Made by a program: the position numbers and the translations under genes | Notes under the pieces: generated by a model | Told to the model about the DNA's origin: nothing | Seen by the model: the letters and a program-made list of their open reading frames with translations, nothing else | Database searches by the model: none | In this document: positions 1-64,000 of the stretch, piece by piece | Position numbering within the stretch: the first letter of the stretch is position 1 | How the letters are laid out: each line of letters starts with the position of its first letter | Assembly: GCA_043228905.1 (NCBI GenBank) | Contig: JBHGNT010000006.1 | Span: forward strand, 1,612,001 to 1,676,000 | Length of the DNA stretch: 64,000 nt | Reading direction: 5' to 3' | From: Azolla caroliniana | Lineage: Eukaryota > Plantae > Polypodiophyta

Positions 1-2683
1 TATTGAAGGTGGGATGTGCTACATTCATCAACCAATTTGTTACATGGGTCCAATCTAAAGTGTGTGAACAAATAAGTTTATAATGGGAGTTATTTAAAGG
101 TCGAGACTTTCTTGGTCATGAGTTAATTCATCTATTATACGAGTGTTTCTTGGCACCATAAGGTCAACGTGCTTTTACGTTAGTGGGAAAATACTTTTAC
201 AATATTTTACAATGTGAGTAACATAAACACGCATAGAGACCAATAAGTATATCATTGAAGGAAGGTAATGTTATAATGATAGGCAACATGTCAACAATAG
301 AGCACAATTGCATGTGACCATATACATGTATATATTATCTACAAGCTAATCATGATCTCCGTTAACAACAACATGTATAGCTAAAGGGGTCACTGATGAT
401 GTTGTTTCGTAAAATTTGGACATTATCAAATTTGCCCAATTCTTGAAAGCTATGTTTCCCAATGTCCTTTGGTCAATGTAGCCTTCACACAGAAACAATG
501 TCAACAAAAAATATATAAAGAGATAGATATAGTTGAGTTGGTAAGGTTTTCCGATGGAGATCAGAAGGTCATGTGTTCAACCCTCCACATTCCAAAGTGG
601 CTTCTAGTAATATGTATGGTGTGAAAAATGACATTTGTCAAAGGGCACTAAGCTCTACAAACATATGACTTTGAATCATGTTGAACTTGTGAAGGTTCAC
701 ACCACTTGCAAGAGGAGAAGTGGGTTGCCTACTACATGTAAGGGGCAAAACACTAAAAGAAGTTTTTAATCCAAGGCAAGAATTTAATTCTATATGATTG
801 TTTTCATAAGCATTCACATAAAAACAATATTTACACTTTACTATCATCAGATTTTTTTTTTGTTGCCTTTCTTAGCCTGTGTGCATGTAAATAGGGTCAT
901 TTTTTATGTTTTGTTCTTCTTGTGTCAAGTTAATTGAAATGAAAGGGATGAGCTCCTACTGGTCATGGATTTGCCATGCAGGATTGTGCATGGGTATGTT
1001 TTGGGCCATGGACATTGGATACTCCTTGGATATGGCATATGTACATTATCTCGCAACCCCTCACTTTAATTGTGCTTAAATAGCTAGGATTTCTTATAAG
1101 GGATTGTAGTAAACCAACTAATCAAATAAGCCCATTTTGTCCTAAAGCTATGGACCTCAATACTTTCGAAAAAAAATTAAATTTTTTTAATGAGCCTTAT
1201 TTTGATGCGGAGCTACAACTTGTTTTCATTTTTACGGTTTTCTTTCTACTAGTGTAGTGAAAATATATTTGGAGATAGTTGATAGTGGTTGCCTTCTTTA
1301 GTAGATAGCTTGTACATAAAAAAAAGGAAGCTCACCAAACTACAAGGAGCACAAAAACCTCACCAATAGGTACTTTAACATGTTCGTGAATGTCTAAGGA
1401 GCACAAACAACTTGCCAACAAAACTCATAAAATTGTTCTCTCATGTGAAATAAGGTTAATATTTAATCTCTAATTCACATCGTTCAAACACTAACACACA
1501 CATGCTTGCAATTACATACGTATATGTGTGTGCATGTTTATAATGGCGAAGGTATTCAAATGCCAATAGTTACCTACATATACATATGTAATTCCATATA
1601 GTGAGTTGTAAGCATCTCTAAGAGCTTGTGACCTTGGAGCTTGGGTACATACGTGAATTTCAGTTTAGATAGACACAATGGATATTTCCATGTGGATAAC
1701 TACTATAAATCCTTCATTGGCATAACCACTTCACAAAAAAGATGTCTGTTTTGAAGAATATGTTGTTTATTGTGATTCAACTATACATAAACCAATTCAC
1801 ATAGACTAAAAGAAGATGATTCCAATTTTGCCATAAATATATGTTGGAATAACCGTTGGAGTTTTGAATTGTGCGTATTCCAACACAAAAGAAGACATTG
1901 ATATGTTCTTCTTCCATTGATTATATATTCTAATGAGATGTTCTAACTTTTCCATTTTCGTTTACGCCCCAATAGAATGACAATATGTGTTCTCAAATAG
2001 GTAAATGGCAAGGTTCACACATTATTCAATCTTATGATAAAACATAAATTTTCTCCAATGACAATCAACGAGAATATATAGGTATTGACAATAAAAATCT
2101 TCAACAAAGATCATACAAGTTACCTTATGAATGTATTCGATATGTCCATCTACAAAGACAATAAATTATTTGGTAATATGTCCTACCAAAAAAAATATGG
2201 CAAGGTTTTACATGCTCAAATTCTTTGCTATTCTCTAAGTTATAATGTAGAAGCTTGTACGTTTTGAGAAAAACAGTAATGTTTCCATCCAAGACTAAAG
2301 GCAGTATAGACATGACTAGTTGTAATTAAGCTTTGCTCATTGTTTAATGTGCCCAAGTTTATGCCCTACATCCTTTCATTTAACAATGTAGCCAGTATTG
2401 TCCACATTAATCAATCATTCCAATGAAAACACAATTCCCGACTAGTAGACTTAGGCCTTGTAGGCTTCACAAATTGCATAGTACGACATTATGATCTAAC
2501 ATATGAGAAAATGTTTCGGATCATATATCAACAAACCCAATTATTCAACAAACAAGGGAGCTAGGTGTTGTGAAAGGCCATACTTCTATTCAACAATTGT
2601 TTATGAGGCCATGTCAGTTGGAAGTTATGGATGTGATTGCATATAACGACGCTTGACGTTATACGTCATATAAACATGGGATG

Positions 2684-3095
2684 TTCGATGGATCTCGTAA
2701 CACGTGACCTAGAAGAATTACTTAGTCATTGCATCACATCAACGATCATCAAAGATGCATAACCTATATTTCGATGGATCTCCTAACGTGCGACATAGTA
2801 GAATTACTCACTCATTGCATCACATGAACGATCATCAAAGACGCATCACATAACCTGGTGGCAAGCAACGACAACGATGGATGAGGAGGATGGGCATGTG
2901 CATCCATCCATCCATCCATTCCCGACCATCATGACAAAGATCCAACCACCATGGGTATGCAAACCCTCACTCATGGCGTCACATCAAGGATCATCAAGAT
3001 CACATGACACCCTTGCCCATTGCATCACATCAAGGAACATCAAAATCCATCCACACCCTCGCCCATTGCATCACATCAAGGATCATCGAGATCAA
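2684..3095. repeat. Imperfect direct repeats with core CATTGCATCACATCAA(G/C)GATCATC, probably a TE/LTR remnant
   Basis: Two ~85-bp copies at ~2684-2765 and ~2770-2856, plus shorter CACATCAAGGA(T/A)CATC cores near 2980, 3020 and 3065. Confidence 0.55.
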
Positions 3096-3561
3096 ACCAC
3101 GGCTGAGCACACTCTCTCACTCTCACTCAGATCATCAACTCGACGTTATTACATAAATACCCTATCTCAAGTGTTGTGTGTGTTGGGGGGGGGGGGGGGG
3201 GGGGGGGCAGGTGAGATGGCCATTGGCATGGGTGCCCAAATTTCTACCATCACCATTTTAGGTCACCGTATTCATGAATCATCATGCATATGATGATGTC
3301 TTCCCCGACTCGATTCAATGGAATGTAGAGCAAGCAGAAACAAAAAAAAGGAAGAAAACACTCTGGGTTCTTCTTATTCATATGACACAATACACACATA
3401 AAAGCACAGGTAGAAAGCCTGAAAATCCATCCATCATGGTAGCAATGAAATCGGGTGACTGATGATCCCCTCCTCATCAGGAAGGAACAAATCGGGAGAC
3501 AGAAGAAGAAGATGATGATGATGATGATGATGCTGATGAAGAAGAAAGAGATGGATCAATG

Positions 3562-4749
3562 TCAGTGCTTGAGGAGTTGAAGGGAGGCCAGCAGGAAAGG
3601 GCCGACCCCTTTTGCGTCGTTGGTGACGACGGCCTCGCTCAGATAGTACTCGTAGGTACCATTGCGGTACGGCGTGCCGCCCAGGCCCCCCACTGAGACG
3701 GTACGGTTGAAATTGATGCCCCCATCCGCCCGTGACTCCACGAACTGCGTCTTCAAACCCTCAAAGCCCCGCTCGTAGACCGCGCGGTACTCCGATTTGG
3801 ACAGGTACCCTTCCCTCACACCCTTTGCGAACCCATACACGAACATGGCGGATGCAGAAGATTCCAGATAGTTCCCTGCACGCCCACCTTGATCCAAAAC
3901 CTCCCACCACACGCCAGTGGCTGGATCTTGCACCTTGGCCACCGCCACCGCTAGCCGCCTTAGGATTGCCTCGAGATCCGCCCTCTTGCCATGGTCTTTC
4001 GGGAAGAAATCGAGGGTATCGACCAGTGCCATGAAGTACCAACCAACCGATCTCCCCCAGAAGCTCGGTGAATGGCCAGTGACCGGATCGGCCCATGCCT
4101 GTTGCCGTGACTCATCATATCCATGGTAAAGCAGCCCGGTTACGGGATCCCGGGCCCTTTTCTCCATCAACACGAATTGCAATGCAATGTCATCGAAGGA
4201 GGGCTTAGGTTCATCTTCAAAGAGGAGGGTATACTCGGCATAGAACGGCTCGGCCATGAAGAGACCATCGAGCCACATCTGGTATGGGTAGACTTGCTTG
4301 TGCCAGAAGCCTCCCTCGGACGTCCGCGGTTGCTTTTGCAACTGGTCTCGGAGAAGCTTGGCCGCGGCCCTGTACTTGGGCAATCCAGTCCTCTTCCACA
4401 AGAAGAGCAAAATCGTGCCCGACCTTATGTTGTCGAGATTGTAGTCAGATTCCTTGTAGGTCGGGATGGTGCCATTGTCTGCGACGTATGTGTCGGTTCG
4501 ATTCTTTATGTAATCGAGATACTTGGGTTCTCGGGTCTTTCGCCACACTTGTTGGATTCCATACAGGAGGACGCCGCGCTCATAGTTCCATTGATCCTTG
4601 CCGGGACCTGTCGAGTTCCAGATATTAAGGGCGGTGTCGGCCATCCGAACATATAACGGCTTCTTGCTGTTACTTCCAGCCTCCGCCATGCATATCCAGG
4701 GAAGCAAGCACAAGAAGGCAGAGACGACCACTATCCGTGAGTTTCTCAT
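3562..4749 (-). CDS. Secreted glycoside hydrolase family 105 (unsaturated rhamnogalacturonyl hydrolase, YteR-like), intronless
   Basis: Uninterrupted ORF. The track start at 4767 is TTG; the first ATG is at 4749 (395 aa). Hydrophobic signal peptide (IVVVSAFLCLLPWICMAEA). GH105 motifs NLDNI, EGGFWHK, QMWLDGLFM (catalytic Asp), LLYHGYDES, FWGRSVGW, YLESSASAM, and C-terminal GVGPFLLA. Confidence 0.92.
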   Translation of the reverse strand: MRNSRIVVVSAFLCLLPWICMAEAGSNSKKPLYVRMADTALNIWNSTGPGKDQWNYERGVLLYGIQQVWRKTREPKYLDYIKNRTDTYVADNGTIPTYKESDYNLDNIRSGTILLFLWKRTGLPKYRAAAKLLRDQLQKQPRTSEGGFWHKQVYPYQMWLDGLFMAEPFYAEYTLLFEDEPKPSFDDIALQFVLMEKRARDPVTGLLYHGYDESRQQAWADPVTGHSPSFWGRSVGWYFMALVDTLDFFPKDHGKRADLEAILRRLAVAVAKVQDPATGVWWEVLDQGGRAGNYLESSASAMFVYGFAKGVREGYLSKSEYRAVYERGFEGLKTQFVESRADGGINFNRTVSVGGLGGTPYRNGTYEYYLSEAVVTNDAKGVGPFLLASLQLLKH

Positions 4750-5493
4750 TGTAGATCCAATCGACAACCCCGATGTTTTAGAGTTTATTGTGTTTTATCT
4801 GGCTTGAATTGTGGTACAACTTTGTACAAAACAAAAGCAAAAGCAAAATACCAACCACCAGCAACAAGATTTGCCGGATGGGGAATGCTGGTTCTAGTAC
4901 TCTTGGAGATCTAGAAGCTTATTATTCAGACTAATCTGTTCACCTCTCATGGGGGTGTGTGTGTGTGTGTGTATGCATAAAGAGAAAGAATTTCAGAGCA
5001 AAAGAAAAGAGAGAGGTGAGATGAGATGACCAGTTCTCTTGGAAATGCTTGGTTTTTAAAAGAAAAGTCAACCAGCAATTTAGCACAAATTTCGTTAGAT
5101 CTCTTCGTTGTTAAATTTAATCCTCTTTTCCACATCTTGGTCTCTGATGCTTTATGTCTCTCACAACAAAAATCCATTTTCTCCTAAGCAACCCGAAATG
5201 CCTCATATTTTTTCAATTGTAAGAGTTGGAGTTTGAAATATATGTCTTTTTCGTTTAATAATGCTATTAAATATTTGAGGGAAGAACATGAGTCTTCATA
5301 GTTGCATTACGTATTTGATTGGTGGGATACTGTAGCATTATATATTTGTGGGATGTGGATCTTATTAGTTATCACATATAATACTATTATATGTTTGTGA
5401 GACGTGGCTCTTCATAGTTACTAGGATCAATCTTAGCCACCATATGTGTGTGTGAGCAAGATGAAAATACAAGTTACCCACTAAGTTATAACC

Positions 5494-5498
<5 letters not shown>

Positions 5499-5537
<39 letters not shown>
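5499..5537. repeat. (GA)n microsatellite, 5' flank of L1-like LINE
   Basis: Read directly from the sequence. Confidence 0.95.
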
Positions 5538-5541
<4 letters not shown>

Positions 5542-8086
5542 AAAGGAGGAGGTGGAATATGTATTTTCACATCTTGGAATTGATAAAAGCCCGGGTTGGG
5601 ATGACATTACGAATGAGTTTTTTAAAGCCTTTGTACCATAACTCAAAGCTCCTCTAACAATGATATTCCAAGAAATGTGGAGTTCTAGTAAAATGTCTGA
5701 TTCATGGAAAGTTGGTCTTGTTAAACTACCAAAAGTTGCATCTCCTATATCTTTTGCCCAATGGAGACCAATATCATTAATGGGTGGGATGTATAAGATT
5801 TTTGCCAAAGTAATTGCAAATAGACTTCAAAAGGTGTTGTCGTTTGTGGTCCACCCAATGCAATATGGGTTTATTGAGGGAAGGGACATCTTGCATAATA
5901 TTTTGAATGTGTAAATGGCAGTAGATTATGCAAAGGAATCCAAACAAATTATAATGATACAACTCGACATCGAGAAGGCATATGATCATGTAAGTTGGTC
6001 TTTTATTCCTCAACCTATGTCTCATATGGGTTTTGGGGAAAGGATGTCTCGAATATCATTGTTGGTGGGATTAGGTGCAGTGTCACACATTATGTTAAAT
6101 GGTGGAGTTACTAAGGCAATACTATTGAAAAGATCACTTAGACAAGGATGCCCATTGAGTCCATTATTATTTGCAATTGCAACACACCCGATTTTGGTGA
6201 AGATGCATGAGTTGGCAACTCCTCGAGAAATAGTTGGATTAGCTCTACCATCAGGGAAACAATTGATTGCCCAAGCATTGGCTAATGATTCGTTTTTATT
6301 TCTCAAACCAACACCTGATAACATAGCCAAAGCCATGGAGGTGTGGAATGTGTTCGCATTGGCATTACAATTACATATAAATATGCAGAAGTCGATGCTC
6401 ATTAGAAGCACTAAGAGTGATTTGGTTGATCTTGGATGGAGTGGCCAAATAATAAATCAAGGGAATGTGTGTAGACACTTAGTTTACCCTATTGGTGTTG
6501 ATGTCTCATCATCGCAAAGTTTGAATTGGATATAAGGAACCATTTTGGACAAATTTATGTATTGGAAGTCTCAAGCACGGTCGTTTAGTACTTGTCTCAA
6601 AGTGGTGCAAGCTATAATGATTCCAATTATTTATTATTTTTTGTCATTGTTACCGTGGACAAAGAAATCACTTGATCATTTAGCTCGTTCACTTAAATAT
6701 ACACTATGGAAGAAAGAAACAAACCTTGGTATGAATTAGGGATCATGGAACAATATTTGTACCCCAAAACGGTTAGGGCATGTTGCTTTACTAAATTTAG
6801 AAGATCATATCGTGGCTCGAAGATTCAATCTTTTGAAAGGTATGTGCATAGGTACCCAACCTTGGGTAGAAATAATTACTTATTTTGTCGAAAAGGTTGG
6901 TACTTACTATGGGAAAACGAGAATTACAGCTTTGTGGTGGCATGTGGTTAATAGTACCCGGCAGTTTAAATGTTCAGAATCTATTATGGTTCAACAATTG
7001 GTGCTTTCTTGGCAGCGGTGTTTGAATTTGTTTAATTGGAGGCCTCCTGAGTGCAGAAAAGATATAAATTCATTGGCAGTAGAGGTGTTGGCAGCTTCAA
7101 GGATATTACACTATGATGGAAATGAAAGTATAAATTCACAATTCAATCGAATGGCAAGGCTAGGCTTGGTAAATGTGGAAGATGTTATTTTAGAGTCATG
7201 TAGGAAAATGATGGCCTTTCCAACAATCAGAAATAAGTTTCATATACCACGTGGATATGGGTATATTTGGCAATCAATATTGGCATGCCTAGATTAGTTT
7301 TCCCAATTCCAGAGTTGGTGGTCGAGGAACCATGGAAAGATTGGTCATTTGGTAATGGGAAATCGATTGATGGGGTGCACACTAATGATGTGTACCATAA
7401 GTTGGTTGATGATAGAGCTTGGTTAGCAAATAAGGTTTTGGATACATGGCGCATTACTCAAAATGTGGAGTGGTGGCGTAGAGTTTTAGTTGTAGGGTGG
7501 CAATCTCATCTTCCATTTCGTGCAAAGGTGTTTCTTTGGCGTGCCATAGTTGGTGGGTTGCCTTTGGCGATGGCCTTAAAACGAAGACATATTTCAAATG
7601 GGACATGTTTTTTTCTGTACGGTGGTTGAAGAAGATGCCAGACATAGGTTCATTACATGTTCGGTTGCTAAAGGCATTTGGGTGATTATGTCACAAATTT
7701 GGGCATCGATATCAAGAAATATTTTGTCACCTTATAAATGGGTTTTTATGGATGAGGATAAAGTTATGCCCACACCATCGTATACGGTTGTTTTTTATTA
7801 CCTTAGATATTGGGAAATGTGGTTCAATTGGACCATGAGAAATGGGTTCTTGTTTGATGGACTTCATGGGGTAACACAACAACTCCGTAGGATGAAAGGG
7901 AAATTGATTTGGCAATTTTCACAACTATGTTGTATGGGGACGTTGTCCCAACAGAAGATAGACTTATGTCATCTAGTTTTACAACACTTGAGAGGGTTTC
8001 CCTTGCACTATCACTATTTATGAAGTTGTGACGATAACAAGGGTTGTATTATTATCTTATTTTAATAACAAACATTGATTTACGAA
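5538..8086 (+). mobile_element. 5'-truncated, decayed L1/Tx1-like LINE (RT + zf-RVT)
   Basis: ORF fragments carry KSPGWD, WRPISL, QYGFIEGR, LDIEKAYD, LRQGCPLSPLLF and a degenerate (F)ADD motif (LAND). Zinc finger region FRAKVFLWR...CFFCTVVEEDARHRFITC. Several in-frame stops and frameshifts. Ends TTTACGAAA followed by (GA)n at 8087-8098. Confidence 0.9.
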
Positions 8087-8614
8087 AGAGAGAGAGAGTA
8101 ATGAACTTATTTTAAGCAAAACTTGTGTAGATGATTAGTACCCTGACATTATGTTCTCATACAAAATGGAATGTGAGCAAACTCATATGGAAGCAATAGT
8201 GTAGATTGCAAACAAGGAAATAGGCTCTATCATGTATAGGGATTTTAACTTGCTTGTTTGGACTATATAGCCTTGGATCTCTCTCAAGTCACGATATATT
8301 ACGTTCCAAAAGTGCCTCATCCTATTGACAATGAAGCATGAACCTATTGAGGTGCCATGAAGTAACGTGTAATACACAACCCAATTATTGGAGTTATTGA
8401 CAATTAATCTTGTATGGATAGGAAGGCTCTCCAAGACACTTATTAGAAAGTATTTTCTCAAAGCACCATATTATTCATGAAAAACAAAGCATGATTGGTA
8501 AACTCATTAATGTCTTCTAGTTGTGTGAACTTGTGAACAATATATTCCAACGCATATAGACTAGCACCATTTGAGCTAATCTCAATGGGTATATGGCATA
8601 CCATCATTTCATTT

Positions 8615-8618
<4 letters not shown>

Positions 8619-8674
<56 letters not shown>

Positions 8675-8930
8675 CCCAAATTTCCCTTATGAGACCAAAT
8701 CAGACATATCATCTTGTATGTGCCTCCTTCCTAGGAGGGTTACTACTCTCAGTGAAAATAATGCACTTATGTGCCCGTCAAACAAGTCATTATATTTCTC
8801 ACAAATTATTGTATGAGCATGTGATAAGTACATGATATTCATTCTCCATTAGGTTTTCATTTCATACATTGCATATCTTCATATTTGGGCGATGTGCCAT
8901 GATCATACCTCAACATTGTGTGTGTTATAG
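8619..8930 (-). mobile_element. 3' end fragment of a second LINE family with (CT)n tail
   Basis: The minus strand reads KICNV*NENLMENEYHVLITC (CCHC-finger remnant), then ATTTGGTCTCATAAGGGAAATTTGGGCTC, then the (CT)n tract at 8619-8671. Confidence 0.6.
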
Positions 8931-11900
8931 AGAGAGATAGAGGTTGAGTGTGATAGAAAGTATCTACATTTAGTCATCATGTGAGACAAAAAATGGAGTA
9001 ACGATCATGAAAAAGAGGAAATAAAGTATAGCCATCGTGTGTGAAAAGATATCAAGGAGTGAGGATTAAAGTGCATTATACCAATAATTTGATCCCCATC
9101 AATCTCGTATATGTTAGGGGTGATCTTGAGGTGTTTGATTACAAATTTGTTGAGGTGTCATCACTCTATTTAAAAATAGGCTAACTCTTGGGGAATAGAG
9201 CAACCATTCCAATTTTTTCCCCATATATGGTATTTAGGAAGCGGTGGCAGTGGGCACCTACATGAAAGTTCAACATCATGAACTCCTTAAAGAGAAACTT
9301 GAACATCAATAGTTAAGAACAACTTTTTTGTAGTGTCACACTCTTTGGCCTCTTGTTAGTGTCATTGATAATCAACTTCACACCCTCAAGTGTCTAAATT
9401 GTTGTATTCAATCTCCATTCTCTAAGAACCATTTGGTTTACTTACACCAATTCATTAGAATCCAAGTCTTACTCAATTGTTGGATACTAGAACTTTCTCG
9501 ATTAGAATGAGGCGGGACCACTACTTAATGTTATGTTCATTACAAACCTAAAATACAGTGAATTTGCTTGTCGGTGATGTGGAGTTCCCTTGCACCTAAA
9601 TTCAAATTTACCATTTTTTCCAAGGATACTTACTTTTACCTTGCATATTTCTATTCTCAACTTTGTTAATCATTGTTGGAATCAATTACACACACATATA
9701 TTGGTTTGATTTTTAAGCCTTAACTTTGAGCAAATATGCACACGAATCTTAGTTCAACATGAACAGTAAGAAAATATTATCTCGATCTTAAAAATAAGGT
9801 GCTCAAACGATAAATAAATAAAAGTTTTCTTTGTATTTTCCACCAAAAAATGAACCTCGTTGAAGTTGTTAAATCCGTCAATATATAACTATTGTCAATG
9901 TACGTTTAGCCTTTAGGAACCAACCCTCAATTGTAGTACCCTCGTAGATAGCGGCTAGTGAACATGTCATGGCCCTTATCTTCTTGGTAGTGTTGAAAGT
10001 TTCTTCAAACAATATCCTTTACGTTGACATTATTACCATTGTATTTTTAATTTTGATGGGGGCGATATCTCATTTTCTAAATCTTGCATGTGCCACCATA
10101 AGCATTAAAGAAAAGTTTGCATACTGTGTCTCGACAAAAGAAATAAAATCGTTGAAATTCAAACACGACAATTACGGTTTGCACATTGAATGCTTACAAG
10201 ATGTGTGATGAATTCCCTTCAAGTATATGAAGCAAAATGATATTAGATTTCTTAGCAATGAAAGTCTTGATAAGAATCTAATTACGTCGCGTCGTGCCGA
10301 TTACCAACTTAGTTGCATTTGCACGATTTAGATTATTTAGATCAGACACCAGGTCACCATAGGAAACTTTCATAAAGACCGAAAATAATAATAGTTCTAT
10401 GTAGACCTATTCACGAGGCTAAGAAACTAGGGATTTTAACCAACATCTAACAGTGAATGAATTGAGGATGCACGCGTTTGGTGTGTGTGGACATACATAC
10501 TGATACATATATACATGTCCACAAAGACACAAGCTTGGTATGAGGGGCTTTTCTTTGGTCACATTGAACGCAATGCAAACGTGCATTTAGAGAAACCTTC
10601 AGTGTGAAGTAAGGAAACTCAGAAAATTGTCATGTGCTCTGCCCTATGACATCCAAGAGTTGTTATCGTTATGTTTTGGCAGAGATCGGTGGGATCCACC
10701 AATACTTTCTGCACCATGACATGTGTTTTTTCTGAAACTAGATAACAATTCTTAGAAAAAGAAACCCACCCGAAGCCAGTCATTTTTTAGTGTTATCATC
10801 ATGTATCATGAGGTAGTACAGTAAATCAATTGGATTAACAAATCTCACCACCCCAACTAGATTGCAAGCTAGATTGCTGCTGTGCAAAAACATTTATCCG
10901 CAATGCATGAATTCTATGTATGAGAGAGATCAAACTATGTGTAAATTCACTTATTTCAATACACCATATGAGATAGATGACAAATACTTTTTAGGTTTTA
11001 AGTAATTGCAGTACGTGATGATAATTGAGGAACCAGTCGTAATAAGGGAAGATTATAATTGTTTATTTATATAATATTTTCCCCGATTTCAGATCCGTTA
11101 ATTTCTACAGATGCCATTGCTATACTCACCAAGTACGGTGAGTGGAAGCAAGTGATCAATTAAAGTTTTTTTATTGTTGAATGCATCACTTGTGGATTAT
11201 TAGTAATAAGAAAGTCAAAGTTACATCTATGAATGCAGCTACAAGATGGTGTAATTTATTTAAATTTGTTGATTTGTTGCTCCCCTTCATGCTCCTTTGT
11301 ATACAACTTTCCATGCCCTTATACTATGTTTATTCTTAAATAACTCTTTCAATATCTTCATCATCATCACCACCATCATGACATTCAATGCCTTCCTCAT
11401 CGTCATCATCTTCACAAAGTTGTCAAGACTCTATGAACCCATGTGCATCAAAGTTCAAAGCAGAAAGTTAGTTCGGACATTCTGCATACAGGAATTTCTT
11501 ATGCAGAAATTTCTCAAGAACTTAAGGAGTTTTGCATGTTCACTTAAACGAAGAAGAATTGAATACTCAAAGAAGTTGCCTTTGTCAAAGATCCCCATAA
11601 CACATTCCTTGCAAAAGCTATTTATGGAAGAAAAGCTTTCGAAGGCGTTACTAAAATATGAGACTTCGCAAGAGAATGAGTAAAAGCAAATAGAAGAGTA
11701 CTTCGACAAGTGACACAGACCAGTCAAAGTTAGAGAAAATGAAAGCCAAGCTTTCATCGGCAGCACCAAGAGGACCCTCCATGGGAGTCTACTCTACCAA
11801 ATAATCATATGAACACACAAAAACCATCCATCATTTAATTTACTGATGCATATCAATTTGCCTTCATTTTCATGCCCTCAACTTATTAGCACAGTTTTGA

Positions 11901-12535
11901 AAGAGGAAACGGAGGAAACTTCACTTTAGAAACATGATAGAATGGGAATATCATGGTTGACACGTAAAACTGATTAAAAAACTTTGAAAACATTATTCCA
12001 ACATGCACGAGACGTTTAAATTCATTCATATTATTAGTCGCGTGAATAATGACATCATCTCCAATTGTCTGATATACAATAGAACGAAAATTGTGCCAAA
12101 ATGAACTCTCATCTGAACAAAACACAAGAGTTTACAACCAAGCAAAAGGTTGCAATTACAGTTACAAAGTTCCTAACTCAACCCAACACAATAGTTGCAT
12201 TAACTATGATGTCATATGTCAAAGAATCAACACTTACAATTGTACAAATCTGAGAGCTGTGGGTTAAGTTCAAGCAAAAACTATGTATGTAATGCTTTGC
12301 CACCCTTTTTATAGCAGTAATGACTTTGGAAGGTATTAATCACCACATAATGTGGAGCAAGTCTATGCAACTCAGTTTAACCACATAGACTAGATTCATC
12401 TTCACATAACATGGAGCAAGTATATATATGCCACTTGGTTGTAATTACATACACCAGATTCATTTTCTCATGTCTCATTAATAGCCATGGTGTACAAAAT
12501 CATATGGCGGAGATACAAACCAAGGACGAAATATC

Positions 12536-15500
12536 TTAGAAAACTAGCAATGAGCGAGCAGATCCTTTCCGCACTCGTTTCCTTCTCTTTTGTTGCATAC
12601 TACGCCATAGACTAATTATGAGAAGGAACCCTGTGAAAAAAAATCAAGCTCTGGTTTTAGGTGCTGTTAAACTTTCTAAGGTATCATAAGTACCCTTTGG
12701 ATCAATAAAACTGAAATATACTAAAAGTGCCCTTAACTGGTTTTCTGGACTCACCAGCAAAACAAAGAAAAATGGGGATAAGCCATTGGACAGCCAATAA
12801 TGCCGATGAATCGAACTGTAAATCAAATAAAGAAATTCTAAGAACTTCAAGAGAGAAAATCTATACATCAATCTCTATGACGTCTCTTACCTCATCGTGG
12901 TGTAGCCATCTAGAAGTCAATCCAATGACATTATTGTCTCTTCGTTCCTCTTGAGCTTTACCAGCTGACTTTTGTTGGTCAGATACTACACCTTCTCTTC
13001 TGATATAATTCATGGTTGTGTCATGAGGAAAACCCACATGCCTTTCTTGGTTTTTCAGCAGCCCATCAATTAAAGTAGTCGAAACTACACCATCACCAAC
13101 AGTGTTATTGGAGAGTACCATAGACATGTCCTCTCTGTTGGGTCTATCACTTCCTTTCGGTTGCCTCTGTCCAGAGCTGAAAGGCAGCTTGATATGCCTT
13201 TCATAACCTTTGGTACCTTGCACCTCAAATCGAGCATCAACACCGCATTGAAGTTCGTGATCAAGAACAAGTGAATACATGGAGAATTTCGCATCTTTCC
13301 TACGAGATGGAGATGAGGATGTCAGCCCATTCAATGGAAAATGTATTCTCTTTGAAGGTGCAAAAAGCACTGGATCTTTCAAATTATGGCTTGTAAAATC
13401 CAGCAACTTTTTGAGCAGCCAATAACAATCAGTCACGAGGTGGCTATTATCAAGACAGTTAGAATCTCCATAGACTGCAACACGGCCTAGACCACGTTCT
13501 ACAGCTCCTAATACTGCAGCCTCTACCTGCGGAAACTTCTCAAATGAGTATGATCATCTCTCACGTGTTGACAAATTCTCTTATTCATATCAGAACTTTA
13601 ACAGAACTTACTTGTGGTTGAGCTGATGTTTGTAATGATGATGAAAGTGAATTTGTTTTTGTTCCATCTTGGAACGTGAATCGATGCAAGAAACCACCAT
13701 CGGGGAAAACCGAGATGTCTGTGCCAGAAGCAAAAAAACCCCTTTGCCCATCAATGGAATAAGGACCAGTAAGTATTGTGCCCCCAAAACCAATACCAAA
13801 TCCAAGAAGAAGATCATTCAATGCAGGGATATTTGCTCCACCAGTCACAGGAGTCCACCAGCTTCGAGTGTTGTCATCAAAAAATTTCATTTTTATCATT
13901 GTTTCAAGATGATACCAATCAGCAAAGACTATCAATCCAAGTCCTAAAACTTTGACATCATTTTCTAGCTTAATTTTTTCCTCTTCAAAATATTCATCTT
14001 CCAGATCTACCATTAGCAATGTCCCATACTGACGAGCATCAAAGCATGTGAATGGAGAACCCAAAATTTCTACATAATATCCAGCATCACATAATATATC
14101 AAACATGCTATGGAAATTTGTGTGAGGATGATCTCCATGCCAATCAAGGATGTCATTTCTAACATCCAATGAATCTCTGGGTATATAACCAGGTGGATAA
14201 CGCACATTATGAAATTGATCCCAAAGAATCCGGCGTTCTCGTTGAGGAGTGGGAATAACATTCACACGAAGATGGAGTGTGCATTCACTTCTCTGCATTT
14301 CTTTTCCTTGTGTTCTTGAAGGTGACACAATTGACAAAGATATATCACCTTCAATTATGCCTGAAAAATTCACCCCTTCATCACGAATCTCCATGTGTAA
14401 TCCTAAGAATCCTGTCCATGGCCAGATGGTATCCGAGAATGTGAATCGAATGTCTAATAGATTACCAGCAATATCAGAAGGATTCCATGTAGGATTTTTC
14501 TCCACATAGCCTACAACACCCATTCCATTCAATATTGTGACATTGAAGACAACAGGCATAGCACCCGCATAAAGGGGTTGCCGACAGAAAGGCCACATGT
14601 AAGGGCAATCAAGAAAATCTATTACTGATGGAACAAGACTTGCTCGGGGTTTGTATTTTACAAGGATTTCATACGATTCCAACCTGACATGACAAAATCA
14701 GGCAGTGAGCCTTGGTGCAGACTTATTGAAGGAAACATTAAAAAGACTTGCACAATGACAAAAAATCAAGAAAATGCTCACAAATTCAACCGCCCGGAAC
14801 CTTGTTCAAAAATATTTGGACCCTCCAACCGAGAAGCTCCCTCAATAATAGCTTGCTTCATGCTGGCTGGATTGATGATATTCCAACGAATGGACTCTGG
14901 AATTACACTGGCAAGCAAACAAACAGCACCTGCCACTACAGGACTCGCCACGCTAGTTCCCGAAAGACTTTTGCAACCAGAGTTTATCCTTGACCCAATG
15001 ATATCTCTTCCGTAAGCTACAATATCTGGTTTTACTCGTCCATACCTAAATCAAGAAATACAGAAATGTTTGCTATTTAGACCATCAAGAAATACACCTC
15101 GATATGGCTGAGAAAATAAACATAAGCAAAGCACTCAATACCCATGAGGAATTTCCCAGGTAGTCATCCCCCGTGATGAGAATGATGCAATATGATCACT
15201 ATAATCAATCCCACCCACACCAATCACGTCACTCTGATCAGCCGGATTATTGAGTGTTCCATAAAGAGGTCCATCATTCCCAATAGCCGATACCATAATG
15301 ACATTATTGGCTGTCATCTCCCATACCTTTATATAACAATTAAAATAACATTATGCAATGAAAAATGCCACTTAGCTATCAAAGCTCTAAAACCTCTGTT
15401 TTCAGACCTATTGATTCCCCTTATAATTAGCTTGTTATCATTTGTTACCGAATATTACCTTTTCAATGAAAGGTCGATCAAGAAAATCCGGTCCACCAAT

Positions 15501-17805
15501 GCTAAGATTAAGGATGTTTATCTCAGTTGCAATTGCATAATTGAAAGCATCTAAAAACCATGATGTGTACGACACCTGCAGAATACTGAAAACAATTCTG
15601 CATTACATAATAAAGAAACTGTCCCAAAAAAAAAAACATGTGATTATCCCACATACAATCCATTAAGAATGTAGGTGCAATCAGCGCTCATTTCACATTC
15701 ACTAGAAGACCGCACAATACCAGAAGAAAGATGAAAAGAAAAGAAAACATTGGAAGATGAACAGCCATGAGATGAGTGGCACAGATGAACATTGACATCA
15801 TTTCATATCAACATAATTCAGATGCTCGAGTGCAATGAGAAGGAAGCAGTAACAAGAAAATATTATCTTACCTGTGCATCCGTGAAAACTCGAAATGCAT
15901 ATATCTCAGCATCGGGGGCAAAACCCAAACATTGAGGATCCTTACTTGAGATCACTCCTGCCACAAAGGTTCCATGTCCTAGATTGTCATTCAATGTATC
16001 TTCATTTGTCCAATTAGTCCTCTCCTACAGTTAGAGGAAAAGAAAAAGAAATAGCGATGCCACATAAATCTTCCATTGTATAACAAGCAAGGTCTTGCTA
16101 ATGACATAAAAGATATAAACAATAATATACACATTGTCACAAGAAATAAAAAGAGGATAATCTGACTCGTTGTGTATAATAACCTATTGATGATGACTGA
16201 ATATATTACACAGAGATCTACAATATGACAAAGAAAAATGCAAACAGATATAACTGTACATTGCACCTATACACAGTACATTAGCCTTCTATGTTCAAAA
16301 TGCAACAATCAACATGAAACATGATACACTTCTCGTGGGTTGCTCACAGCCTCAAACATGTTTCACTTTCCAAGGAAAAGTCCAATCTTCATGTGTACTC
16401 TCACCTTTGGTGCTAATGTTTCATGCAATGCGCATTGATGGTTGGAGATTTAAGAAAAGAGGTTAGAATAGTATACACCAAAGAGAGTTGCAACATGGTA
16501 TGTTATGGCACATCCACATAAAAAAATTTGAGTGTTGAAACCAGATCCATTGAGTAGACTAACAAAATGAAATAAAACCACAATAACATCAACAATATAA
16601 AAGCAAACCAAGCCTACTGATCATGCCACTGCATAGCACATGTCTAATGATCATAACATTACATAGTATAAACATAAATATTTAAATGTGTATACCATGA
16701 GTCTAGTTGAGAGTGCACATAGTACATACCTATCTTCTCTATATTAACAAAATAAAAGAAGTGAAGGCTTAATACTAGAACTTAGACCTTAAGTGTCATG
16801 GGACATTTAATCTAATTTTATTTATGTGCAACATGCGTTGTTGATGCACATAAAAATTATCTCTGAAGTGTCTCAAAGAAACGCTTGCTGTTATATTGAT
16901 TTTTTGCATAAATGAGATATGAAAGCTGGTATCATCAACATTTCTTGATAGAATGATGCAATACCTTAATATTCCTAAAATGTGGATGATCAGCCCTCAC
17001 ACCAGTGTCAAAAACTGCCATCCGAACCTTTGCACCCGTAAAACCTTTGCTCCAAAGCTGGTCAGCCCCAAACATCGACGTTATTTGAGATCTCTGTGAA
17101 AGAAGTAACAAATCAAATCTTAGATTCCAGGTCTTAATTTTATTTCAATTGAAAATAATAAAAAAGACACAAATCATCGCACCACATTTCATAATGGACA
17201 TATCTAGAGAAAACACAAAACGCATATTTCTTGCACTAAAATTAATAAATAGCAACTTCCAATGGCCTGATAAGATTATTTGGAATCAATAGAGTACTTA
17301 ATACCTATGTTTACGCAAAAAGTGGCATTTTATTGACAACAATGCTTGCTGCATACACCAAAATATGTGTGCATACAAATATACATTCACAAATTAATGT
17401 GCATTAATGATGAACTTTCAGTCCCATCCATGAAATGATGTTTTGCTGCTAATATGCCTACCCTCTCCCTCTATCTCAAATTAATAATCTACCCTAGTGG
17501 TAAAGCATCTATAAGAGAGACTGGTTTCCCTATTTCCAAAATTTGTCCTCTTATTTTAGAGCAGGGTTATGCCTTGCAGCTGATATAACAATCTGTGATA
17601 TATTTGAACTCAGTAACACCCCTCAAACCCTATATTAAGAGTACTTAGAGCAGAGATCAACTAAAATCATGCAGTAGCGTGGACCATCTGTCACTGTTAA
17701 ACTCCCTGATTAGCACATTCTGCACAAGGATAAAATCTCTAATGCTCATGTTGTGTTATTGTAGAACCACCTTGGACATCATGATGGATGTTGAATTCAT
17801 ACTTG

Positions 17806-17894
<89 letters not shown>

Positions 17895-18800
17895 TACACA
17901 CAAACACATATGTATGGCTAGGCATAAAGAAGTATTTACTTGCAAAAGGATTTTCCGGCCAGAACTCGAAAGGGATGGCTTCTCACACTGACCCATAAGG
18001 TCACCATCTTCACTCCAAGGTGTGGATCGTTTCCCTTCACTTCGATATTTAGCACTCTCGTCTGAGGAATCATTGCTTTCCATCCCAAAAGATGGCGCGC
18101 TGGAATCTCTTGTGATTTCATCCTCCTTCAGTAAGGCTCTAGTAAACCGAGACTGCCGAGAGATGTCCTTTACAAAATTTAAGGCCTTCAACTGGTTTAC
18201 AACACCATCAATTCCTCTTTCTTTAATCCTGAGCAAACCAAAATCGGTAGGGAATGCTGAGGCTGGATTCACCCGCTCTACCCACTCCCATCCGTCGAAT
18301 TGCTGCATAGATTTTGACAGGGCAATTTGATGTTCGGTTGCATATTTGTAAGATGTAAACCTAACAATCACTTCATTTGAAACCTCCCCATCAAATCTCA
18401 GGGATTCTAGCCCTTCCTTGGAATCCAGAGAACCTGGAGATGATTCCACCCTTTCTCTGGATTCTATGAAACCTGACAAAGAATCTCCGCATTCTTCGGA
18501 ATCTGAGCAACCCGATAATGGTTCTAGCCCTACCACGTAATTGGAGGAAAACGAAGATGAATCTGGCCTTTCCTTATGATATAAGGAAACCAATGAATCT
18601 TCTCCAGCGAAGCAGATGGAGGAGAGCGAATCTGAGAAGATCTTTCTACATAGACCTCCATTGGACAAAGAGATATTCGCGGAAGAGTAGGCGAGGGGCT
18701 CAGACACAGATTGAAGATCGATATGGGATAGACCAGAAACCATGTATGGTTGAAACCCTGAAGAAAAGAGGAGCCAGAGGAGGATCGGAAATACCATCAT
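12536..18800 (-). CDS. SBT6.1: Subtilisin-like site-1 protease (S1P/MBTPS1 ortholog), 10 exons
   Basis: Exons 18800-17940, 17093-16965, 16024-15872, 15575-15459, 15326-15142, 15045-14782, 14683-13612, 13526-12891, 12815-12755, 12630-12536; all GT-AG and in frame. Catalytic triad FDTG / GHGTFVAG / GTSVASP, oxyanion AIGNDG, WDQFHN, C-terminal TM helix and basic tail, N-terminal signal peptide. Confidence 0.95.
17807..17905. repeat. (CT)n(CA)n microsatellite in SBT6.1 intron 1
   Basis: Read directly from the sequence. Confidence 0.95.
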
Positions 18801-18977
18801 AGGCTCTCTGACTGTCTTTTGGGGGGTTCTTCTTGCTTACTCTGAACCATGACTCTGCACTGACTCTTCACAGTCCTGATACCATGGCGGCGGCCCCTTC
18901 CTTAGAGAGGCAGGCAGGCAGCAGAGTAGCATACATACAAAAGACCGATAAGTGTTTGCTTCACATGATATGCTCTC

Positions 18978-19118
18978 ACATACATACATACATATACATG
19001 TATGTATGTATGTATGTATGTATGTATGTATGTATGTATGTATGTATGTATGTATGTATGTATGTATGTATGTATGTATGTATGTATGTATGTATGTATG
19101 TATGTATGTATGTATGTA

Positions 19119-19153
<35 letters not shown>

Positions 19154-19164
19154 TTATGTATTTA

Positions 19165-19210
<46 letters not shown>

Positions 19211-19260
19211 TGCAAGACTGCATGTATGTATGTATGTATGGGTGTGTGTGTATGTATGTA
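18978..19260. repeat. Compound (TATG)n/(TG)n microsatellite upstream of SBT6.1
   Basis: Read directly; about 30 TATG units followed by TG runs. Confidence 0.95.
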
Positions 19261-22200
19261 ACACTTGATTTGTTTCACACAGGGCCCGTAGAACGCCCAT
19301 CATTCTATGTCCACCTTATTCACTCTTTCCCTACTCGTACACACACAAAAAAGCATGGGGTTGTGTTCCTCGCCTCGACATGCCTAGCACCGCCGTTCAA
19401 TCAACCTTTCCTTTGCAGAAAACATTGTTCCGTGACCTTGCGTGGCCATGGGATCCTCCCCCCCCCCCCCCCCCAAGCTACTATCAATATTGATATTTCA
19501 CATGTTGGATAGGTCATTTTCTTGCCTTATATCATGAATCAATCATATATGGTTTGCTGTTACTCTTGTAAGTAACAAACACTCCATGTGTTTTAACCCT
19601 ATCAAAATGATGACAGCAATGACGATGATGATTGTTGTAAGTTAGTCGATAGTTTTTTCCTTCCTTGCACCACACTAATGGGGAGTCGCATTATGTTGTT
19701 AAGCTCTTGATGTTTATTTAATGATATGTACAAATTTCCCACCTTGGTGGGATCTAGTTTTAATGGTTCATGAGTGGGTAGTGCGACCTCTTTTGACTTA
19801 TTGTGCCATTTGAGTGAAATCAACACTTCTAGGAAATGACATCTTGGACTTGGTTGTAATTGACCATACAATAGGGAAATTATGTGTTGTGGTAGGATTG
19901 TGATCATTGTGACTACGAGGGCACTTAACAAAGAACTCGAACATATACCTATGGGGATCTTATTCACAATGCTTGAATAAATAACTTGGTTACAATAATT
20001 GAAGTGTGATGTTACATTTGCCATGGTTCGTACAAATTGGGCATTACTTCATGCATTATAAGATTAGATTTACATTAGAAGAAATGAAAATGGCAAGTGT
20101 GTGCTTAATCACGAGCTTTGATTCCCCGTTAATCTCACATGCATTCAAACCACATTTCAAAACTCAACAAACAAAAATGAATTCAATTACATTTACTCCA
20201 TTATTTATTACATGACATGACTACATGCTTTCACAAACTTGCCAAAATAAATTGATATAAACAAGAAGAACAAACCTTAAATCATCAATCAAACATGACT
20301 ACTAGTACTACAAGTCTCCTTTGATGAATTTGGTGATCCAAACATCTCAACTCTTATATCCATGCAAGAAAGTGTATCTAAAATTACATATAATCAAACT
20401 AATTTATTTGTTTTTCCTTTGATGTCCTCGATAAAGGAGAAAGGATGTCTAGAATGAAGATACTCGTGCATGTTACTAAATACGTGCTAAATATGGAACA
20501 AATCGAACAAGATATTATAGGGTGTAAACAATGGTTGTACGTCCATTACAATACTAAAGTTAACAAATAGTTTGTATAAATGTGTGATAAAACAAAAGCA
20601 TGGTTTTGGATTCAAGCGAAAAGCAATGGGAGTCTGACTCTATGTTCATCATAAAAGCATTCGTTATTTTTACTTTGGTTACTAGTGTCTTTGACCTAAA
20701 AAGTAACTATCATGTTCCTCCGAAGTCCTAATAAGCAATTTCATGTTCCAAATTCAAAGAGTTAAAATCCAGGAATGCCTTACAAATTATGATGCGTAAA
20801 AGTTGACCTCTTCACTTTGGTTTATATATTAACACATCCATTGTTTTTCGGTTTGAATAATAACTTCGTCAGTCTCGTTATCTTTGTATTCTCTTTCTAT
20901 TGTTGCCCAATATCCTCAGTTTTCGAAAGAATATTCTTCGCAACTTTAGTCCATTATAATTGTACCAATATTAACTTTGCCAATACAAATGTGTTTGTAG
21001 CAAGGCGAAGACTTATTATTGCATTCAAAATTATCGATTCATTGGCGTTGGACATTCATCTTCAAATATATTCCCATTTGATGCCATTGGAACTCAAGGC
21101 ATTGTAGTGCTTTGTTACTTCTCGATCTATCAATCGATTCCCTAAGGGATGATATCTTGAAGAACATCAAAAGCTCCTTTACGAAGTTAATATAACTTCA
21201 CTGTGATGATTCAATAAACAATCCTAATTGTTGGACGCATATTTGTATGTGAACAAAAAAATGTCCAAATTTGCCAAATGAAATATTGGGGTACTTTTTG
21301 CACATCCACGATACAAAAAAGAAAAATTACATTGTCAAGACATCAAGCTATGACCATCAATATATTCATTATTGTCTTTCTCTTGTAATGATTGTCCATT
21401 CACAACATTACATACATTGCAAGTATGATATGACGTAATAAAGCACGATAACATTTTGATAGATATAACGACTACCTAGAACGAACCATCAGAATGGACA
21501 TTGGCTTCCTATTTTTGAATATTAATATTTACTAGACATATTCATCATAGATGGTTCTGATTGACTTGACTTGTCTCCATTCTTGTCACAAATATATAAA
21601 ATTATAACTATTTCCCTCCCCATCACTAGTGAAAAACAACATGTGAGCTTGTTTATACATGTGTATCCAAAATTCACAGTTGGCTTGGATAATACGATAT
21701 ACTTGTTTTCTACAACTCAATAAGATTTCAACGTTTTCCAACACTCATGTTTAATTGATAGTGACAACATTGTTCTATCCCTATTATGCATGACCATGTT
21801 AGAAGGACTTTACAACAAACTCAACATAGCATCACATTAAAATGCTTTCCTATGCCAAGAATAAACATTACATATTCATTCGATGATGCTTTAACTTTAG
21901 TTTGATTTAGTGTTTTGATATGACGAGTGACACTTGTTTCTTTTAGGACAGGAGCAATTATTTGTATACAAACAGTGATTTGCATTATTAACCAAACCAA
22001 AACCAAAACTACATGCATTCAGGCGCATTTTTTTCTCGTAGCATAGCAGAAACACATAAATTGGAGGTTTGGTGGAATTGTATGCATGGGCACATGGTAT
22101 AACACCTTCCATTGGTCCACACGAGAAAAGTACGCACGATACAACCTAGAGAAGCATCAACAATCTTTGCATAAAAATTGCAAGTGAGGTAGCATTGATA

Positions 22201-22778
22201 ACAAACGCAAAAGTCATTGTTTTAAGACTTTAACAATTCCATAAAATGGTTGGGCAATGGTGTGACAAAAGAGCTCTAAAGTCGAGCATGTCCATCATAT
22301 TGAGTTTGTGAGGCACGCAAACACATAAGTCTAACAAAGACACATATAACTCAGGGCCATAAAGTTTCGTGGATATGCCACTGGAGCACAGAGGTATGCC
22401 TTTCGCGCGAGACAAGTGTAGTGCAACACAATGGGAAGAAGAGAAGGAAGCCAATACACGAAGGGTGGGACGGACAACTCTAGGATTGTCCTATAGAGCC
22501 AACCATTTGTATATGGCAGGAGAAAAGCTAAAGCCTATGTATATTGATTGGGTGGGCATTGGGAAAGAGAGAGAGAGAGAGAGAGAGCCAAAGGAACAGA
22601 ACACAAAGGAACAGAGCAGGTCCCAATTGTATTTGTATTTGGGAAAACAACATCTGCATATCATATGTACATAAATATCCTCTGCACAGCTTCCTTACCA
22701 TGGATCCTCTTTCTCCACCCACTAGTCCCATGGATGCTTCTTCGTAACCCTAAAATTCCACCAACACATGGTTAGATA

Positions 22779-25700
22779 ATGGCTGCTCCAAAGTCTTCTC
22801 TCTCTCAAAACCATATGCTTGCCTCTTCTTCGTCTTCTTCTTCCCCTGCTCCTGCAGCAGCAGCTGGAGAGTACCTACTTCAATTGCTTCAGAAGGGACA
22901 TGTTTCTTCTTCAGAGGTTCGTAATACAGACTCCATCCTTGTCAAAGAGCACCACAGATCTCTGGAAGAAGAAGAGCAATACTCACGGCATGTTCTCCAG
23001 CAAGACCCTGCCGTGGCTGCCATGGGCCCTTGCCATAGCCATAGCCTTCGGTGGCGCCTCAGTGATGAGGTCATTGATGGCGATAGAACAGGGCTCTTGC
23101 CTGTACAAGATCTTCAGCATGGCTGTGGCCGTGTCCAATATCATCAGTATGAACACCATCATCAATACGAACACCGTCGTCAACAACATCAACATCAACA
23201 ACAGCATCGACCACAACCTCAGCTACATCAACATCAACAACATCATCAGGGTTCCCTTCATTTTCCAGGTACTCCCCCATCTCTGTTTCCCGAACTTTTC
23301 ACGACTTCCCACATGGATCCCCTTTTGGGCCGTCCACCCCCTACTTCAACGCAGAATCAGTTCTTTGGCCCTTATCCATACCGTCCAGTAGATCATCATT
23401 CTTATGTGCAGATGCCCCCTCCAGGATTTGGACAATCTGGTTTGATGAATTCTAATTCATCTTTTGTGCACCCTGGACATAACGTGGTATCCATATTATC
23501 ACATACAGGGGTTGAGAATCCAAAACAACATGACGATTTTCTGAATAAACAGATTCTTTCTCATAAAAGCGTCCAAGATGCGAATCCTCCTGTTGTGGCA
23601 CCGGAGAGAGTTTTGTTTCAGCAAGGAGAACAGCAATTCTATACTCAATTTGGGTCCGTTGGTGTCAAAATTGCTCAGAAGGATTGTGTTAAAGAAGAGA
23701 CAGACATGTTATTGCCCAGTGCATCTTTTCCTAAGAAACCCATCAAATCAGATGAATCAATGAAACTAACCTCAATCTCAAAAGCGAGTCTTGCAAAGGG
23801 CTATGGACCCATTGGTCCAGTGAGGTTGGAAGAAGACCAAATTTGTCAAAATACTGAGGGAGCCCCAAGTAATCAGCTCTCTCATCAACATGTGTTGCAT
23901 CCTACTGTTGCAAAATATCATGATAAGTCATTCAATTTGATAGAAAGTATGGCAAAGTTGTCAAAGAGGCCTGATTTACATGCATATGGATTCAGTAATG
24001 TGCAAAAGGATGCAACACTTCTAGCATCTGATAATCTAGATTCTGCTAATTTTTTAAATTCGAGTGATTTTTTAGACACTTCCGAGAAACTGCAGTTGAA
24101 ACAGAGATATAGTCAGATAGCTCAGGATGGGAAGACAACTACAGGGAATGGCTTGCTTGACTGGACTGCTATAACTCATGGTAAAAGAGATGAAGATAGG
24201 GAGAGTGAAACAATACGATTCATGGGAACTCAGGAAGAACTTCCTATCAGGGTCAACCGTGATATTCAAAAGCAAAGAGGACAATCCGTAAGCTGGAGGT
24301 TGAAGCATTCAAATGCTTCCGAGCCATCCAAGGATCAAGTGAATCATAACAGTAGATTAAGAAACAAGTCTCTGATTCAAGATAACCATGTAGGGTTACC
24401 TTCTGATTCTAGAGTCAATGCTGCACCCGACTATGCTGCAAATAAATCCAAGCAAGCTTTACTCACTTCACTGCTGGTTGATGATCAAGGAACTGTCAAT
24501 GATGGGAACAATGATGAAACAATCTTGGGATGTATTGAGTTTTTAGAACTTTGTAAAGATAATGTATCAGAAGAACATATCCAACAGGCTCCTCCTTCTA
24601 AGGTAACATGATTATGAAAGGAATGTCAGATTGAAAAGAATGCCCATGTTTCTTTGTAACATTAACATTCGGGTTTATAGGATTTGAAACAGGTTAGGCA
24701 ACCAAATAGTAGGGTTTCCATGCTGCCCAAATTCATCCGAAGAGAATTTATCAGTCGAGCTGACTCGGAGAAATGCACTAGACAGTTTCTTTCCATTTTT
24801 CAAACATTGATACCACCTGTAGATGAGGAAATAAGAAGAAAGAAACTTCTTTCAACTCTGAAAGAACTTGTGTCAGGAATTTGGCCTGATGCTCAACTCT
24901 ATTTATTTGGGTCTTGTGCTAACGCATTTGGGGTATGTAATAGTGACATTGATATATGTCTTTCCATTGAATCTGAAGATTCAAACAAAGCTAAAGTGGT
25001 TCGCAAGTTAGCGGACATTCTCGAAGAAAATGATATGCAGAATGTTCAGGTTCATATTAACCCTTCGATAAAATGATGCCATTTACAGTATTTCTTATAA
25101 TGCTTCTAACAACAATATGACTTTGGAAGGCCTTTTAAGTTTGTAGTACCTTATAATTGAGCATATTTTTAATTTGCAGGCATTAACTCATGCAAGGGTT
25201 CCTATTGTGAAGTACTCAGATCCAAAAACTGGGATATCTTGTGACGTGTGTGTTAATAATATGCTTGCTGTTGTGAATACAAAGCTGCTACGTGATTATG
25301 CTCAGATTGATGTCCGACTTCGTCAGCTAGCTTTCCTGGTGAAACATTGGGCCAAATGTCGTCAAGTGAATGAGACATACCGGGGAACACTCTCTAGCTA
25401 TGCGTAAGTTTCCTACATGATTCTGTTTAAACACAATGATATTTTACTTGAGATGATGTTATTCTTCTCATCAAGTTACTTCATTACATTTCACCTTTGA
25501 ATTTTACTTACGTTTTAAATTTGCATTTATATTTGATAACCAAAATTCCTTGCTAATTTTTTCACGGATGATAATGTACTGAAGCTTTATGTAGCAAGAA
25601 TAAATAATGACAATGTGTGGGGAATTCAACTTAGCTTATGCAATTGATGGTTTTGCTTGACATCCTGGATGTGTATGTTTGTTTCTGACACAGAGACATG

Positions 25701-28700
25701 TATTGCACACACTAAGATGTATGCCATTTAGTTTATACATGATGAAATTGATGATCATTAGGTACTCGATAGGTGAATTTACACTTCTAGCTTGCGCATT
25801 GGTGGCATGCTTTAATTTTAGGGAGGGTATGTGCATGGGTAATATGAAATAGAATGTTTTTTATTAAATTGCTTACATTTATGATATTTTATATGAACAT
25901 ACATAGAAGGTTACCAAGAAGAAAGCTGTAAAGTGGACATGAACTAAAAGTAGTTATACTTGCAATAAATTTTGTGGAAATAGATATACATGAAAAATAT
26001 GTTTTGTGACATTGATGTGAATTTGGACCAAATTCTTTGGAAACTTTTTTAGATAATAGTGTTAAGTATAATGAGAGAGGAGAATTCTTTTCTTTGGGAT
26101 TTTAATCTATGAGACATCCTTTTTAAATTTGAAGTTTCAATTTGTATTCATCTTCTTACAAATGATGCTTATTTATACTGTTGGATAACATCAGATGCAT
26201 TATCAATATTTGACATGGGTGATGGTTTATGTTTTTGCAGCTATGTCTTAATGTGTATACATTTTCTCCAACAAAGAAAACCTCCTGTGCTACCATGTCT
26301 TCAGGTACTAGTATTGTTTGACAATGCAATATATCTGTATGCTCTGCTGTGTATGTGCAATTTGGTGGATTGTTTTTGCATAGGCCCCTTTTTGGCAGAA
26401 TATTAATCATGGATGTCTAAAGTTATTCTGCATAATTTCAGAGAACAATACTGATATATTATTCTGAAGTCATTATAATAGGAAATAGCTTTGGGTTGGC
26501 ACTGAGACTGGACAGTTGTATGATGGAAATTCTTCTCTCTTCTTTTCAAGGACGGAGCCTTTTCTATGCATGGTTATTAATCTCAGCCGATTTTGCAAAC
26601 TTATATTATAAAGAGATGAAATTGAGCCATGAAACGTGCACTGCTAGCATTCTAAATTTTTTAACATATTAATTTGGCTCATCGGCATCTAGGGAGAAAG
26701 CAAGATATATCAACATCTCTAAAAGACGAGAAAGCCTATGAGACCTGATAAAGGTTGCAGCTGTTTTATTTTAAGTTGTTGACGTGAGTAACAAAAGAAA
26801 AACTAAAGAAAAATATCTGTCTACGCTAGATTCCTAACTCTAAATGGTGTGAAATGCAATCATGAATAACCACCAATCTTCTTTGATGCCCGATCATTGG
26901 AGCTGAAATTGTTGCCCTATGAGAATATCCATCAGGAGCTGATCTAATATGGATGCAATTAAGTCGGCGATGTCTTTCTACTGTAGGTTCCTAAAACTAA
27001 ATGGTTTGAAACGTCAGTAACAAACAATCAGGCAATGCAAATATCCAATGATCCAATATGGTATGCAATTAAGTCATCAAAGCAAGTAATGGAACGAAAA
27101 CAAAAACATCTTTTTTATTAAATGGTTTGAAACGTAATAACCAACAATCAGGTTTGGTGCTTGATCATTTGAACTGATATTCCTGCCCCTGAAAATATGC
27201 ATCTGGGGTGATCAAATATGGTATGCACTTGGGATTGTGGTCCTGATTGGTGCTCATGATGTCCATAACAAAGAACAATGATGCTAGGCGTCAGGCCTCC
27301 ACTTTCGCATCATGAATATTTGCTTGTACATCATGAATTTCCCTAGTAGTGTCCGTACAAAAGAAATCTATCAAAGTTCTCTGCTTAGGTGAGTCTATGA
27401 GTGTGAATCTCTCCTTCAAGGGGCCCTTCTTTGCAACCTTATCCCTACAAGGAAGGATAATAAGCCTCTTTGGTCATTGTACTCCATCACTCTACGGAGA
27501 GGTTCAAATCCTTCTCTGAAGAGAGACAATAATATTTTTCTTTGGTCTCATAGTGGGCAATGAAGTCCATAATGCTCCCCAAATTAAACTCGCGATTGCA
27601 AAGCATGCAGGCAGGGTTCTCGAAAGCTGTTTATATTTTCCGGTCTTTATCTTCAATTGATGGGATGATGTTTGGACCTGCCCTACTACTGTATGAAGGA
27701 CATGGGACATCTGTGCCTCCGTATACTTGACTTGAATAATGAAAAATTCTGGGACGAATGTGAATATTTCTGAATACTAACAATTGGTTTCATGTTCCCC
27801 TTCTAGTTGTATGAATTTATGTTCTCTACTAGCTTCCCACTAAATAGTTATCAAGGATCCATTCTATTTACCCATCTCTGAGATGTATTAAATATCATAG
27901 CGTTGTCCTACTACTGCCCCTCTCCTAGATCTTAGTTGATGTAATTAGAATATTCATTGAGCATTTTGCTCATTTACATCACATCTACATGTCCATTTAT
28001 ATCATGTGCCATACATATTTTGAATGTTTAGTTTCAAGGGATACTCTCTCTTTCTCCATGCATGCATCATTTGCTTCTGTTGCTTGAGTTTGCATGCTCA
28101 TTTATATGTGCATTTTATTATTATCATGACCGTATATCCTGTAGGTTTAGATTTAGCCCTTGCCCAACTTTTTGTATGTGTGACTAAATTGAGTCACACA
28201 TATTAGAAACCACAAGATTAACCTTAGCACATAATGATGGGCATGATATCCCTTATTTTTAATCTGAGCTACCTCATTCAATATTTCTCAACTTTTGTGT
28301 TCTGTCAGTCAAATTTATGCTTTGGAAAAAACCATGGCAATAGCACTAGATCCAAGCTATTTCTTTCTCTTGTCTAGTGCAACGAGATCGCATTTTGGAT
28401 ATGTTTGAATAAGAGAATGAAAATTTGAGTTGGCTTAGAAGTTTGAGATATTGTCACATCTCTCTGTTGCATCTTTAAACATAGCTTTTGCAATCTTGGA
28501 AAAATGACTGTGTATACTTTTGACATTATGGCCTGAAATATGAAGACTGAAATGTTTTCCAAAGCATCATGATTCCTGAATGAATATTTGTTGATTTCTC
28601 ATGTTTTTGACTTTTTACTGCAACAGAAAATGGAACCTACATTTCAGCAAACTGTAGGACACATAAAATGTGCGTATTTTGATAGAGTTGAAAGTCTGAA

Positions 28701-29345
28701 AGGTTTTGGCCAGAAAAACAAGGAGAGCCTAGCAGATTTGCTAACATCGTTCTTCGAATACTGGGCTTTTGGGCATGATTATAGTCACTCAGTGATTTCG
28801 ATAAGAACAGGGAGATTCTTAAGGTGGCTTTCCTCTTATCAATCTTTTCATTTTATACGTCATGTCTTCTAGTTTTCATTACATTCTTATTTTTTCGGAA
28901 ATTTACTGAATACTGAAGTATTTTCAAATTTTGAAAAATACCCTCCCAAAACATCCTTCCTCTCTCTACAATGTGATTTCTCTCTACATAGAGAGGCAGA
29001 AAGTGTAGATAGCAGGTGGGCATTTTGATAAACTATTCCTTATCTTATTCTCAATGCATTGTTATTTTATTTTTCTTCGATGTTTATGCATCGTTATTCA
29101 GTAAAGCGGAAAAGGACTGGACTCGACGCATTGGAAATGAAAGACATTTGATATGTATTGAAGACCCATTTGAGATTTCTCATGACTTAGGCCGCGTAGT
29201 TGACAAGTATAGCATTCGTGCTTTGCGTGAAGAGTTCCAACGAGCTGCAAGAATCATGCGGGATACTGAACCTTGGGTTAGACTCTTCAAGCCTTTTGTA
29301 AGACAACAGGTGGAGGATGATGCTTTGGAAAATCAAACTATTTAA
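22779..29345 (+). CDS. URT1: UTP:RNA uridylyltransferase 1 (TUTase), 6 exons
   Basis: Exons 22779-24602, 24681-25049, 25180-25403, 26241-26304, 28627-28823, 29102-29345. Nucleotidyltransferase motifs [40 protein letters not shown]-associated [21 protein letters not shown]1-type N-terminal motifs GEYLLQLL and DPAVAAMGP. Confidence 0.93.
26860..27230. repeat. Imperfect internal duplications in URT1 intron 4
   Basis: GATCATT..GCTGA.AT...GATC.AATATGG.ATGCA and AAATGGTTTGAAACGT...AACAATCAGG each recur 2-3 times. Confidence 0.55.
27480..27790 (-). mobile_element. Decayed LINE ORF2 C-terminal fragment
   Basis: [18 protein letters not shown] is homologous to [18 protein letters not shown] at ~35770. 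Confidence 0.6.
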
Positions 29346-29734
29346 GCCAAATGGCAAGGAAAAAGAATAGTGTTTTGTGATAATAACTCGTTTTGTTTGC
29401 GGTATTTTGGAGAGACTTTTGGGATGTTCAGGAATTACAGAGATCTTCACATACTTGCAAGGTTCGAGATTTTATCGGCATCCACATTGGAAGCCTCGCT
29501 CATCATATACTTCTAACAGATGCAAGTAAGGTGCACTTGTATACTATTTATGTGAATTCAGCTCGAATTAATACAGAACAAATTGACTGTTTGGAGTAGA
29601 ATAACAAGTTTATATTCCCCACCATGAATCTCACTCTGACCAAGCTATTTTGCTTACTAGCTCATAACATAATTCTAGAATTTACCGTCAGGCAAAGAAT
29701 CCATTGATTTATTTATTGGTATTTGCAACAATTT

Positions 29735-29876
29735 GTTTTAGGAAGCAATGGGAGCAACCACTTTTTTCTCGGTTTGCACACATTGTATCATGTATATGCC
29801 ATATTTTAGGAGCAATGGGAGTAACCGCTTTTTTCTTGGGTTGCACACATTGTTTATCATGTATATGCCATATATC
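29735..29876. repeat. ~67-bp tandem duplication downstream of URT1
   Basis: TTTTAGGA(A)GCAATGGGAG..ACC.CTTTTTT...GCACACATTGT..ATCATGTATATGCCATAT occurs twice. Confidence 0.8.
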
Positions 29877-31428
29877 GGTAGTGATAAGGTTTATAGAAGC
29901 ATGTTTTGTTGAATTATTGTTCTTAAGAGGCTTTCTGAGATCAGGCACCTAATTATTGTGTACATTGAATTGGTAATGCTAAGGTTTGTAGAAAACCTCA
30001 TTTTCTCATATGTTATTGTTTCCAAGAGTTTGAATTCATTATAGGAACTAATTGGAATTATACCATGCATGATCCACGCCTATGATACTATGGAGAAGTG
30101 AAGAATATTTATTTTAAAATATCTTTGAATGTTGAATAATCAATCATGATTGCTTTCCTATAGAAATAAACAGGTGAGCCTCAAAAAAGGCTATTCTTCA
30201 AGCTAGCTATTATTTACAAAAGCAAACCATGAATTAGCAACTATGAACTTCACAGGATTCTTGACTTGATGCAATCTCTTTCAATGTGGTATGCACAAGT
30301 GTCCTCGAGCTTAATTCATGGACAACAAACTTTGCATGCATTGCAAAGGATTTGATTCATATTTTCTAACATATTACCTTATGGATTATGTGAAGATGCT
30401 TTTTGAACCGTAATATTACTTGGTGAATTTGTATCATGACAATAGAGGCTAATGTTTTGGGACATCGCTCAACATTTAGCTTTGAATGGGTCTTATTGAA
30501 CGTGCGTCACAGATAACAATAAGAACTGATCATGGTTGATTGTGATGTGTATGCTGTTTTGGTTTTACAGTATGAAGCAATAAAATTGTAGTCATGGACT
30601 TGGTGCTCCAAAAACTCGGTCTTTATTTGTATTTTAACGAATGACTTCCAACCTTGTGAACATGTAAAAAAAGATAGGTGTATGCAAATTTCTCAATTCC
30701 TTATTGTATGATACATATAAGCCTGTTTCTAGAGTATTCATTGAAGCTAATATGACAATATAGGATCTAATTTGAGTGATGATAAAAAAATAATGATGAG
30801 CAAAGATAAAGTCTAGAAAAATAGAAAGAAGATAAAATCAGAACGCACTTACAAAAGAAATCACTCATTAGAAGTATCTTGTGAACCCAAGATTCTCAAC
30901 CTCAATTTTTAGACATAGTAGAGGCTCAATAGTTAAATAATGCATTCACACTAACTCGTACAATGGATGAATTCTTGTAAGCTGCGATTCATACTCACAT
31001 CCTTATGCACTTTCTATTTGCTAAATTGCATTTTCTCAAACTAGACCCATGAGATAGGTATTAGAAAGGAAGATTCATGAGATAGGGATGTGGGTGATCT
31101 CAAGCTACACACAAGAAGGTTCACACAATTGGTTTAATCTGTAAAGTTTCTCAAGTTGCAATGAAACAAGTAAACACCATATTGCTTTGTGTATACCATG
31201 GTATCAATTGGAAAAGAAACCAAGTCTATCTAGAAGCTTCATGGAACAAAGTTTATGACAACTTGTGACTAATAATCAAGGAATTACACAAGCTTATAAG
31301 CATGACTTGTGCAAGCAACGATGTGAACATGAGTGAATTTAAGTACAATGTAGAAGCTTTAGACCGCTAGTTCTCTTTGAGTCAAAAGAAAAGAAAAAAT
31401 GATCAATTTGTTATTTCTATGTTACATG

Positions 31429-32761
31429 CAGGGCAGGAATTTAACGGGTGTCATGCCTGTCTAAGGCCATTTTGCCCATAAAAAACATACACCCAATAAA
31501 AATGTCCGTCAAGTGACATATAAACTTACAATTTTCATTTTTTATGCAAAAGGCGCCCAAAAATTATACATGTCAAATGACATGCTAAAAATTTAATTTC
31601 CATGTCATATATGTATGTATGTATATATTTATAGTGTCGGGCAAAGGTTGAATTGGGAGTCGGGACTTTTCCCAGCTAGTGGCAACCATTATGGATAGCC
31701 GAAATCGATTCCGGCCAGGATTTCTATAGTATATGAAAATATTTATATTGTATATTTCTTCCAATGTTTCATTCCCAATTTCCCCCCTCTTTCTATTTCT
31801 CCCCTGTTTTCTCTTTTCTTGCTTCCTTCTTCACGCGTTGCTCGTTGCTTTCCTTCATCGCTACTCCATGTTCCTTGGTTGTTACCCATTGCTCCCGGCT
31901 CGCTCACTACTCATTGCTCCCCGTCGCTTCTTAGTGATTGCACGACATCTACTGTTTGACACTACATCACTCTGAAGTATGTATTTTGTCTCTCTTTTTC
32001 TCTTTCTCTTTATTTTCTCTTTATTTTCTCTTTTATTGAATCTTTTTTCTTTGAAGATTGCTCATGAGAAACGTGTATGACACAGTGGAATGCATTTTCT
32101 TTTATTCCCACAAAAATCTACAATAGGATAAGGACTAAGCAATTAGAGAGATTAGTTACATATGTTTGTCCAATATGGACTTATTGAAAGCCATAGAAAG
32201 CATGGAGGAGGTGAGATAGGTCTAATTGTTGATTGGTTGAACCCATAGATATCAAGGAGTATGGTTGTGATGAGGTTATTATGTTTGATTGTTGTTTAGA
32301 TGAATTATTAATATGCACAAGTGATGCTAGAGGAATTTTAGGAGACATCAAACATTTGTTGGAGGGATATATTTAACCTTTGGTTTGAAGAGAAAGAGAG
32401 AAGGATAGTATCATTGAAGTAGACGCATATTGCACAATGCTTAATATGAGGATCACGGTATGACAAACATTTTTTTGCATTTTTTGGGCTTTAAGAAATA
32501 TATGATGATTAAGTATTCAATTTGTATTAATTTTTTTGTATGATTTCATTATCTTTGTTGGGTAGTGTTTATTTGTGTATCTTTGTGTATTTTCTATTGT
32601 AATAAAATGTATAATAATGAAGCATCATATAGATCTTTTCATTCTTAAAACTTGTACGTCAAATGACATATTAGTTTTTGCACTCTCGTGTCATATGACA
32701 TAAATCTTTAAAAAATGCCCGTCAAAAAACTTAAAGGCTAACCCGTCAAATTCAAGCCCTG
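31429..32761. mobile_element. Non-autonomous hAT-type DNA transposon
   Basis: TIRs CAGGGCAGGAATTTAACGGGT / rc CAGGGCTTGAATTTGACGGGT. 8-bp TSD GTTACATG (31421-28) / GTTACGTG (32762-69). Subterminal GTCA(A/T)(A/G)TGACAT palindromes at both ends. Confidence 0.85.
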
Positions 32762-33345
32762 GTTACGTGCACTGAAAGTGCTATTGTTTGAAGGCTTCTT
32801 CATAGAACAAATGCTACCTACACCCAAGAAGAACCAAATGATTTGCTCATCCTAAGGTGGCAAAGGGTAGCAATTACTATTTGTTTGAAACCCCCCCAAA
32901 ATGACAAGGATAATTGGCTCAAGCTAGAGGTTGTTACAATTTCTACTCCATTTTCTTTTAAGTGATGACGCCATCATCATTGGGAAGCCTCTCATTGCGC
33001 AATAGTGGAGAAGAAAGGAGTTCAACTTTCCTATGATTATATTAATACGAGGGAAAATTCTATAGTGCACATGGCCATGGAGTTTCATCACATTGATTGT
33101 TCTAACATGCACTGTCGCTACATTCGAGTTTGTGTTCCACACATTCGCCAACCCTCACATGATCGCAACGGACGTGCACTCCCAATGATTTCATCTGTTT
33201 ATCCATAAAAATAATCTTGAACATCGAGAATTTACTCACGTATATATACATATAGACATACATATATTAATATACATACATACATACGTGCATACCCAAA
33301 CTTACGTATATGTCTCCGGACAATAAAATCTGTGACTCTTTCTGA

Positions 33346-33382
<37 letters not shown>

Positions 33383-33474
33383 GCAGAAGAGAAGTTCAAT
33401 GCCCGAGAGAAGACGACCACGAAGAAGAAGGTCGTGACCTCGACGTCCCTCTGCTGTTTTCCAGAGTTCCTGCA

Positions 33475-36400
33475 ATGGGGAACCTCTTCTCTGCGAAGAA
33501 ACCTAAAGTCAGCGATGTTGATCGCGCCATTCTGTCGCTTAAGACACAAAGGCGGAAACTCTCTCAGTATCAACAACAGGTGTGTCCCTCATCATTTCTG
33601 TACATACTGCGTAAGATACTTGTGTAAATTTCTGGCATTCTCTACGATATCTGAGGTAGAAATTTGTTTCTTGTTACTTTCTTTTCGTATATACACATAC
33701 TTATGTCTCAGTATGCGTCTTAGCTTTTTTTTTACATACCATGTAAATTTCTCTCCTTTTCTAAAAGTTTGAACATAGATCTGTTTCTTCTTGCTTTATT
33801 TTTCATGTTTATTATACTTCTCATACATTGACAGCAGGTATATTGATCTTTATGTATATACTGTGTGTATTTGTTTCGTTCTCAATAATTGTTCTGATTC
33901 TGGTTACTTTCTTTTCAAACCTGCGTGTGCACATATATTGCTGCATGAAATGTTGGTTTCATTTAAACTTTTATGTGTACATGCCGGTGCATTGATGCTT
34001 CCTCCTTTCAACTATTATCTGCATATGTTGCTGCATGAAATGCCGTTTTCTTTCAAACTATTTGTGCATGTGTAAGATTATGTAATGGAAAGAAAGTGAA
34101 GCATTGAACTTTGTGTGAACGTTTCATGCACTAAGATCACTGCTTTCTTTATTGGAAGCGAAAGCTAGCAAATTCCTCCACTTAATTGGTTCATGTTTTC
34201 AGCTGGAGAGAGTTATTGAGAGAGGGAAGGAAGTAGCAGTAGAACTAGTGAAGGAAAAAAAACGAGATCGTGCACTTTTAGCTCTGAAAAAGAAGAAAGT
34301 ACAAGAAGAGCTTCTCAAGAATGTTGATGCATGGCTCCTCAATGTCGAGCAACAGGTAAAATTTACAGATTTCCTAGTTAACATCACTGTAAAATGCGTT
34401 TCTAATGTCAACTGAAACCACCCAGGGAAACGTTTTCTGTTATTTCTGATAATTAGAATTGACAATAAGAAGATTTTGGTGAATTCTATATATGCAACAC
34501 ATATTTTGGTTTGTTTTTGGCTGAAACAAGTGTCTTCTGAGGGAAATATTTCTCATTGACATTCATAGTGATGTAGAAACTTTCTATAGCGATGTCTTTG
34601 CAGGGGCATTGTATATATTGTTCTTCACTTTTCCTGCATGTACACTTGTCTTTTGAAGCTATCAGATATAGAACTAGCAAGCAAGCAAAAGGCTGTTTTT
34701 GAGAGCTTGAAAGCAGGAGCAAAAGCAATCAAGGATTTGCAAACTGAAGTCAACATCGAGGATGTACAAAAGCTGATGGATGAGACAGCTGAGGCTAAAG
34801 CGTATCAAGAGGTATGACCTTTCCATCACCAGAAATTCCTTAGTGTCAAATTCACACTATTGGATTTATTTATGTATGTTCCAAGGTAATCATTAGCTCA
34901 ATATATATGTAGTTATATACCACTATGAAATATCAGCAATTGACCTGGTTGTGAATGAATCTATGTTTGTACTGACCCTCGATTTTATTCCAATTATTAA
35001 TTCCTCCGATTTCTTTTAGGAATCTTTTCCTTATTTCTGCGTCTCTCGTTTTCTGTCTTAAGATCATTATCGTGGATCTTTAGGAAGCTATAGCTTTTTA
35101 GTTTTGTTTTACCAATGCATTAATATCGTTATCATGGATCTTTAAAAAACCAGAGCGTATATTATTGTTTTAATATAATTAGCATGAACTCACCCATGCA
35201 TTAAGGTCATTATAATGGACCTTTAGGAAAGGTAGAGCCTATTTTTTTTGTCATTATGGATAACATAATTTCACCCATGTTTGTAAGTATAATCATAGAT
35301 CAATTTTGGTCTATAACTCATATCGTGATTAGCGCATATTTGTAATCAGGATTTGTGCCATATCCTATCCCTCCTATTCATGCTACAAGAATCAAGGGCT
35401 ATCGGATTGGGCTCCCAATCAGGACATTACAAAGGGGTTATAATATATCGGGCAACAACAATTTGTCAAACTACAATCTCATCACCCTTGCCATCGACAG
35501 AGTCATAGTCTTAGGTGCTTCCCTCACTTCCAATTTCTCTCCATTTTGGATTTGCCTATGCTATAGATCTTGGGTTTGTTCTCAAAGTCGAGACAACGTT
35601 TTAAGATGTAATCTCTTGTTTGGTCTTATAGGGCATGTTAATCTCTTAAAAGATGCTAATCTCTCTTTCTCTCTCATGCCCTCACTTCCCAACTCTCCAC
35701 TAAACTCCATACCTTCAACAATAGTTCTCCTTATATGGACATCTACCCTATGCGCTGTGCAGTGTGATAGGGCAGCTGCGAACGTCATCACATCAGTTAG
35801 AGATTGAGGTAGGCAGATATACATGACTACCACTAGAAGAAAGAATTTGCCAATTGTGTCATCAAGGAATGGAATCTGAAGAACACTATGTTTGTCACTG
35901 TAGTGTCTTTTATGAAATAAGATGGATATACCATTGCCTCTTTAAACAAGGCTTAGACCCACTACACAAGTTAATGGAATACAATGACCAATGGTGCCTA
36001 GGCCTTTTCTTGCTTGAACTCAAGAGACATAGGGAAAAGTTGTTAAAGGACAATAGTACAGCCACACAAGCTCATCCACAAAGAACGATCACAACATTCT
36101 TTAGACCCATCACTCCTACAAATGCTTAGTCTAAAGAAAGATCGGGAGCCCATTTGTGATTGATGGGTTTCTTTTTGTCTTATTTACTTTTATATTTTCT
36201 TAATAATGTTTATTTTATTTTGATTTGTTGTTCTCAAAGACGAGACAAAATTAAGATGTAATCTCTTGTTTGGTCTTATAGGCCATTTTGGCCTCTTAAA
36301 AGATGATAGTATATCATTCTTTCTCTCATTCTTTCTTTCTTACTGCATCTTGACTAGATGCCACATACCTAGGATTATGCCCCAGGATTGTTCATATGAT

Positions 36401-39071
36401 GTGAAATGTAAAGAGATGTATCAGCAATTTCATACAAATGTAAGCCTTACTGAGATTACACAACAAACAACTCACAAGCAACTGCAAACCCATGTTTCAA
36501 AAAGGTATGCTTGTGAAGAGGCACAATATTGAAATTTATGCCTTCATGAGCAAAGACTTATATAACACCAAACAACTCACAAGCAAACTGCAACCCATGT
36601 GTGTTAAAAAAGGTGTGCTTATGAGGGACAATATTGCAATGAATGATTTTTCAAAGAACCTGACCTCAATCAAGGATCCACAACTATGGCATTGTTATGC
36701 AAAATGCGTGTATAATGCCCCCCACTTAACTTCCCATATCATAACCATCAAAGTCTCACCCTACCATCTCTACCTTCTTGATTTCATACAAGGTTGAGAA
36801 GGCTATCCAGAGCTGTCAACATGGATGATTGGTCTGACCACACAGAACCATCAGACTGTCATGATTGGCCACACATTCACCAAACTTTATGGAATGGTGC
36901 TTGAAGCGGAACTCATTATTTATGTTGAGGTCGAAGAGATATGAATCTCAAGTAAAATGAGATTGAAGAGAGGATTCTGTACCACTGACCACATCCTCAC
37001 ATTACTTCACTTGGTGAACCAAGCAAAGCCACAAAAGAAGTGATTGTGTGGATGTTTTGTAGATTTCCACAAAGCCTTCGATACTGTCCCAATGGAAAGT
37101 CTCCTACAAATTCTGCACTCAAAATTCCCTCTAACAGGATGTGAATGATATATGCAATATATACTCAAGTGTCGAGATGAGTTAGGTGGCTGAGGTGGCT
37201 ATTAGTGGCAATCACAAGCACCAGTGGTGTGAAGAAGGATATCCACTCTCCGCCACCTTGAAGCGGTACATCAACAAGGTAGCAGACTACATCACAAGTC
37301 CACACGGCAAGGAAACTCACGCAACTGTCTACATTTTTCTTTATGTTAATAACATAATCTTGGTGTCTAAATCTCATGCTACTCTACAACATCATCTCAA
37401 TGCCCTAGATAGTTTTGCCATGAAAAAGGGCTCTCACAGTAAACATAGGAAGGACTAAAGCCGTTTATTTTCCACACGTCTGTGCTGACTTGCAGACAAG
37501 CTAAGCTAACTTCACCCTATCAAGAGGACCAAGTTGAAGCAGCAAATTCGTGTGTATATCTAGGAATCACATTTACTAGCACAAAGGGACGCTTCTCGAT
37601 GACCCAGGCTGTCAAGGATCAATCTCACATTAAAGGCCTCTTTCAAGGTCTGCTGATTTTCTATGCTCTGATGTAGGACATGTCCATAGTGTTCCAAACA
37701 AAGTGTATATTTGATACCACTTGTTTGGTTTACAACTTTGGTGAGAATGTGATGAAAACTACAGTGGGGATATTGGCTGTGGCATAAGTAATTTTGCAAG
37801 TCTTGCATGCTAGAAGGTGCTTATTCTCAGGTTTTTGTTTAGAGTATTCAATAATTTCAGCTTTCCAGAAGTGAACATGAAAAAACTGTCTTGGCCGCCT
37901 GTCAGCTATCAAATGCTCTGCATATTCAACTCCGTCATATGAGCTGCCTTTCAGTTCGATACTAACTCATAGAGAGAAAATCAACTAAAAAATTGAAAGC
38001 TATAGCTAGTTAATATTCCTTAGTTTATAAAAAACTGTTGCAAATTTGAGGCTATCAATGCATGGCAGAATATGAATGCTTCAATTATGGAGTTTACAGT
38101 TGCTGGAGGATGTATTGCAAATCTCTTTATTGCTCATGTGTTTTTAAGGTTTGGGGATTCTGGGGGTTGATTATTGACGGGATTGTGGATATCAGCTACC
38201 ACTATGTTTTATATATTGGAGACAAATCTATTGCTAGTTGCAGAAATTAGGGTTTGATCCAGGGTTTCTAAAACTAGAGCTTTGGCAGGTTCTCAGTGTA
38301 TCAATTATCTGCTTTGTACTTGAGATTCTTGCTTAGAGCCTGTAAAATCACGCAGAGCTATTGTAATTACTCATTTTATTTACTGATTAAATATAGGAAA
38401 TCCTTCTTTAATATCCATTGCTCATATATGGCAGGAAATCAACGCAATACTTGGGGACCGTCTCTCAACTGAGGATGAGGAAGCAGTACTTGCAGAGTTC
38501 GAGGAACTAGAGATGAAGGTCCTTTTTCCATATATTTTGAATTATACCTCATTATCTTACTCCATTTCTTTAGTTTACGACTCCTGAATGTTTATACTCT
38601 CAGATGGAGCTTGAAGCCATGCCAGAACCACCCTTGTCCAAAGTAGAGTTTGAAGAAGTAGAAGCCGAAAAAGCTAAAGCTAAACCTACTGTTCTAGAAA
38701 AGCAACCAATTGCAGAGCTTGCAGAGAGGACTATATCGCATCCCAGAGGTGAAGATATTTCGGAAAATCAGAATCATCATAAAGAGGAAAATCAGAATTT
38801 TAATACACCAAGTGTTACCATAGGTGGAGAGGGTCATATAGATATATCAGATGCTCTGGATCATGATGTAGATGAAATTTTGAATCTACCAAGTCCTCCC
38901 AGAGGTACTATTGAAGAAGACTCTAAAAGCAATGAGAAGACGGAAATTTCACCAAACCGAGGTTCGATTCACTGTCTAAGATATCTTATAGCTTACTGAA
39001 ATAATGCTTAAAACAAACATTAACACTAACCTTAAGGCTATATTGCAGGAAAGGAGCTCTTGCCTGCTTAA
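33475..39071 (+). CDS. VPS20: ESCRT-III subunit VPS20 (CHMP6, Snf7 family), 6 exons
   Basis: Exons 33475-33579, 34203-34355, 34659-34811, 38435-38518, 38604-38961, 39049-39071. Myristoylation-type N-terminus [29 protein letters not shown], plus [25 protein letters not shown] and C-terminal ELLPA*. Confidence 0.93.
35544..35678 (+). mobile_element. Very short 5'-truncated LINE 3' tail (hairpin + CT-rich tail)
   Basis: Strongly similar to 36225-36330 (GTTCTCAAAG.CGAGACAA...AAGATGTAATCTCTTGTTTGGTCTTATAGG...CTCTTAAAAGATG). Flanked by an imperfect direct repeat CCCTCACTTCC..(T)CTCTCCA at 35521 and 35679. Confidence 0.65.
35720..36340 (+). mobile_element. LINE 3' fragment (CCHC finger, 3' UTR, CT-rich tail) in VPS20 intron 3
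   Basis: [39 protein letters not shown], followed by a 3' UTR with an AGGCCATTTTGGCCT hairpin and a CT/CTTT tail. Confidence 0.8.
36780..37960 (+). mobile_element. Decayed LINE reverse transcriptase fragment
   Basis: Broken frames give [18 protein letters not shown]-like [22 protein letters not shown] and CVYLGITF. Confidence 0.7.
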
Positions 39072-39949
39072 TTTACCATATGGATCCACTAACATTTGGG
39101 TCAACTATTGGTAAACTGCTTGTACATCATGATACACTTGAAATGAAAAATATAATGTCTGTCATATGTGTATTCATGTGAGAATCCTATATTTTAACAC
39201 AAGCCAATCTAATTTAATGATGTCTGGCCCTCCTGCATATAAACTTTGCAACCTTATGAATTGTGCCCCTCTGTAGATTTGGCACAAATCCTCATTTGTT
39301 TTTGTGAATGAATAAGAGATATCAAGGTTTCTATTAAAGTTAGAGGCTTTAGCTACAGCAGATGGCATTATGCTTAAATTATCAAAGAATTTCCAAGTTG
39401 AGGGCAACCCTTTGAAGAATGATCCTTTGTTTGCATAAGGATTTGAGAAGGCTGTGGTTACTTTGTTTTTGTGAATGTAAGTGTCAACTATGGTTTCATC
39501 ACAAACCCTAGAGGAGTGTTTGAAGAAGGAAATTATGAACAGTGTAAGCTTCCCAACTTGTAAAAAGTAACAAGCTTGATTTCGATAATATATTTGGTCA
39601 GTGAAGACTTTTTCTTACCCATTAATTGTCTACACAGTGGCATGGTTAGCTCCATGGCTTTCCTACTTGTTCTAGCTATGCAGATCTGAAAATCTCAAAG
39701 CTGTTAGGAACCATCGTCCTACCCAATTTGAACCACCTACAACTTTGACAACTTTGACAAATCTCTCTCTTTCCTAAAAGTCATGCGTAACCCTCTTTAT
39801 TTGTCTTGACATTGCCATGCTTGGCTCAATGGTTTGTCTAATTGGTCCAGCCATTCAGGTCCTGAAACCTCATGTTAGGGACCTAGTGTCTACCGTATAT
39901 GAATGAACTCACAACATAACATGACAATGTTGTCGTACAGGTTGTAGTC

Positions 39950-42900
39950 AACTGAAATCAGTCTTTACATGTTTCTTGTTAAATTCATGATTTTTGTTTT
40001 TCATTTGTTCATGCATATAGAAAGAATCTTGACTTTCATAGAACGGATGCATTGAAATCCTAGTTATAACTGGTGTTTTTTGCGATAATTAAATTTTTGT
40101 ATTGAACAAGCATGAAACGAAGTCGTTGAAAGTTGACATTGGATGGAGCATTCATTGTAAAGTTCATGAAATGACCTTTGTAGTAATCTTTCGTGGAAGT
40201 GGCTTGGTGTGAGCCAAGTCATTTGGGTACAGAGCTACCATAGATTTGGTACAATGCATTGTTCCATTCATCATTTGGGAGAGGTGTAAAACATCAAAAG
40301 GGTGACAAGTTCTCAATGTTGAGGCTAGTATTGTCGAAGCACTTCATCACTTATGAGGCTAGGAGAATCATCATCCTTATGTGTCTTCTTTTGTTGCCAT
40401 TGGCTTTCATGCTTGAAACTCATGTCTAATTCGTTGAGGTGGCACGGTTTAACTTTGGTTCATGAAGTTTATTATCTAGAATAAGGCTTCTACCATCATG
40501 GACAATGCCACTAATTCATCATAGATGATTTTGCGCATGATGACATAAAGACTAGTGGATTGCTCCATTTTTGTCTGCATGTACATAGGAAGTTTAGAGC
40601 CATATGTTTGCACCATACATGAGAGACATGGCTGTCTAAATAGGCATACTTTGGTATACACGCAACCATTTGTGGGAAAAATCATCCGTTGTGGTTCTCT
40701 TTTGTATACAAATCCTTTATTGTTGGTGTACGCAAAGGGCTTAGGACGTGATAATAACAATATATAAAAGTTGAAATGATGAATTGATCGATAAAGGTGA
40801 CCCATGCTTGGATAGGTTATATGTTTTTTAATTTGCATGAGAACATGGCATGCATCACAATTTTACATAAAGTTGGTGCCTTATCCTGAGAGGAGTGATT
40901 GCTAAGCTAGCAAGATGTATGCACACTTTGTGATAAGATCATCTCATGATTGTGGTAAAACCTTTACGGAATGGCTTCTCATCTTAACATGCATATGTAA
41001 ACAAACAAACAATTAGATGAAGACATCTTTATGATTGTGTGTAAAACAAATAAAAGAAGACAAATGTTTTTCTTTTAAATCAATAAAGCAACAATAGAAT
41101 GTCTTTCCTTGTAGTCGACTTTCTTCCATAATTACTTTTGATGTAACAAAATGATCTATCATGGAGTGTTTTGGTCTAAAAAATTGCTTGCCCAAGTGCT
41201 CATTTGTTTTGACTTTCAGTCTATGCACTTACGTTTGCTCCATGATAGTGCTATACAATTTAGGAATAGTTAAGCTCACCATGATTTTACCATACTTCAA
41301 TATTTATTATTATCTTCAACCTTAAAAATGGTCTTAATCCAAATCATGAACCAATCACTTGGTAAACCCTCTTTAATAGCTTGATCTATGATGTCATGAT
41401 CCGATGATGAATACTTGGCATTGCCCATTTTAAGAATTGTCTTGTAATGAGAGTTACATCAATGCTTTCCCATTAGCCATCTTCGTTGTTCCCTTATTGG
41501 CATCTTCAAGATCAATGCATCATGTATTCCAAGGAGTTTCAACGTTCTTGCCATAAGAGCCACTCCCTCATGCATTTATAGGCTTTGTACATATTCTAGC
41601 ATCTCTTGATCGTGAATTCACCTTTGGTATCTTCCTTCTAACCATTAAGTTGTCTCCATGCTAGGCTTGGTTAGAGCTTAAACAACCTTTTCTTTTTCCT
41701 TTCTTGCATTTGGAAGTATTGCCTTTTCTTTCTCCTTGCTACCTTTTTATATTAATGCCATGCCATGACCCGTTCACTTCCCCCTTTTGCAAACATATAT
41801 AGTTTGAGATATATACACGACTTTAGCACTTCGTTCACCTAGTCTATTGTGTCAAAACTTACTTACTTTATATTGCAAACCAACACTAGGGGAAGGTTTG
41901 ATCCCTCCCCTCTATATCAATGACATGGTTCACCTCGTCAAGAGGTTACTTCCCTTTCCCATCTCTTTTTTGTTAGGAATTGCCGTGAATGTAGGAGACC
42001 ATTCCTTATCAAACCAAGAATTACATGGGAAACTACCTCTTTTATGTCCACCAACACACATTCGATATTGTTGATATCCTACCTCAAGGATGACATCTTT
42101 CAAGCGTTGCCAAATTTCTTTAACATCATTACTTGAAGAGAGTTTTGACAAATGGTTCCCAACTTCTTTTGCATATATCATAACTTTATTGTAACAAGGT
42201 CGAATGATGTATCTTCTTTCCTCTTTCACCGTACCACATTTATTGATAAAGTGTGAGAGTGTAAGGTATGAGGGCAAATGGTTTGAGTCTAGGGATAGAG
42301 CAACAATTTTAAATGCATTCACCATGGATAGATCACATGCCTTCATATATACATATTCGACTACACTTCCTCCACTTGAGGCTTGTAAACATATAAGTAC
42401 ATTTGTCAAAGGAAAACCATTTATGCCATTTTAGACAATCAAGTTTTTGTAGTCAAGCATATGCACAATAATTCTTTCATAATCCATCATAATACAATCC
42501 TTTCATGTAATAGACAAGGATCCACTTATTTTTTTCCGTGATATCCATATAATGGTATTTTCCAACACTATCATTAAATTCTCCCATAATCAACACTTTA
42601 CCAAACTTCTCAAAAACAAGTATGTCTTCACATAAATATGTGAAAGAATCGTCACGTTCCAACCCAAATGTACTATAGTAGTTTGACTCTTTATGAGGAA
42701 TGTCGATTCGACCATGTGGAGATTCTCTTAGCCCAAATTAATCTCTAACCATAGGTATCACTTATAATCATTATACTTACACAATCTTGTATAATGATCT
42801 AATCTCTCATGGTAAATATCCCTGCATGTCCAATATTCCTTTGAGGGTTGAGGCCATATCGATTTTATAAGGTAGCCATCTATTTTAGGTATGCGTTTTT

Positions 42901-42950
42901 GCATCATGCTCCAAGTTTCAGCCCAAAATATAACATCAAAACATTGCGTT
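39950..42950 (-). mobile_element. Decayed LINE (APE endonuclease + RT remnants)
   Basis: Minus strand reads FDVIFWAETW (~42910-42940), KVLIMGEFN, SVVEYV, NSWFDKE, HSMIDHFVT..YCCFIDLK. Many stops; the left boundary is approximate. Confidence 0.7.
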
Positions 42951-43187
42951 TGACATGAAGTAGCAGTGGGTGGGTACGTAAGTAAGTGTTTGGGAGTTTT
43001 GGAGAGATGTCGTGGGAAACGAGGGGGAGGGTACTTTGGTAATTAACGCGGGAAATTGTGTCGCAGGGAGATTAACGCGTTGAAATCCAAGTCAATGAAT
43101 TGACACGCATCAGAAGGAAGACGAAAGAAGTCGAGGTTGGAGGGAGATTAAGCAGCTCATGATTGTACCTTACAGATCTGCCCTGCC

Positions 43188-46100
43188 ATGGAGGAGCCCT
43201 GGAACCGCCGAAGCGATGCATTAGGTCGCTTCCAGGTCCTTTCTGATGAGATCATCTGCTGCATCTTGGAGCTTCTTGAAGCGAAAGATTTGACGATCCT
43301 CTCCTGCGTTAGCAGGTACGTGTATTGTCGTTCTATCTCTCTTTGATTTTTTGTTCTCTTTTTTCTGTTCCTAGCTACGAAATGCTTGAAGTTTATTTAT
43401 ATATATGCTACCATTCATGCTCAGAGTTCTCTATCTCGTTGATCAATGTGTTGAATCTGAACTATGAAGAACTGCAGCCATATAAAACTTTAATTTTTAC
43501 CAAGAACATTGTGTACAAGTCTATGGATTCTTGCTACACAATGCTCGCAGTTTTATCAATAAATTAATTGATCATGTCTAACTTGAATTTGGCCAAAAGC
43601 ATTGTTTGGATCTTCCAGAGATCAAGAAAAAGTAAATATCGCATACTATATACTATATTTGATGAAAGCTCGTTGAGACAGTGCATCAGGAAACCAAAAC
43701 TATAAAGATTTCACATAATATGTTATATTTGATGGAATGTCATTGATACAGTCCATGGAGAAAATATAAAGCTTTCACATAGTTTGCTATATTTGATGAA
43801 AGGCCATTGATACTGTGCATTTTATCACACATCAAGAAAATGTAAAGATTTTACATATCTGCAAAATTTCATGAAACACTGTCGATATAAATTTATATTA
43901 GAAATATTGAGAATCGAGTAGATAGGTATATAGAGTTACAACTGCAGAGATGGATATATGAAAACAGAATTTCTATTACGTATGAGAGTAGTTCAAAATG
44001 GTAGTTTTCCCATGCGCTCACACCTTAGAGTTTAGATAGGATATGGACCGGCTCACTACAAAATTAGTGGGGACTAATGATCAATCTGACCACTGTGTGA
44101 GAAAAGTGACTTATAATCTATGTTTGGTCTTAGTATAAATGTGCAAGTCAGTTGACAGTAGTGGAGATATTCCTTTTCTGTCAACTGACTTGTCATTTAA
44201 TATGACCCAACTCCCTAGGTACAGGCTAGTGCTAGATAATACTTATCTTGAAGTCAATGACGCATACTTCAAGACTAAGTACATCGTAACTTGCCCACAA
44301 AATATTCTAGCTGACTTGATTAGCCAATCCTTTTATCTATTTCTCTCTTTCCTAAATATATTGTGTCCTACGCATCTACGGTTTCCTAGATTAACACCTT
44401 ATCGACCCATATGGTCGAGTTGCACACTAGCCGCTCCTCATTTGGGGCGCTATCACAAAATGTGCACTCTAAGAGCACATATGGGGATAGATTTACAACT
44501 TGGGGCTGATCATTGATTATATCTAACACGCCCCCTCAATGATCAACCCATTGAATTCACTTGGAATTGGGCCAACACCTAGTCGTCGAAGGGGTTGTTG
44601 CAACTGTTCTGCTCCAAGCGCCTTTGTGAAGATATCTGCAGCATTTTCTGATGTTGGACAGTACTCAAGCTCCACAATCTCATCATTTATTAGCTCCCGC
44701 ACATAGTGATACTGAATCTCTATGTGTTTAGTACGTGCATGAAATACGGGGTTCTTGGCAATGGCCATGCAACTCTGATTGTCACACCTCAATACCGTTG
44801 CCGTCCTTATTGGGACTGCCACATCCATAAGGATTCTTCTTAGCCAAACTACCTCGCATGTCGCTATGCATGCTGCTTTGTATTCTGCCTCCGTTGAAGA
44901 TAGTGCCACTGTTGGTTGTTTTTTACTACTCCATGAAACAGCTCCAGATCCTATTGAAAAACAATATCCAGAAACTGATTTTCTGGAATCACTATCTCCA
45001 GCCCAATCGGAGTCGCAATATCCACTAAGTTGGTCAATTGTTGGCTTGTAGAAGATTCCATAATTTAAAGTACCCACAATGTACTTTAATACACGTAGAG
45101 CAGCTTTCCAATGAGTCTCCTTCGGCTTGTTGCTGAATCGACTCACCACATTGACTGCAAAACAAATATCCGGCCTAGTGTTGCATAGGAAAATTAGACT
45201 TCCTACTAGTTGTCTATACTTCCTTATGTCAACCATTGGTGATGAGTCTTCTTGGGATAGCTTGCAGTTTGACTCCATTGGAGTCGACTTCGACTTGCTG
45301 TCCATCATCCCGAAGGTCTTCAAGATCTCTGTTGCATACTTTCTTTGTGACATGAAGATGCCGACCGAGGTTTGCCAAACCTCAATTCCAAGGAAGTAGT
45401 GTAGAATCCCCAAGTCTGTCATTTCAAACTCAGTTTTCAAACACTCTTGTGTTTGGCCAATGCACTCTTCATGGTCACCAGTAAGTACTAGATCATCCAC
45501 GTAAATGATAATGATGACTTGTTTCCCGTCCTTCATTTTGACATACATACTTGCATCCGAAGCACATTGCTTAAAGTCGATTGATCGTAAGAAGCTGTCT
45601 ATCCTCTTGTTCCAAGCTCTTGGTGCTTGCTTTAGACCATATAGTGCCTTCTTCAGCTTGCAAACTTTGTTTTCTGAATTCGGTATCTCAAACCCCGGTG
45701 GTTGTGTCACATATACCTCCTCCTTGAGATGCCCATTCAGAAATGCTGATTTGACATCCATTTGATAAATCGGCCATCCTCTTGAAGCAGCCAACGCTAT
45801 GACCATTTGAATTGTTGTCATGCGAGCTGTCGGGGCAAATGTTTCTTGTACATCGAACCCTTCAATTTGGGAGTATCCTTGCGCTACTAGCCTGGCCTTG
45901 AATTTCTCCAAAGAGCCATCAGCTTTATACTTTACTTTCCATACCCACTTCGTGCCTATCACCTTCTTCTTTGTTGGCCTCTCTACCAACTCCCATGTGT
46001 CATTTTTCATGATGCTATCATATTCTGATATCATCGCCTCTTTCCACTTCGGGTCGGCCATAGCTTCCTCCACCGAGGTCGGCTCACTCACTGAGCCTAT

Positions 46101-49100
46101 GATGTCCACCATCAGAGCCATGTTGACAATGTGGTCAGAGGTTCTTCCTTGCTCCTGTATTCTTCTTGATCTTCGTAATCCATCAGTTGAAGTTTCAGGA
46201 AACTCAACTTTAGGAGTATGATCATTGAAGAGTTGTTGAGCCCACTTAGGTATTTTCTTTACATGTGGGACTGGCATAGGCTGAACTAGTGAACCATTAC
46301 CATCAGATGGTTCAGCTTCCTTTTTTGGATAATGGGTCGGGATTGGGTAAAATACTTCTTCAGTTGATGAGATAACTTGAGAATCGTTGTTCTCAGCTAG
46401 CTGTGGTTGTTCCTCATCGAACACCACATCGCGGCTTGTCAATATCTTTCTTGCCTCTGGATCGTAGAGTCGATAGGCCTTTGACTCTTCACTATATCCG
46501 AGAAAGATACACTTTTTGCTTTTAGCATCCAACTTCTTTCTGCTCACATCTGGAATATGTGCGTAGCACATACACCCAAAGGTTCTGAAGTGCAGCACTG
46601 AAGGTTTCTTGCCTGAATAAGCTTCTTGGGGTGTTTTCCCTTGAAGTGCCTTCGTGTAGCTCCGATTGAGGATGTAAACTGCTGTGTTCACTGCTTCAGC
46701 CCAGAATGGGTCGGGCAGCGCTTGTGCCTTCAACATACACCTAGCCATCTCGACAACTGTTCGATTTCGACGTTCGACAACGCCATTTTGTTGTGGGGTG
46801 TAGGCAGTTGTAAGTTGGCGCTTAATTCCATGCTCTTTGCAATACTCACAGAATTCTATTGATAAGAATTCTCCACCTCGATCAGAGCGTAGCTCCTTCA
46901 CTAACTTTCCAGACTCTCGCTCGACAAACTTATGCCATCTTTTGAAGATTTTAAAAGCTTCAGCCTTCTCCCGAAGGAAGTAAACCCACATCTTTCTGCT
47001 GAAGTCGTCGACTATTAGCATATAGTAGAGAGATCCACCCATTGCAGGAGTCACCAGTTTTCCAGAGAGGTCAATGTGTATTAGCTGTAGAGGAGTCTTT
47101 GCCCGATTTTGACTCTCTTTTGGAATGGCTGATCTTTGATGCTTGCCCATCATACAAGCATCACAAACATGACTTAAGTCAGATAGGGTTGGCAACCCAA
47201 CTACCATATTCGACTTCTTCATCTCCTTCAACACAGCAACGTTGAGATGCCCAAATCTCTCATGCCATTGCTTTGTGTTGGTACTTGTGCTGTGGTCAGT
47301 AGAAATGGTAAACGCGCTCAGCTCATAGAGATTGTTGCGCCTCACCCCTATTCCTACAACCTTGCCAGCAGAATCTGTTATTTCTGCACCCGACTTCTTG
47401 AATCGAACATCAAGACCCTTGTCAGTCAGTGCAGAAATGGACAGTAGATTCTTCTTCAGATCTGGCACGTACAACACTTGAGAGAGATGCTTTGTCCCAC
47501 CGGTCGTTGCTTTGAGGGAGACGGTTCCGGTTCCTTTGGCCGGACATCGAGCATTGTTCCCGACCACAACATTGATGGGCTCTTGTAGAGGTGTCCAAGA
47601 ACTGTACCAGTCACGATTACTGGTCATATGTCGGGATGCTCCACTATCGAGAATCCAAGACTCATCAACAACTTGAGTGTCAACTGAAGAACACACTTCT
47701 TCAGTTGCGACCCATAACTCAAGTTCATCTACGACATTGTTAGCGGACTCGGGCTCTCTCCAAGAAGTCTTATTAGAACCATTCTTCTCATCCGCCATCT
47801 TCTTTCGACAATCCTTGATTGTGTGACCCTTCTTGTCACAGTAGAAACACGATCCATTGAACTTCTTCTTCTTCGGTATCCTATTCGCATTGTTTGAATT
47901 GGATGCCCCTTCACCCTTAGTCCTAGAGACAAATGCTGAATCTTCCCTTTCTTCTCTTGTCTTCAGCCGAAGCTCCTCTTCAAGCAGCATTGCACTTAGT
48001 TCATCAAATTTTAAAGGAGTGGGTCGAACCTGAGTGTTCAATGCTGTCACAATGCCATCATACTTGAAAGGAAGTACTCGAATGCACCGATGAGCCATAT
48101 CCTCTTGAGAGACGACTACTCCAACAGCCGCCAGCTGATCTTGAAGATCCTTAATCCTTTTTACAAAGGATTCTACTTTCTCTCCATCAGCGAGCTTCTC
48201 TGCAGCAAGCTGATTTTCGAGGTTTAGTATCCTTGGATAGTTTCTGGTCTCATACTGGCTGGCCAATATGCTCCAAGCTTCATGTGCCCTAGTTGTATGT
48301 TGCACTAGTGTTAGTACGGAGTCACATACACCAGTGACTATGGTACATAGCGCATCAGCATTCCTTCTCTTCCAGGCTCGAAGTAGATCAGCATTTGGAG
48401 GAATTGATGTGGTAGGGTGTGCAGGGTCAAAGGTTGCCATGGGCTCAGGGTCTCCCCCTGTGGGTCCCATGATTGTTTCCAACAACTCGTAGGAATCCAA
48501 AATGGCAGACATTTTGAACTTCCATAGAGTGTAGTTGGTTCCATCTAGCTTTCCATCAGACAATGGAGGTGGGCGAATGCGCAATGGAGCAGCTGCAACA
48601 TTCGTGGACAAGGCCATTGATACTCTGTCTCTCTCTCTCTCTCTCTATTTCTCTCTGTTGCTAGACAGCAACTACCCGTATATACCTAATCTAGATCAAC
48701 CTCTTTGCTCTGATACCATATTAGAAATATTGAGAATCGAGTAGATAGGTATATAGAGTTACAACTGCAGAGATGGATATATGAAAACAGAATTTCTATT
48801 ACGTATGAGAGTAGTTCAAAATGGTAGTTTTCCCATGCGCTCACACCTTAGAGCTTAGATAGGATATGGACCGGCTCACTACAAAATTAGTGGGGACTAA
48901 TGATCAATCTGACCACTGTGTGAGAAAAGTGACTTATAATCTATGTTTGGTCTTAGTATAAATGTGCAAGTCAGTTGACAGTAGTGGAGATATTCCTTTT
49001 CTGTCAACTGACTTGTCATTTAATATGACCCAACTCCCTAGGTACAGGCTAGTGCTAGATAATACTTATCTTGAAGTCAATGACGCATACTTCAAGACTA

Positions 49101-52100
49101 AGTACATCGTAACTTGCCCACAAAATATTCTAGCTGACTTGATTAGCCAATCCTTTTATCTATTTCTCTCTTTCCTAAATATATTGTGTCCTACGCATCT
49201 ACGGTTTCCTAGATTAACACCTTATCGACCCATATGGTCGAGTTGCACACTAGCCGCTCCTCATTTGGGGCGCTATCACAAAATGTGCACTCTAAGAGCA
49301 CATATGGGGATAGATTTACAACTTGGGGCTGATCATTGATTATATCTAACAATTTAGTATACTTTTTGGTTTTTGTTTTGTTGGACTTTTATATACAGAT
49401 AGTTATTTTCCTTTCAGCATCAGGGAATAAATAATCAAAATGTAAAAATCAACAGTCAATATTATTAATGATTTATAGCTTTGATATGGTGAACCATGGC
49501 ATACATCAGCCCATATTTCATTGAAGGCCATTGCTATGTATTTGTCATTATTTTTGGTTCTTATGCTGTTGAACCTTTTCCTTTACAACCATTTACCAAT
49601 TTGAAGACAAACTTTTATCATGAAAAACTGGGGAATCAATATTAATTCATTGAATGTTGTTGAATGTAGTGTCTTCTACATATTTTGCAATGAGGATCCA
49701 TTGTGGATGAAGCTATGCTTAAATACTCATGAAGGATTGCTTCGATATTCGGGTACTTGGAAGCACACGGTATTGCAAAAGTGAGTTATGCTTCACAAAA
49801 TTATCCACTCACTGCATTTACTCACTATTGCAAATAATCCATGTACTACTTTTACTGCTGTTACTAATCACCTTGCAGACTTCTTCACATTTGTCCCCAG
49901 AACAACTTGCTGATGCGTCTGTGTGATATTTTTAACTGATGTGGTCCATCTGACGTTTGAAAGTGATCATGTGAAATTATATCCATAATGTTGTATAATA
50001 AAATATTGTGAAGGGAAAAAAAGAAAAAGAAATAGAAAACAGAGAGACTTTAGCCTTGCAGCCCCTCTTGCAGCACTGTGCCCTTCCTGTGAAATCAGCC
50101 TATTTATGCAAATGTACCTGAGTGGGTGTCTCCAAGTGGTTCAGGCTGGGGGTGGGACACCCCGTTTTACAGCTGCAATACCTTATCCTCAGTAGTCTCC
50201 AAATGGCAGCAATGGTTAGGATGTTTGTTCGACTTATGTTCCTAGGAAGTATTGTATCTATTGGATCCCTTCGGGTTTGTTTCAGCCGCTTTATGCACAT
50301 GTACCCAAGTGTGTCAGGTTGGGGGGGTTACCGTGCTATATCTTATCATTAGGAGTACCCAGATGGCAGCCATGGCTGGGATGTTTGTCCGACTTATGTT
50401 TGTAGGCAGTATTGTGTCTATTAGATCCCTTGGGGTTTGTTTCTTTGAGTGTGAATGTACATACTCTTTGTTGCTTGCACTTTCACATGTTACCTTAATG
50501 CTGACATCATTGGTCAGCACTTTGGTGTTGCTAAGTGAGTTTCCACCAGGGTATCAAGGATTTCTTGGAAAATGATGATGAGAGTAGAGATCCCTCCTGC
50601 ATACTCATTTGGATGTTGGTGTTTTCTTAATGAGGCAGGTTGAGGCGTGCATTGTCTCAGTGGTTGGCCTGGAATTCAGTGTTTAAGCCTCATGGTTTTG
50701 TTCTCATATTCAGGCTGTATGGTGTATATTCAGGTTGAGGCGCACATTGTCTCAATGGTTGATTGGGTCTCATGGTTTTGTTTTCGTGTTGACGCTCTAT
50801 GGCTCTGGCTTGCATACTTCTATTGCAGCTTGGGGCATTCTCGCCTTTCCTTTGCATTACCTTTCGGCCATTCACCTCATTACAAGTCTCTTCTTTTTTT
50901 AAGAGGCTTGTCTGCCTCTGAAGCTCCATGTGAAGAAAACCCGAACACCTATGGTCCTCTAGGATCAAACTGCATAGCCTGGTGTTGGGTTCCAAAGCCT
51001 TCCTCAAATATACAATGGTAATTTCGCCTAATGTGATCATATTGGTACATCTAGAGTTCTCAATATGTTTCTCCGATCATTTGATTCAAATCAGATAATG
51101 TGTTAATTGGCTGAAGTAAAGCACAGACCAGTCCAAGCTATAGTTGAGTGGGGATAATATGTCAGAATTCATCCCATGTAACTTCACCCCTGTAGGGAGC
51201 CTGAGCTGTAGTCGATAGAGAAAGCTAACTTCATGGAATAGGAATTCATTGGTGCTGCATTCATCCCTGTTTTGGTAATCTCATGCGGACTGGCAGTTTT
51301 TGTACACATTTTCATGCCATTGTGATAATTATTGTTCTCCGAATGTGTTGTCAATACCATTCACCATAATACTCTCTCTATGTTTCCCATCTTTCCTTGC
51401 AATAACTATTTATTATATCCTGTAACTAGTTTAAATGACACATTTTGGCAGAGTAACCAAGGATAATGGAGCTACCCATGGATTCACCAATACCAAGCTT
51501 CATTTTGATGGTGAGAAAAACAGAAGCTTCACAACTTATTTGAGGAGAATGCTTGTTTCTGAATGATCTTATGTCTGCAGGATTTTCTTCTGTCTTTTTA
51601 TACAGAAGATGGTACCGTTCTAATGCAGATACAAGATATTTTGGTGTTGATAAAGGAATGATAGACAGAAAGCACGACCTTTCTTTTAAGGAATTTGTAT
51701 CTACATATGATGGGAAAAAACCGGTACAGTTATAAGCCTCCCTTCTATACAATCATCAGAAAAACTTAGGACTATATATATATTATGAAATAATAACTTG
51801 TTCATAGCATTGCTTTGAGTCTGTCTAGTATAGTCTTGCATCTTTATTCTTGATATTGATTATATCGCTTCTTCAGCTTAAAGTGTAGGTAGTTATATTA
51901 ATTCAAAATTGGGGTAACCATGATCCTGAGCATTTCCACATCTTCTTCCTCACCTGAACAACAAGATTCCCACTACATTTATCAGAGTATCAACAAAATG
52001 GAAACAAATAAACAAAAGAGATCATGGAGAGGCTGTCTATGTAGATGTACAATAGAATGCGTGACAAAGGAAAGTAAAAGGAAATGGTGATCCACGGGCT

Positions 52101-55100
52101 GGTACAGCCTAGTTTATTATTTGCAGATACTGGTTTACGTTCATAGCTGCCTGTAGCTATAGGAACCAGAATCAAAGAAAACAAGTTTCTTGAGTTTCCA
52201 AAACAGGGAATGAAAATGGAAACCCAAACTTGAGTTTTGCATGCGTAGCTAAAATACAAATAAACCATGTTCAGATTTAACTTGATTGCTAATCCATCTA
52301 GATTCTAAAATCTGATGCTAAAAGATTGAAAAGTAAATGACTCACTAATCAACTAGAAAAGGAAGACAGTAAAAGTAAAAAAAACATTAATAGCTGGATA
52401 GCATATAATATATCGTAATAAATCACAGTTAGAAGGAACAAAAAGGAAATTGTTTTGCATGACCGTCCTCTTGTCGTAGTTTACTTTACTGTTTCTTATC
52501 CATTTTCTTTTGTTTGGGGATGTACATACTTTCCCAAACTCTTAGATTTCAGTGACGAAGGTACCTATGTTCTATAATCGCATGTTTGCTGCTGATTGAA
52601 GTTCAGTGCAACACATGATGTTAAGAATTGTGTTTTTGGTCCATCAGGTCCTATTAGGTAACTTAGCTGACAGATGGCCAGCCATGCAACGATGGAACAT
52701 TGATTATTTCACGGAGAAATTTGGAAAATGTGTTTTCAAAGTTGGAGAGGACGATGATAAGAAACTCCTTATGTGTTTTGAAGACTATGCATTTTACATG
52801 AGGCATCAACATGATGAGAATCCACTTTACATTTTTGATGCAAAGGCAGGTAAACATGGAACTTTGAACTCCTTTTTGTGACTTTGTTGATCTGTGAGTG
52901 ACCATGCTTCTACAGTCCATACCATATATATAGATTGACATATTCACATGTAAATTTATTTGTTTTCTTTGGAAAAAAAATTGTGCAAGCGGGTGAACAG
53001 TGAGCAGCAACCGAGGAGTCTCACCCTGTTCCCTGTGTGTGCTTACACCCTCGCCTCCGTCTGCATCCTGTTCTCGGCCAGAAAATTAGGGTTTCGAGTG
53101 AACCCTAATTTCAGTTAAAATCCTAATTTCGACCATATTTCTTCTTTTTGGCCTGCATCCTCACCTTCCTCTCATGCTCCACGCTAATCCTACATCCTGT
53201 TCTTGGTTGCAAACTCGGGGTTTCACTGAAACCCTAAGTTTAGCTGAAACCCTAATTAATTAATTATTAATGGATTAATTGATTATTAATGTATAAATTA
53301 ATATTTTTCAATGAATTAAGTAATGTTTTAATGAATTAAGAAATTTATTAGTAAATTAATTAATGTATTAGTAGGTTAATTATTATGTTAATGAAGTAAT
53401 TAATTATTAATGTATTAGTAAATTAATTATTGTCTTAGTGATTTAATTAATGTGTTAATGAATCAAATTTTTAGTGAATTAAATAAATTTTATTATATAA
53501 ATTTAAAACGAATGGTTTTATAATATTCTTGAGGCAAATTTTCATTCTCGAATATTAAGAATTTCACGAACGCCGAATTTCATGAATATCACGCATGGGT
53601 CAATCTACGTATATACATATATGTATATATATGTATTCGTGATACAGAGACCAATATTGAACCATAGGACTAAAATATATTACATAGAACCTACAACCTC
53701 CACCTTATGGACCTCAAAGCTTACCATTTAGCCAATGTTCATGATATGCTACTTCTTGGAATGCTAGAAAATGATAAATATGAAAACATTGTGTGGGACT
53801 CTTTCGGATTTTTAGTTTCTTTTATTAAATCTACTTGCCTTTATGACCACTTTTGCAAGTAGAAATGTCCCTCCTGCAGATTCACATATGTTTTGTTTCT
53901 GGCTGTGATGAGCACACTAAAAATTGTGAATCAGATAGAAGGAATTCATTAAAATAACGTCTAGAAAACAATGGAGAAAGAAAACCTATAAAATCAAATT
54001 TGTTCGCATAGAATGTTTGTTCGTGTAAAACCAACATTGGCAATGCGGGGAAAAACATTTTTATTGTGCAAATTAATTATTTGGTTTGTAGTTTGGTGAA
54101 ATTGCTCCAAGTTTGATCGAAGACTATCAAGTGCCAGAATTTTTCAAAGAAGATCTGTTCAGCTTTATGGATGATTCGGAACGGCCTCCATTCAGGTGGT
54201 TAGTTATTGGTCCTCCTCGATCAGGTGCATCATGGCATGTTGATCCGGCTTTGACAAGTGCATGGAATACCTTGATTAGAGGTCGGAAGAGGTATTGGAA
54301 ATCTTATGATCTTGTTTAGGGAGATGTGTGTAGCTTCACGAGATGAGAAGATTTGGAATGATTTGCAGATGGGTTTTCTATCCTCCTGGGCATGTCCCTC
54401 CATCAGTTACTATACATGTTGATGAAGATGGAGATATGGCCACAGACAGCCCTTCATCCCTTCAGGTTTCTGCAACTACTATCAATGGCATATATTCTTT
54501 TAGATGACATGGTTTGATGATAACATGCTTTTCTCATTCCAACTTGTAGTGGTGGTTGGATGTATATCCTACCCTCAAAGAGGACGATAAACCGCTTGAG
54601 TGCATTCAGAATCCTGGTGAAACCATCTTTGTTCCAAGTGGGTGGTGGCACTGTGTTTTGAACCTTGAGACATCTGTGGCTGTAACACAAAACTTTGTGA
54701 ATTCCACAAATTTTGAGCTTGTATGCATTGACTTAACGCCTGGTTATCATCACAGAGGAGTTGCTCGTGCAGGAAAACTTGCTATGCATGAATATATGTT
54801 AGCTAATGTTGATTCTTCATTGGAGCCATCTGCTAATGGGAATGGGGATAAGATGACAACGAAGGGTTTCTATGAATCTGATTGGAGCTTTACAGTTGAA
54901 TTTTTATCTTCTCTTATTGATCATCACTCAAACTCTTCCGTGACTAAGTTAGTGAAAAGTGGTTATGTAAAGTCCCAGACATTACGCAAGTGGTTGAACA
55001 GGTTGTGGCTCATGCGGCCAGACTTGAGGCAGCTAATCTGGAAGGTCAGTTAATAAAGTCTTTCGTGACCTTCAATTATATTCAAGTCATCGAGAAGAAC

Positions 55101-56587
55101 CTGTATTGCAATTTATATTATCCATTAATTATCTTAAATGAAAGGGAAGACACTTAATGGTCTCTTTTGGAACCAAAGGGTGCTTGCATTGCATTTGATG
55201 CTGAAGGCTGGCTAGAACAAGTTGCCTCAATATGCAATTATCATAACCTTCCTCCACCAACAGATGAAGAGAAGTTACCTGTTGGAAATGGAAGTAATCC
55301 GGTAATCATCATTTGTATTTATTCGTAGATTTTAAAAACGAAGTCATTTTCCTTATTTTTAAATTGCACTTCAGGTGTTTCTTGTTGGACGCAATGCAAT
55401 CAAATTATATCTTGATGAAACAAGCCAAGATAGAGTTATCGATGGTTTATCATCCGAGGTATAACTTGTTTTTCTCATAATTCTAGTTTTGTAATGTAAA
55501 GAAATAGACCTAAGGTTTGATTCTTGTATGCACTGGAGTATGAGTTTCGTTGTGTGTGTGACAAATAAGCGAGGAGAGAGAGAGAGAGAGAGAGGGAGGG
55601 AGACAAATACCAAAATGTCAACATTTCATATTCCAAAAGGTTATACCTTTATTTGGGATAAGTTGCAAGAAATACTATCTTCATATGAGCCAATTCCTGA
55701 GTTAGATGGCGGATCTCAAGAGCTTGATTGAAGGTTTGTTGGAAATAAGAGATTGACTATGATCAAATGTTGCTTATCACAAGTTGATTGACAAACATAA
55801 GTTGTTGGAAGAAAGGGTTATAAAGATATGGGGTTTTCGTAATCCCATTACTTGGTGGTTTCATGTGATCAAAGCAAGTTGCTGTTCTCGATTGATGCTA
55901 CGAGCTAAGGTATTTATTTGGAGAGTTATGGTTGCAGCTTTACCATTGGGGAATGCATTAAAAAAAAGAAACATTACTAAAGGATTGTGTTTCTTTTGTT
56001 TGGTGGAATTGGAACATAGTAGGCATTGAGTTCTTTTATGCCCGATTGCAAGGATGGTTTGGAGGTGTATCAGTTTAGTGGGGATGTCTCTAATTGGACT
56101 AAGCCTATCTCCCCTAGTTGGGTTTTTGCACATATGGAGAACAAGGAACCAATGCCTCATTTCCAAATTATTTTTAAGTGCTTGAGGTATTGGGGGTTAT
56201 GGTTCAATTGGAATATGCGGAATGCCTTCACTTTTGATTCGCAAGTTGGGGTGAGAAAATATGTTGTAAAGTTAAAAGAACTTCTTTTGAGGCAGTTGAC
56301 AGTGCTAGAGAAGTCACGAAATCTCAACCATGAAGAGAGAGAGCTATGCAAGGTCACATATCATCATATTCGCCATTTGAATTGTTGTGTAGGGTGGCAT
56401 TGAGTTTGGAGTCGTGGGAGTATTTAGCTCCCTATAAAGGTTCTATACTTTGTAGTAAACTTATCGTGGAGGTGTTTTTTTTCCTTTCGTAGTGAAAGCC
56501 ATTTTTTACGGAAAAGGAGAGAGAGAGAGAGAGAGAGAAGAAAGATATATTAACGTCTTTTAAGAGGCCAAAATGGCCTATAAGACC

Positions 56588-56650
<63 letters not shown>

Positions 56651-59600
56651 ACACAACAAGAAGAGTTTGCATTAAGAAAAAGGGAGCTACAATAAGCCAA
56701 CATTAGAAAGTGTGATATAGAATATTCTGTCATTAAATGCATATGACATGTCAATTGCAATCATAGTAGGTAAAATTCATGTTCGTCTACTATATCATTC
56801 GTTTTCCTACGTTGGAAAACAAACACGAATGGTATTCAAATATTCGTGTTTTTTTTTTTCCTTTTTCTCCTTTTTTTACCTTTTTTTTGGGTTTTTTACC
56901 TCTTTTCCCCCCTTTTCCTCTGCACATCAACGCTACGCTCTGCTCTCCTCCCCTTTCCCCCCTTTTCCTTGAACGATCTGCTGCTTGCATCGTGCACACT
57001 AGTCAATTGTGAGTCAGTGACCACATCTTCTCCCGGCCATTACTTTTTGTAATTTTTCGCTAATTTCTGTAATTTTTTTGTAATTTCTGTAATTTTGTTG
57101 TAATTCCCTTTTTTTACCTTTTTTTTTGGTTTTTTACCTCTTTTCCCCCCTTTTCCTTGAACGATCTGCTGCTTGCATCGTGCACACTAGTTAATAGTGA
57201 GTCAGTGACCACATCTTCTCCTGGCCATTACTTTTTGTAATTTTTCACTAATGTCTGTAATTTTTTTGTAATTTCTGTAATTTCTATAATTTTTGTAATT
57301 TTTGTAATTTCTCTATAATTTCTGTAATTTCTGTAATTTCTGTAATTTTGTTGTAATTTCTGTTATTAAGAAGGTAATGTTTTTTTTTTTGCAATTTAAA
57401 AAAAAAAATTACCTTGAAATTTTTTTTACCTTCTAGTAAATAATTTATCCAAAAGTATAGTATTTATCATTCTTCGAGGGTGTTTACCCTTCTCGAATGA
57501 TTGAATCATTCTCGAACACGAATGCACGAATGGTACGCATGGTTCATACTATGATTGCAATATTTTGTTTTCAAAGAATGACTAGTTGTGGGCATTCAAT
57601 CCCCATGACCACTAAGCATGTCAACACACATTATTGTAGAAAATGCAGGGATCTGTCAAGATTCGAACTCTTGACATAACCATGTTGTAATCGAGTGTTA
57701 TGTGTTAACCACACATCTAGCATATAATCATGTATATACTTCCTCATTGTAGGTTTTAGCTAGCATCATGTGCATAATTTCTCCCTTGTATTATTAACAC
57801 TTGGCACATGCATGCGTACCTACTGCCTACATGCTCTATTGTATCACATGCGTGCAACAGGTATGCATGCCACTTAGTATAAATAGTTGAGTTCACCTTG
57901 AAGGAATTCAAGGTGAATAACGCCAGTCATGGACATATCAATCTAGTATTCTCGTTTCACCCATCTTCTCTCCTTAGTCTTCATCTCTATCTTTATGCTC
58001 TTGTGTCATTCCGCCATCGCTCCGTCGTAGCCTCATCACTCCGTCGTAGCCTCATCATCTGTGCTCCGTCTTAGTCCGCGCTTGGTGTGTCCGTGATAGG
58101 ATCTTAGATTAACTCTCACACAACAAGATCACTTAGAAGACTTAAGGAAATATCAGTAGATTAGGGAAAATGAGCACTGCTTACAAAGATATAGAATGGT
58201 TTATATAACCAGTTTCTATAGGTAGGTGGAAACCCAACTAACAATTGGCAACGGTTTGGTTTGGTGAACTGGTTTGGAATCGAATTGTTTAAATTTTTTG
58301 AAACTTGAACCAAATCGAACCGAACCACGAAACCATTAAACTGAACCGTTAAACATTTTTCAAACCGTAAAAACCACGGTTTCGGTTTTTCAACATAGGT
58401 CAAATTTTAAATTTATTAAATTTATAATATTTCATTATTTTAATTTTTTTTTAAATTTTATTTTTCCTAAATTGTAAGAATAAGGTCTAAAAATAAAAAG
58501 ATTGTTTAAAAACAAATTTTAAAATTTTTTTAAAATAAAATAAATAATGAAAAATAAAAAACCATTTAACCCATGGTTTTTGACTGTTGAAACCAAACCG
58601 TTTTTTAAAACCTAAACCTGAACCGAACCGAACAGTTAAAACCGTTAAGCCGCGGGTTCGTGTTTTGGTTCGGTTCAAACCGAACCGTTGCCGATTGTTA
58701 AACCCAACGGCCACTTTATTAGGTTCACACTATTATAACTATATTCACATCTAACAACTACTTAACTAGGTTCATACTAATTCTAAGTATGTTCACACCC
58801 AACAATTACTTAACTAGGTTCACACTATTATAACTATGTTCACACCAAAGCTTTCGTAGGATACACATTAAGTGTAACAATTATACATGTTGAGCTTCTT
58901 TCTCGACACCCTCCCCTAAGAATGACTTGTATTGGGCCTTTAATGCTCATGGCCGACTAAGCACGTGTTCACACACTATGCCTAATGGGTCTATTTTGAT
59001 GTTGTAGTGTCATATTTCTCCTCAATGATTTGTTGGAGATCTTTCAAAGGAAAAATCTGTTTAGAATATGCATACTTATATGTTCTTACGATGACCTTGC
59101 AGTTGCAATTTTATTCCGAGTTACAGAAGTCAGAAACGCCTTTGAAACATGCAATTCCAAGTATTCTTGCCAGTGGTGTCATTTATTATGGAGCTGGAGT
59201 ATACAAAGTTGTTGAATGGGATGGAAGGAATGATCCAAAAAAGAAGCTTCAGAAGATCCACAAAAAGCAAAGTACCTCATTTGGGGACTTCCACCGAGCA
59301 AGATGGAACCAGGCAGCCATAAATCCATCATATTTAAATTCCTGTGAAGATGATTATCTTGAACCTGATTGTGAGAATCCATGCTACCCATATATTATTA
59401 CTTCTCGATATGATGACAAAGAATTTTGTTACATGTGAGATACTTTCCATGGTTTCTGGAAAATTATTATAGAAACTTGATCGATGGACTAACAGAACAT
59501 GTTTTTCAGGCGTAAATCAATGAACGAGAGAGACATTTTAGACGTCAGCAGCTTTCTGGGAGAGCAGATAAAAAATCTACATTGTCTGCCAATTCCTCGA

Positions 59601-62600
59601 GTGTATTCTGTTGTAAATGGAAAAAGTCAACCAGAGATAGTACCCTCTGATAATCACAATAAACCATGGGCCTTTAAAGTTATGGGTGAATGGTCATTAT
59701 TCATTGGCATGATGAGAAGGCAACAACGAGACATCATTGCAGAGCTGGAGGAATGGTAATCTGTCCTTGTAGTGTTGCTGGTGTTTATTATTTTATCTGG
59801 TGATGAATAAACTGAATTGAAACTTTGCCTGTGAATCATAGGGAAATTATCCCTAACCATTTGGTTAAACAAGTAGAGGATTATCTTCCAGCTGATCCTG
59901 TAATGTTGGTAGGTAGTGATATGATAACTTTCAATGTCTTTCTCTCGTTACGGATCTAATCAAATTGAGGTTTTGCTTATTCAATTTGAGTGACACCATT
60001 TTTAGGTGGATATAAAGACAACAAAACCTGTTTGGCTTCACATGGATGTAAATGATGAAAATATACTGGTAAAGTCAAGTAAATCAAATGGATCAGACGA
60101 GATTGATCATCATATACCAAATGTTGAGAATATTGGAAAAATAGAAGGATGTTGCATCCTAGACTTTGGAGATGTTTGTCTTGGTGAGCATATTGCATGC
60201 ATCTAATTTTTCTTACTGTCCAAGTATGTAAGCTTTACCAGATTATAATAAATTTTCTATTTATTGTAGGTGATCCACTGTATGAAATGCTGCCAATTTT
60301 TCTAGATGTCTTCCGAGGTGATGTTCACTTTATGAATCAGTTCCTAGCAAGTTATAACCTCCCACTAACATCAAAATCCAATGAACTATCAACAACTTTG
60401 GGACAACCAGCAAATCCTGAAACAGCAGTAAACAAGCTTTCGTATCGAGCAATGTAATACTTTTTTTATTGCATGTTATGCATTAACGTTGATTAAAACA
60501 AACGGTCTGAATTCATTTTCTGATTATTGTATGGTTCTCTGAAATTTGAAATTCTGTTTCAAAGGAATATACACACAAAAGGGATGTGGAGACAGGCTAG
60601 AGGAATATCGCTGGCCTGTACATCCAAGATATCTTAATGATAACATCTCATTAAATCTACCTAAGTGTATTGTCGAGATAATGCTGCTATCAAAGTAACT
60701 TGCAATAGGGGGATATGGGACCATGTTCCATCGTCTTAATGAATTAATTACTTAAGCTCCTCAACTCTAAGAATTGCTTCAATGTTCAACCTGACTAAGG
60801 CTTATTTCACATTATGGTTGGAGGGCAAAAACGTTTCATGGTGAACCAGAAGTTAGTAGCAGCAGAAAACAAAAACTAAGCAACAGACCAGTAGAAAATA
60901 AACAAGGCTTTCTTCAGTCTATAGACCCTACTTTGCTGACCTAAGATGAGGGGCTGCCCCATATAGAATTCTTACATTAAGTCACCATTCATAAAGACAA
61001 ACTTGACGTCCATTTGGGAAGTACTCAAACTATAGTGGGCAGAAAATTGTTGGCCACACCGGATAGAAGCATATTCTGCTGTTCAAGAAAATGCCTCCTC
61101 ATAGTCCACTCCAGCCAGTTGGGAGCAAATTGTAGTTGGGACGTGGGACCAATTACCATGCATGATTCCTCTTAATGGAATCAAGTCTTCCTCTGTAGTT
61201 GCATTTCATGGAGCAAGACCAAGTGCTTCTAGTAGGCTCATGTGTTTGTGGGACGTTATACAATCAGGCAAAGTTGCATGTATTATGAGGTTGTTGGGAT
61301 TTACAAGGTGTTGATGAGGTGGCTGCATGTTGTTGAATATTAACATCAGAAAGATGTGTATCATGAAGGATTTGTTTTAGACATCACGGAAGTTGTGTGG
61401 AGGGCTAGGTTTTGATGGTTTCGAATGCATCTATTGGCGTTCATCATTTCTCAACTTCCAAAGCGTCTAACCCAGATGGCTAACCCAGATGGAACCAACT
61501 ATCTAGATTAGGAAAAAAACACCGATGATGATGACCTTGTTGCAATACATTGTTTGTATAACATTGTTAAAGGGATTTAGCCACTTCTTAAGGCTTCTTT
61601 TATTGTTTCACCTTTGACTCTTGATTGGACAAAGATGGTTGTGTGCATGGTTTCATGCCCTTCATGCTCTGAAACATGAGGCTTGGAACTTCATGTTGGA
61701 GAGCATGAGCACAAACAATCATTTTTAATAAGCTAAAAATCAATTGCAGCTTGCGCGGGTGCTAAGAATGCAACAATGGAAGTAGACTTATGATTGGGCT
61801 CAGTCCCTTCAGCAATATACCGCAAACCTTAGTATTGCAGCAAGGTCACCATTTACTAGAACAGACTTTTTAAGAATTTGAGGAATCGTGGTATTGAGGG
61901 CCTTAGAATCCCTCCCATGCTGTGAATTAGATTGTTGTGTTCCCAATATCGTTGTTTGGAGGGATAGAAATGGGTAAAAAAAAAGAATCACAGATATTGG
62001 CTGCCCAAAGAAAACAAAGTTTGATGGGAGAAAGAAACAAATAGACGTATGCAGACATCACAACTGTGATACCACTTGAGAAAAATGTTACGAACAGAAG
62101 TTATATGCCAAAAAGGCTGGCAGTAGCAGAAAATAAACAATTTCTTAGTGAGGCTCAAAGCCTTTCAATACAAAAATGATAGTGGCGTTTTAACATATGC
62201 ATTTATGGAAATAATACTGTGCAGTGTCAGGTCCAGAAAATCAGATGAATAAATGCTGGAATAAAGCAAATCTAGACTGTAGAAGGAGATACTATAGTCC
62301 TAGGGCTGTCACCTACAAATAGTTAGATCTCGTGGTTCTATGATAAATAGAATAACTTGTGTTAGGATGCCACATTGAATCTATCTTTGACACTATTCAG
62401 TTAGTGATGACGCCGATTTAACCCAGTTTTCTCTCTTGACAGATATAATGTACTAGATTGGTACTAATGATTAGTACATTTTAGCAGGTGCTACTCGATC
62501 TTGCATGAGGACAATGCACTTGGTGCCATTTTCAGCATCTGGAAAGAATTGAAGACAGCAAGATCATGGAAAGAAATAGAACAAAGAGTGTGGGGCTTCT

Positions 62601-62635
62601 TAGAAGAGTATGAGAATTCTACTTCACATGTCTGA
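43188..62635 (+). CDS. JMJ21: F-box + JmjC (JMJD6-like) + C-terminal phosphotransferase-like protein, At1g78280/JMJ21-like, 16 exons
   Basis: Exons 43188-43315, 49670-49780, 51452-51510, 51581-51723, 52648-52845, 54092-54291, 54369-54465, 54550-55044, 55179-55301, 55375-55458, 59103-59434, 59510-59755, 59842-59908, 60006-60183, 60270-60453, 62488-62635. F-box [36 protein letters not shown]. JmjC Fe ligands WHVD and GWWH. APH-like [12 protein letters not shown] and LDFGD. Confidence 0.88.
43640..43890. repeat. Imperfect ~65-70 bp tandem repeat (about 4 units) in JmjC intron 1
   Basis: TATATTT(T)GATG(A/G)AA...TTGA(T/G)ACA/TGT...AAA.TATAAAG(A/C)TTTCACATA recurs; the copia element inserted at the last unit. 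Confidence 0.6.
43896..44528 (-). repeat. 3' LTR of the copia element
   Basis: By-eye comparison shows identity to 48719-49351 except T at 44031 vs C at 48854. Confidence 0.97.
44523..48617 (-). CDS. Copia Gag-Pol polyprotein (1364 aa)
   Basis: [11 protein letters not shown] gag, [14 protein letters not shown] zinc knuckle, WILDSGAS protease, HHCC and DDE integrase ([22 protein letters not shown]), [14 protein letters not shown] RNase H. Integrase precedes RT. Confidence 0.97.
48719..49351 (-). repeat. 5' LTR of the copia element
   Basis: Directly abuts the PBS; starts TGTTAGA and ends TCTAATA on the minus strand. Confidence 0.97.
50110..50460. repeat. ~180-bp imperfect tandem duplication in JmjC intron 2
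   Basis: ATGGCAGC.ATGG.T.GGATGTTTGT.CGACTTATGTT..TAGG.AGTATTGT.TCTATT.GATCCCTT.GGGTTTGTTTC occurs twice. Confidence 0.8.
52931..53607. mobile_element. Putative non-autonomous hAT-type element (MITE)
   Basis: TIR TAGATTGAC / GTCAATCTA. 8-bp TSD CATATATA / CGTATATA (7/8 match). Internal AAACCCTAA motifs and a very AT-rich core. Confidence 0.6.
55604..56516 (+). mobile_element. Second 5'-truncated copy of the L1/Tx1-like LINE family, within (GA)n
   Basis: [34 protein letters not shown] and [14 protein letters not shown] are homologous to 7230-7860. Flanked by (GA)n at 55571-55603 and 56517-56538. Confidence 0.88.
56539..56592 (-). mobile_element. ~55-bp LINE 3' tail embedded between two (GA)n tracts
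   Basis: Reverse complement TATTTGGTCTTATAGGCCATTTTGGCCTCTTAAAAGACGTTAATATATCTTTC is nearly identical to 36267-36320. Confidence 0.8.
56762..57553. mobile_element. Putative non-autonomous hAT-type element with internal tandem duplication
   Basis: Short TIR CATAGTA / TACTATG. 8-bp TSD ATTGCAAT on both sides (56754-61, 57554-61). Subterminal ATTCG/CGAAT motifs. A ~200-bp internal duplication and (TAATTTCTG)n. Confidence 0.65.
57654..58125 (+). mobile_element. Possible solo LTR
   Basis: TG..CA ends, flanks GGATC / AGATC (4/5 match), internal TATA-like GTATAAATAG at ~57877 followed by a TTCACCTTG/CAAGGTGAA hairpin. Confidence 0.45.
58239..58700. mobile_element. hAT-type MITE (462 bp)
   Basis: 25-bp TIR TAACAAT(T/C)GGCAACGGTT(T/C)GGTTTG. 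Perfect 8-bp TSD AACCCAAC (58231-38, 58701-08). Many AACCG subterminal repeats. Confidence 0.92.
58720..58846. repeat. ~48-bp tandem repeat, about 2.5 units
   Basis: AGGTTCACACTATTATAACTAT(A/G)TTCACA..(T/C)AACAA.TACTTAACT is repeated. Confidence 0.75.
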
Positions 62636-64000
62636 TTGTTTATCTATATGGATGGTATCGTTAGCTTCTTGTGGGTAATCACGCCATCTTTTGTATTGTA
62701 TTCATTTATTGGATGGTATTCATTTATTCAGCTAAAACAACTATTTAAATGGCTAGATTGCTTCTTGTGAATAGGTGCTGAGCACAATATTGTCCCTGCA
62801 AACAATTCCAAAGTAAATGATCAATAATCATTTCCTTGTAATCATTTCCCTTTTGGTGTTTCAAAAGTACAATGACAGTCAATACAGGCTTTTAAAAGAT
62901 TATTACATCAGAATAAATAAAAATATTGCAACAAAAATAAAAACTCGAGTTTTCATAAAGGTCCTAAGTTTTCTTTAGCGTGACATTCAAGTCATTTGAC
63001 ATCACCCCATGTTAATATGTCATCATGGCTGTCACACTGAACATTTAAAAGCAAGTGATATTTATCCTCGACAAGCCCTTGCATACCTAGCTTGTGTGAT
63101 CAAGTGATATTTGACATATTTTGATGCCATTATCCAGCTTCAATACCTAGCTTGTGTGATCAAGTGCAAATGAGTGAGGGCTCTGAAAGAGTTAATACTC
63201 ATGTTGGTAATGAGGTGAGGTTGAACATGATCAATTGGCATTCTTGCCTTCTATTGAACCCAACATTCGGGGTTGATGTTTGAAATGTAATATTCTGATT
63301 TTGGCCTAATGTCTTCACATTTCTTCCTTATTGGTTGGTTCCATTAACATTTTTTGAATAACTACATATTTCATAGTATCACTTGAAAGCTCTAAGAGAC
63401 CTTCCGCACCCCATCTTTTGAAATATTTTGTGATATAAACTACCCAAGTAGATGAGAGAATTTCTCTCTTGTGATTCCGTTTTAGTTTATATTCCACATT
63501 CAAGCACATGTAGTAATCTCTGATTTTCTCTCTTGTGATTCATTTTTAGTTTATATCCAACATTTCAAGCAAATGTAGGAATCCATGGGTATCACTTTGA
63601 TTCAGGCTAACATATAATAAGTTTTCCAACCAACTTGATGCTTAGACTTAAAAGCATAAACTAGATTTATTTGAGGCAGGTTCATTAATAACTGATATAC
63701 TACGCTTTTCACACATAGGGTATTAGTCAGGTTGGACAGTTTGCATTTATGTCATTTTTGTTTTATCCACATTCATAATTAGTCCACTACTTTGGCGAAA
63801 TGCTTTTAATTGCTCCAAGTAAACGTTGAATATCATCAACATTATATGAAAAGGGAACCACATCATCCGCATTTAAAAGCAATAAGATAACATGTAAGTT
63901 TTGGAGCATCTATTTCTTCTTCTCTTGCAACTTTATTCACCACTTCTTCCAATTTTGGTGATAGTGGACATTCTTACTAACCCCATGTTACTTAAAAAAA

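What the first reader, a model, noticed from the sequence alone, without database searches (positions are those of the whole stretch)
3562..4749. Bacterial-type GH105 pectin-degrading enzyme domesticated in a plant genome (candidate HGT)
Seen: an intronless ORF clearly richer in GC than its AT-rich flanks and than the neighbouring spliced genes. It sits among plant TEs and microsatellites, with a (GAT)n tract just past the stop. Known: GH105 enzymes such as Bacillus YteR remove the unsaturated uronate left on rhamnogalacturonan-I by lyases, and the family is mainly bacterial and fungal. The catalytic motif WLDGLFM is intact. Inference: a horizontally acquired gene giving the plant an apoplastic enzyme that works downstream of its own or a microbe's RG-I lyases, for wall remodelling or processing of pectin-derived signals.
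Basis: partly seen in the sequence, partly recalled or inferred. Interest (0 to 1): 0.8.

Follow-up and report, generated by a model that had tools for sequence, protein, structure and literature searches.

The report
Fern pectin enzyme from ancient transfer
This is a real, expressed fern gene for a predicted secreted pectin-trimming enzyme that early land plants likely took from a soil bacterium and that mosses, liverworts, clubmosses and ferns still carry; the transfer is already in print, with a fungal donor proposed.

Summary
The ORF is real: minus strand, 395 aa, intronless, one match in the genome, transcribed and joined to plant flanks. It is a YteR-type GH105 (PF07470) with all nine YteR active-site residues, a predicted signal peptide and five N-glycosylation sequons.

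It is not a private acquisition of this genome. Orthologues occur in ferns (73-77% identity), liverworts, a lycophyte, mosses and a hornwort transcript, forming one clade (100/97). The transfer therefore dates to early land plants. El Mahboubi et al. (PNAS 2026, PMC12890914) already reported it, as 'GH88', with a fungal donor. The high GC is not an HGT signal: 12 of 16 native long-exon stretches tested have GC3 of 0.66 or more, against 0.69 here.

An all-eukaryote clade is rejected (p 0.009). Chara carries a copy from another bacterial lineage. Bacterial gene context points to homogalacturonan as much as RG-I. No activity was assayed. Modest interest.

The parts
3562..4749 (-). Intronless GH105 (PF07470) gene, 395 aa, YteR-type unsaturated uronyl hydrolase
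   Evidence: Pfam E 4.6e-104; PDB 4wu0 E 2.3e-109, YteR 1nc5 E 5.7e-81; Foldseek TM 0.80-0.83 to 4wu0/2gh4/1nc5; one match in G000
4678..4749 (-). Predicted signal peptide, residues 1-24 (basic start, hydrophobic core, A-x-A before the likely cut)
   Evidence: hydropathy peak 3.16 at residues 6-16, no later stretch above 1.7, no ER-retention C-terminus; judged by eye, no SignalP run
4255..4275 (-). WLDGLFM motif; Asp161 aligns to the catalytic Asp143 of YteR
   Evidence: alignment to 1nc5 and to the D143N chain 2gh4; residue list from PMC4528949
3658..3690 (-). Long gate loop, residues 354-364, of the bacterial CA_C0359 type rather than the short YteR/fungal type
   Evidence: low pLDDT there
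3366..5021 (-). Approximate transcribed span, including untranslated flanks
   Evidence: contigs of guessed-RNA runs X3, X7, X10 cover about this span and not 2500-3300 or 5046-5447, while DNA run X4 covers all 30 bins; contigs give no exact ends or strand
3511..3539 (.). (GAT)9.7 microsatellite in the 3' untranslated flank
5660..6532 (+). Degenerate LINE-like reverse transcriptase fragments upstream of the gene (context)
   Evidence: PF00078 E 6e-7 and 7e-15; summed contig depth near or above 1000 in DNA runs
12861..18836 (-). Neighbouring spliced site-1 protease (MBTPS1-like) gene, used as host and RNA control (context)
   Evidence: PF23001, PF23094, PF23090; GT-AG joints in runs X8, X11, X14

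Best explanation
The ORF is an expressed, intronless fern nuclear gene for a GH105 hydrolase that belongs to one clade shared by ferns, a lycophyte, liverworts, mosses and a hornwort, and that early land plants likely acquired once from a soil bacterium; the protein is predicted to be secreted and would trim lyase-cut pectin fragments in the cell wall. Mechanism, inferred from YteR: Asp161, with His209 holding the water, hydrates the C4=C5 double bond of the unsaturated galacturonate that pectate or RG-I lyases leave at the non-reducing end. [quoted passage not shown] The likely substrates are unsaturated oligogalacturonides at least as much as RG-I oligomers, made by the plant's own PL1/PL4 lyases or by pathogens. 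Shown: gene, expression, family, active site, plant-wide clade. Inferred: bacterial donor, secretion, substrate, role in wall turnover and infection response.
For: Nine of nine YteR active-site residues (list from PMC4528949) are invariant in 18 of 18 plant rows. The top hits are plants: Adiantum 77%, Pteridium 75%, Ceratopteris 73%, Riccia 67%, Marchantia 66%, Nothoceros 66%, Diphasiastrum 62-64%, mosses 55-59%. In the careful IQ-TREE PMSF tree of 47 hand-picked rows, the 15 plant rows are one clade (100/97) and the window protein is sister to three other ferns (100/99). The plants' sister is a bacterial clade with Pyrinomonadaceae, Terracidiphilus and Chitinophagaceae rows (91/90; next node 96/88), and the 7 fungal rows lie elsewhere. 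The FastTree of 494 rows agrees on the plant clade (0.99) and places the fungi far off, but supports the sister link weakly (0.62; next node 0.97). Window-protein identity has a median of 61% to 11 named Pyrinomonadaceae rows against 44% (maximum 48%) to 122 fungal rows. The long gate loop is in 7 of 7 plant and 13 of 13 bacterial rows and in 0 of 10 fungal rows. An all-eukaryote clade is rejected (p-AU 0.009; 0.003). Sequons average 3.9 in 19 plant rows against 0.4 in 17 near bacterial rows. The own genome has two multi-exon PL4 loci and 18 PL1 matches. CE8, GH28 or PL10 lie next to the GH105 in 8 of 19 bacterial loci scanned, an RG-lyase family in 0 of 19, and two close relatives are fused to pectinesterase or GH28. 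The Marchantia gene is marked 'up' at 2-4 dpi with Phytophthora palmivora and drives an enrichment among genes up at 3 dpi with Colletotrichum.
Against: The AU test does not reject plants+fungi as one clade (delta lnL 10.4, p 0.276 under PMSF; 38.4, p 0.085 under LG fast search), so the published fungal donor stands as a live rival. The fungal rows were ascomycetes plus unnamed fungus-like rows; no named basidiomycete, early-diverging fungus or oomycete was included, although oomycetes have GH105. The link to the bacterial sister clade is not starred (91/90). The plant topology conflicts with the species tree: mosses branch first and the lycophyte joins liverworts, and the species-tree constraint is rejected (p 0.004, LG fast search), so hidden paralogy or two entries are possible. 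The closest assayed relative found, YteR (38%), acts on RG-I disaccharide. GH28 includes rhamnogalacturonases (recalled), and most context loci are Flavobacteriaceae outside the sister clade. The Marchantia enrichment rests on 1 gene of 1.
Confidence: 0.65

Rival explanations
1. Same plant gene and function, but the donor was a fungus, as proposed by El Mahboubi et al. from a FastTree phylogeny.
For: Published proposal; plants+fungi is not rejected by AU; fungal GH105s are already secreted, signal-peptide proteins.
Against: All five unconstrained trees built here keep the fungi apart from plants. Identity to fungi is at most 49% against 56-61% medians to Pyrinomonadaceae for five plant queries. 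Sampled fungi lack the long gate loop (10 of 10), and 9 of 10 carry a one-residue insertion before the PxQMW motif that plants lack.
Confidence: 0.2
2. Two separate transfers from related bacteria, one into mosses and one into the line of liverworts, hornworts, lycophytes and ferns (or one entry followed by plant-to-plant transfer or ancient duplication with differential loss).
For: A deep split between mosses (100/100) and all other plants (100/100), with a short common stem of 0.14; species-tree constraint rejected, p 0.004; different N-terminal motifs in the two groups.
Against: Plant monophyly is 100/97 and was found in 100% of 200 bootstrap trees; the rejection came from a fast LG search that can over-reject.
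Confidence: 0.1
3. An old eukaryotic gene inherited vertically and lost many times, with no transfer into plants.
For: GH105 occurs in fungi, oomycetes, Chara and non-seed plants.
Against: Plants+fungi+Chara is rejected, p-AU 0.009 and 0.003; Chara groups with a different bacterial protein at 100/99.
Confidence: 0.04
4. Bacterial contamination or an assembly chimera, or a recent transfer private to this genome.
For: Intronless and GC-rich; no listed contig bridges the 3' microsatellite, where the tool skips repeats.
Against: The nearest relatives are fern proteins. A DNA contig from another study runs from 4256 inside the ORF to 5489 in AT-rich flank, and contig depth over the ORF (9-15) is of the same order as the unique flanks (13-21). 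A related organism's RNA contig covers 4223-5228. Runs that show spliced host mRNA also hold the gene. Native long-exon genes are equally GC3-rich.
Confidence: 0.01

Closest known systems
Marchantia polymorpha Mp3g19320 and the 'GH88' (PF07470) family of non-seed plants (El Mahboubi et al., PNAS 2026, PMC12890914; preprint 10.1101/2024.12.20.629586)
   Same: Same Pfam family and PANTHER label (unsaturated rhamnogalacturonan hydrolase); a Marchantia PF07470 protein (MARPO_0049s0102, P0012) is 66% identical and in the same clade; same reported range (mosses, liverworts, lycophytes, ferns, not seed plants); same inferred date of transfer.
   Different: The paper proposes a fungal donor and reports absence from hornworts; here trees favour bacteria and a Nothoceros transcript falls in the clade. 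The paper calls it GH88; by structure and sequence it is GH105. That P0012 is Mp3g19320 was not confirmed by an ID table; it is inferred from the family having one gene in the CA accession.
Bacillus subtilis YteR (GH105, PDB 1nc5, 2gh4)
   Same: Fold (TM 0.80), all nine active-site residues, 38% identity in the structural alignment.
   Different: YteR is described as intracellular and has the short gate loop; the plant protein has a predicted signal peptide, five sequons and the long loop.
Clostridium acetobutylicum CA_C0359 (GH105, PDB 4wu0)
   Same: Best PDB match (E 2.3e-109, 47%, TM 0.83); shares the long gate loop.
   Different: Its substrate was only docked in the passages read; no signal peptide is seen in the aligned part.
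GH105 enzymes acting on homogalacturonan fragments (Bacteroides BT4108; Paenibacillus YteR/YteZ)
   Same: Same family; their pectin-esterase/GH28/lyase context resembles that of the plant clade's bacterial relatives.
   Different: Their sequences were not compared here, so orthology to them is untested.
CAZy GH88 unsaturated glucuronyl hydrolases (UGL)
   Same: Same barrel and hydration chemistry; share the Pfam name.
   Different: Only 12-15% identity and TM about 0.6; GH88 lacks the gate loop.

Membership tests
CAZy GH105 (YteR type) | Sequence similarity to GH105 members over the full catalytic domain | tested here: met
   PF07470 E 4.6e-104; 4wu0 E 2.3e-109, 1nc5 E 5.7e-81
CAZy GH105 (YteR type) | Six-hairpin (alpha/alpha)6 barrel | tested here: met
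   AlphaFold2 model pLDDT 77.9, pTM 0.83; Foldseek top three 4wu0, 2gh4, 1nc5, TM 0.80-0.83
CAZy GH105 (YteR type) | Active-site set Tyr41, Asp88, His132, Trp141, Asp143, Met147, His189, Trp211, Trp217 | tested here: met
   Y56, D106, H150, W159, D161, M165, H209, W231, W237; 18 of 18 plant rows each
CAZy GH105 (YteR type) | Gate loop over the pocket, absent in GH88 | tested here: met
   residues 354-364 align to the loop of 4wu0 and YteR; the loop is poorly modelled
CAZy GH105 (YteR type) | Hydrolysis of unsaturated uronate from lyase products | not testable with these tools
   needs an enzyme assay
CAZy GH88 (UGL) | Close similarity to UGL and no gate loop | tested here: not met
   12-15% identity, E 5e-7 or weaker in Foldseek; loop present
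Land-plant PF07470 clade (Mp3g19320 family) | Groups with moss, liverwort, lycophyte and fern members | tested here: met
   100/97 for plants, 100/99 for ferns
Horizontally acquired plant gene | Physically part of the host genome and expressed | tested here: met
   G000 contig C6 among spliced genes and TEs; contigs bridging the 5' junction; RNA runs; 3' junction not bridged by a listed contig
Horizontally acquired plant gene | Nested among donor-lineage sequences, vertical eukaryotic descent rejected | tested here: met
   bacterial sister in ML trees; all-eukaryote clade rejected
Horizontally acquired plant gene | Donor lineage identified | tested here: inconclusive
   bacteria favoured, fungi not rejected by AU
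Recent lineage-specific HGT | Restricted to this lineage, with atypical composition | tested here: not met
   orthologues across non-seed plants; GC3 like native long-exon genes

The most novel reading that the evidence does not exclude
Streptophytes captured this bacterial pectin-catabolic enzyme twice: Chara from one bacterial lineage, and the first land plants from an Acidobacteria-like soil bacterium, not a fungus. The land-plant copy was refitted as a secreted glycoprotein, kept by all non-seed lineages including hornworts and lost in seed plants. It edits the unsaturated ends of lyase-made oligogalacturonides, giving seed-free plants a way to tune pectin danger signals that flowering plants lack.
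Probability: 0.2. Interest if true: 0.6.

Novelty: new member of a known kind. Interest (0 to 1): 0.3.

Why it matters
The gene itself is an expected fern orthologue of a family whose transfer into early land plants is already published. What remains of value is three things. The donor appears bacterial rather than fungal. Hornworts and, independently, Chara may also carry the enzyme. No assay of a plant GH105 turned up in the searches made here. If it works as predicted, seed-free plants have a pectin-processing step in the wall that seed plants lost, and this can be tested in Marchantia, where the family appears to have one gene.

Tried and rejected
GC content as HGT evidence: rejected. 12 of 16 native long-exon stretches (6 LHC, 10 dirigent; several dirigents are near-duplicates, and only the best-scoring 6 of 19 and 10 of 71 matches were measured) have GC3 of 0.66-0.91, against 0.69 here. 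Contamination: rejected. NCBIfam gave only BglB, far below its cut-off (107 of 420 bits). The ESM Atlas returned only bacterial PF07470 clusters and added nothing. Earlier scan findings: none by sequence or words. Yue et al. 2012 (PMC3493653; table passages and supplement passages seen) lists moss glycoside hydrolases from bacteria but none named family 88/105; one entry (GI 168052263) could not be mapped to a family. Ma et al. 2022 (Mol Plant) is not held, so it may list this transfer too. The Zygnema genome supplements have no GH105/GH88 string. The careful tree of 73 rows did not finish; only the quick tree is reported from it. Contig depths cannot rank expression and were not used for that. 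About 20 short PL4 matches to profile positions 20-74 look like dispersed copies of one fragment and were not counted as genes. No complex prediction was run.

Full report
Observation. The ORF runs from 4749 to 3562 on the minus strand and encodes 395 aa. GC is 0.556 against 0.36 in both flanks, and GC3 is 0.69 against 0.27-0.43 in five in-frame exons of neighbouring spliced genes; a sixth exon was read out of frame and is left out. The (GAT)9.7 tract at 3511-3539 and the other microsatellites are there. LINE-like fragments start at 5660, a copia element lies at 44.5-48.6 kb, and the neighbours are spliced plant genes: site-1 protease, a nucleotidyltransferase and a JmjC gene. The whole genome (523 Mb) gives one match, the window itself.

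Family. Pfam PF07470 scores E 4.6e-104; this model is named GH88 but also covers GH105. The best PDB sequences are the GH105 enzymes CA_C0359 (4wu0) and YteR. The AlphaFold2 model (pLDDT 77.9) matches 4wu0, 2gh4 and 1nc5 at TM 0.80-0.83, while true GH88 structures give only 12-15% identity. Germane et al. (PMC4528949; passages read) list nine YteR active-site residues. All nine map onto the window protein and are invariant in 18 of 18 plant rows. The N-terminus looks like a signal peptide by hydropathy (no SignalP was available) and there are five sequons. Plant rows average 3.9 sequons (n 19) and near bacterial rows 0.4 (n 17), which fits adaptation to the secretory pathway.

A real, expressed host gene. 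Eight public runs were laid, of 24 listed; all are contigs. A DNA run from a study other than the possible source has one contig from 4256, inside the ORF, to 5489 in AT-rich flank, and similar depth over ORF and unique flanks. Guessed-RNA runs X3, X7 and X10 cover about 3366-5021 and not the flanks beside it. X8, X11 and X14 show GT-AG joints in the neighbouring protease gene, so they contain spliced mRNA; they also cover the GH105 gene with no joint inside it. X14, from a different organism label, carries the ORF with its 5' flank to 5228. The 3' junction is not bridged by a listed piece, because the tool skips the microsatellite.

Distribution. The top hits among the best 120 of 7,914 are plants: Adiantum 77%, Pteridium 75%, Ceratopteris 73%, Riccia 67%, Marchantia 66%, the hornwort Nothoceros 66%, Diphasiastrum 62-64% and mosses 55-59%. 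The first named bacteria are Pyrinomonadaceae at 58-62%. A profile search with 18 plant rows added unnamed moss-like rows and no named seed plant or alga among the best 120 of 7,863; unnamed rows could hide other taxa. The window protein is sister to Pteridium, Adiantum and Ceratopteris, so the host is a fern.

Already in print. El Mahboubi et al. (PMC12890914; passages, Fig. [quoted passage not shown] From a FastTree they suggest a transfer from fungi to the land-plant ancestor. Their gene Mp3g19320 is PF07470, is marked up at 2-4 dpi with Phytophthora palmivora, and drives an enrichment at 3 dpi with Colletotrichum that rests on 1 gene of 1.

Donor. I collected ascomycete GH105s with a Podospora query, 150 broad representatives and 45 named bacterial loci. 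Of 693 sequences, 494 covered at least 280 profile positions and went into FastTree: plants were one clade (0.99), next to Acidobacteria-type rows (0.62; next node 0.97), with fungi far away. A careful PMSF tree of 47 rows picked by hand from these gave plants 100/97, a bacterial sister clade at 91/90 (next node 96/88), fungi 100/99 elsewhere, and Chara with a different bacterial-type protein at 100/99. Identities (median 61% vs 44%) and the gate loop (7 of 7 plant and 13 of 13 bacterial rows long, 0 of 10 fungal rows) point the same way. Against this reading: plants+fungi is not rejected (p-AU 0.276; 0.085), and no named early-diverging fungus, basidiomycete or oomycete was sampled. An all-eukaryote clade is rejected (p 0.009; 0.003), so some transfer is needed. 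Inside plants, mosses split first and the lycophyte joins liverworts; the species-tree constraint was rejected in a fast LG search (p 0.004), which leaves ancient duplication or two entries open.

GC is no evidence. Among 16 native long-exon stretches from the same genome, 12 have GC3 of 0.66-0.91, with flanks at 0.31-0.43 GC.

How it likely works. [quoted passage not shown] The host has candidate upstream lyases: two multi-exon PL4 loci and 18 PL1 matches. The substrate is open. YteR takes the RG-I disaccharide, but Paenibacillus YteR/YteZ (PMC7267202, passages) and Bacteroides BT4108 (review PMC8002723, passages) act on unsaturated oligogalacturonides. In 19 of the 45 bacterial loci, scanned with selected ORFs only, CE8 was found in 7, GH28 in 4, PL10 in 2 (any of these in 8) and an RG-lyase family in none. 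Two close relatives are fused to pectinesterase or GH28. I therefore lean to homogalacturonan fragments, perhaps both. A role in shaping pectin-derived danger signals is inference from the Marchantia expression data and from search listings on oligogalacturonide DAMPs (listings only).

Verdict. This is the fern orthologue of a known, anciently transferred family: a new member of a known kind, interest 0.3. The worthwhile leads are the donor, the hornwort and Chara copies, and the lack of any assay in the searches made (Ma et al. 2022 not held).

Noticed in passing
P0216 (Chara braunii GBG82933.1, CBR_g36460, on a 1.45 Mb contig): A Chara GH105 groups with an unnamed bacterial-type protein (P0191) at 100/99 and shares its N-terminal signature, not with land plants; plants+Chara has p-AU 0.023 (LG fast search). 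Possibly an independent acquisition, or contamination.
   Followed up: partly
P0010 (Nothoceros aenigmaticus transcript, EukProt): A hornwort member falls inside the plant clade, against the published 'not in hornworts'; a transcriptome contaminant is not excluded.
   Followed up: partly
P0020, P0031, P0053, P0146 (Physcomitrium); P0007, P0016 (Ceratopteris); P0013, P0014, P0018 (Diphasiastrum): The family has expanded to at least four copies in Physcomitrium, three in Diphasiastrum and two adjacent loci in Ceratopteris, while this genome gives one match.
   Followed up: no
window 12861-18836 (-): Spliced site-1 protease (MBTPS1-like) gene.
   Followed up: partly
window 22776-29345 (+): Spliced terminal nucleotidyltransferase gene (URT1-like by recall) with a long Q/H-rich first exon.
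   Followed up: no
window 44139-49339: Copia element with an intact 1373-codon gag-pol frame (44523-48644, -) and matching flanking sequence at about 44.1 and 49.0 kb, so probably a young insertion.
   Followed up: no
window 54550-55053 (+): Exon of a JmjC-domain gene.
   Followed up: no
window 2684-3094: Two short tandem arrays (periods 86 and 46) downstream of the GH105 gene.
   Followed up: no
G000, L049-L054 and about 15 further places: Many dispersed near-identical fragments match only positions 20-74 of the RG-lyase profile PF06045, as if a repeat carries a captured PL4 exon.
   Followed up: partly
G000 C1, C2, C3, C9 (L067-L076): 71 dirigent-domain matches, many in tandem arrays.
   Followed up: no

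What the first reader, a model, noticed from the sequence alone, without database searches (positions are those of the whole stretch)
5499..8098. L1/Tx1-like LINE family that appears to target (GA)n microsatellites
Seen: two divergent copies of one family (5538-8086 and 55604-56516) are 5'-truncated at different points. Both have (GA)n on both sides in the same orientation, and both end in TTTACG(G)AAA with no long poly(A). A GA tail alone cannot explain GA tracts at independent 5' truncation points. Known: microsatellite-specific non-LTR elements exist in animals (e.g. Tx1-clade Kibi on TC repeats, Waldo on AC). Inference: a plant LINE with a sequence-specific endonuclease for (GA)n/(TC)n, which I do not know to be well described in plants.
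Basis: partly seen in the sequence, partly recalled or inferred. Interest (0 to 1): 0.75.

Follow-up and report, generated by a model that had tools for sequence, protein, structure and literature searches.

The report
Plant LINEs that target GA microsatellites
A lineage of jumping genes in a plant (likely a fern) inserts into GA-repeat microsatellites over 100 times more often than chance and always facing the same way, likely because its cutting enzyme prefers the TC strand, a targeting habit we found described only in animals.

Summary
The GA association is real and holds genome-wide. The two window copies are not one family but two related L1-group LINE families (A, B; about 63% nt identity). 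In samples taken in genomic order, 17 of 35 truncated B copies and 7 of 20 truncated A copies have at least 12 nt of (GA)n at the 5' junction. Background is 0.35%; the TC orientation gives 0; another L1-group family of the same genome gives 0 of 17. Paralogous empty sites already hold GA. Target-site duplications of 15-18 bp mostly start in or beside GA, and the tails there are A-rich. A ~200-bp tRNA-like SINE shows the same signature (17 of 27). Targeting is a preference, not strict. The lineage groups with fern and liverwort LINEs, apart from seed-plant L1; Tx1 membership could not be tested. An unrelated LINE uses the same microsatellite in the opposite orientation (6 of 11). Endonuclease specificity is inferred, not assayed. 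Ten paper searches found no plant precedent; Repbase was not searchable. The scan's notes showed no earlier report of this.

The parts
5499..5537 (+). (GA)19.5 tract at the 5' junction of the family A copy; likely target plus duplicated target
5538..8084 (+). 5'-truncated, decayed family A LINE (RT, zf-RVT, short 3' UTR ending TTTACG); several stops and frameshifts
   Evidence: Pfam RVT_1 and zf-RVT; 91.4% to positions 3215-5753 of full-length reference L069
8085..8098 (+). AAA tail and (GA)5.5 at the 3' junction
55574..55603 (+). imperfect (GA)15 tract at the 5' junction of the family B copy
55604..55617 (+). 14 nt not aligned to the family B reference (untemplated or diverged)
   Evidence: alignment starts at offset 15
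55618..56510 (+). 5'-truncated family B LINE (ORF2 C-terminus and 3' UTR ending TTTACG)
   Evidence: 90.0% to positions 4682-5582 of full-length reference L089
56511..56538 (+). GAAAAG tail and (GA)11 at the 3' junction
56539..56647 (.). 54-nt piece of a recurring repeat followed by (GA)27; likely the 3' end of another element on the minus strand stacked in the same tract
   Evidence: the same piece follows family B tails at L100, L106, L119, L133; not assigned to a family by blast

Best explanation
Families A and B belong to a lineage of plant (likely fern) L1-group LINEs that insert preferentially into existing (GA)n tracts, with GA on the element's sense strand, likely because their APE endonuclease nicks the (TC)n strand. 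SHOWN: enrichment, strand asymmetry, GA already present at empty paralogous sites, 15-18-bp duplications, A-rich tails. INFERRED: ORF2p nicks the pyrimidine strand near 5'-TCT/CTC-3'. The freed 3'-T end primes reverse transcription on a short poly(A) after TTTACG, with slippage giving tails such as AAAAG or AAG. The second nick falls about 15-18 nt downstream, so GA is duplicated on both sides wherever the cDNA stops. Because each insertion regenerates the target, elements stack in tandem. Full-length RNAs likely also carry a few GA units at their own 5' end. The same ORF2p likely mobilises a ~200-bp tRNA-like SINE that ends in the same TTACG. Specificity is relaxed: short GAGA or GAA runs and occasional A-rich sites are used, more often by family A.
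For: Truncated copies with a GA run of 12 nt or more at the 5' junction: B 17 of 35, A 7 of 20 (8 nt or more: 19 of 35, 10 of 20). TC orientation: 0 of 35 and 0 of 20 at 12 nt. Background: 102 of 28,784 windows, 0.35%. Binomial p = 8e-33 and 5e-13. The GA-positive copies stop at 17 (B) and 7 (A) different positions. Control L1-group family C: 0 of 17 5' junctions (15 independent) and 0 of 28 3' junctions; Fisher p = 0.0013. Of the 16 B misses at 8 nt, 7 have more element sequence directly upstream and so are not target junctions. Empty paralogues: L068 holds one uninterrupted (GA)21 between flanks 96-99% identical to those of truncated copy L097; L127 and L013 hold one copy of the GA-rich sequence duplicated at L131; L017 and L071 match L134; L132 and L153 match L095 and L053; L066 and L087 match L029. 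Of 9 informative LINE duplications, 7 begin in or right after a GA run, and the tails before them are A-rich, not (GA)n. SINE: 17 of 27 (12 nt) and 22 of 27 (8 nt) at the 5' end, TC 0; duplications of 13-15 nt that start with AGAG at L262, L266, L283, L286. Further families of the lineage in other samples' contigs also end in TT(T)AC(G/C)+A+(GA)n. The endonuclease keeps the catalytic motifs and folds like L1-EN. Its specificity loop is TFQSxQYxxTWS or a close variant throughout the lineage and differs in the sister clades.
Against: No biochemistry. About half of truncated copies fail the strict criterion, and two duplications (L026, L069) are at A-rich, non-GA sites. An unrelated LINE favours the same microsatellite from the other strand, which hints that the tracts are favourable for reasons beyond one enzyme. 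Two lineage members in other contigs (L191, L207) show no GA at their 3' ends, one contig each. In L069 and L084 some GA lies inside the duplication, so the 5' GA of full-length copies is partly element-borne and is not counted as proof. Empty sites are paralogues in repeats; no orthologous empty allele was obtained. Inside pure GA the cut position cannot be read. The specificity loop is poorly modelled (pLDDT below 50 at 190-195).
Confidence: 0.72

Rival explanations
1. The endonuclease is only loosely purine/pyrimidine-selective, and targeting comes from priming. Read-through RNAs ending in (GA)n pair with nicked (TC)n ends, so only those nicks become insertions, as proposed for RTE elements with microsatellite tails.
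For: 9 of 40 B census copies have 0-1 A between TTTACG and GA. Full-length copies carry their own 5' GA (L069, L084), so flanking GA can enter the RNA. The model is in PMC6007223, section 18. It fits the unrelated (TATC)n-tailed LINE well.
Against: Where a unique duplication defines the tail, the tail is A-rich, yet the cut is still in or beside GA (L013, L084, L099, L131, L152). The SINE has its own A-rich tail and the same target.
Confidence: 0.15
2. A host factor or DNA structure (GAGA-binding proteins, open chromatin, triplex DNA; recalled, not from a call) draws the integration complex to GA tracts.
For: Two unrelated LINE lineages and a SINE converge on the same tracts.
Against: Insertions sit within the tract and are strictly oriented (TC 0 of 55 at 12 nt). 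Family C of the same L1 group shows no GA.
Confidence: 0.08
3. Insertion is random. The GA tracts are made during or after integration (tail decay, polymerase slippage), or copies in GA tracts are merely retained longer.
For: Filled sites often have longer GA than their empty paralogues (L134 against L017 and L071). LINE tails are a known source of microsatellites (PMC3812793 passages).
Against: Empty paralogues already contain GA. 5' junctions at 24 different truncation points carry GA. The control family of similar divergence has none. Copies 98-99% identical to the reference already show it.
Confidence: 0.04
4. Assembly artefact: contigs were joined falsely through GA tracts.
For: Microsatellites are common misjoin points (general knowledge).
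Against: Left and right flanks are contiguous in empty paralogues. Unique duplications flank copies. Independent short-read contigs show the same ends.
Confidence: 0.01

Closest known systems
Kibi and Koshi (Tx1 clade, teleost fish) and the crocodilian (TTCC)n/(TTTC)n Tx1 families (PMC4494074, passages and section 15 read; PMC3812793, passages)
   Same: APE-type non-LTR elements of the wider L1 group that insert into pyrimidine/purine microsatellites; Kibi uses TC repeats, the same duplex as here.
   Different: Described from animals. Here the host is a plant and the nearest named relatives are fern and liverwort LINEs. The sense strand is flanked by GA; Kibi is named for TC, which by the usual convention (recalled, not checked) would be the opposite orientation. 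The preference here is relaxed, copy number is high, and a SINE shares the target.
Waldo, Mino (AC/ACAY) and Dong (TAA) microsatellite-targeting elements (PMC3812793, passage)
   Same: Insertion into an existing microsatellite, attributed to the endonuclease.
   Different: Other targets and animal hosts; other clades (recalled).
Human L1 ORF2p / L1-EN (PDB 1vyb, 8sp7, 2v0r; PMC1950540 passages)
   Same: Same APE fold (TM-score 0.71) and catalytic motifs; two ORFs, poly(A) priming, short duplications, 5' truncations and 5' inversions (L115, L116).
   Different: L1 nicks at T-tract/A junctions. The betaB6-betaB5 loop here has 10 residues between the T and S anchors against 9 in L1, with a different sequence.
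Plant RTE LINEs and Au-like SINEs (PMC6007223, abstract and section 18 read)
   Same: A plant LINE-SINE pair that shares a 3' end and an insertion signature.
   Different: Their signature is a T-stretch and a T-start duplication linked to a microsatellite tail. It is not insertion into genomic microsatellites, and the clade differs.
Tx1-Mar with SINEU (PMC4494074, passages)
   Same: A shared target preference links a SINE to its LINE.
   Different: The target is a Mariner transposon, in crocodilians.

Membership tests
APE-type non-LTR retrotransposon, L1 group | ORF2 with N-terminal APE endonuclease, RT and C-terminal zinc motif | tested here: met
   Full-length A and B read; Pfam Exo_endo_phos, RVT_1 and zf-RVT on close relatives P0002 and P0006; best PDB hits are L1 ORF2p
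APE-type non-LTR retrotransposon, L1 group | ORF1 before ORF2 with a zinc knuckle | tested here: met
   zf-CCHC E = 6e-5 above cut-off; DUF4283 weak, E = 0.083, below cut-off
APE-type non-LTR retrotransposon, L1 group | A-rich 3' tail, variable 5' truncation, short target-site duplication | tested here: met
Seed-plant L1 clade | RT groups with angiosperm and gymnosperm L1 | tested here: not met
   Seed-plant sequences form their own clade (support 1.0); A and B lie in a fern/liverwort clade (0.966). FastTree, 168 sequences, 400 columns, midpoint root; the node joining the two has only 0.25
Tx1 clade (Kibi, Koshi) | RT groups with Tx1L, Kibi, Koshi, Keno | not testable with these tools
   No named Tx1 protein was returned; 10 members of the other large clade carried no informative name. 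Atlas look-alikes of the endonuclease were labelled LINE-1 and TX1 equally (0.96 each)
Microsatellite-specific non-LTR elements | Same repeat at both junctions of independently truncated copies, one orientation | tested here: met
Microsatellite-specific non-LTR elements | Target present before insertion | tested here: met
   paralogous empty sites; no orthologous empty allele (uninformative)
Microsatellite-specific non-LTR elements | Strict specificity (nearly all copies in the target) | tested here: not met
   35-54% of truncated copies on raw counts; 19 of 28 for B after removing 7 internal rearrangements; non-GA duplications at L026 and L069
Microsatellite-specific non-LTR elements | Endonuclease cleaves the target specifically in vitro | not testable with these tools
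   needs a nicking assay

The most novel reading that the evidence does not exclude
Ferns evolved microsatellite targeting independently of animal Tx1 and R1 elements. A whole L1-group lineage (at least five families, with relatives in Adiantum) has an endonuclease that reads (TC)n through a conserved loop and carries a SINE to the same sites. A second, unrelated LINE converged on the same repeat from the opposite strand. The genome's more than 20,000 long GA tracts are thus a self-renewing landing pad, and the source of a native plant sequence-directed integrase.
Probability: 0.55. Interest if true: 0.75.

Novelty: new variant of a known kind. Interest (0 to 1): 0.63.

Why it matters
The papers I read place target-specific APE retrotransposons in the Tx1 and R1 clades (PMC4640811 passage), with animal examples, and call the mechanism of microsatellite targeting poorly understood (PMC3812793 passage). 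This genome offers a plant case with young copies (97-99% identical), a strict and a relaxed family, a non-targeting relative as control, a partner SINE and a convergent second LINE. That makes the endonuclease-versus-priming question directly testable by loop swaps. It also bears on why GA tracts are so dense here and on how microsatellite markers become interrupted. A native plant targeting enzyme is relevant to efforts that now use bird R2 proteins in plants (PMC13580325 passage).

Tried and rejected
'One family': rejected. Orthologous empty allele by laying four runs on L125: uninformative. The tool skipped the 88 repeat letters, the flanks are repetitive, and one contig of another organism lacks 818 bp that include the element and more. 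Naming Tx1 relatives: none found. Kojima & Fujiwara 2004 is not held, so Kibi's orientation and strictness were not read at source. One search used wrong coordinates and gave nothing. ARAGORN found no tRNA gene in five SINE loci, so 'tRNA-like' rests on A-box and B-box-like motifs read by eye. The L002 'empty' paralogues (L137, L157) may be independent stackings and are not counted. L129's empty paralogues hold GA, but its left junction has lost about 80 nt, so it stays a miss. Full-length 5' GA (12 of 16 B copies at 12 nt, 15 of 16 at 8 nt) was not used as proof because part of it is element-borne. Paper searches without a plant precedent: (listings and abstract starts only, except the papers cited as read).

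Full report
Observation. The window is G000:C6:1612001-1676000 of a 523-Mb genome in 1503 contigs. Copy 1 (5538-8084) carries broken RT and zf-RVT frames. Copy 2 aligns from 55618 to 56510. They are not one family: blastn finds 71 bp at 72% between them and tblastx 36-47%. Each has its own family, with about 700 first-look candidates at 89-95%. I call them A and B. Their full-length references (L069, 5,753 bp; L089, 5,582 bp) are 63% identical in DNA and 43-49% in ORF2.

Anatomy. Full-length copies have ORF1 (about 450-490 aa, zinc knuckle) and ORF2 (APE-RT-zf-RVT), a short 3' UTR ending TTTACG and an A-run of 0-11 nt. In B the ORF1 stop overlaps the ORF2 start (ATGA); in A the ORF2 start follows in frame after stops. 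No copy that I read in this genome has an unbroken ORF2. Nine full-length B copies are 97.1-98.7% identical over a 2-kb 3' stretch, so B was active recently. The window copies are older (90-91% to their references).

Enrichment test. To avoid choosing by flank I took exact matches to the last 21-24 nt in genomic order. For B there are 180 matches. Of the first 50, 41 were fetched in 40 regions; 7 had been fetched earlier and 2 were not fetched. For A there are 63 matches. Of the first 30, 22 were fetched in 20 regions; the other 8 are the window copy and copies fetched earlier. One copy per region was scored, and L122 had no 5' end inside its region. A perfect GA run of 12 nt or more in a 36-nt window at the 5' junction was found in 17 of 35 truncated B and 7 of 20 truncated A copies (8 nt or more: 19 and 10). 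TC runs: 0 and 0 (8 nt or more: 0 and 1). 3' junctions: 23 of 39 and 8 of 20. Background in the same loci is 102 of 28,784 windows, 0.35%, and 0.34% in the window; p = 8e-33 and 5e-13. The genome has at least 21,988 GA tracts of 20 nt or more, in line with that rate. The best-hit sets give similar figures: truncated B 3 of 7 and 6 of 7, truncated A 5 of 18 and 5 of 13.

Misses. Seven of the 16 B misses have more element sequence directly upstream (deletions, duplications, two 5' inversions), which leaves 19 of 28 true junctions at 8 nt. One of the 10 A misses is of that kind. A few others end in CA within repeats seen at other loci, likely nested elements. Some misses are real non-GA insertions.

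Control. Family C is another L1-group LINE of this genome, about 27% identical to the lineage's ORF2. It has GA of 8 nt or more at 0 of 17 resolved 5' junctions (15 independent) and 0 of 28 3' junctions. The query and its duplicate were left out. Pooled A+B against C: Fisher p = 0.0013 at 12 nt.

Was the GA there first? Blasting flanks against fetched loci found host repeats without the LINE. The clearest is L097 (B, truncated at 331): L068 has the same flanks (98.7% over 75 nt, 96.4% over 111 nt) around one uninterrupted (GA)21. L131's duplicated GA-rich sequence occurs once in L127 and L013. L134, L095, L053, L029 and L013 also have GA-holding empty paralogues. These are paralogues, not alleles; the attempt to get alleles failed.

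Cut site and tail. Nine LINE insertions have duplications with unique bases, 15-18 nt in most cases and 21 in L102. Seven start in or right after a GA run (L013, L084, L099, L102, L131, L151, L152), and two at A-rich sites (L026, L069). The boundary is mostly GAG^AGA on the sense strand, that is TCT/CTC on the nicked strand (inferred). The tails in front of these duplications are A-rich, so the downstream GA comes from the target. In L069 and L084 a few GA units lie inside the duplication at the element's 5' end, so full-length RNAs likely begin in GA.

Partners. A ~200-bp repeat with A-box and B-box-like motifs ends in CTAATTACG plus A (2,220 candidates). In 27 copies (29 scored; two already known beside LINEs dropped; L267 and L275 may be duplicates), 17 have 12 nt or more of GA at the 5' end, 22 have 8 nt or more, and none has TC. 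Its duplications start with AGAG. Elements stack in each other's GA flanks (L119, L101, L089, L091). Contigs from other samples hold at least three more families ending in TT(T)AC(G/C)+A, often followed by GA; two further members (L191, L207) show none.

Relationships. ORF2 relatives are 45-49% identical in Adiantum nelumboides and 24-28% in angiosperms. In an RT tree of 168 sequences (those of 202 with at least 250 aligned residues), A, B and the Adiantum proteins form a clade (0.997). It is sister to Ceratopteris and Adiantum proteins (1.0), inside a clade with Riccia proteins and family C (0.966), and apart from seed-plant L1 (1.0). This suggests a fern host (inference; earlier notes say the same). 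No named Tx1 was available, so Tx1 membership and independent origin are untested. The endonuclease keeps the L1 catalytic motifs and models as an APE fold (pLDDT 74.7; TM-score 0.71 to L1-EN). The loop that sets target choice in L1-EN (PMC1950540 passages) reads TFQSxQYxxTWS or a close variant across the lineage and differs in sister clades.

A complication. An unrelated LINE ('Z'; RT 19.5% identical to B; (TATC)n tail; 2,296 candidates) has (TC)n of 12 nt or more at 6 of 11 resolved 5' junctions and GA at none. It uses the same microsatellite from the other strand. Its tail can pair with the target, so priming may explain Z. It also keeps the host-factor rival alive for A and B.

Literature. 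Ten searches showed no plant LINE that targets microsatellites. Read: passages of PMC4494074 (plus section 15), PMC3812793, PMC5203782, PMC4640811, PMC1950540 and PMC13580325; abstract and section 18 of PMC6007223. No supplements were read; those of PMC4494074 may state target orientation. Subscription papers and Repbase Reports, where such a family could already be listed, were not searchable.

Verdict. A real, strong but relaxed GA-targeting LINE lineage with a partner SINE in a likely fern genome. It works like Kibi; membership of Tx1 is not shown. New variant of a known kind. Interest 0.63.

Noticed in passing
L131, L152:1453-3152, L002:1240-1462, L293-L321: Unrelated young LINE 'Z' with a (TATC)n tail, 99% identity among 3' ends and 2,296 candidates. 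It inserts into the same microsatellite in the opposite orientation: TC at 6 of 11 5' junctions. Its C-terminus resembles RTEX-type elements (recalled, untested).
   Followed up: partly
L138:7562-7762 and L262-L291; a weak fragment at window 521-608: ~200-bp tRNA-like SINE with a forward head and an inverted tRNA-like segment near its 3' end; it shares the TTACG end and the GA target.
   Followed up: partly
window 3562-4794 (-): Uninterrupted 410-aa reading frame for a glycosyl hydrolase family 88 protein (E = 5e-104), 700 bp from copy A; intronless, so possibly of bacterial origin (not tested).
   Followed up: no
L115, L116: Family B copies with 5' inversions, as expected from twin priming.
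   Followed up: no
L040/L086, L049/L092, L122, L128, L029, L066: Several independent A and B insertions fall in the same GA-rich segment of one host repeat, a hotspot.
   Followed up: partly
window 8618-8920: (GA)27 followed by a repeat also found after a family B tail at L047/L090; possibly another element's end on the minus strand.
   Followed up: no
window 36846-37103 and 41070-41395: Decayed RT fragments related to LINE Z by tblastx.
   Followed up: no
runs X3, X4, X9, X10 laid on L125: The 3' end of family B is covered by many contigs in all four runs, which carry four different organism labels, so the family is likely shared by related species.
   Followed up: no
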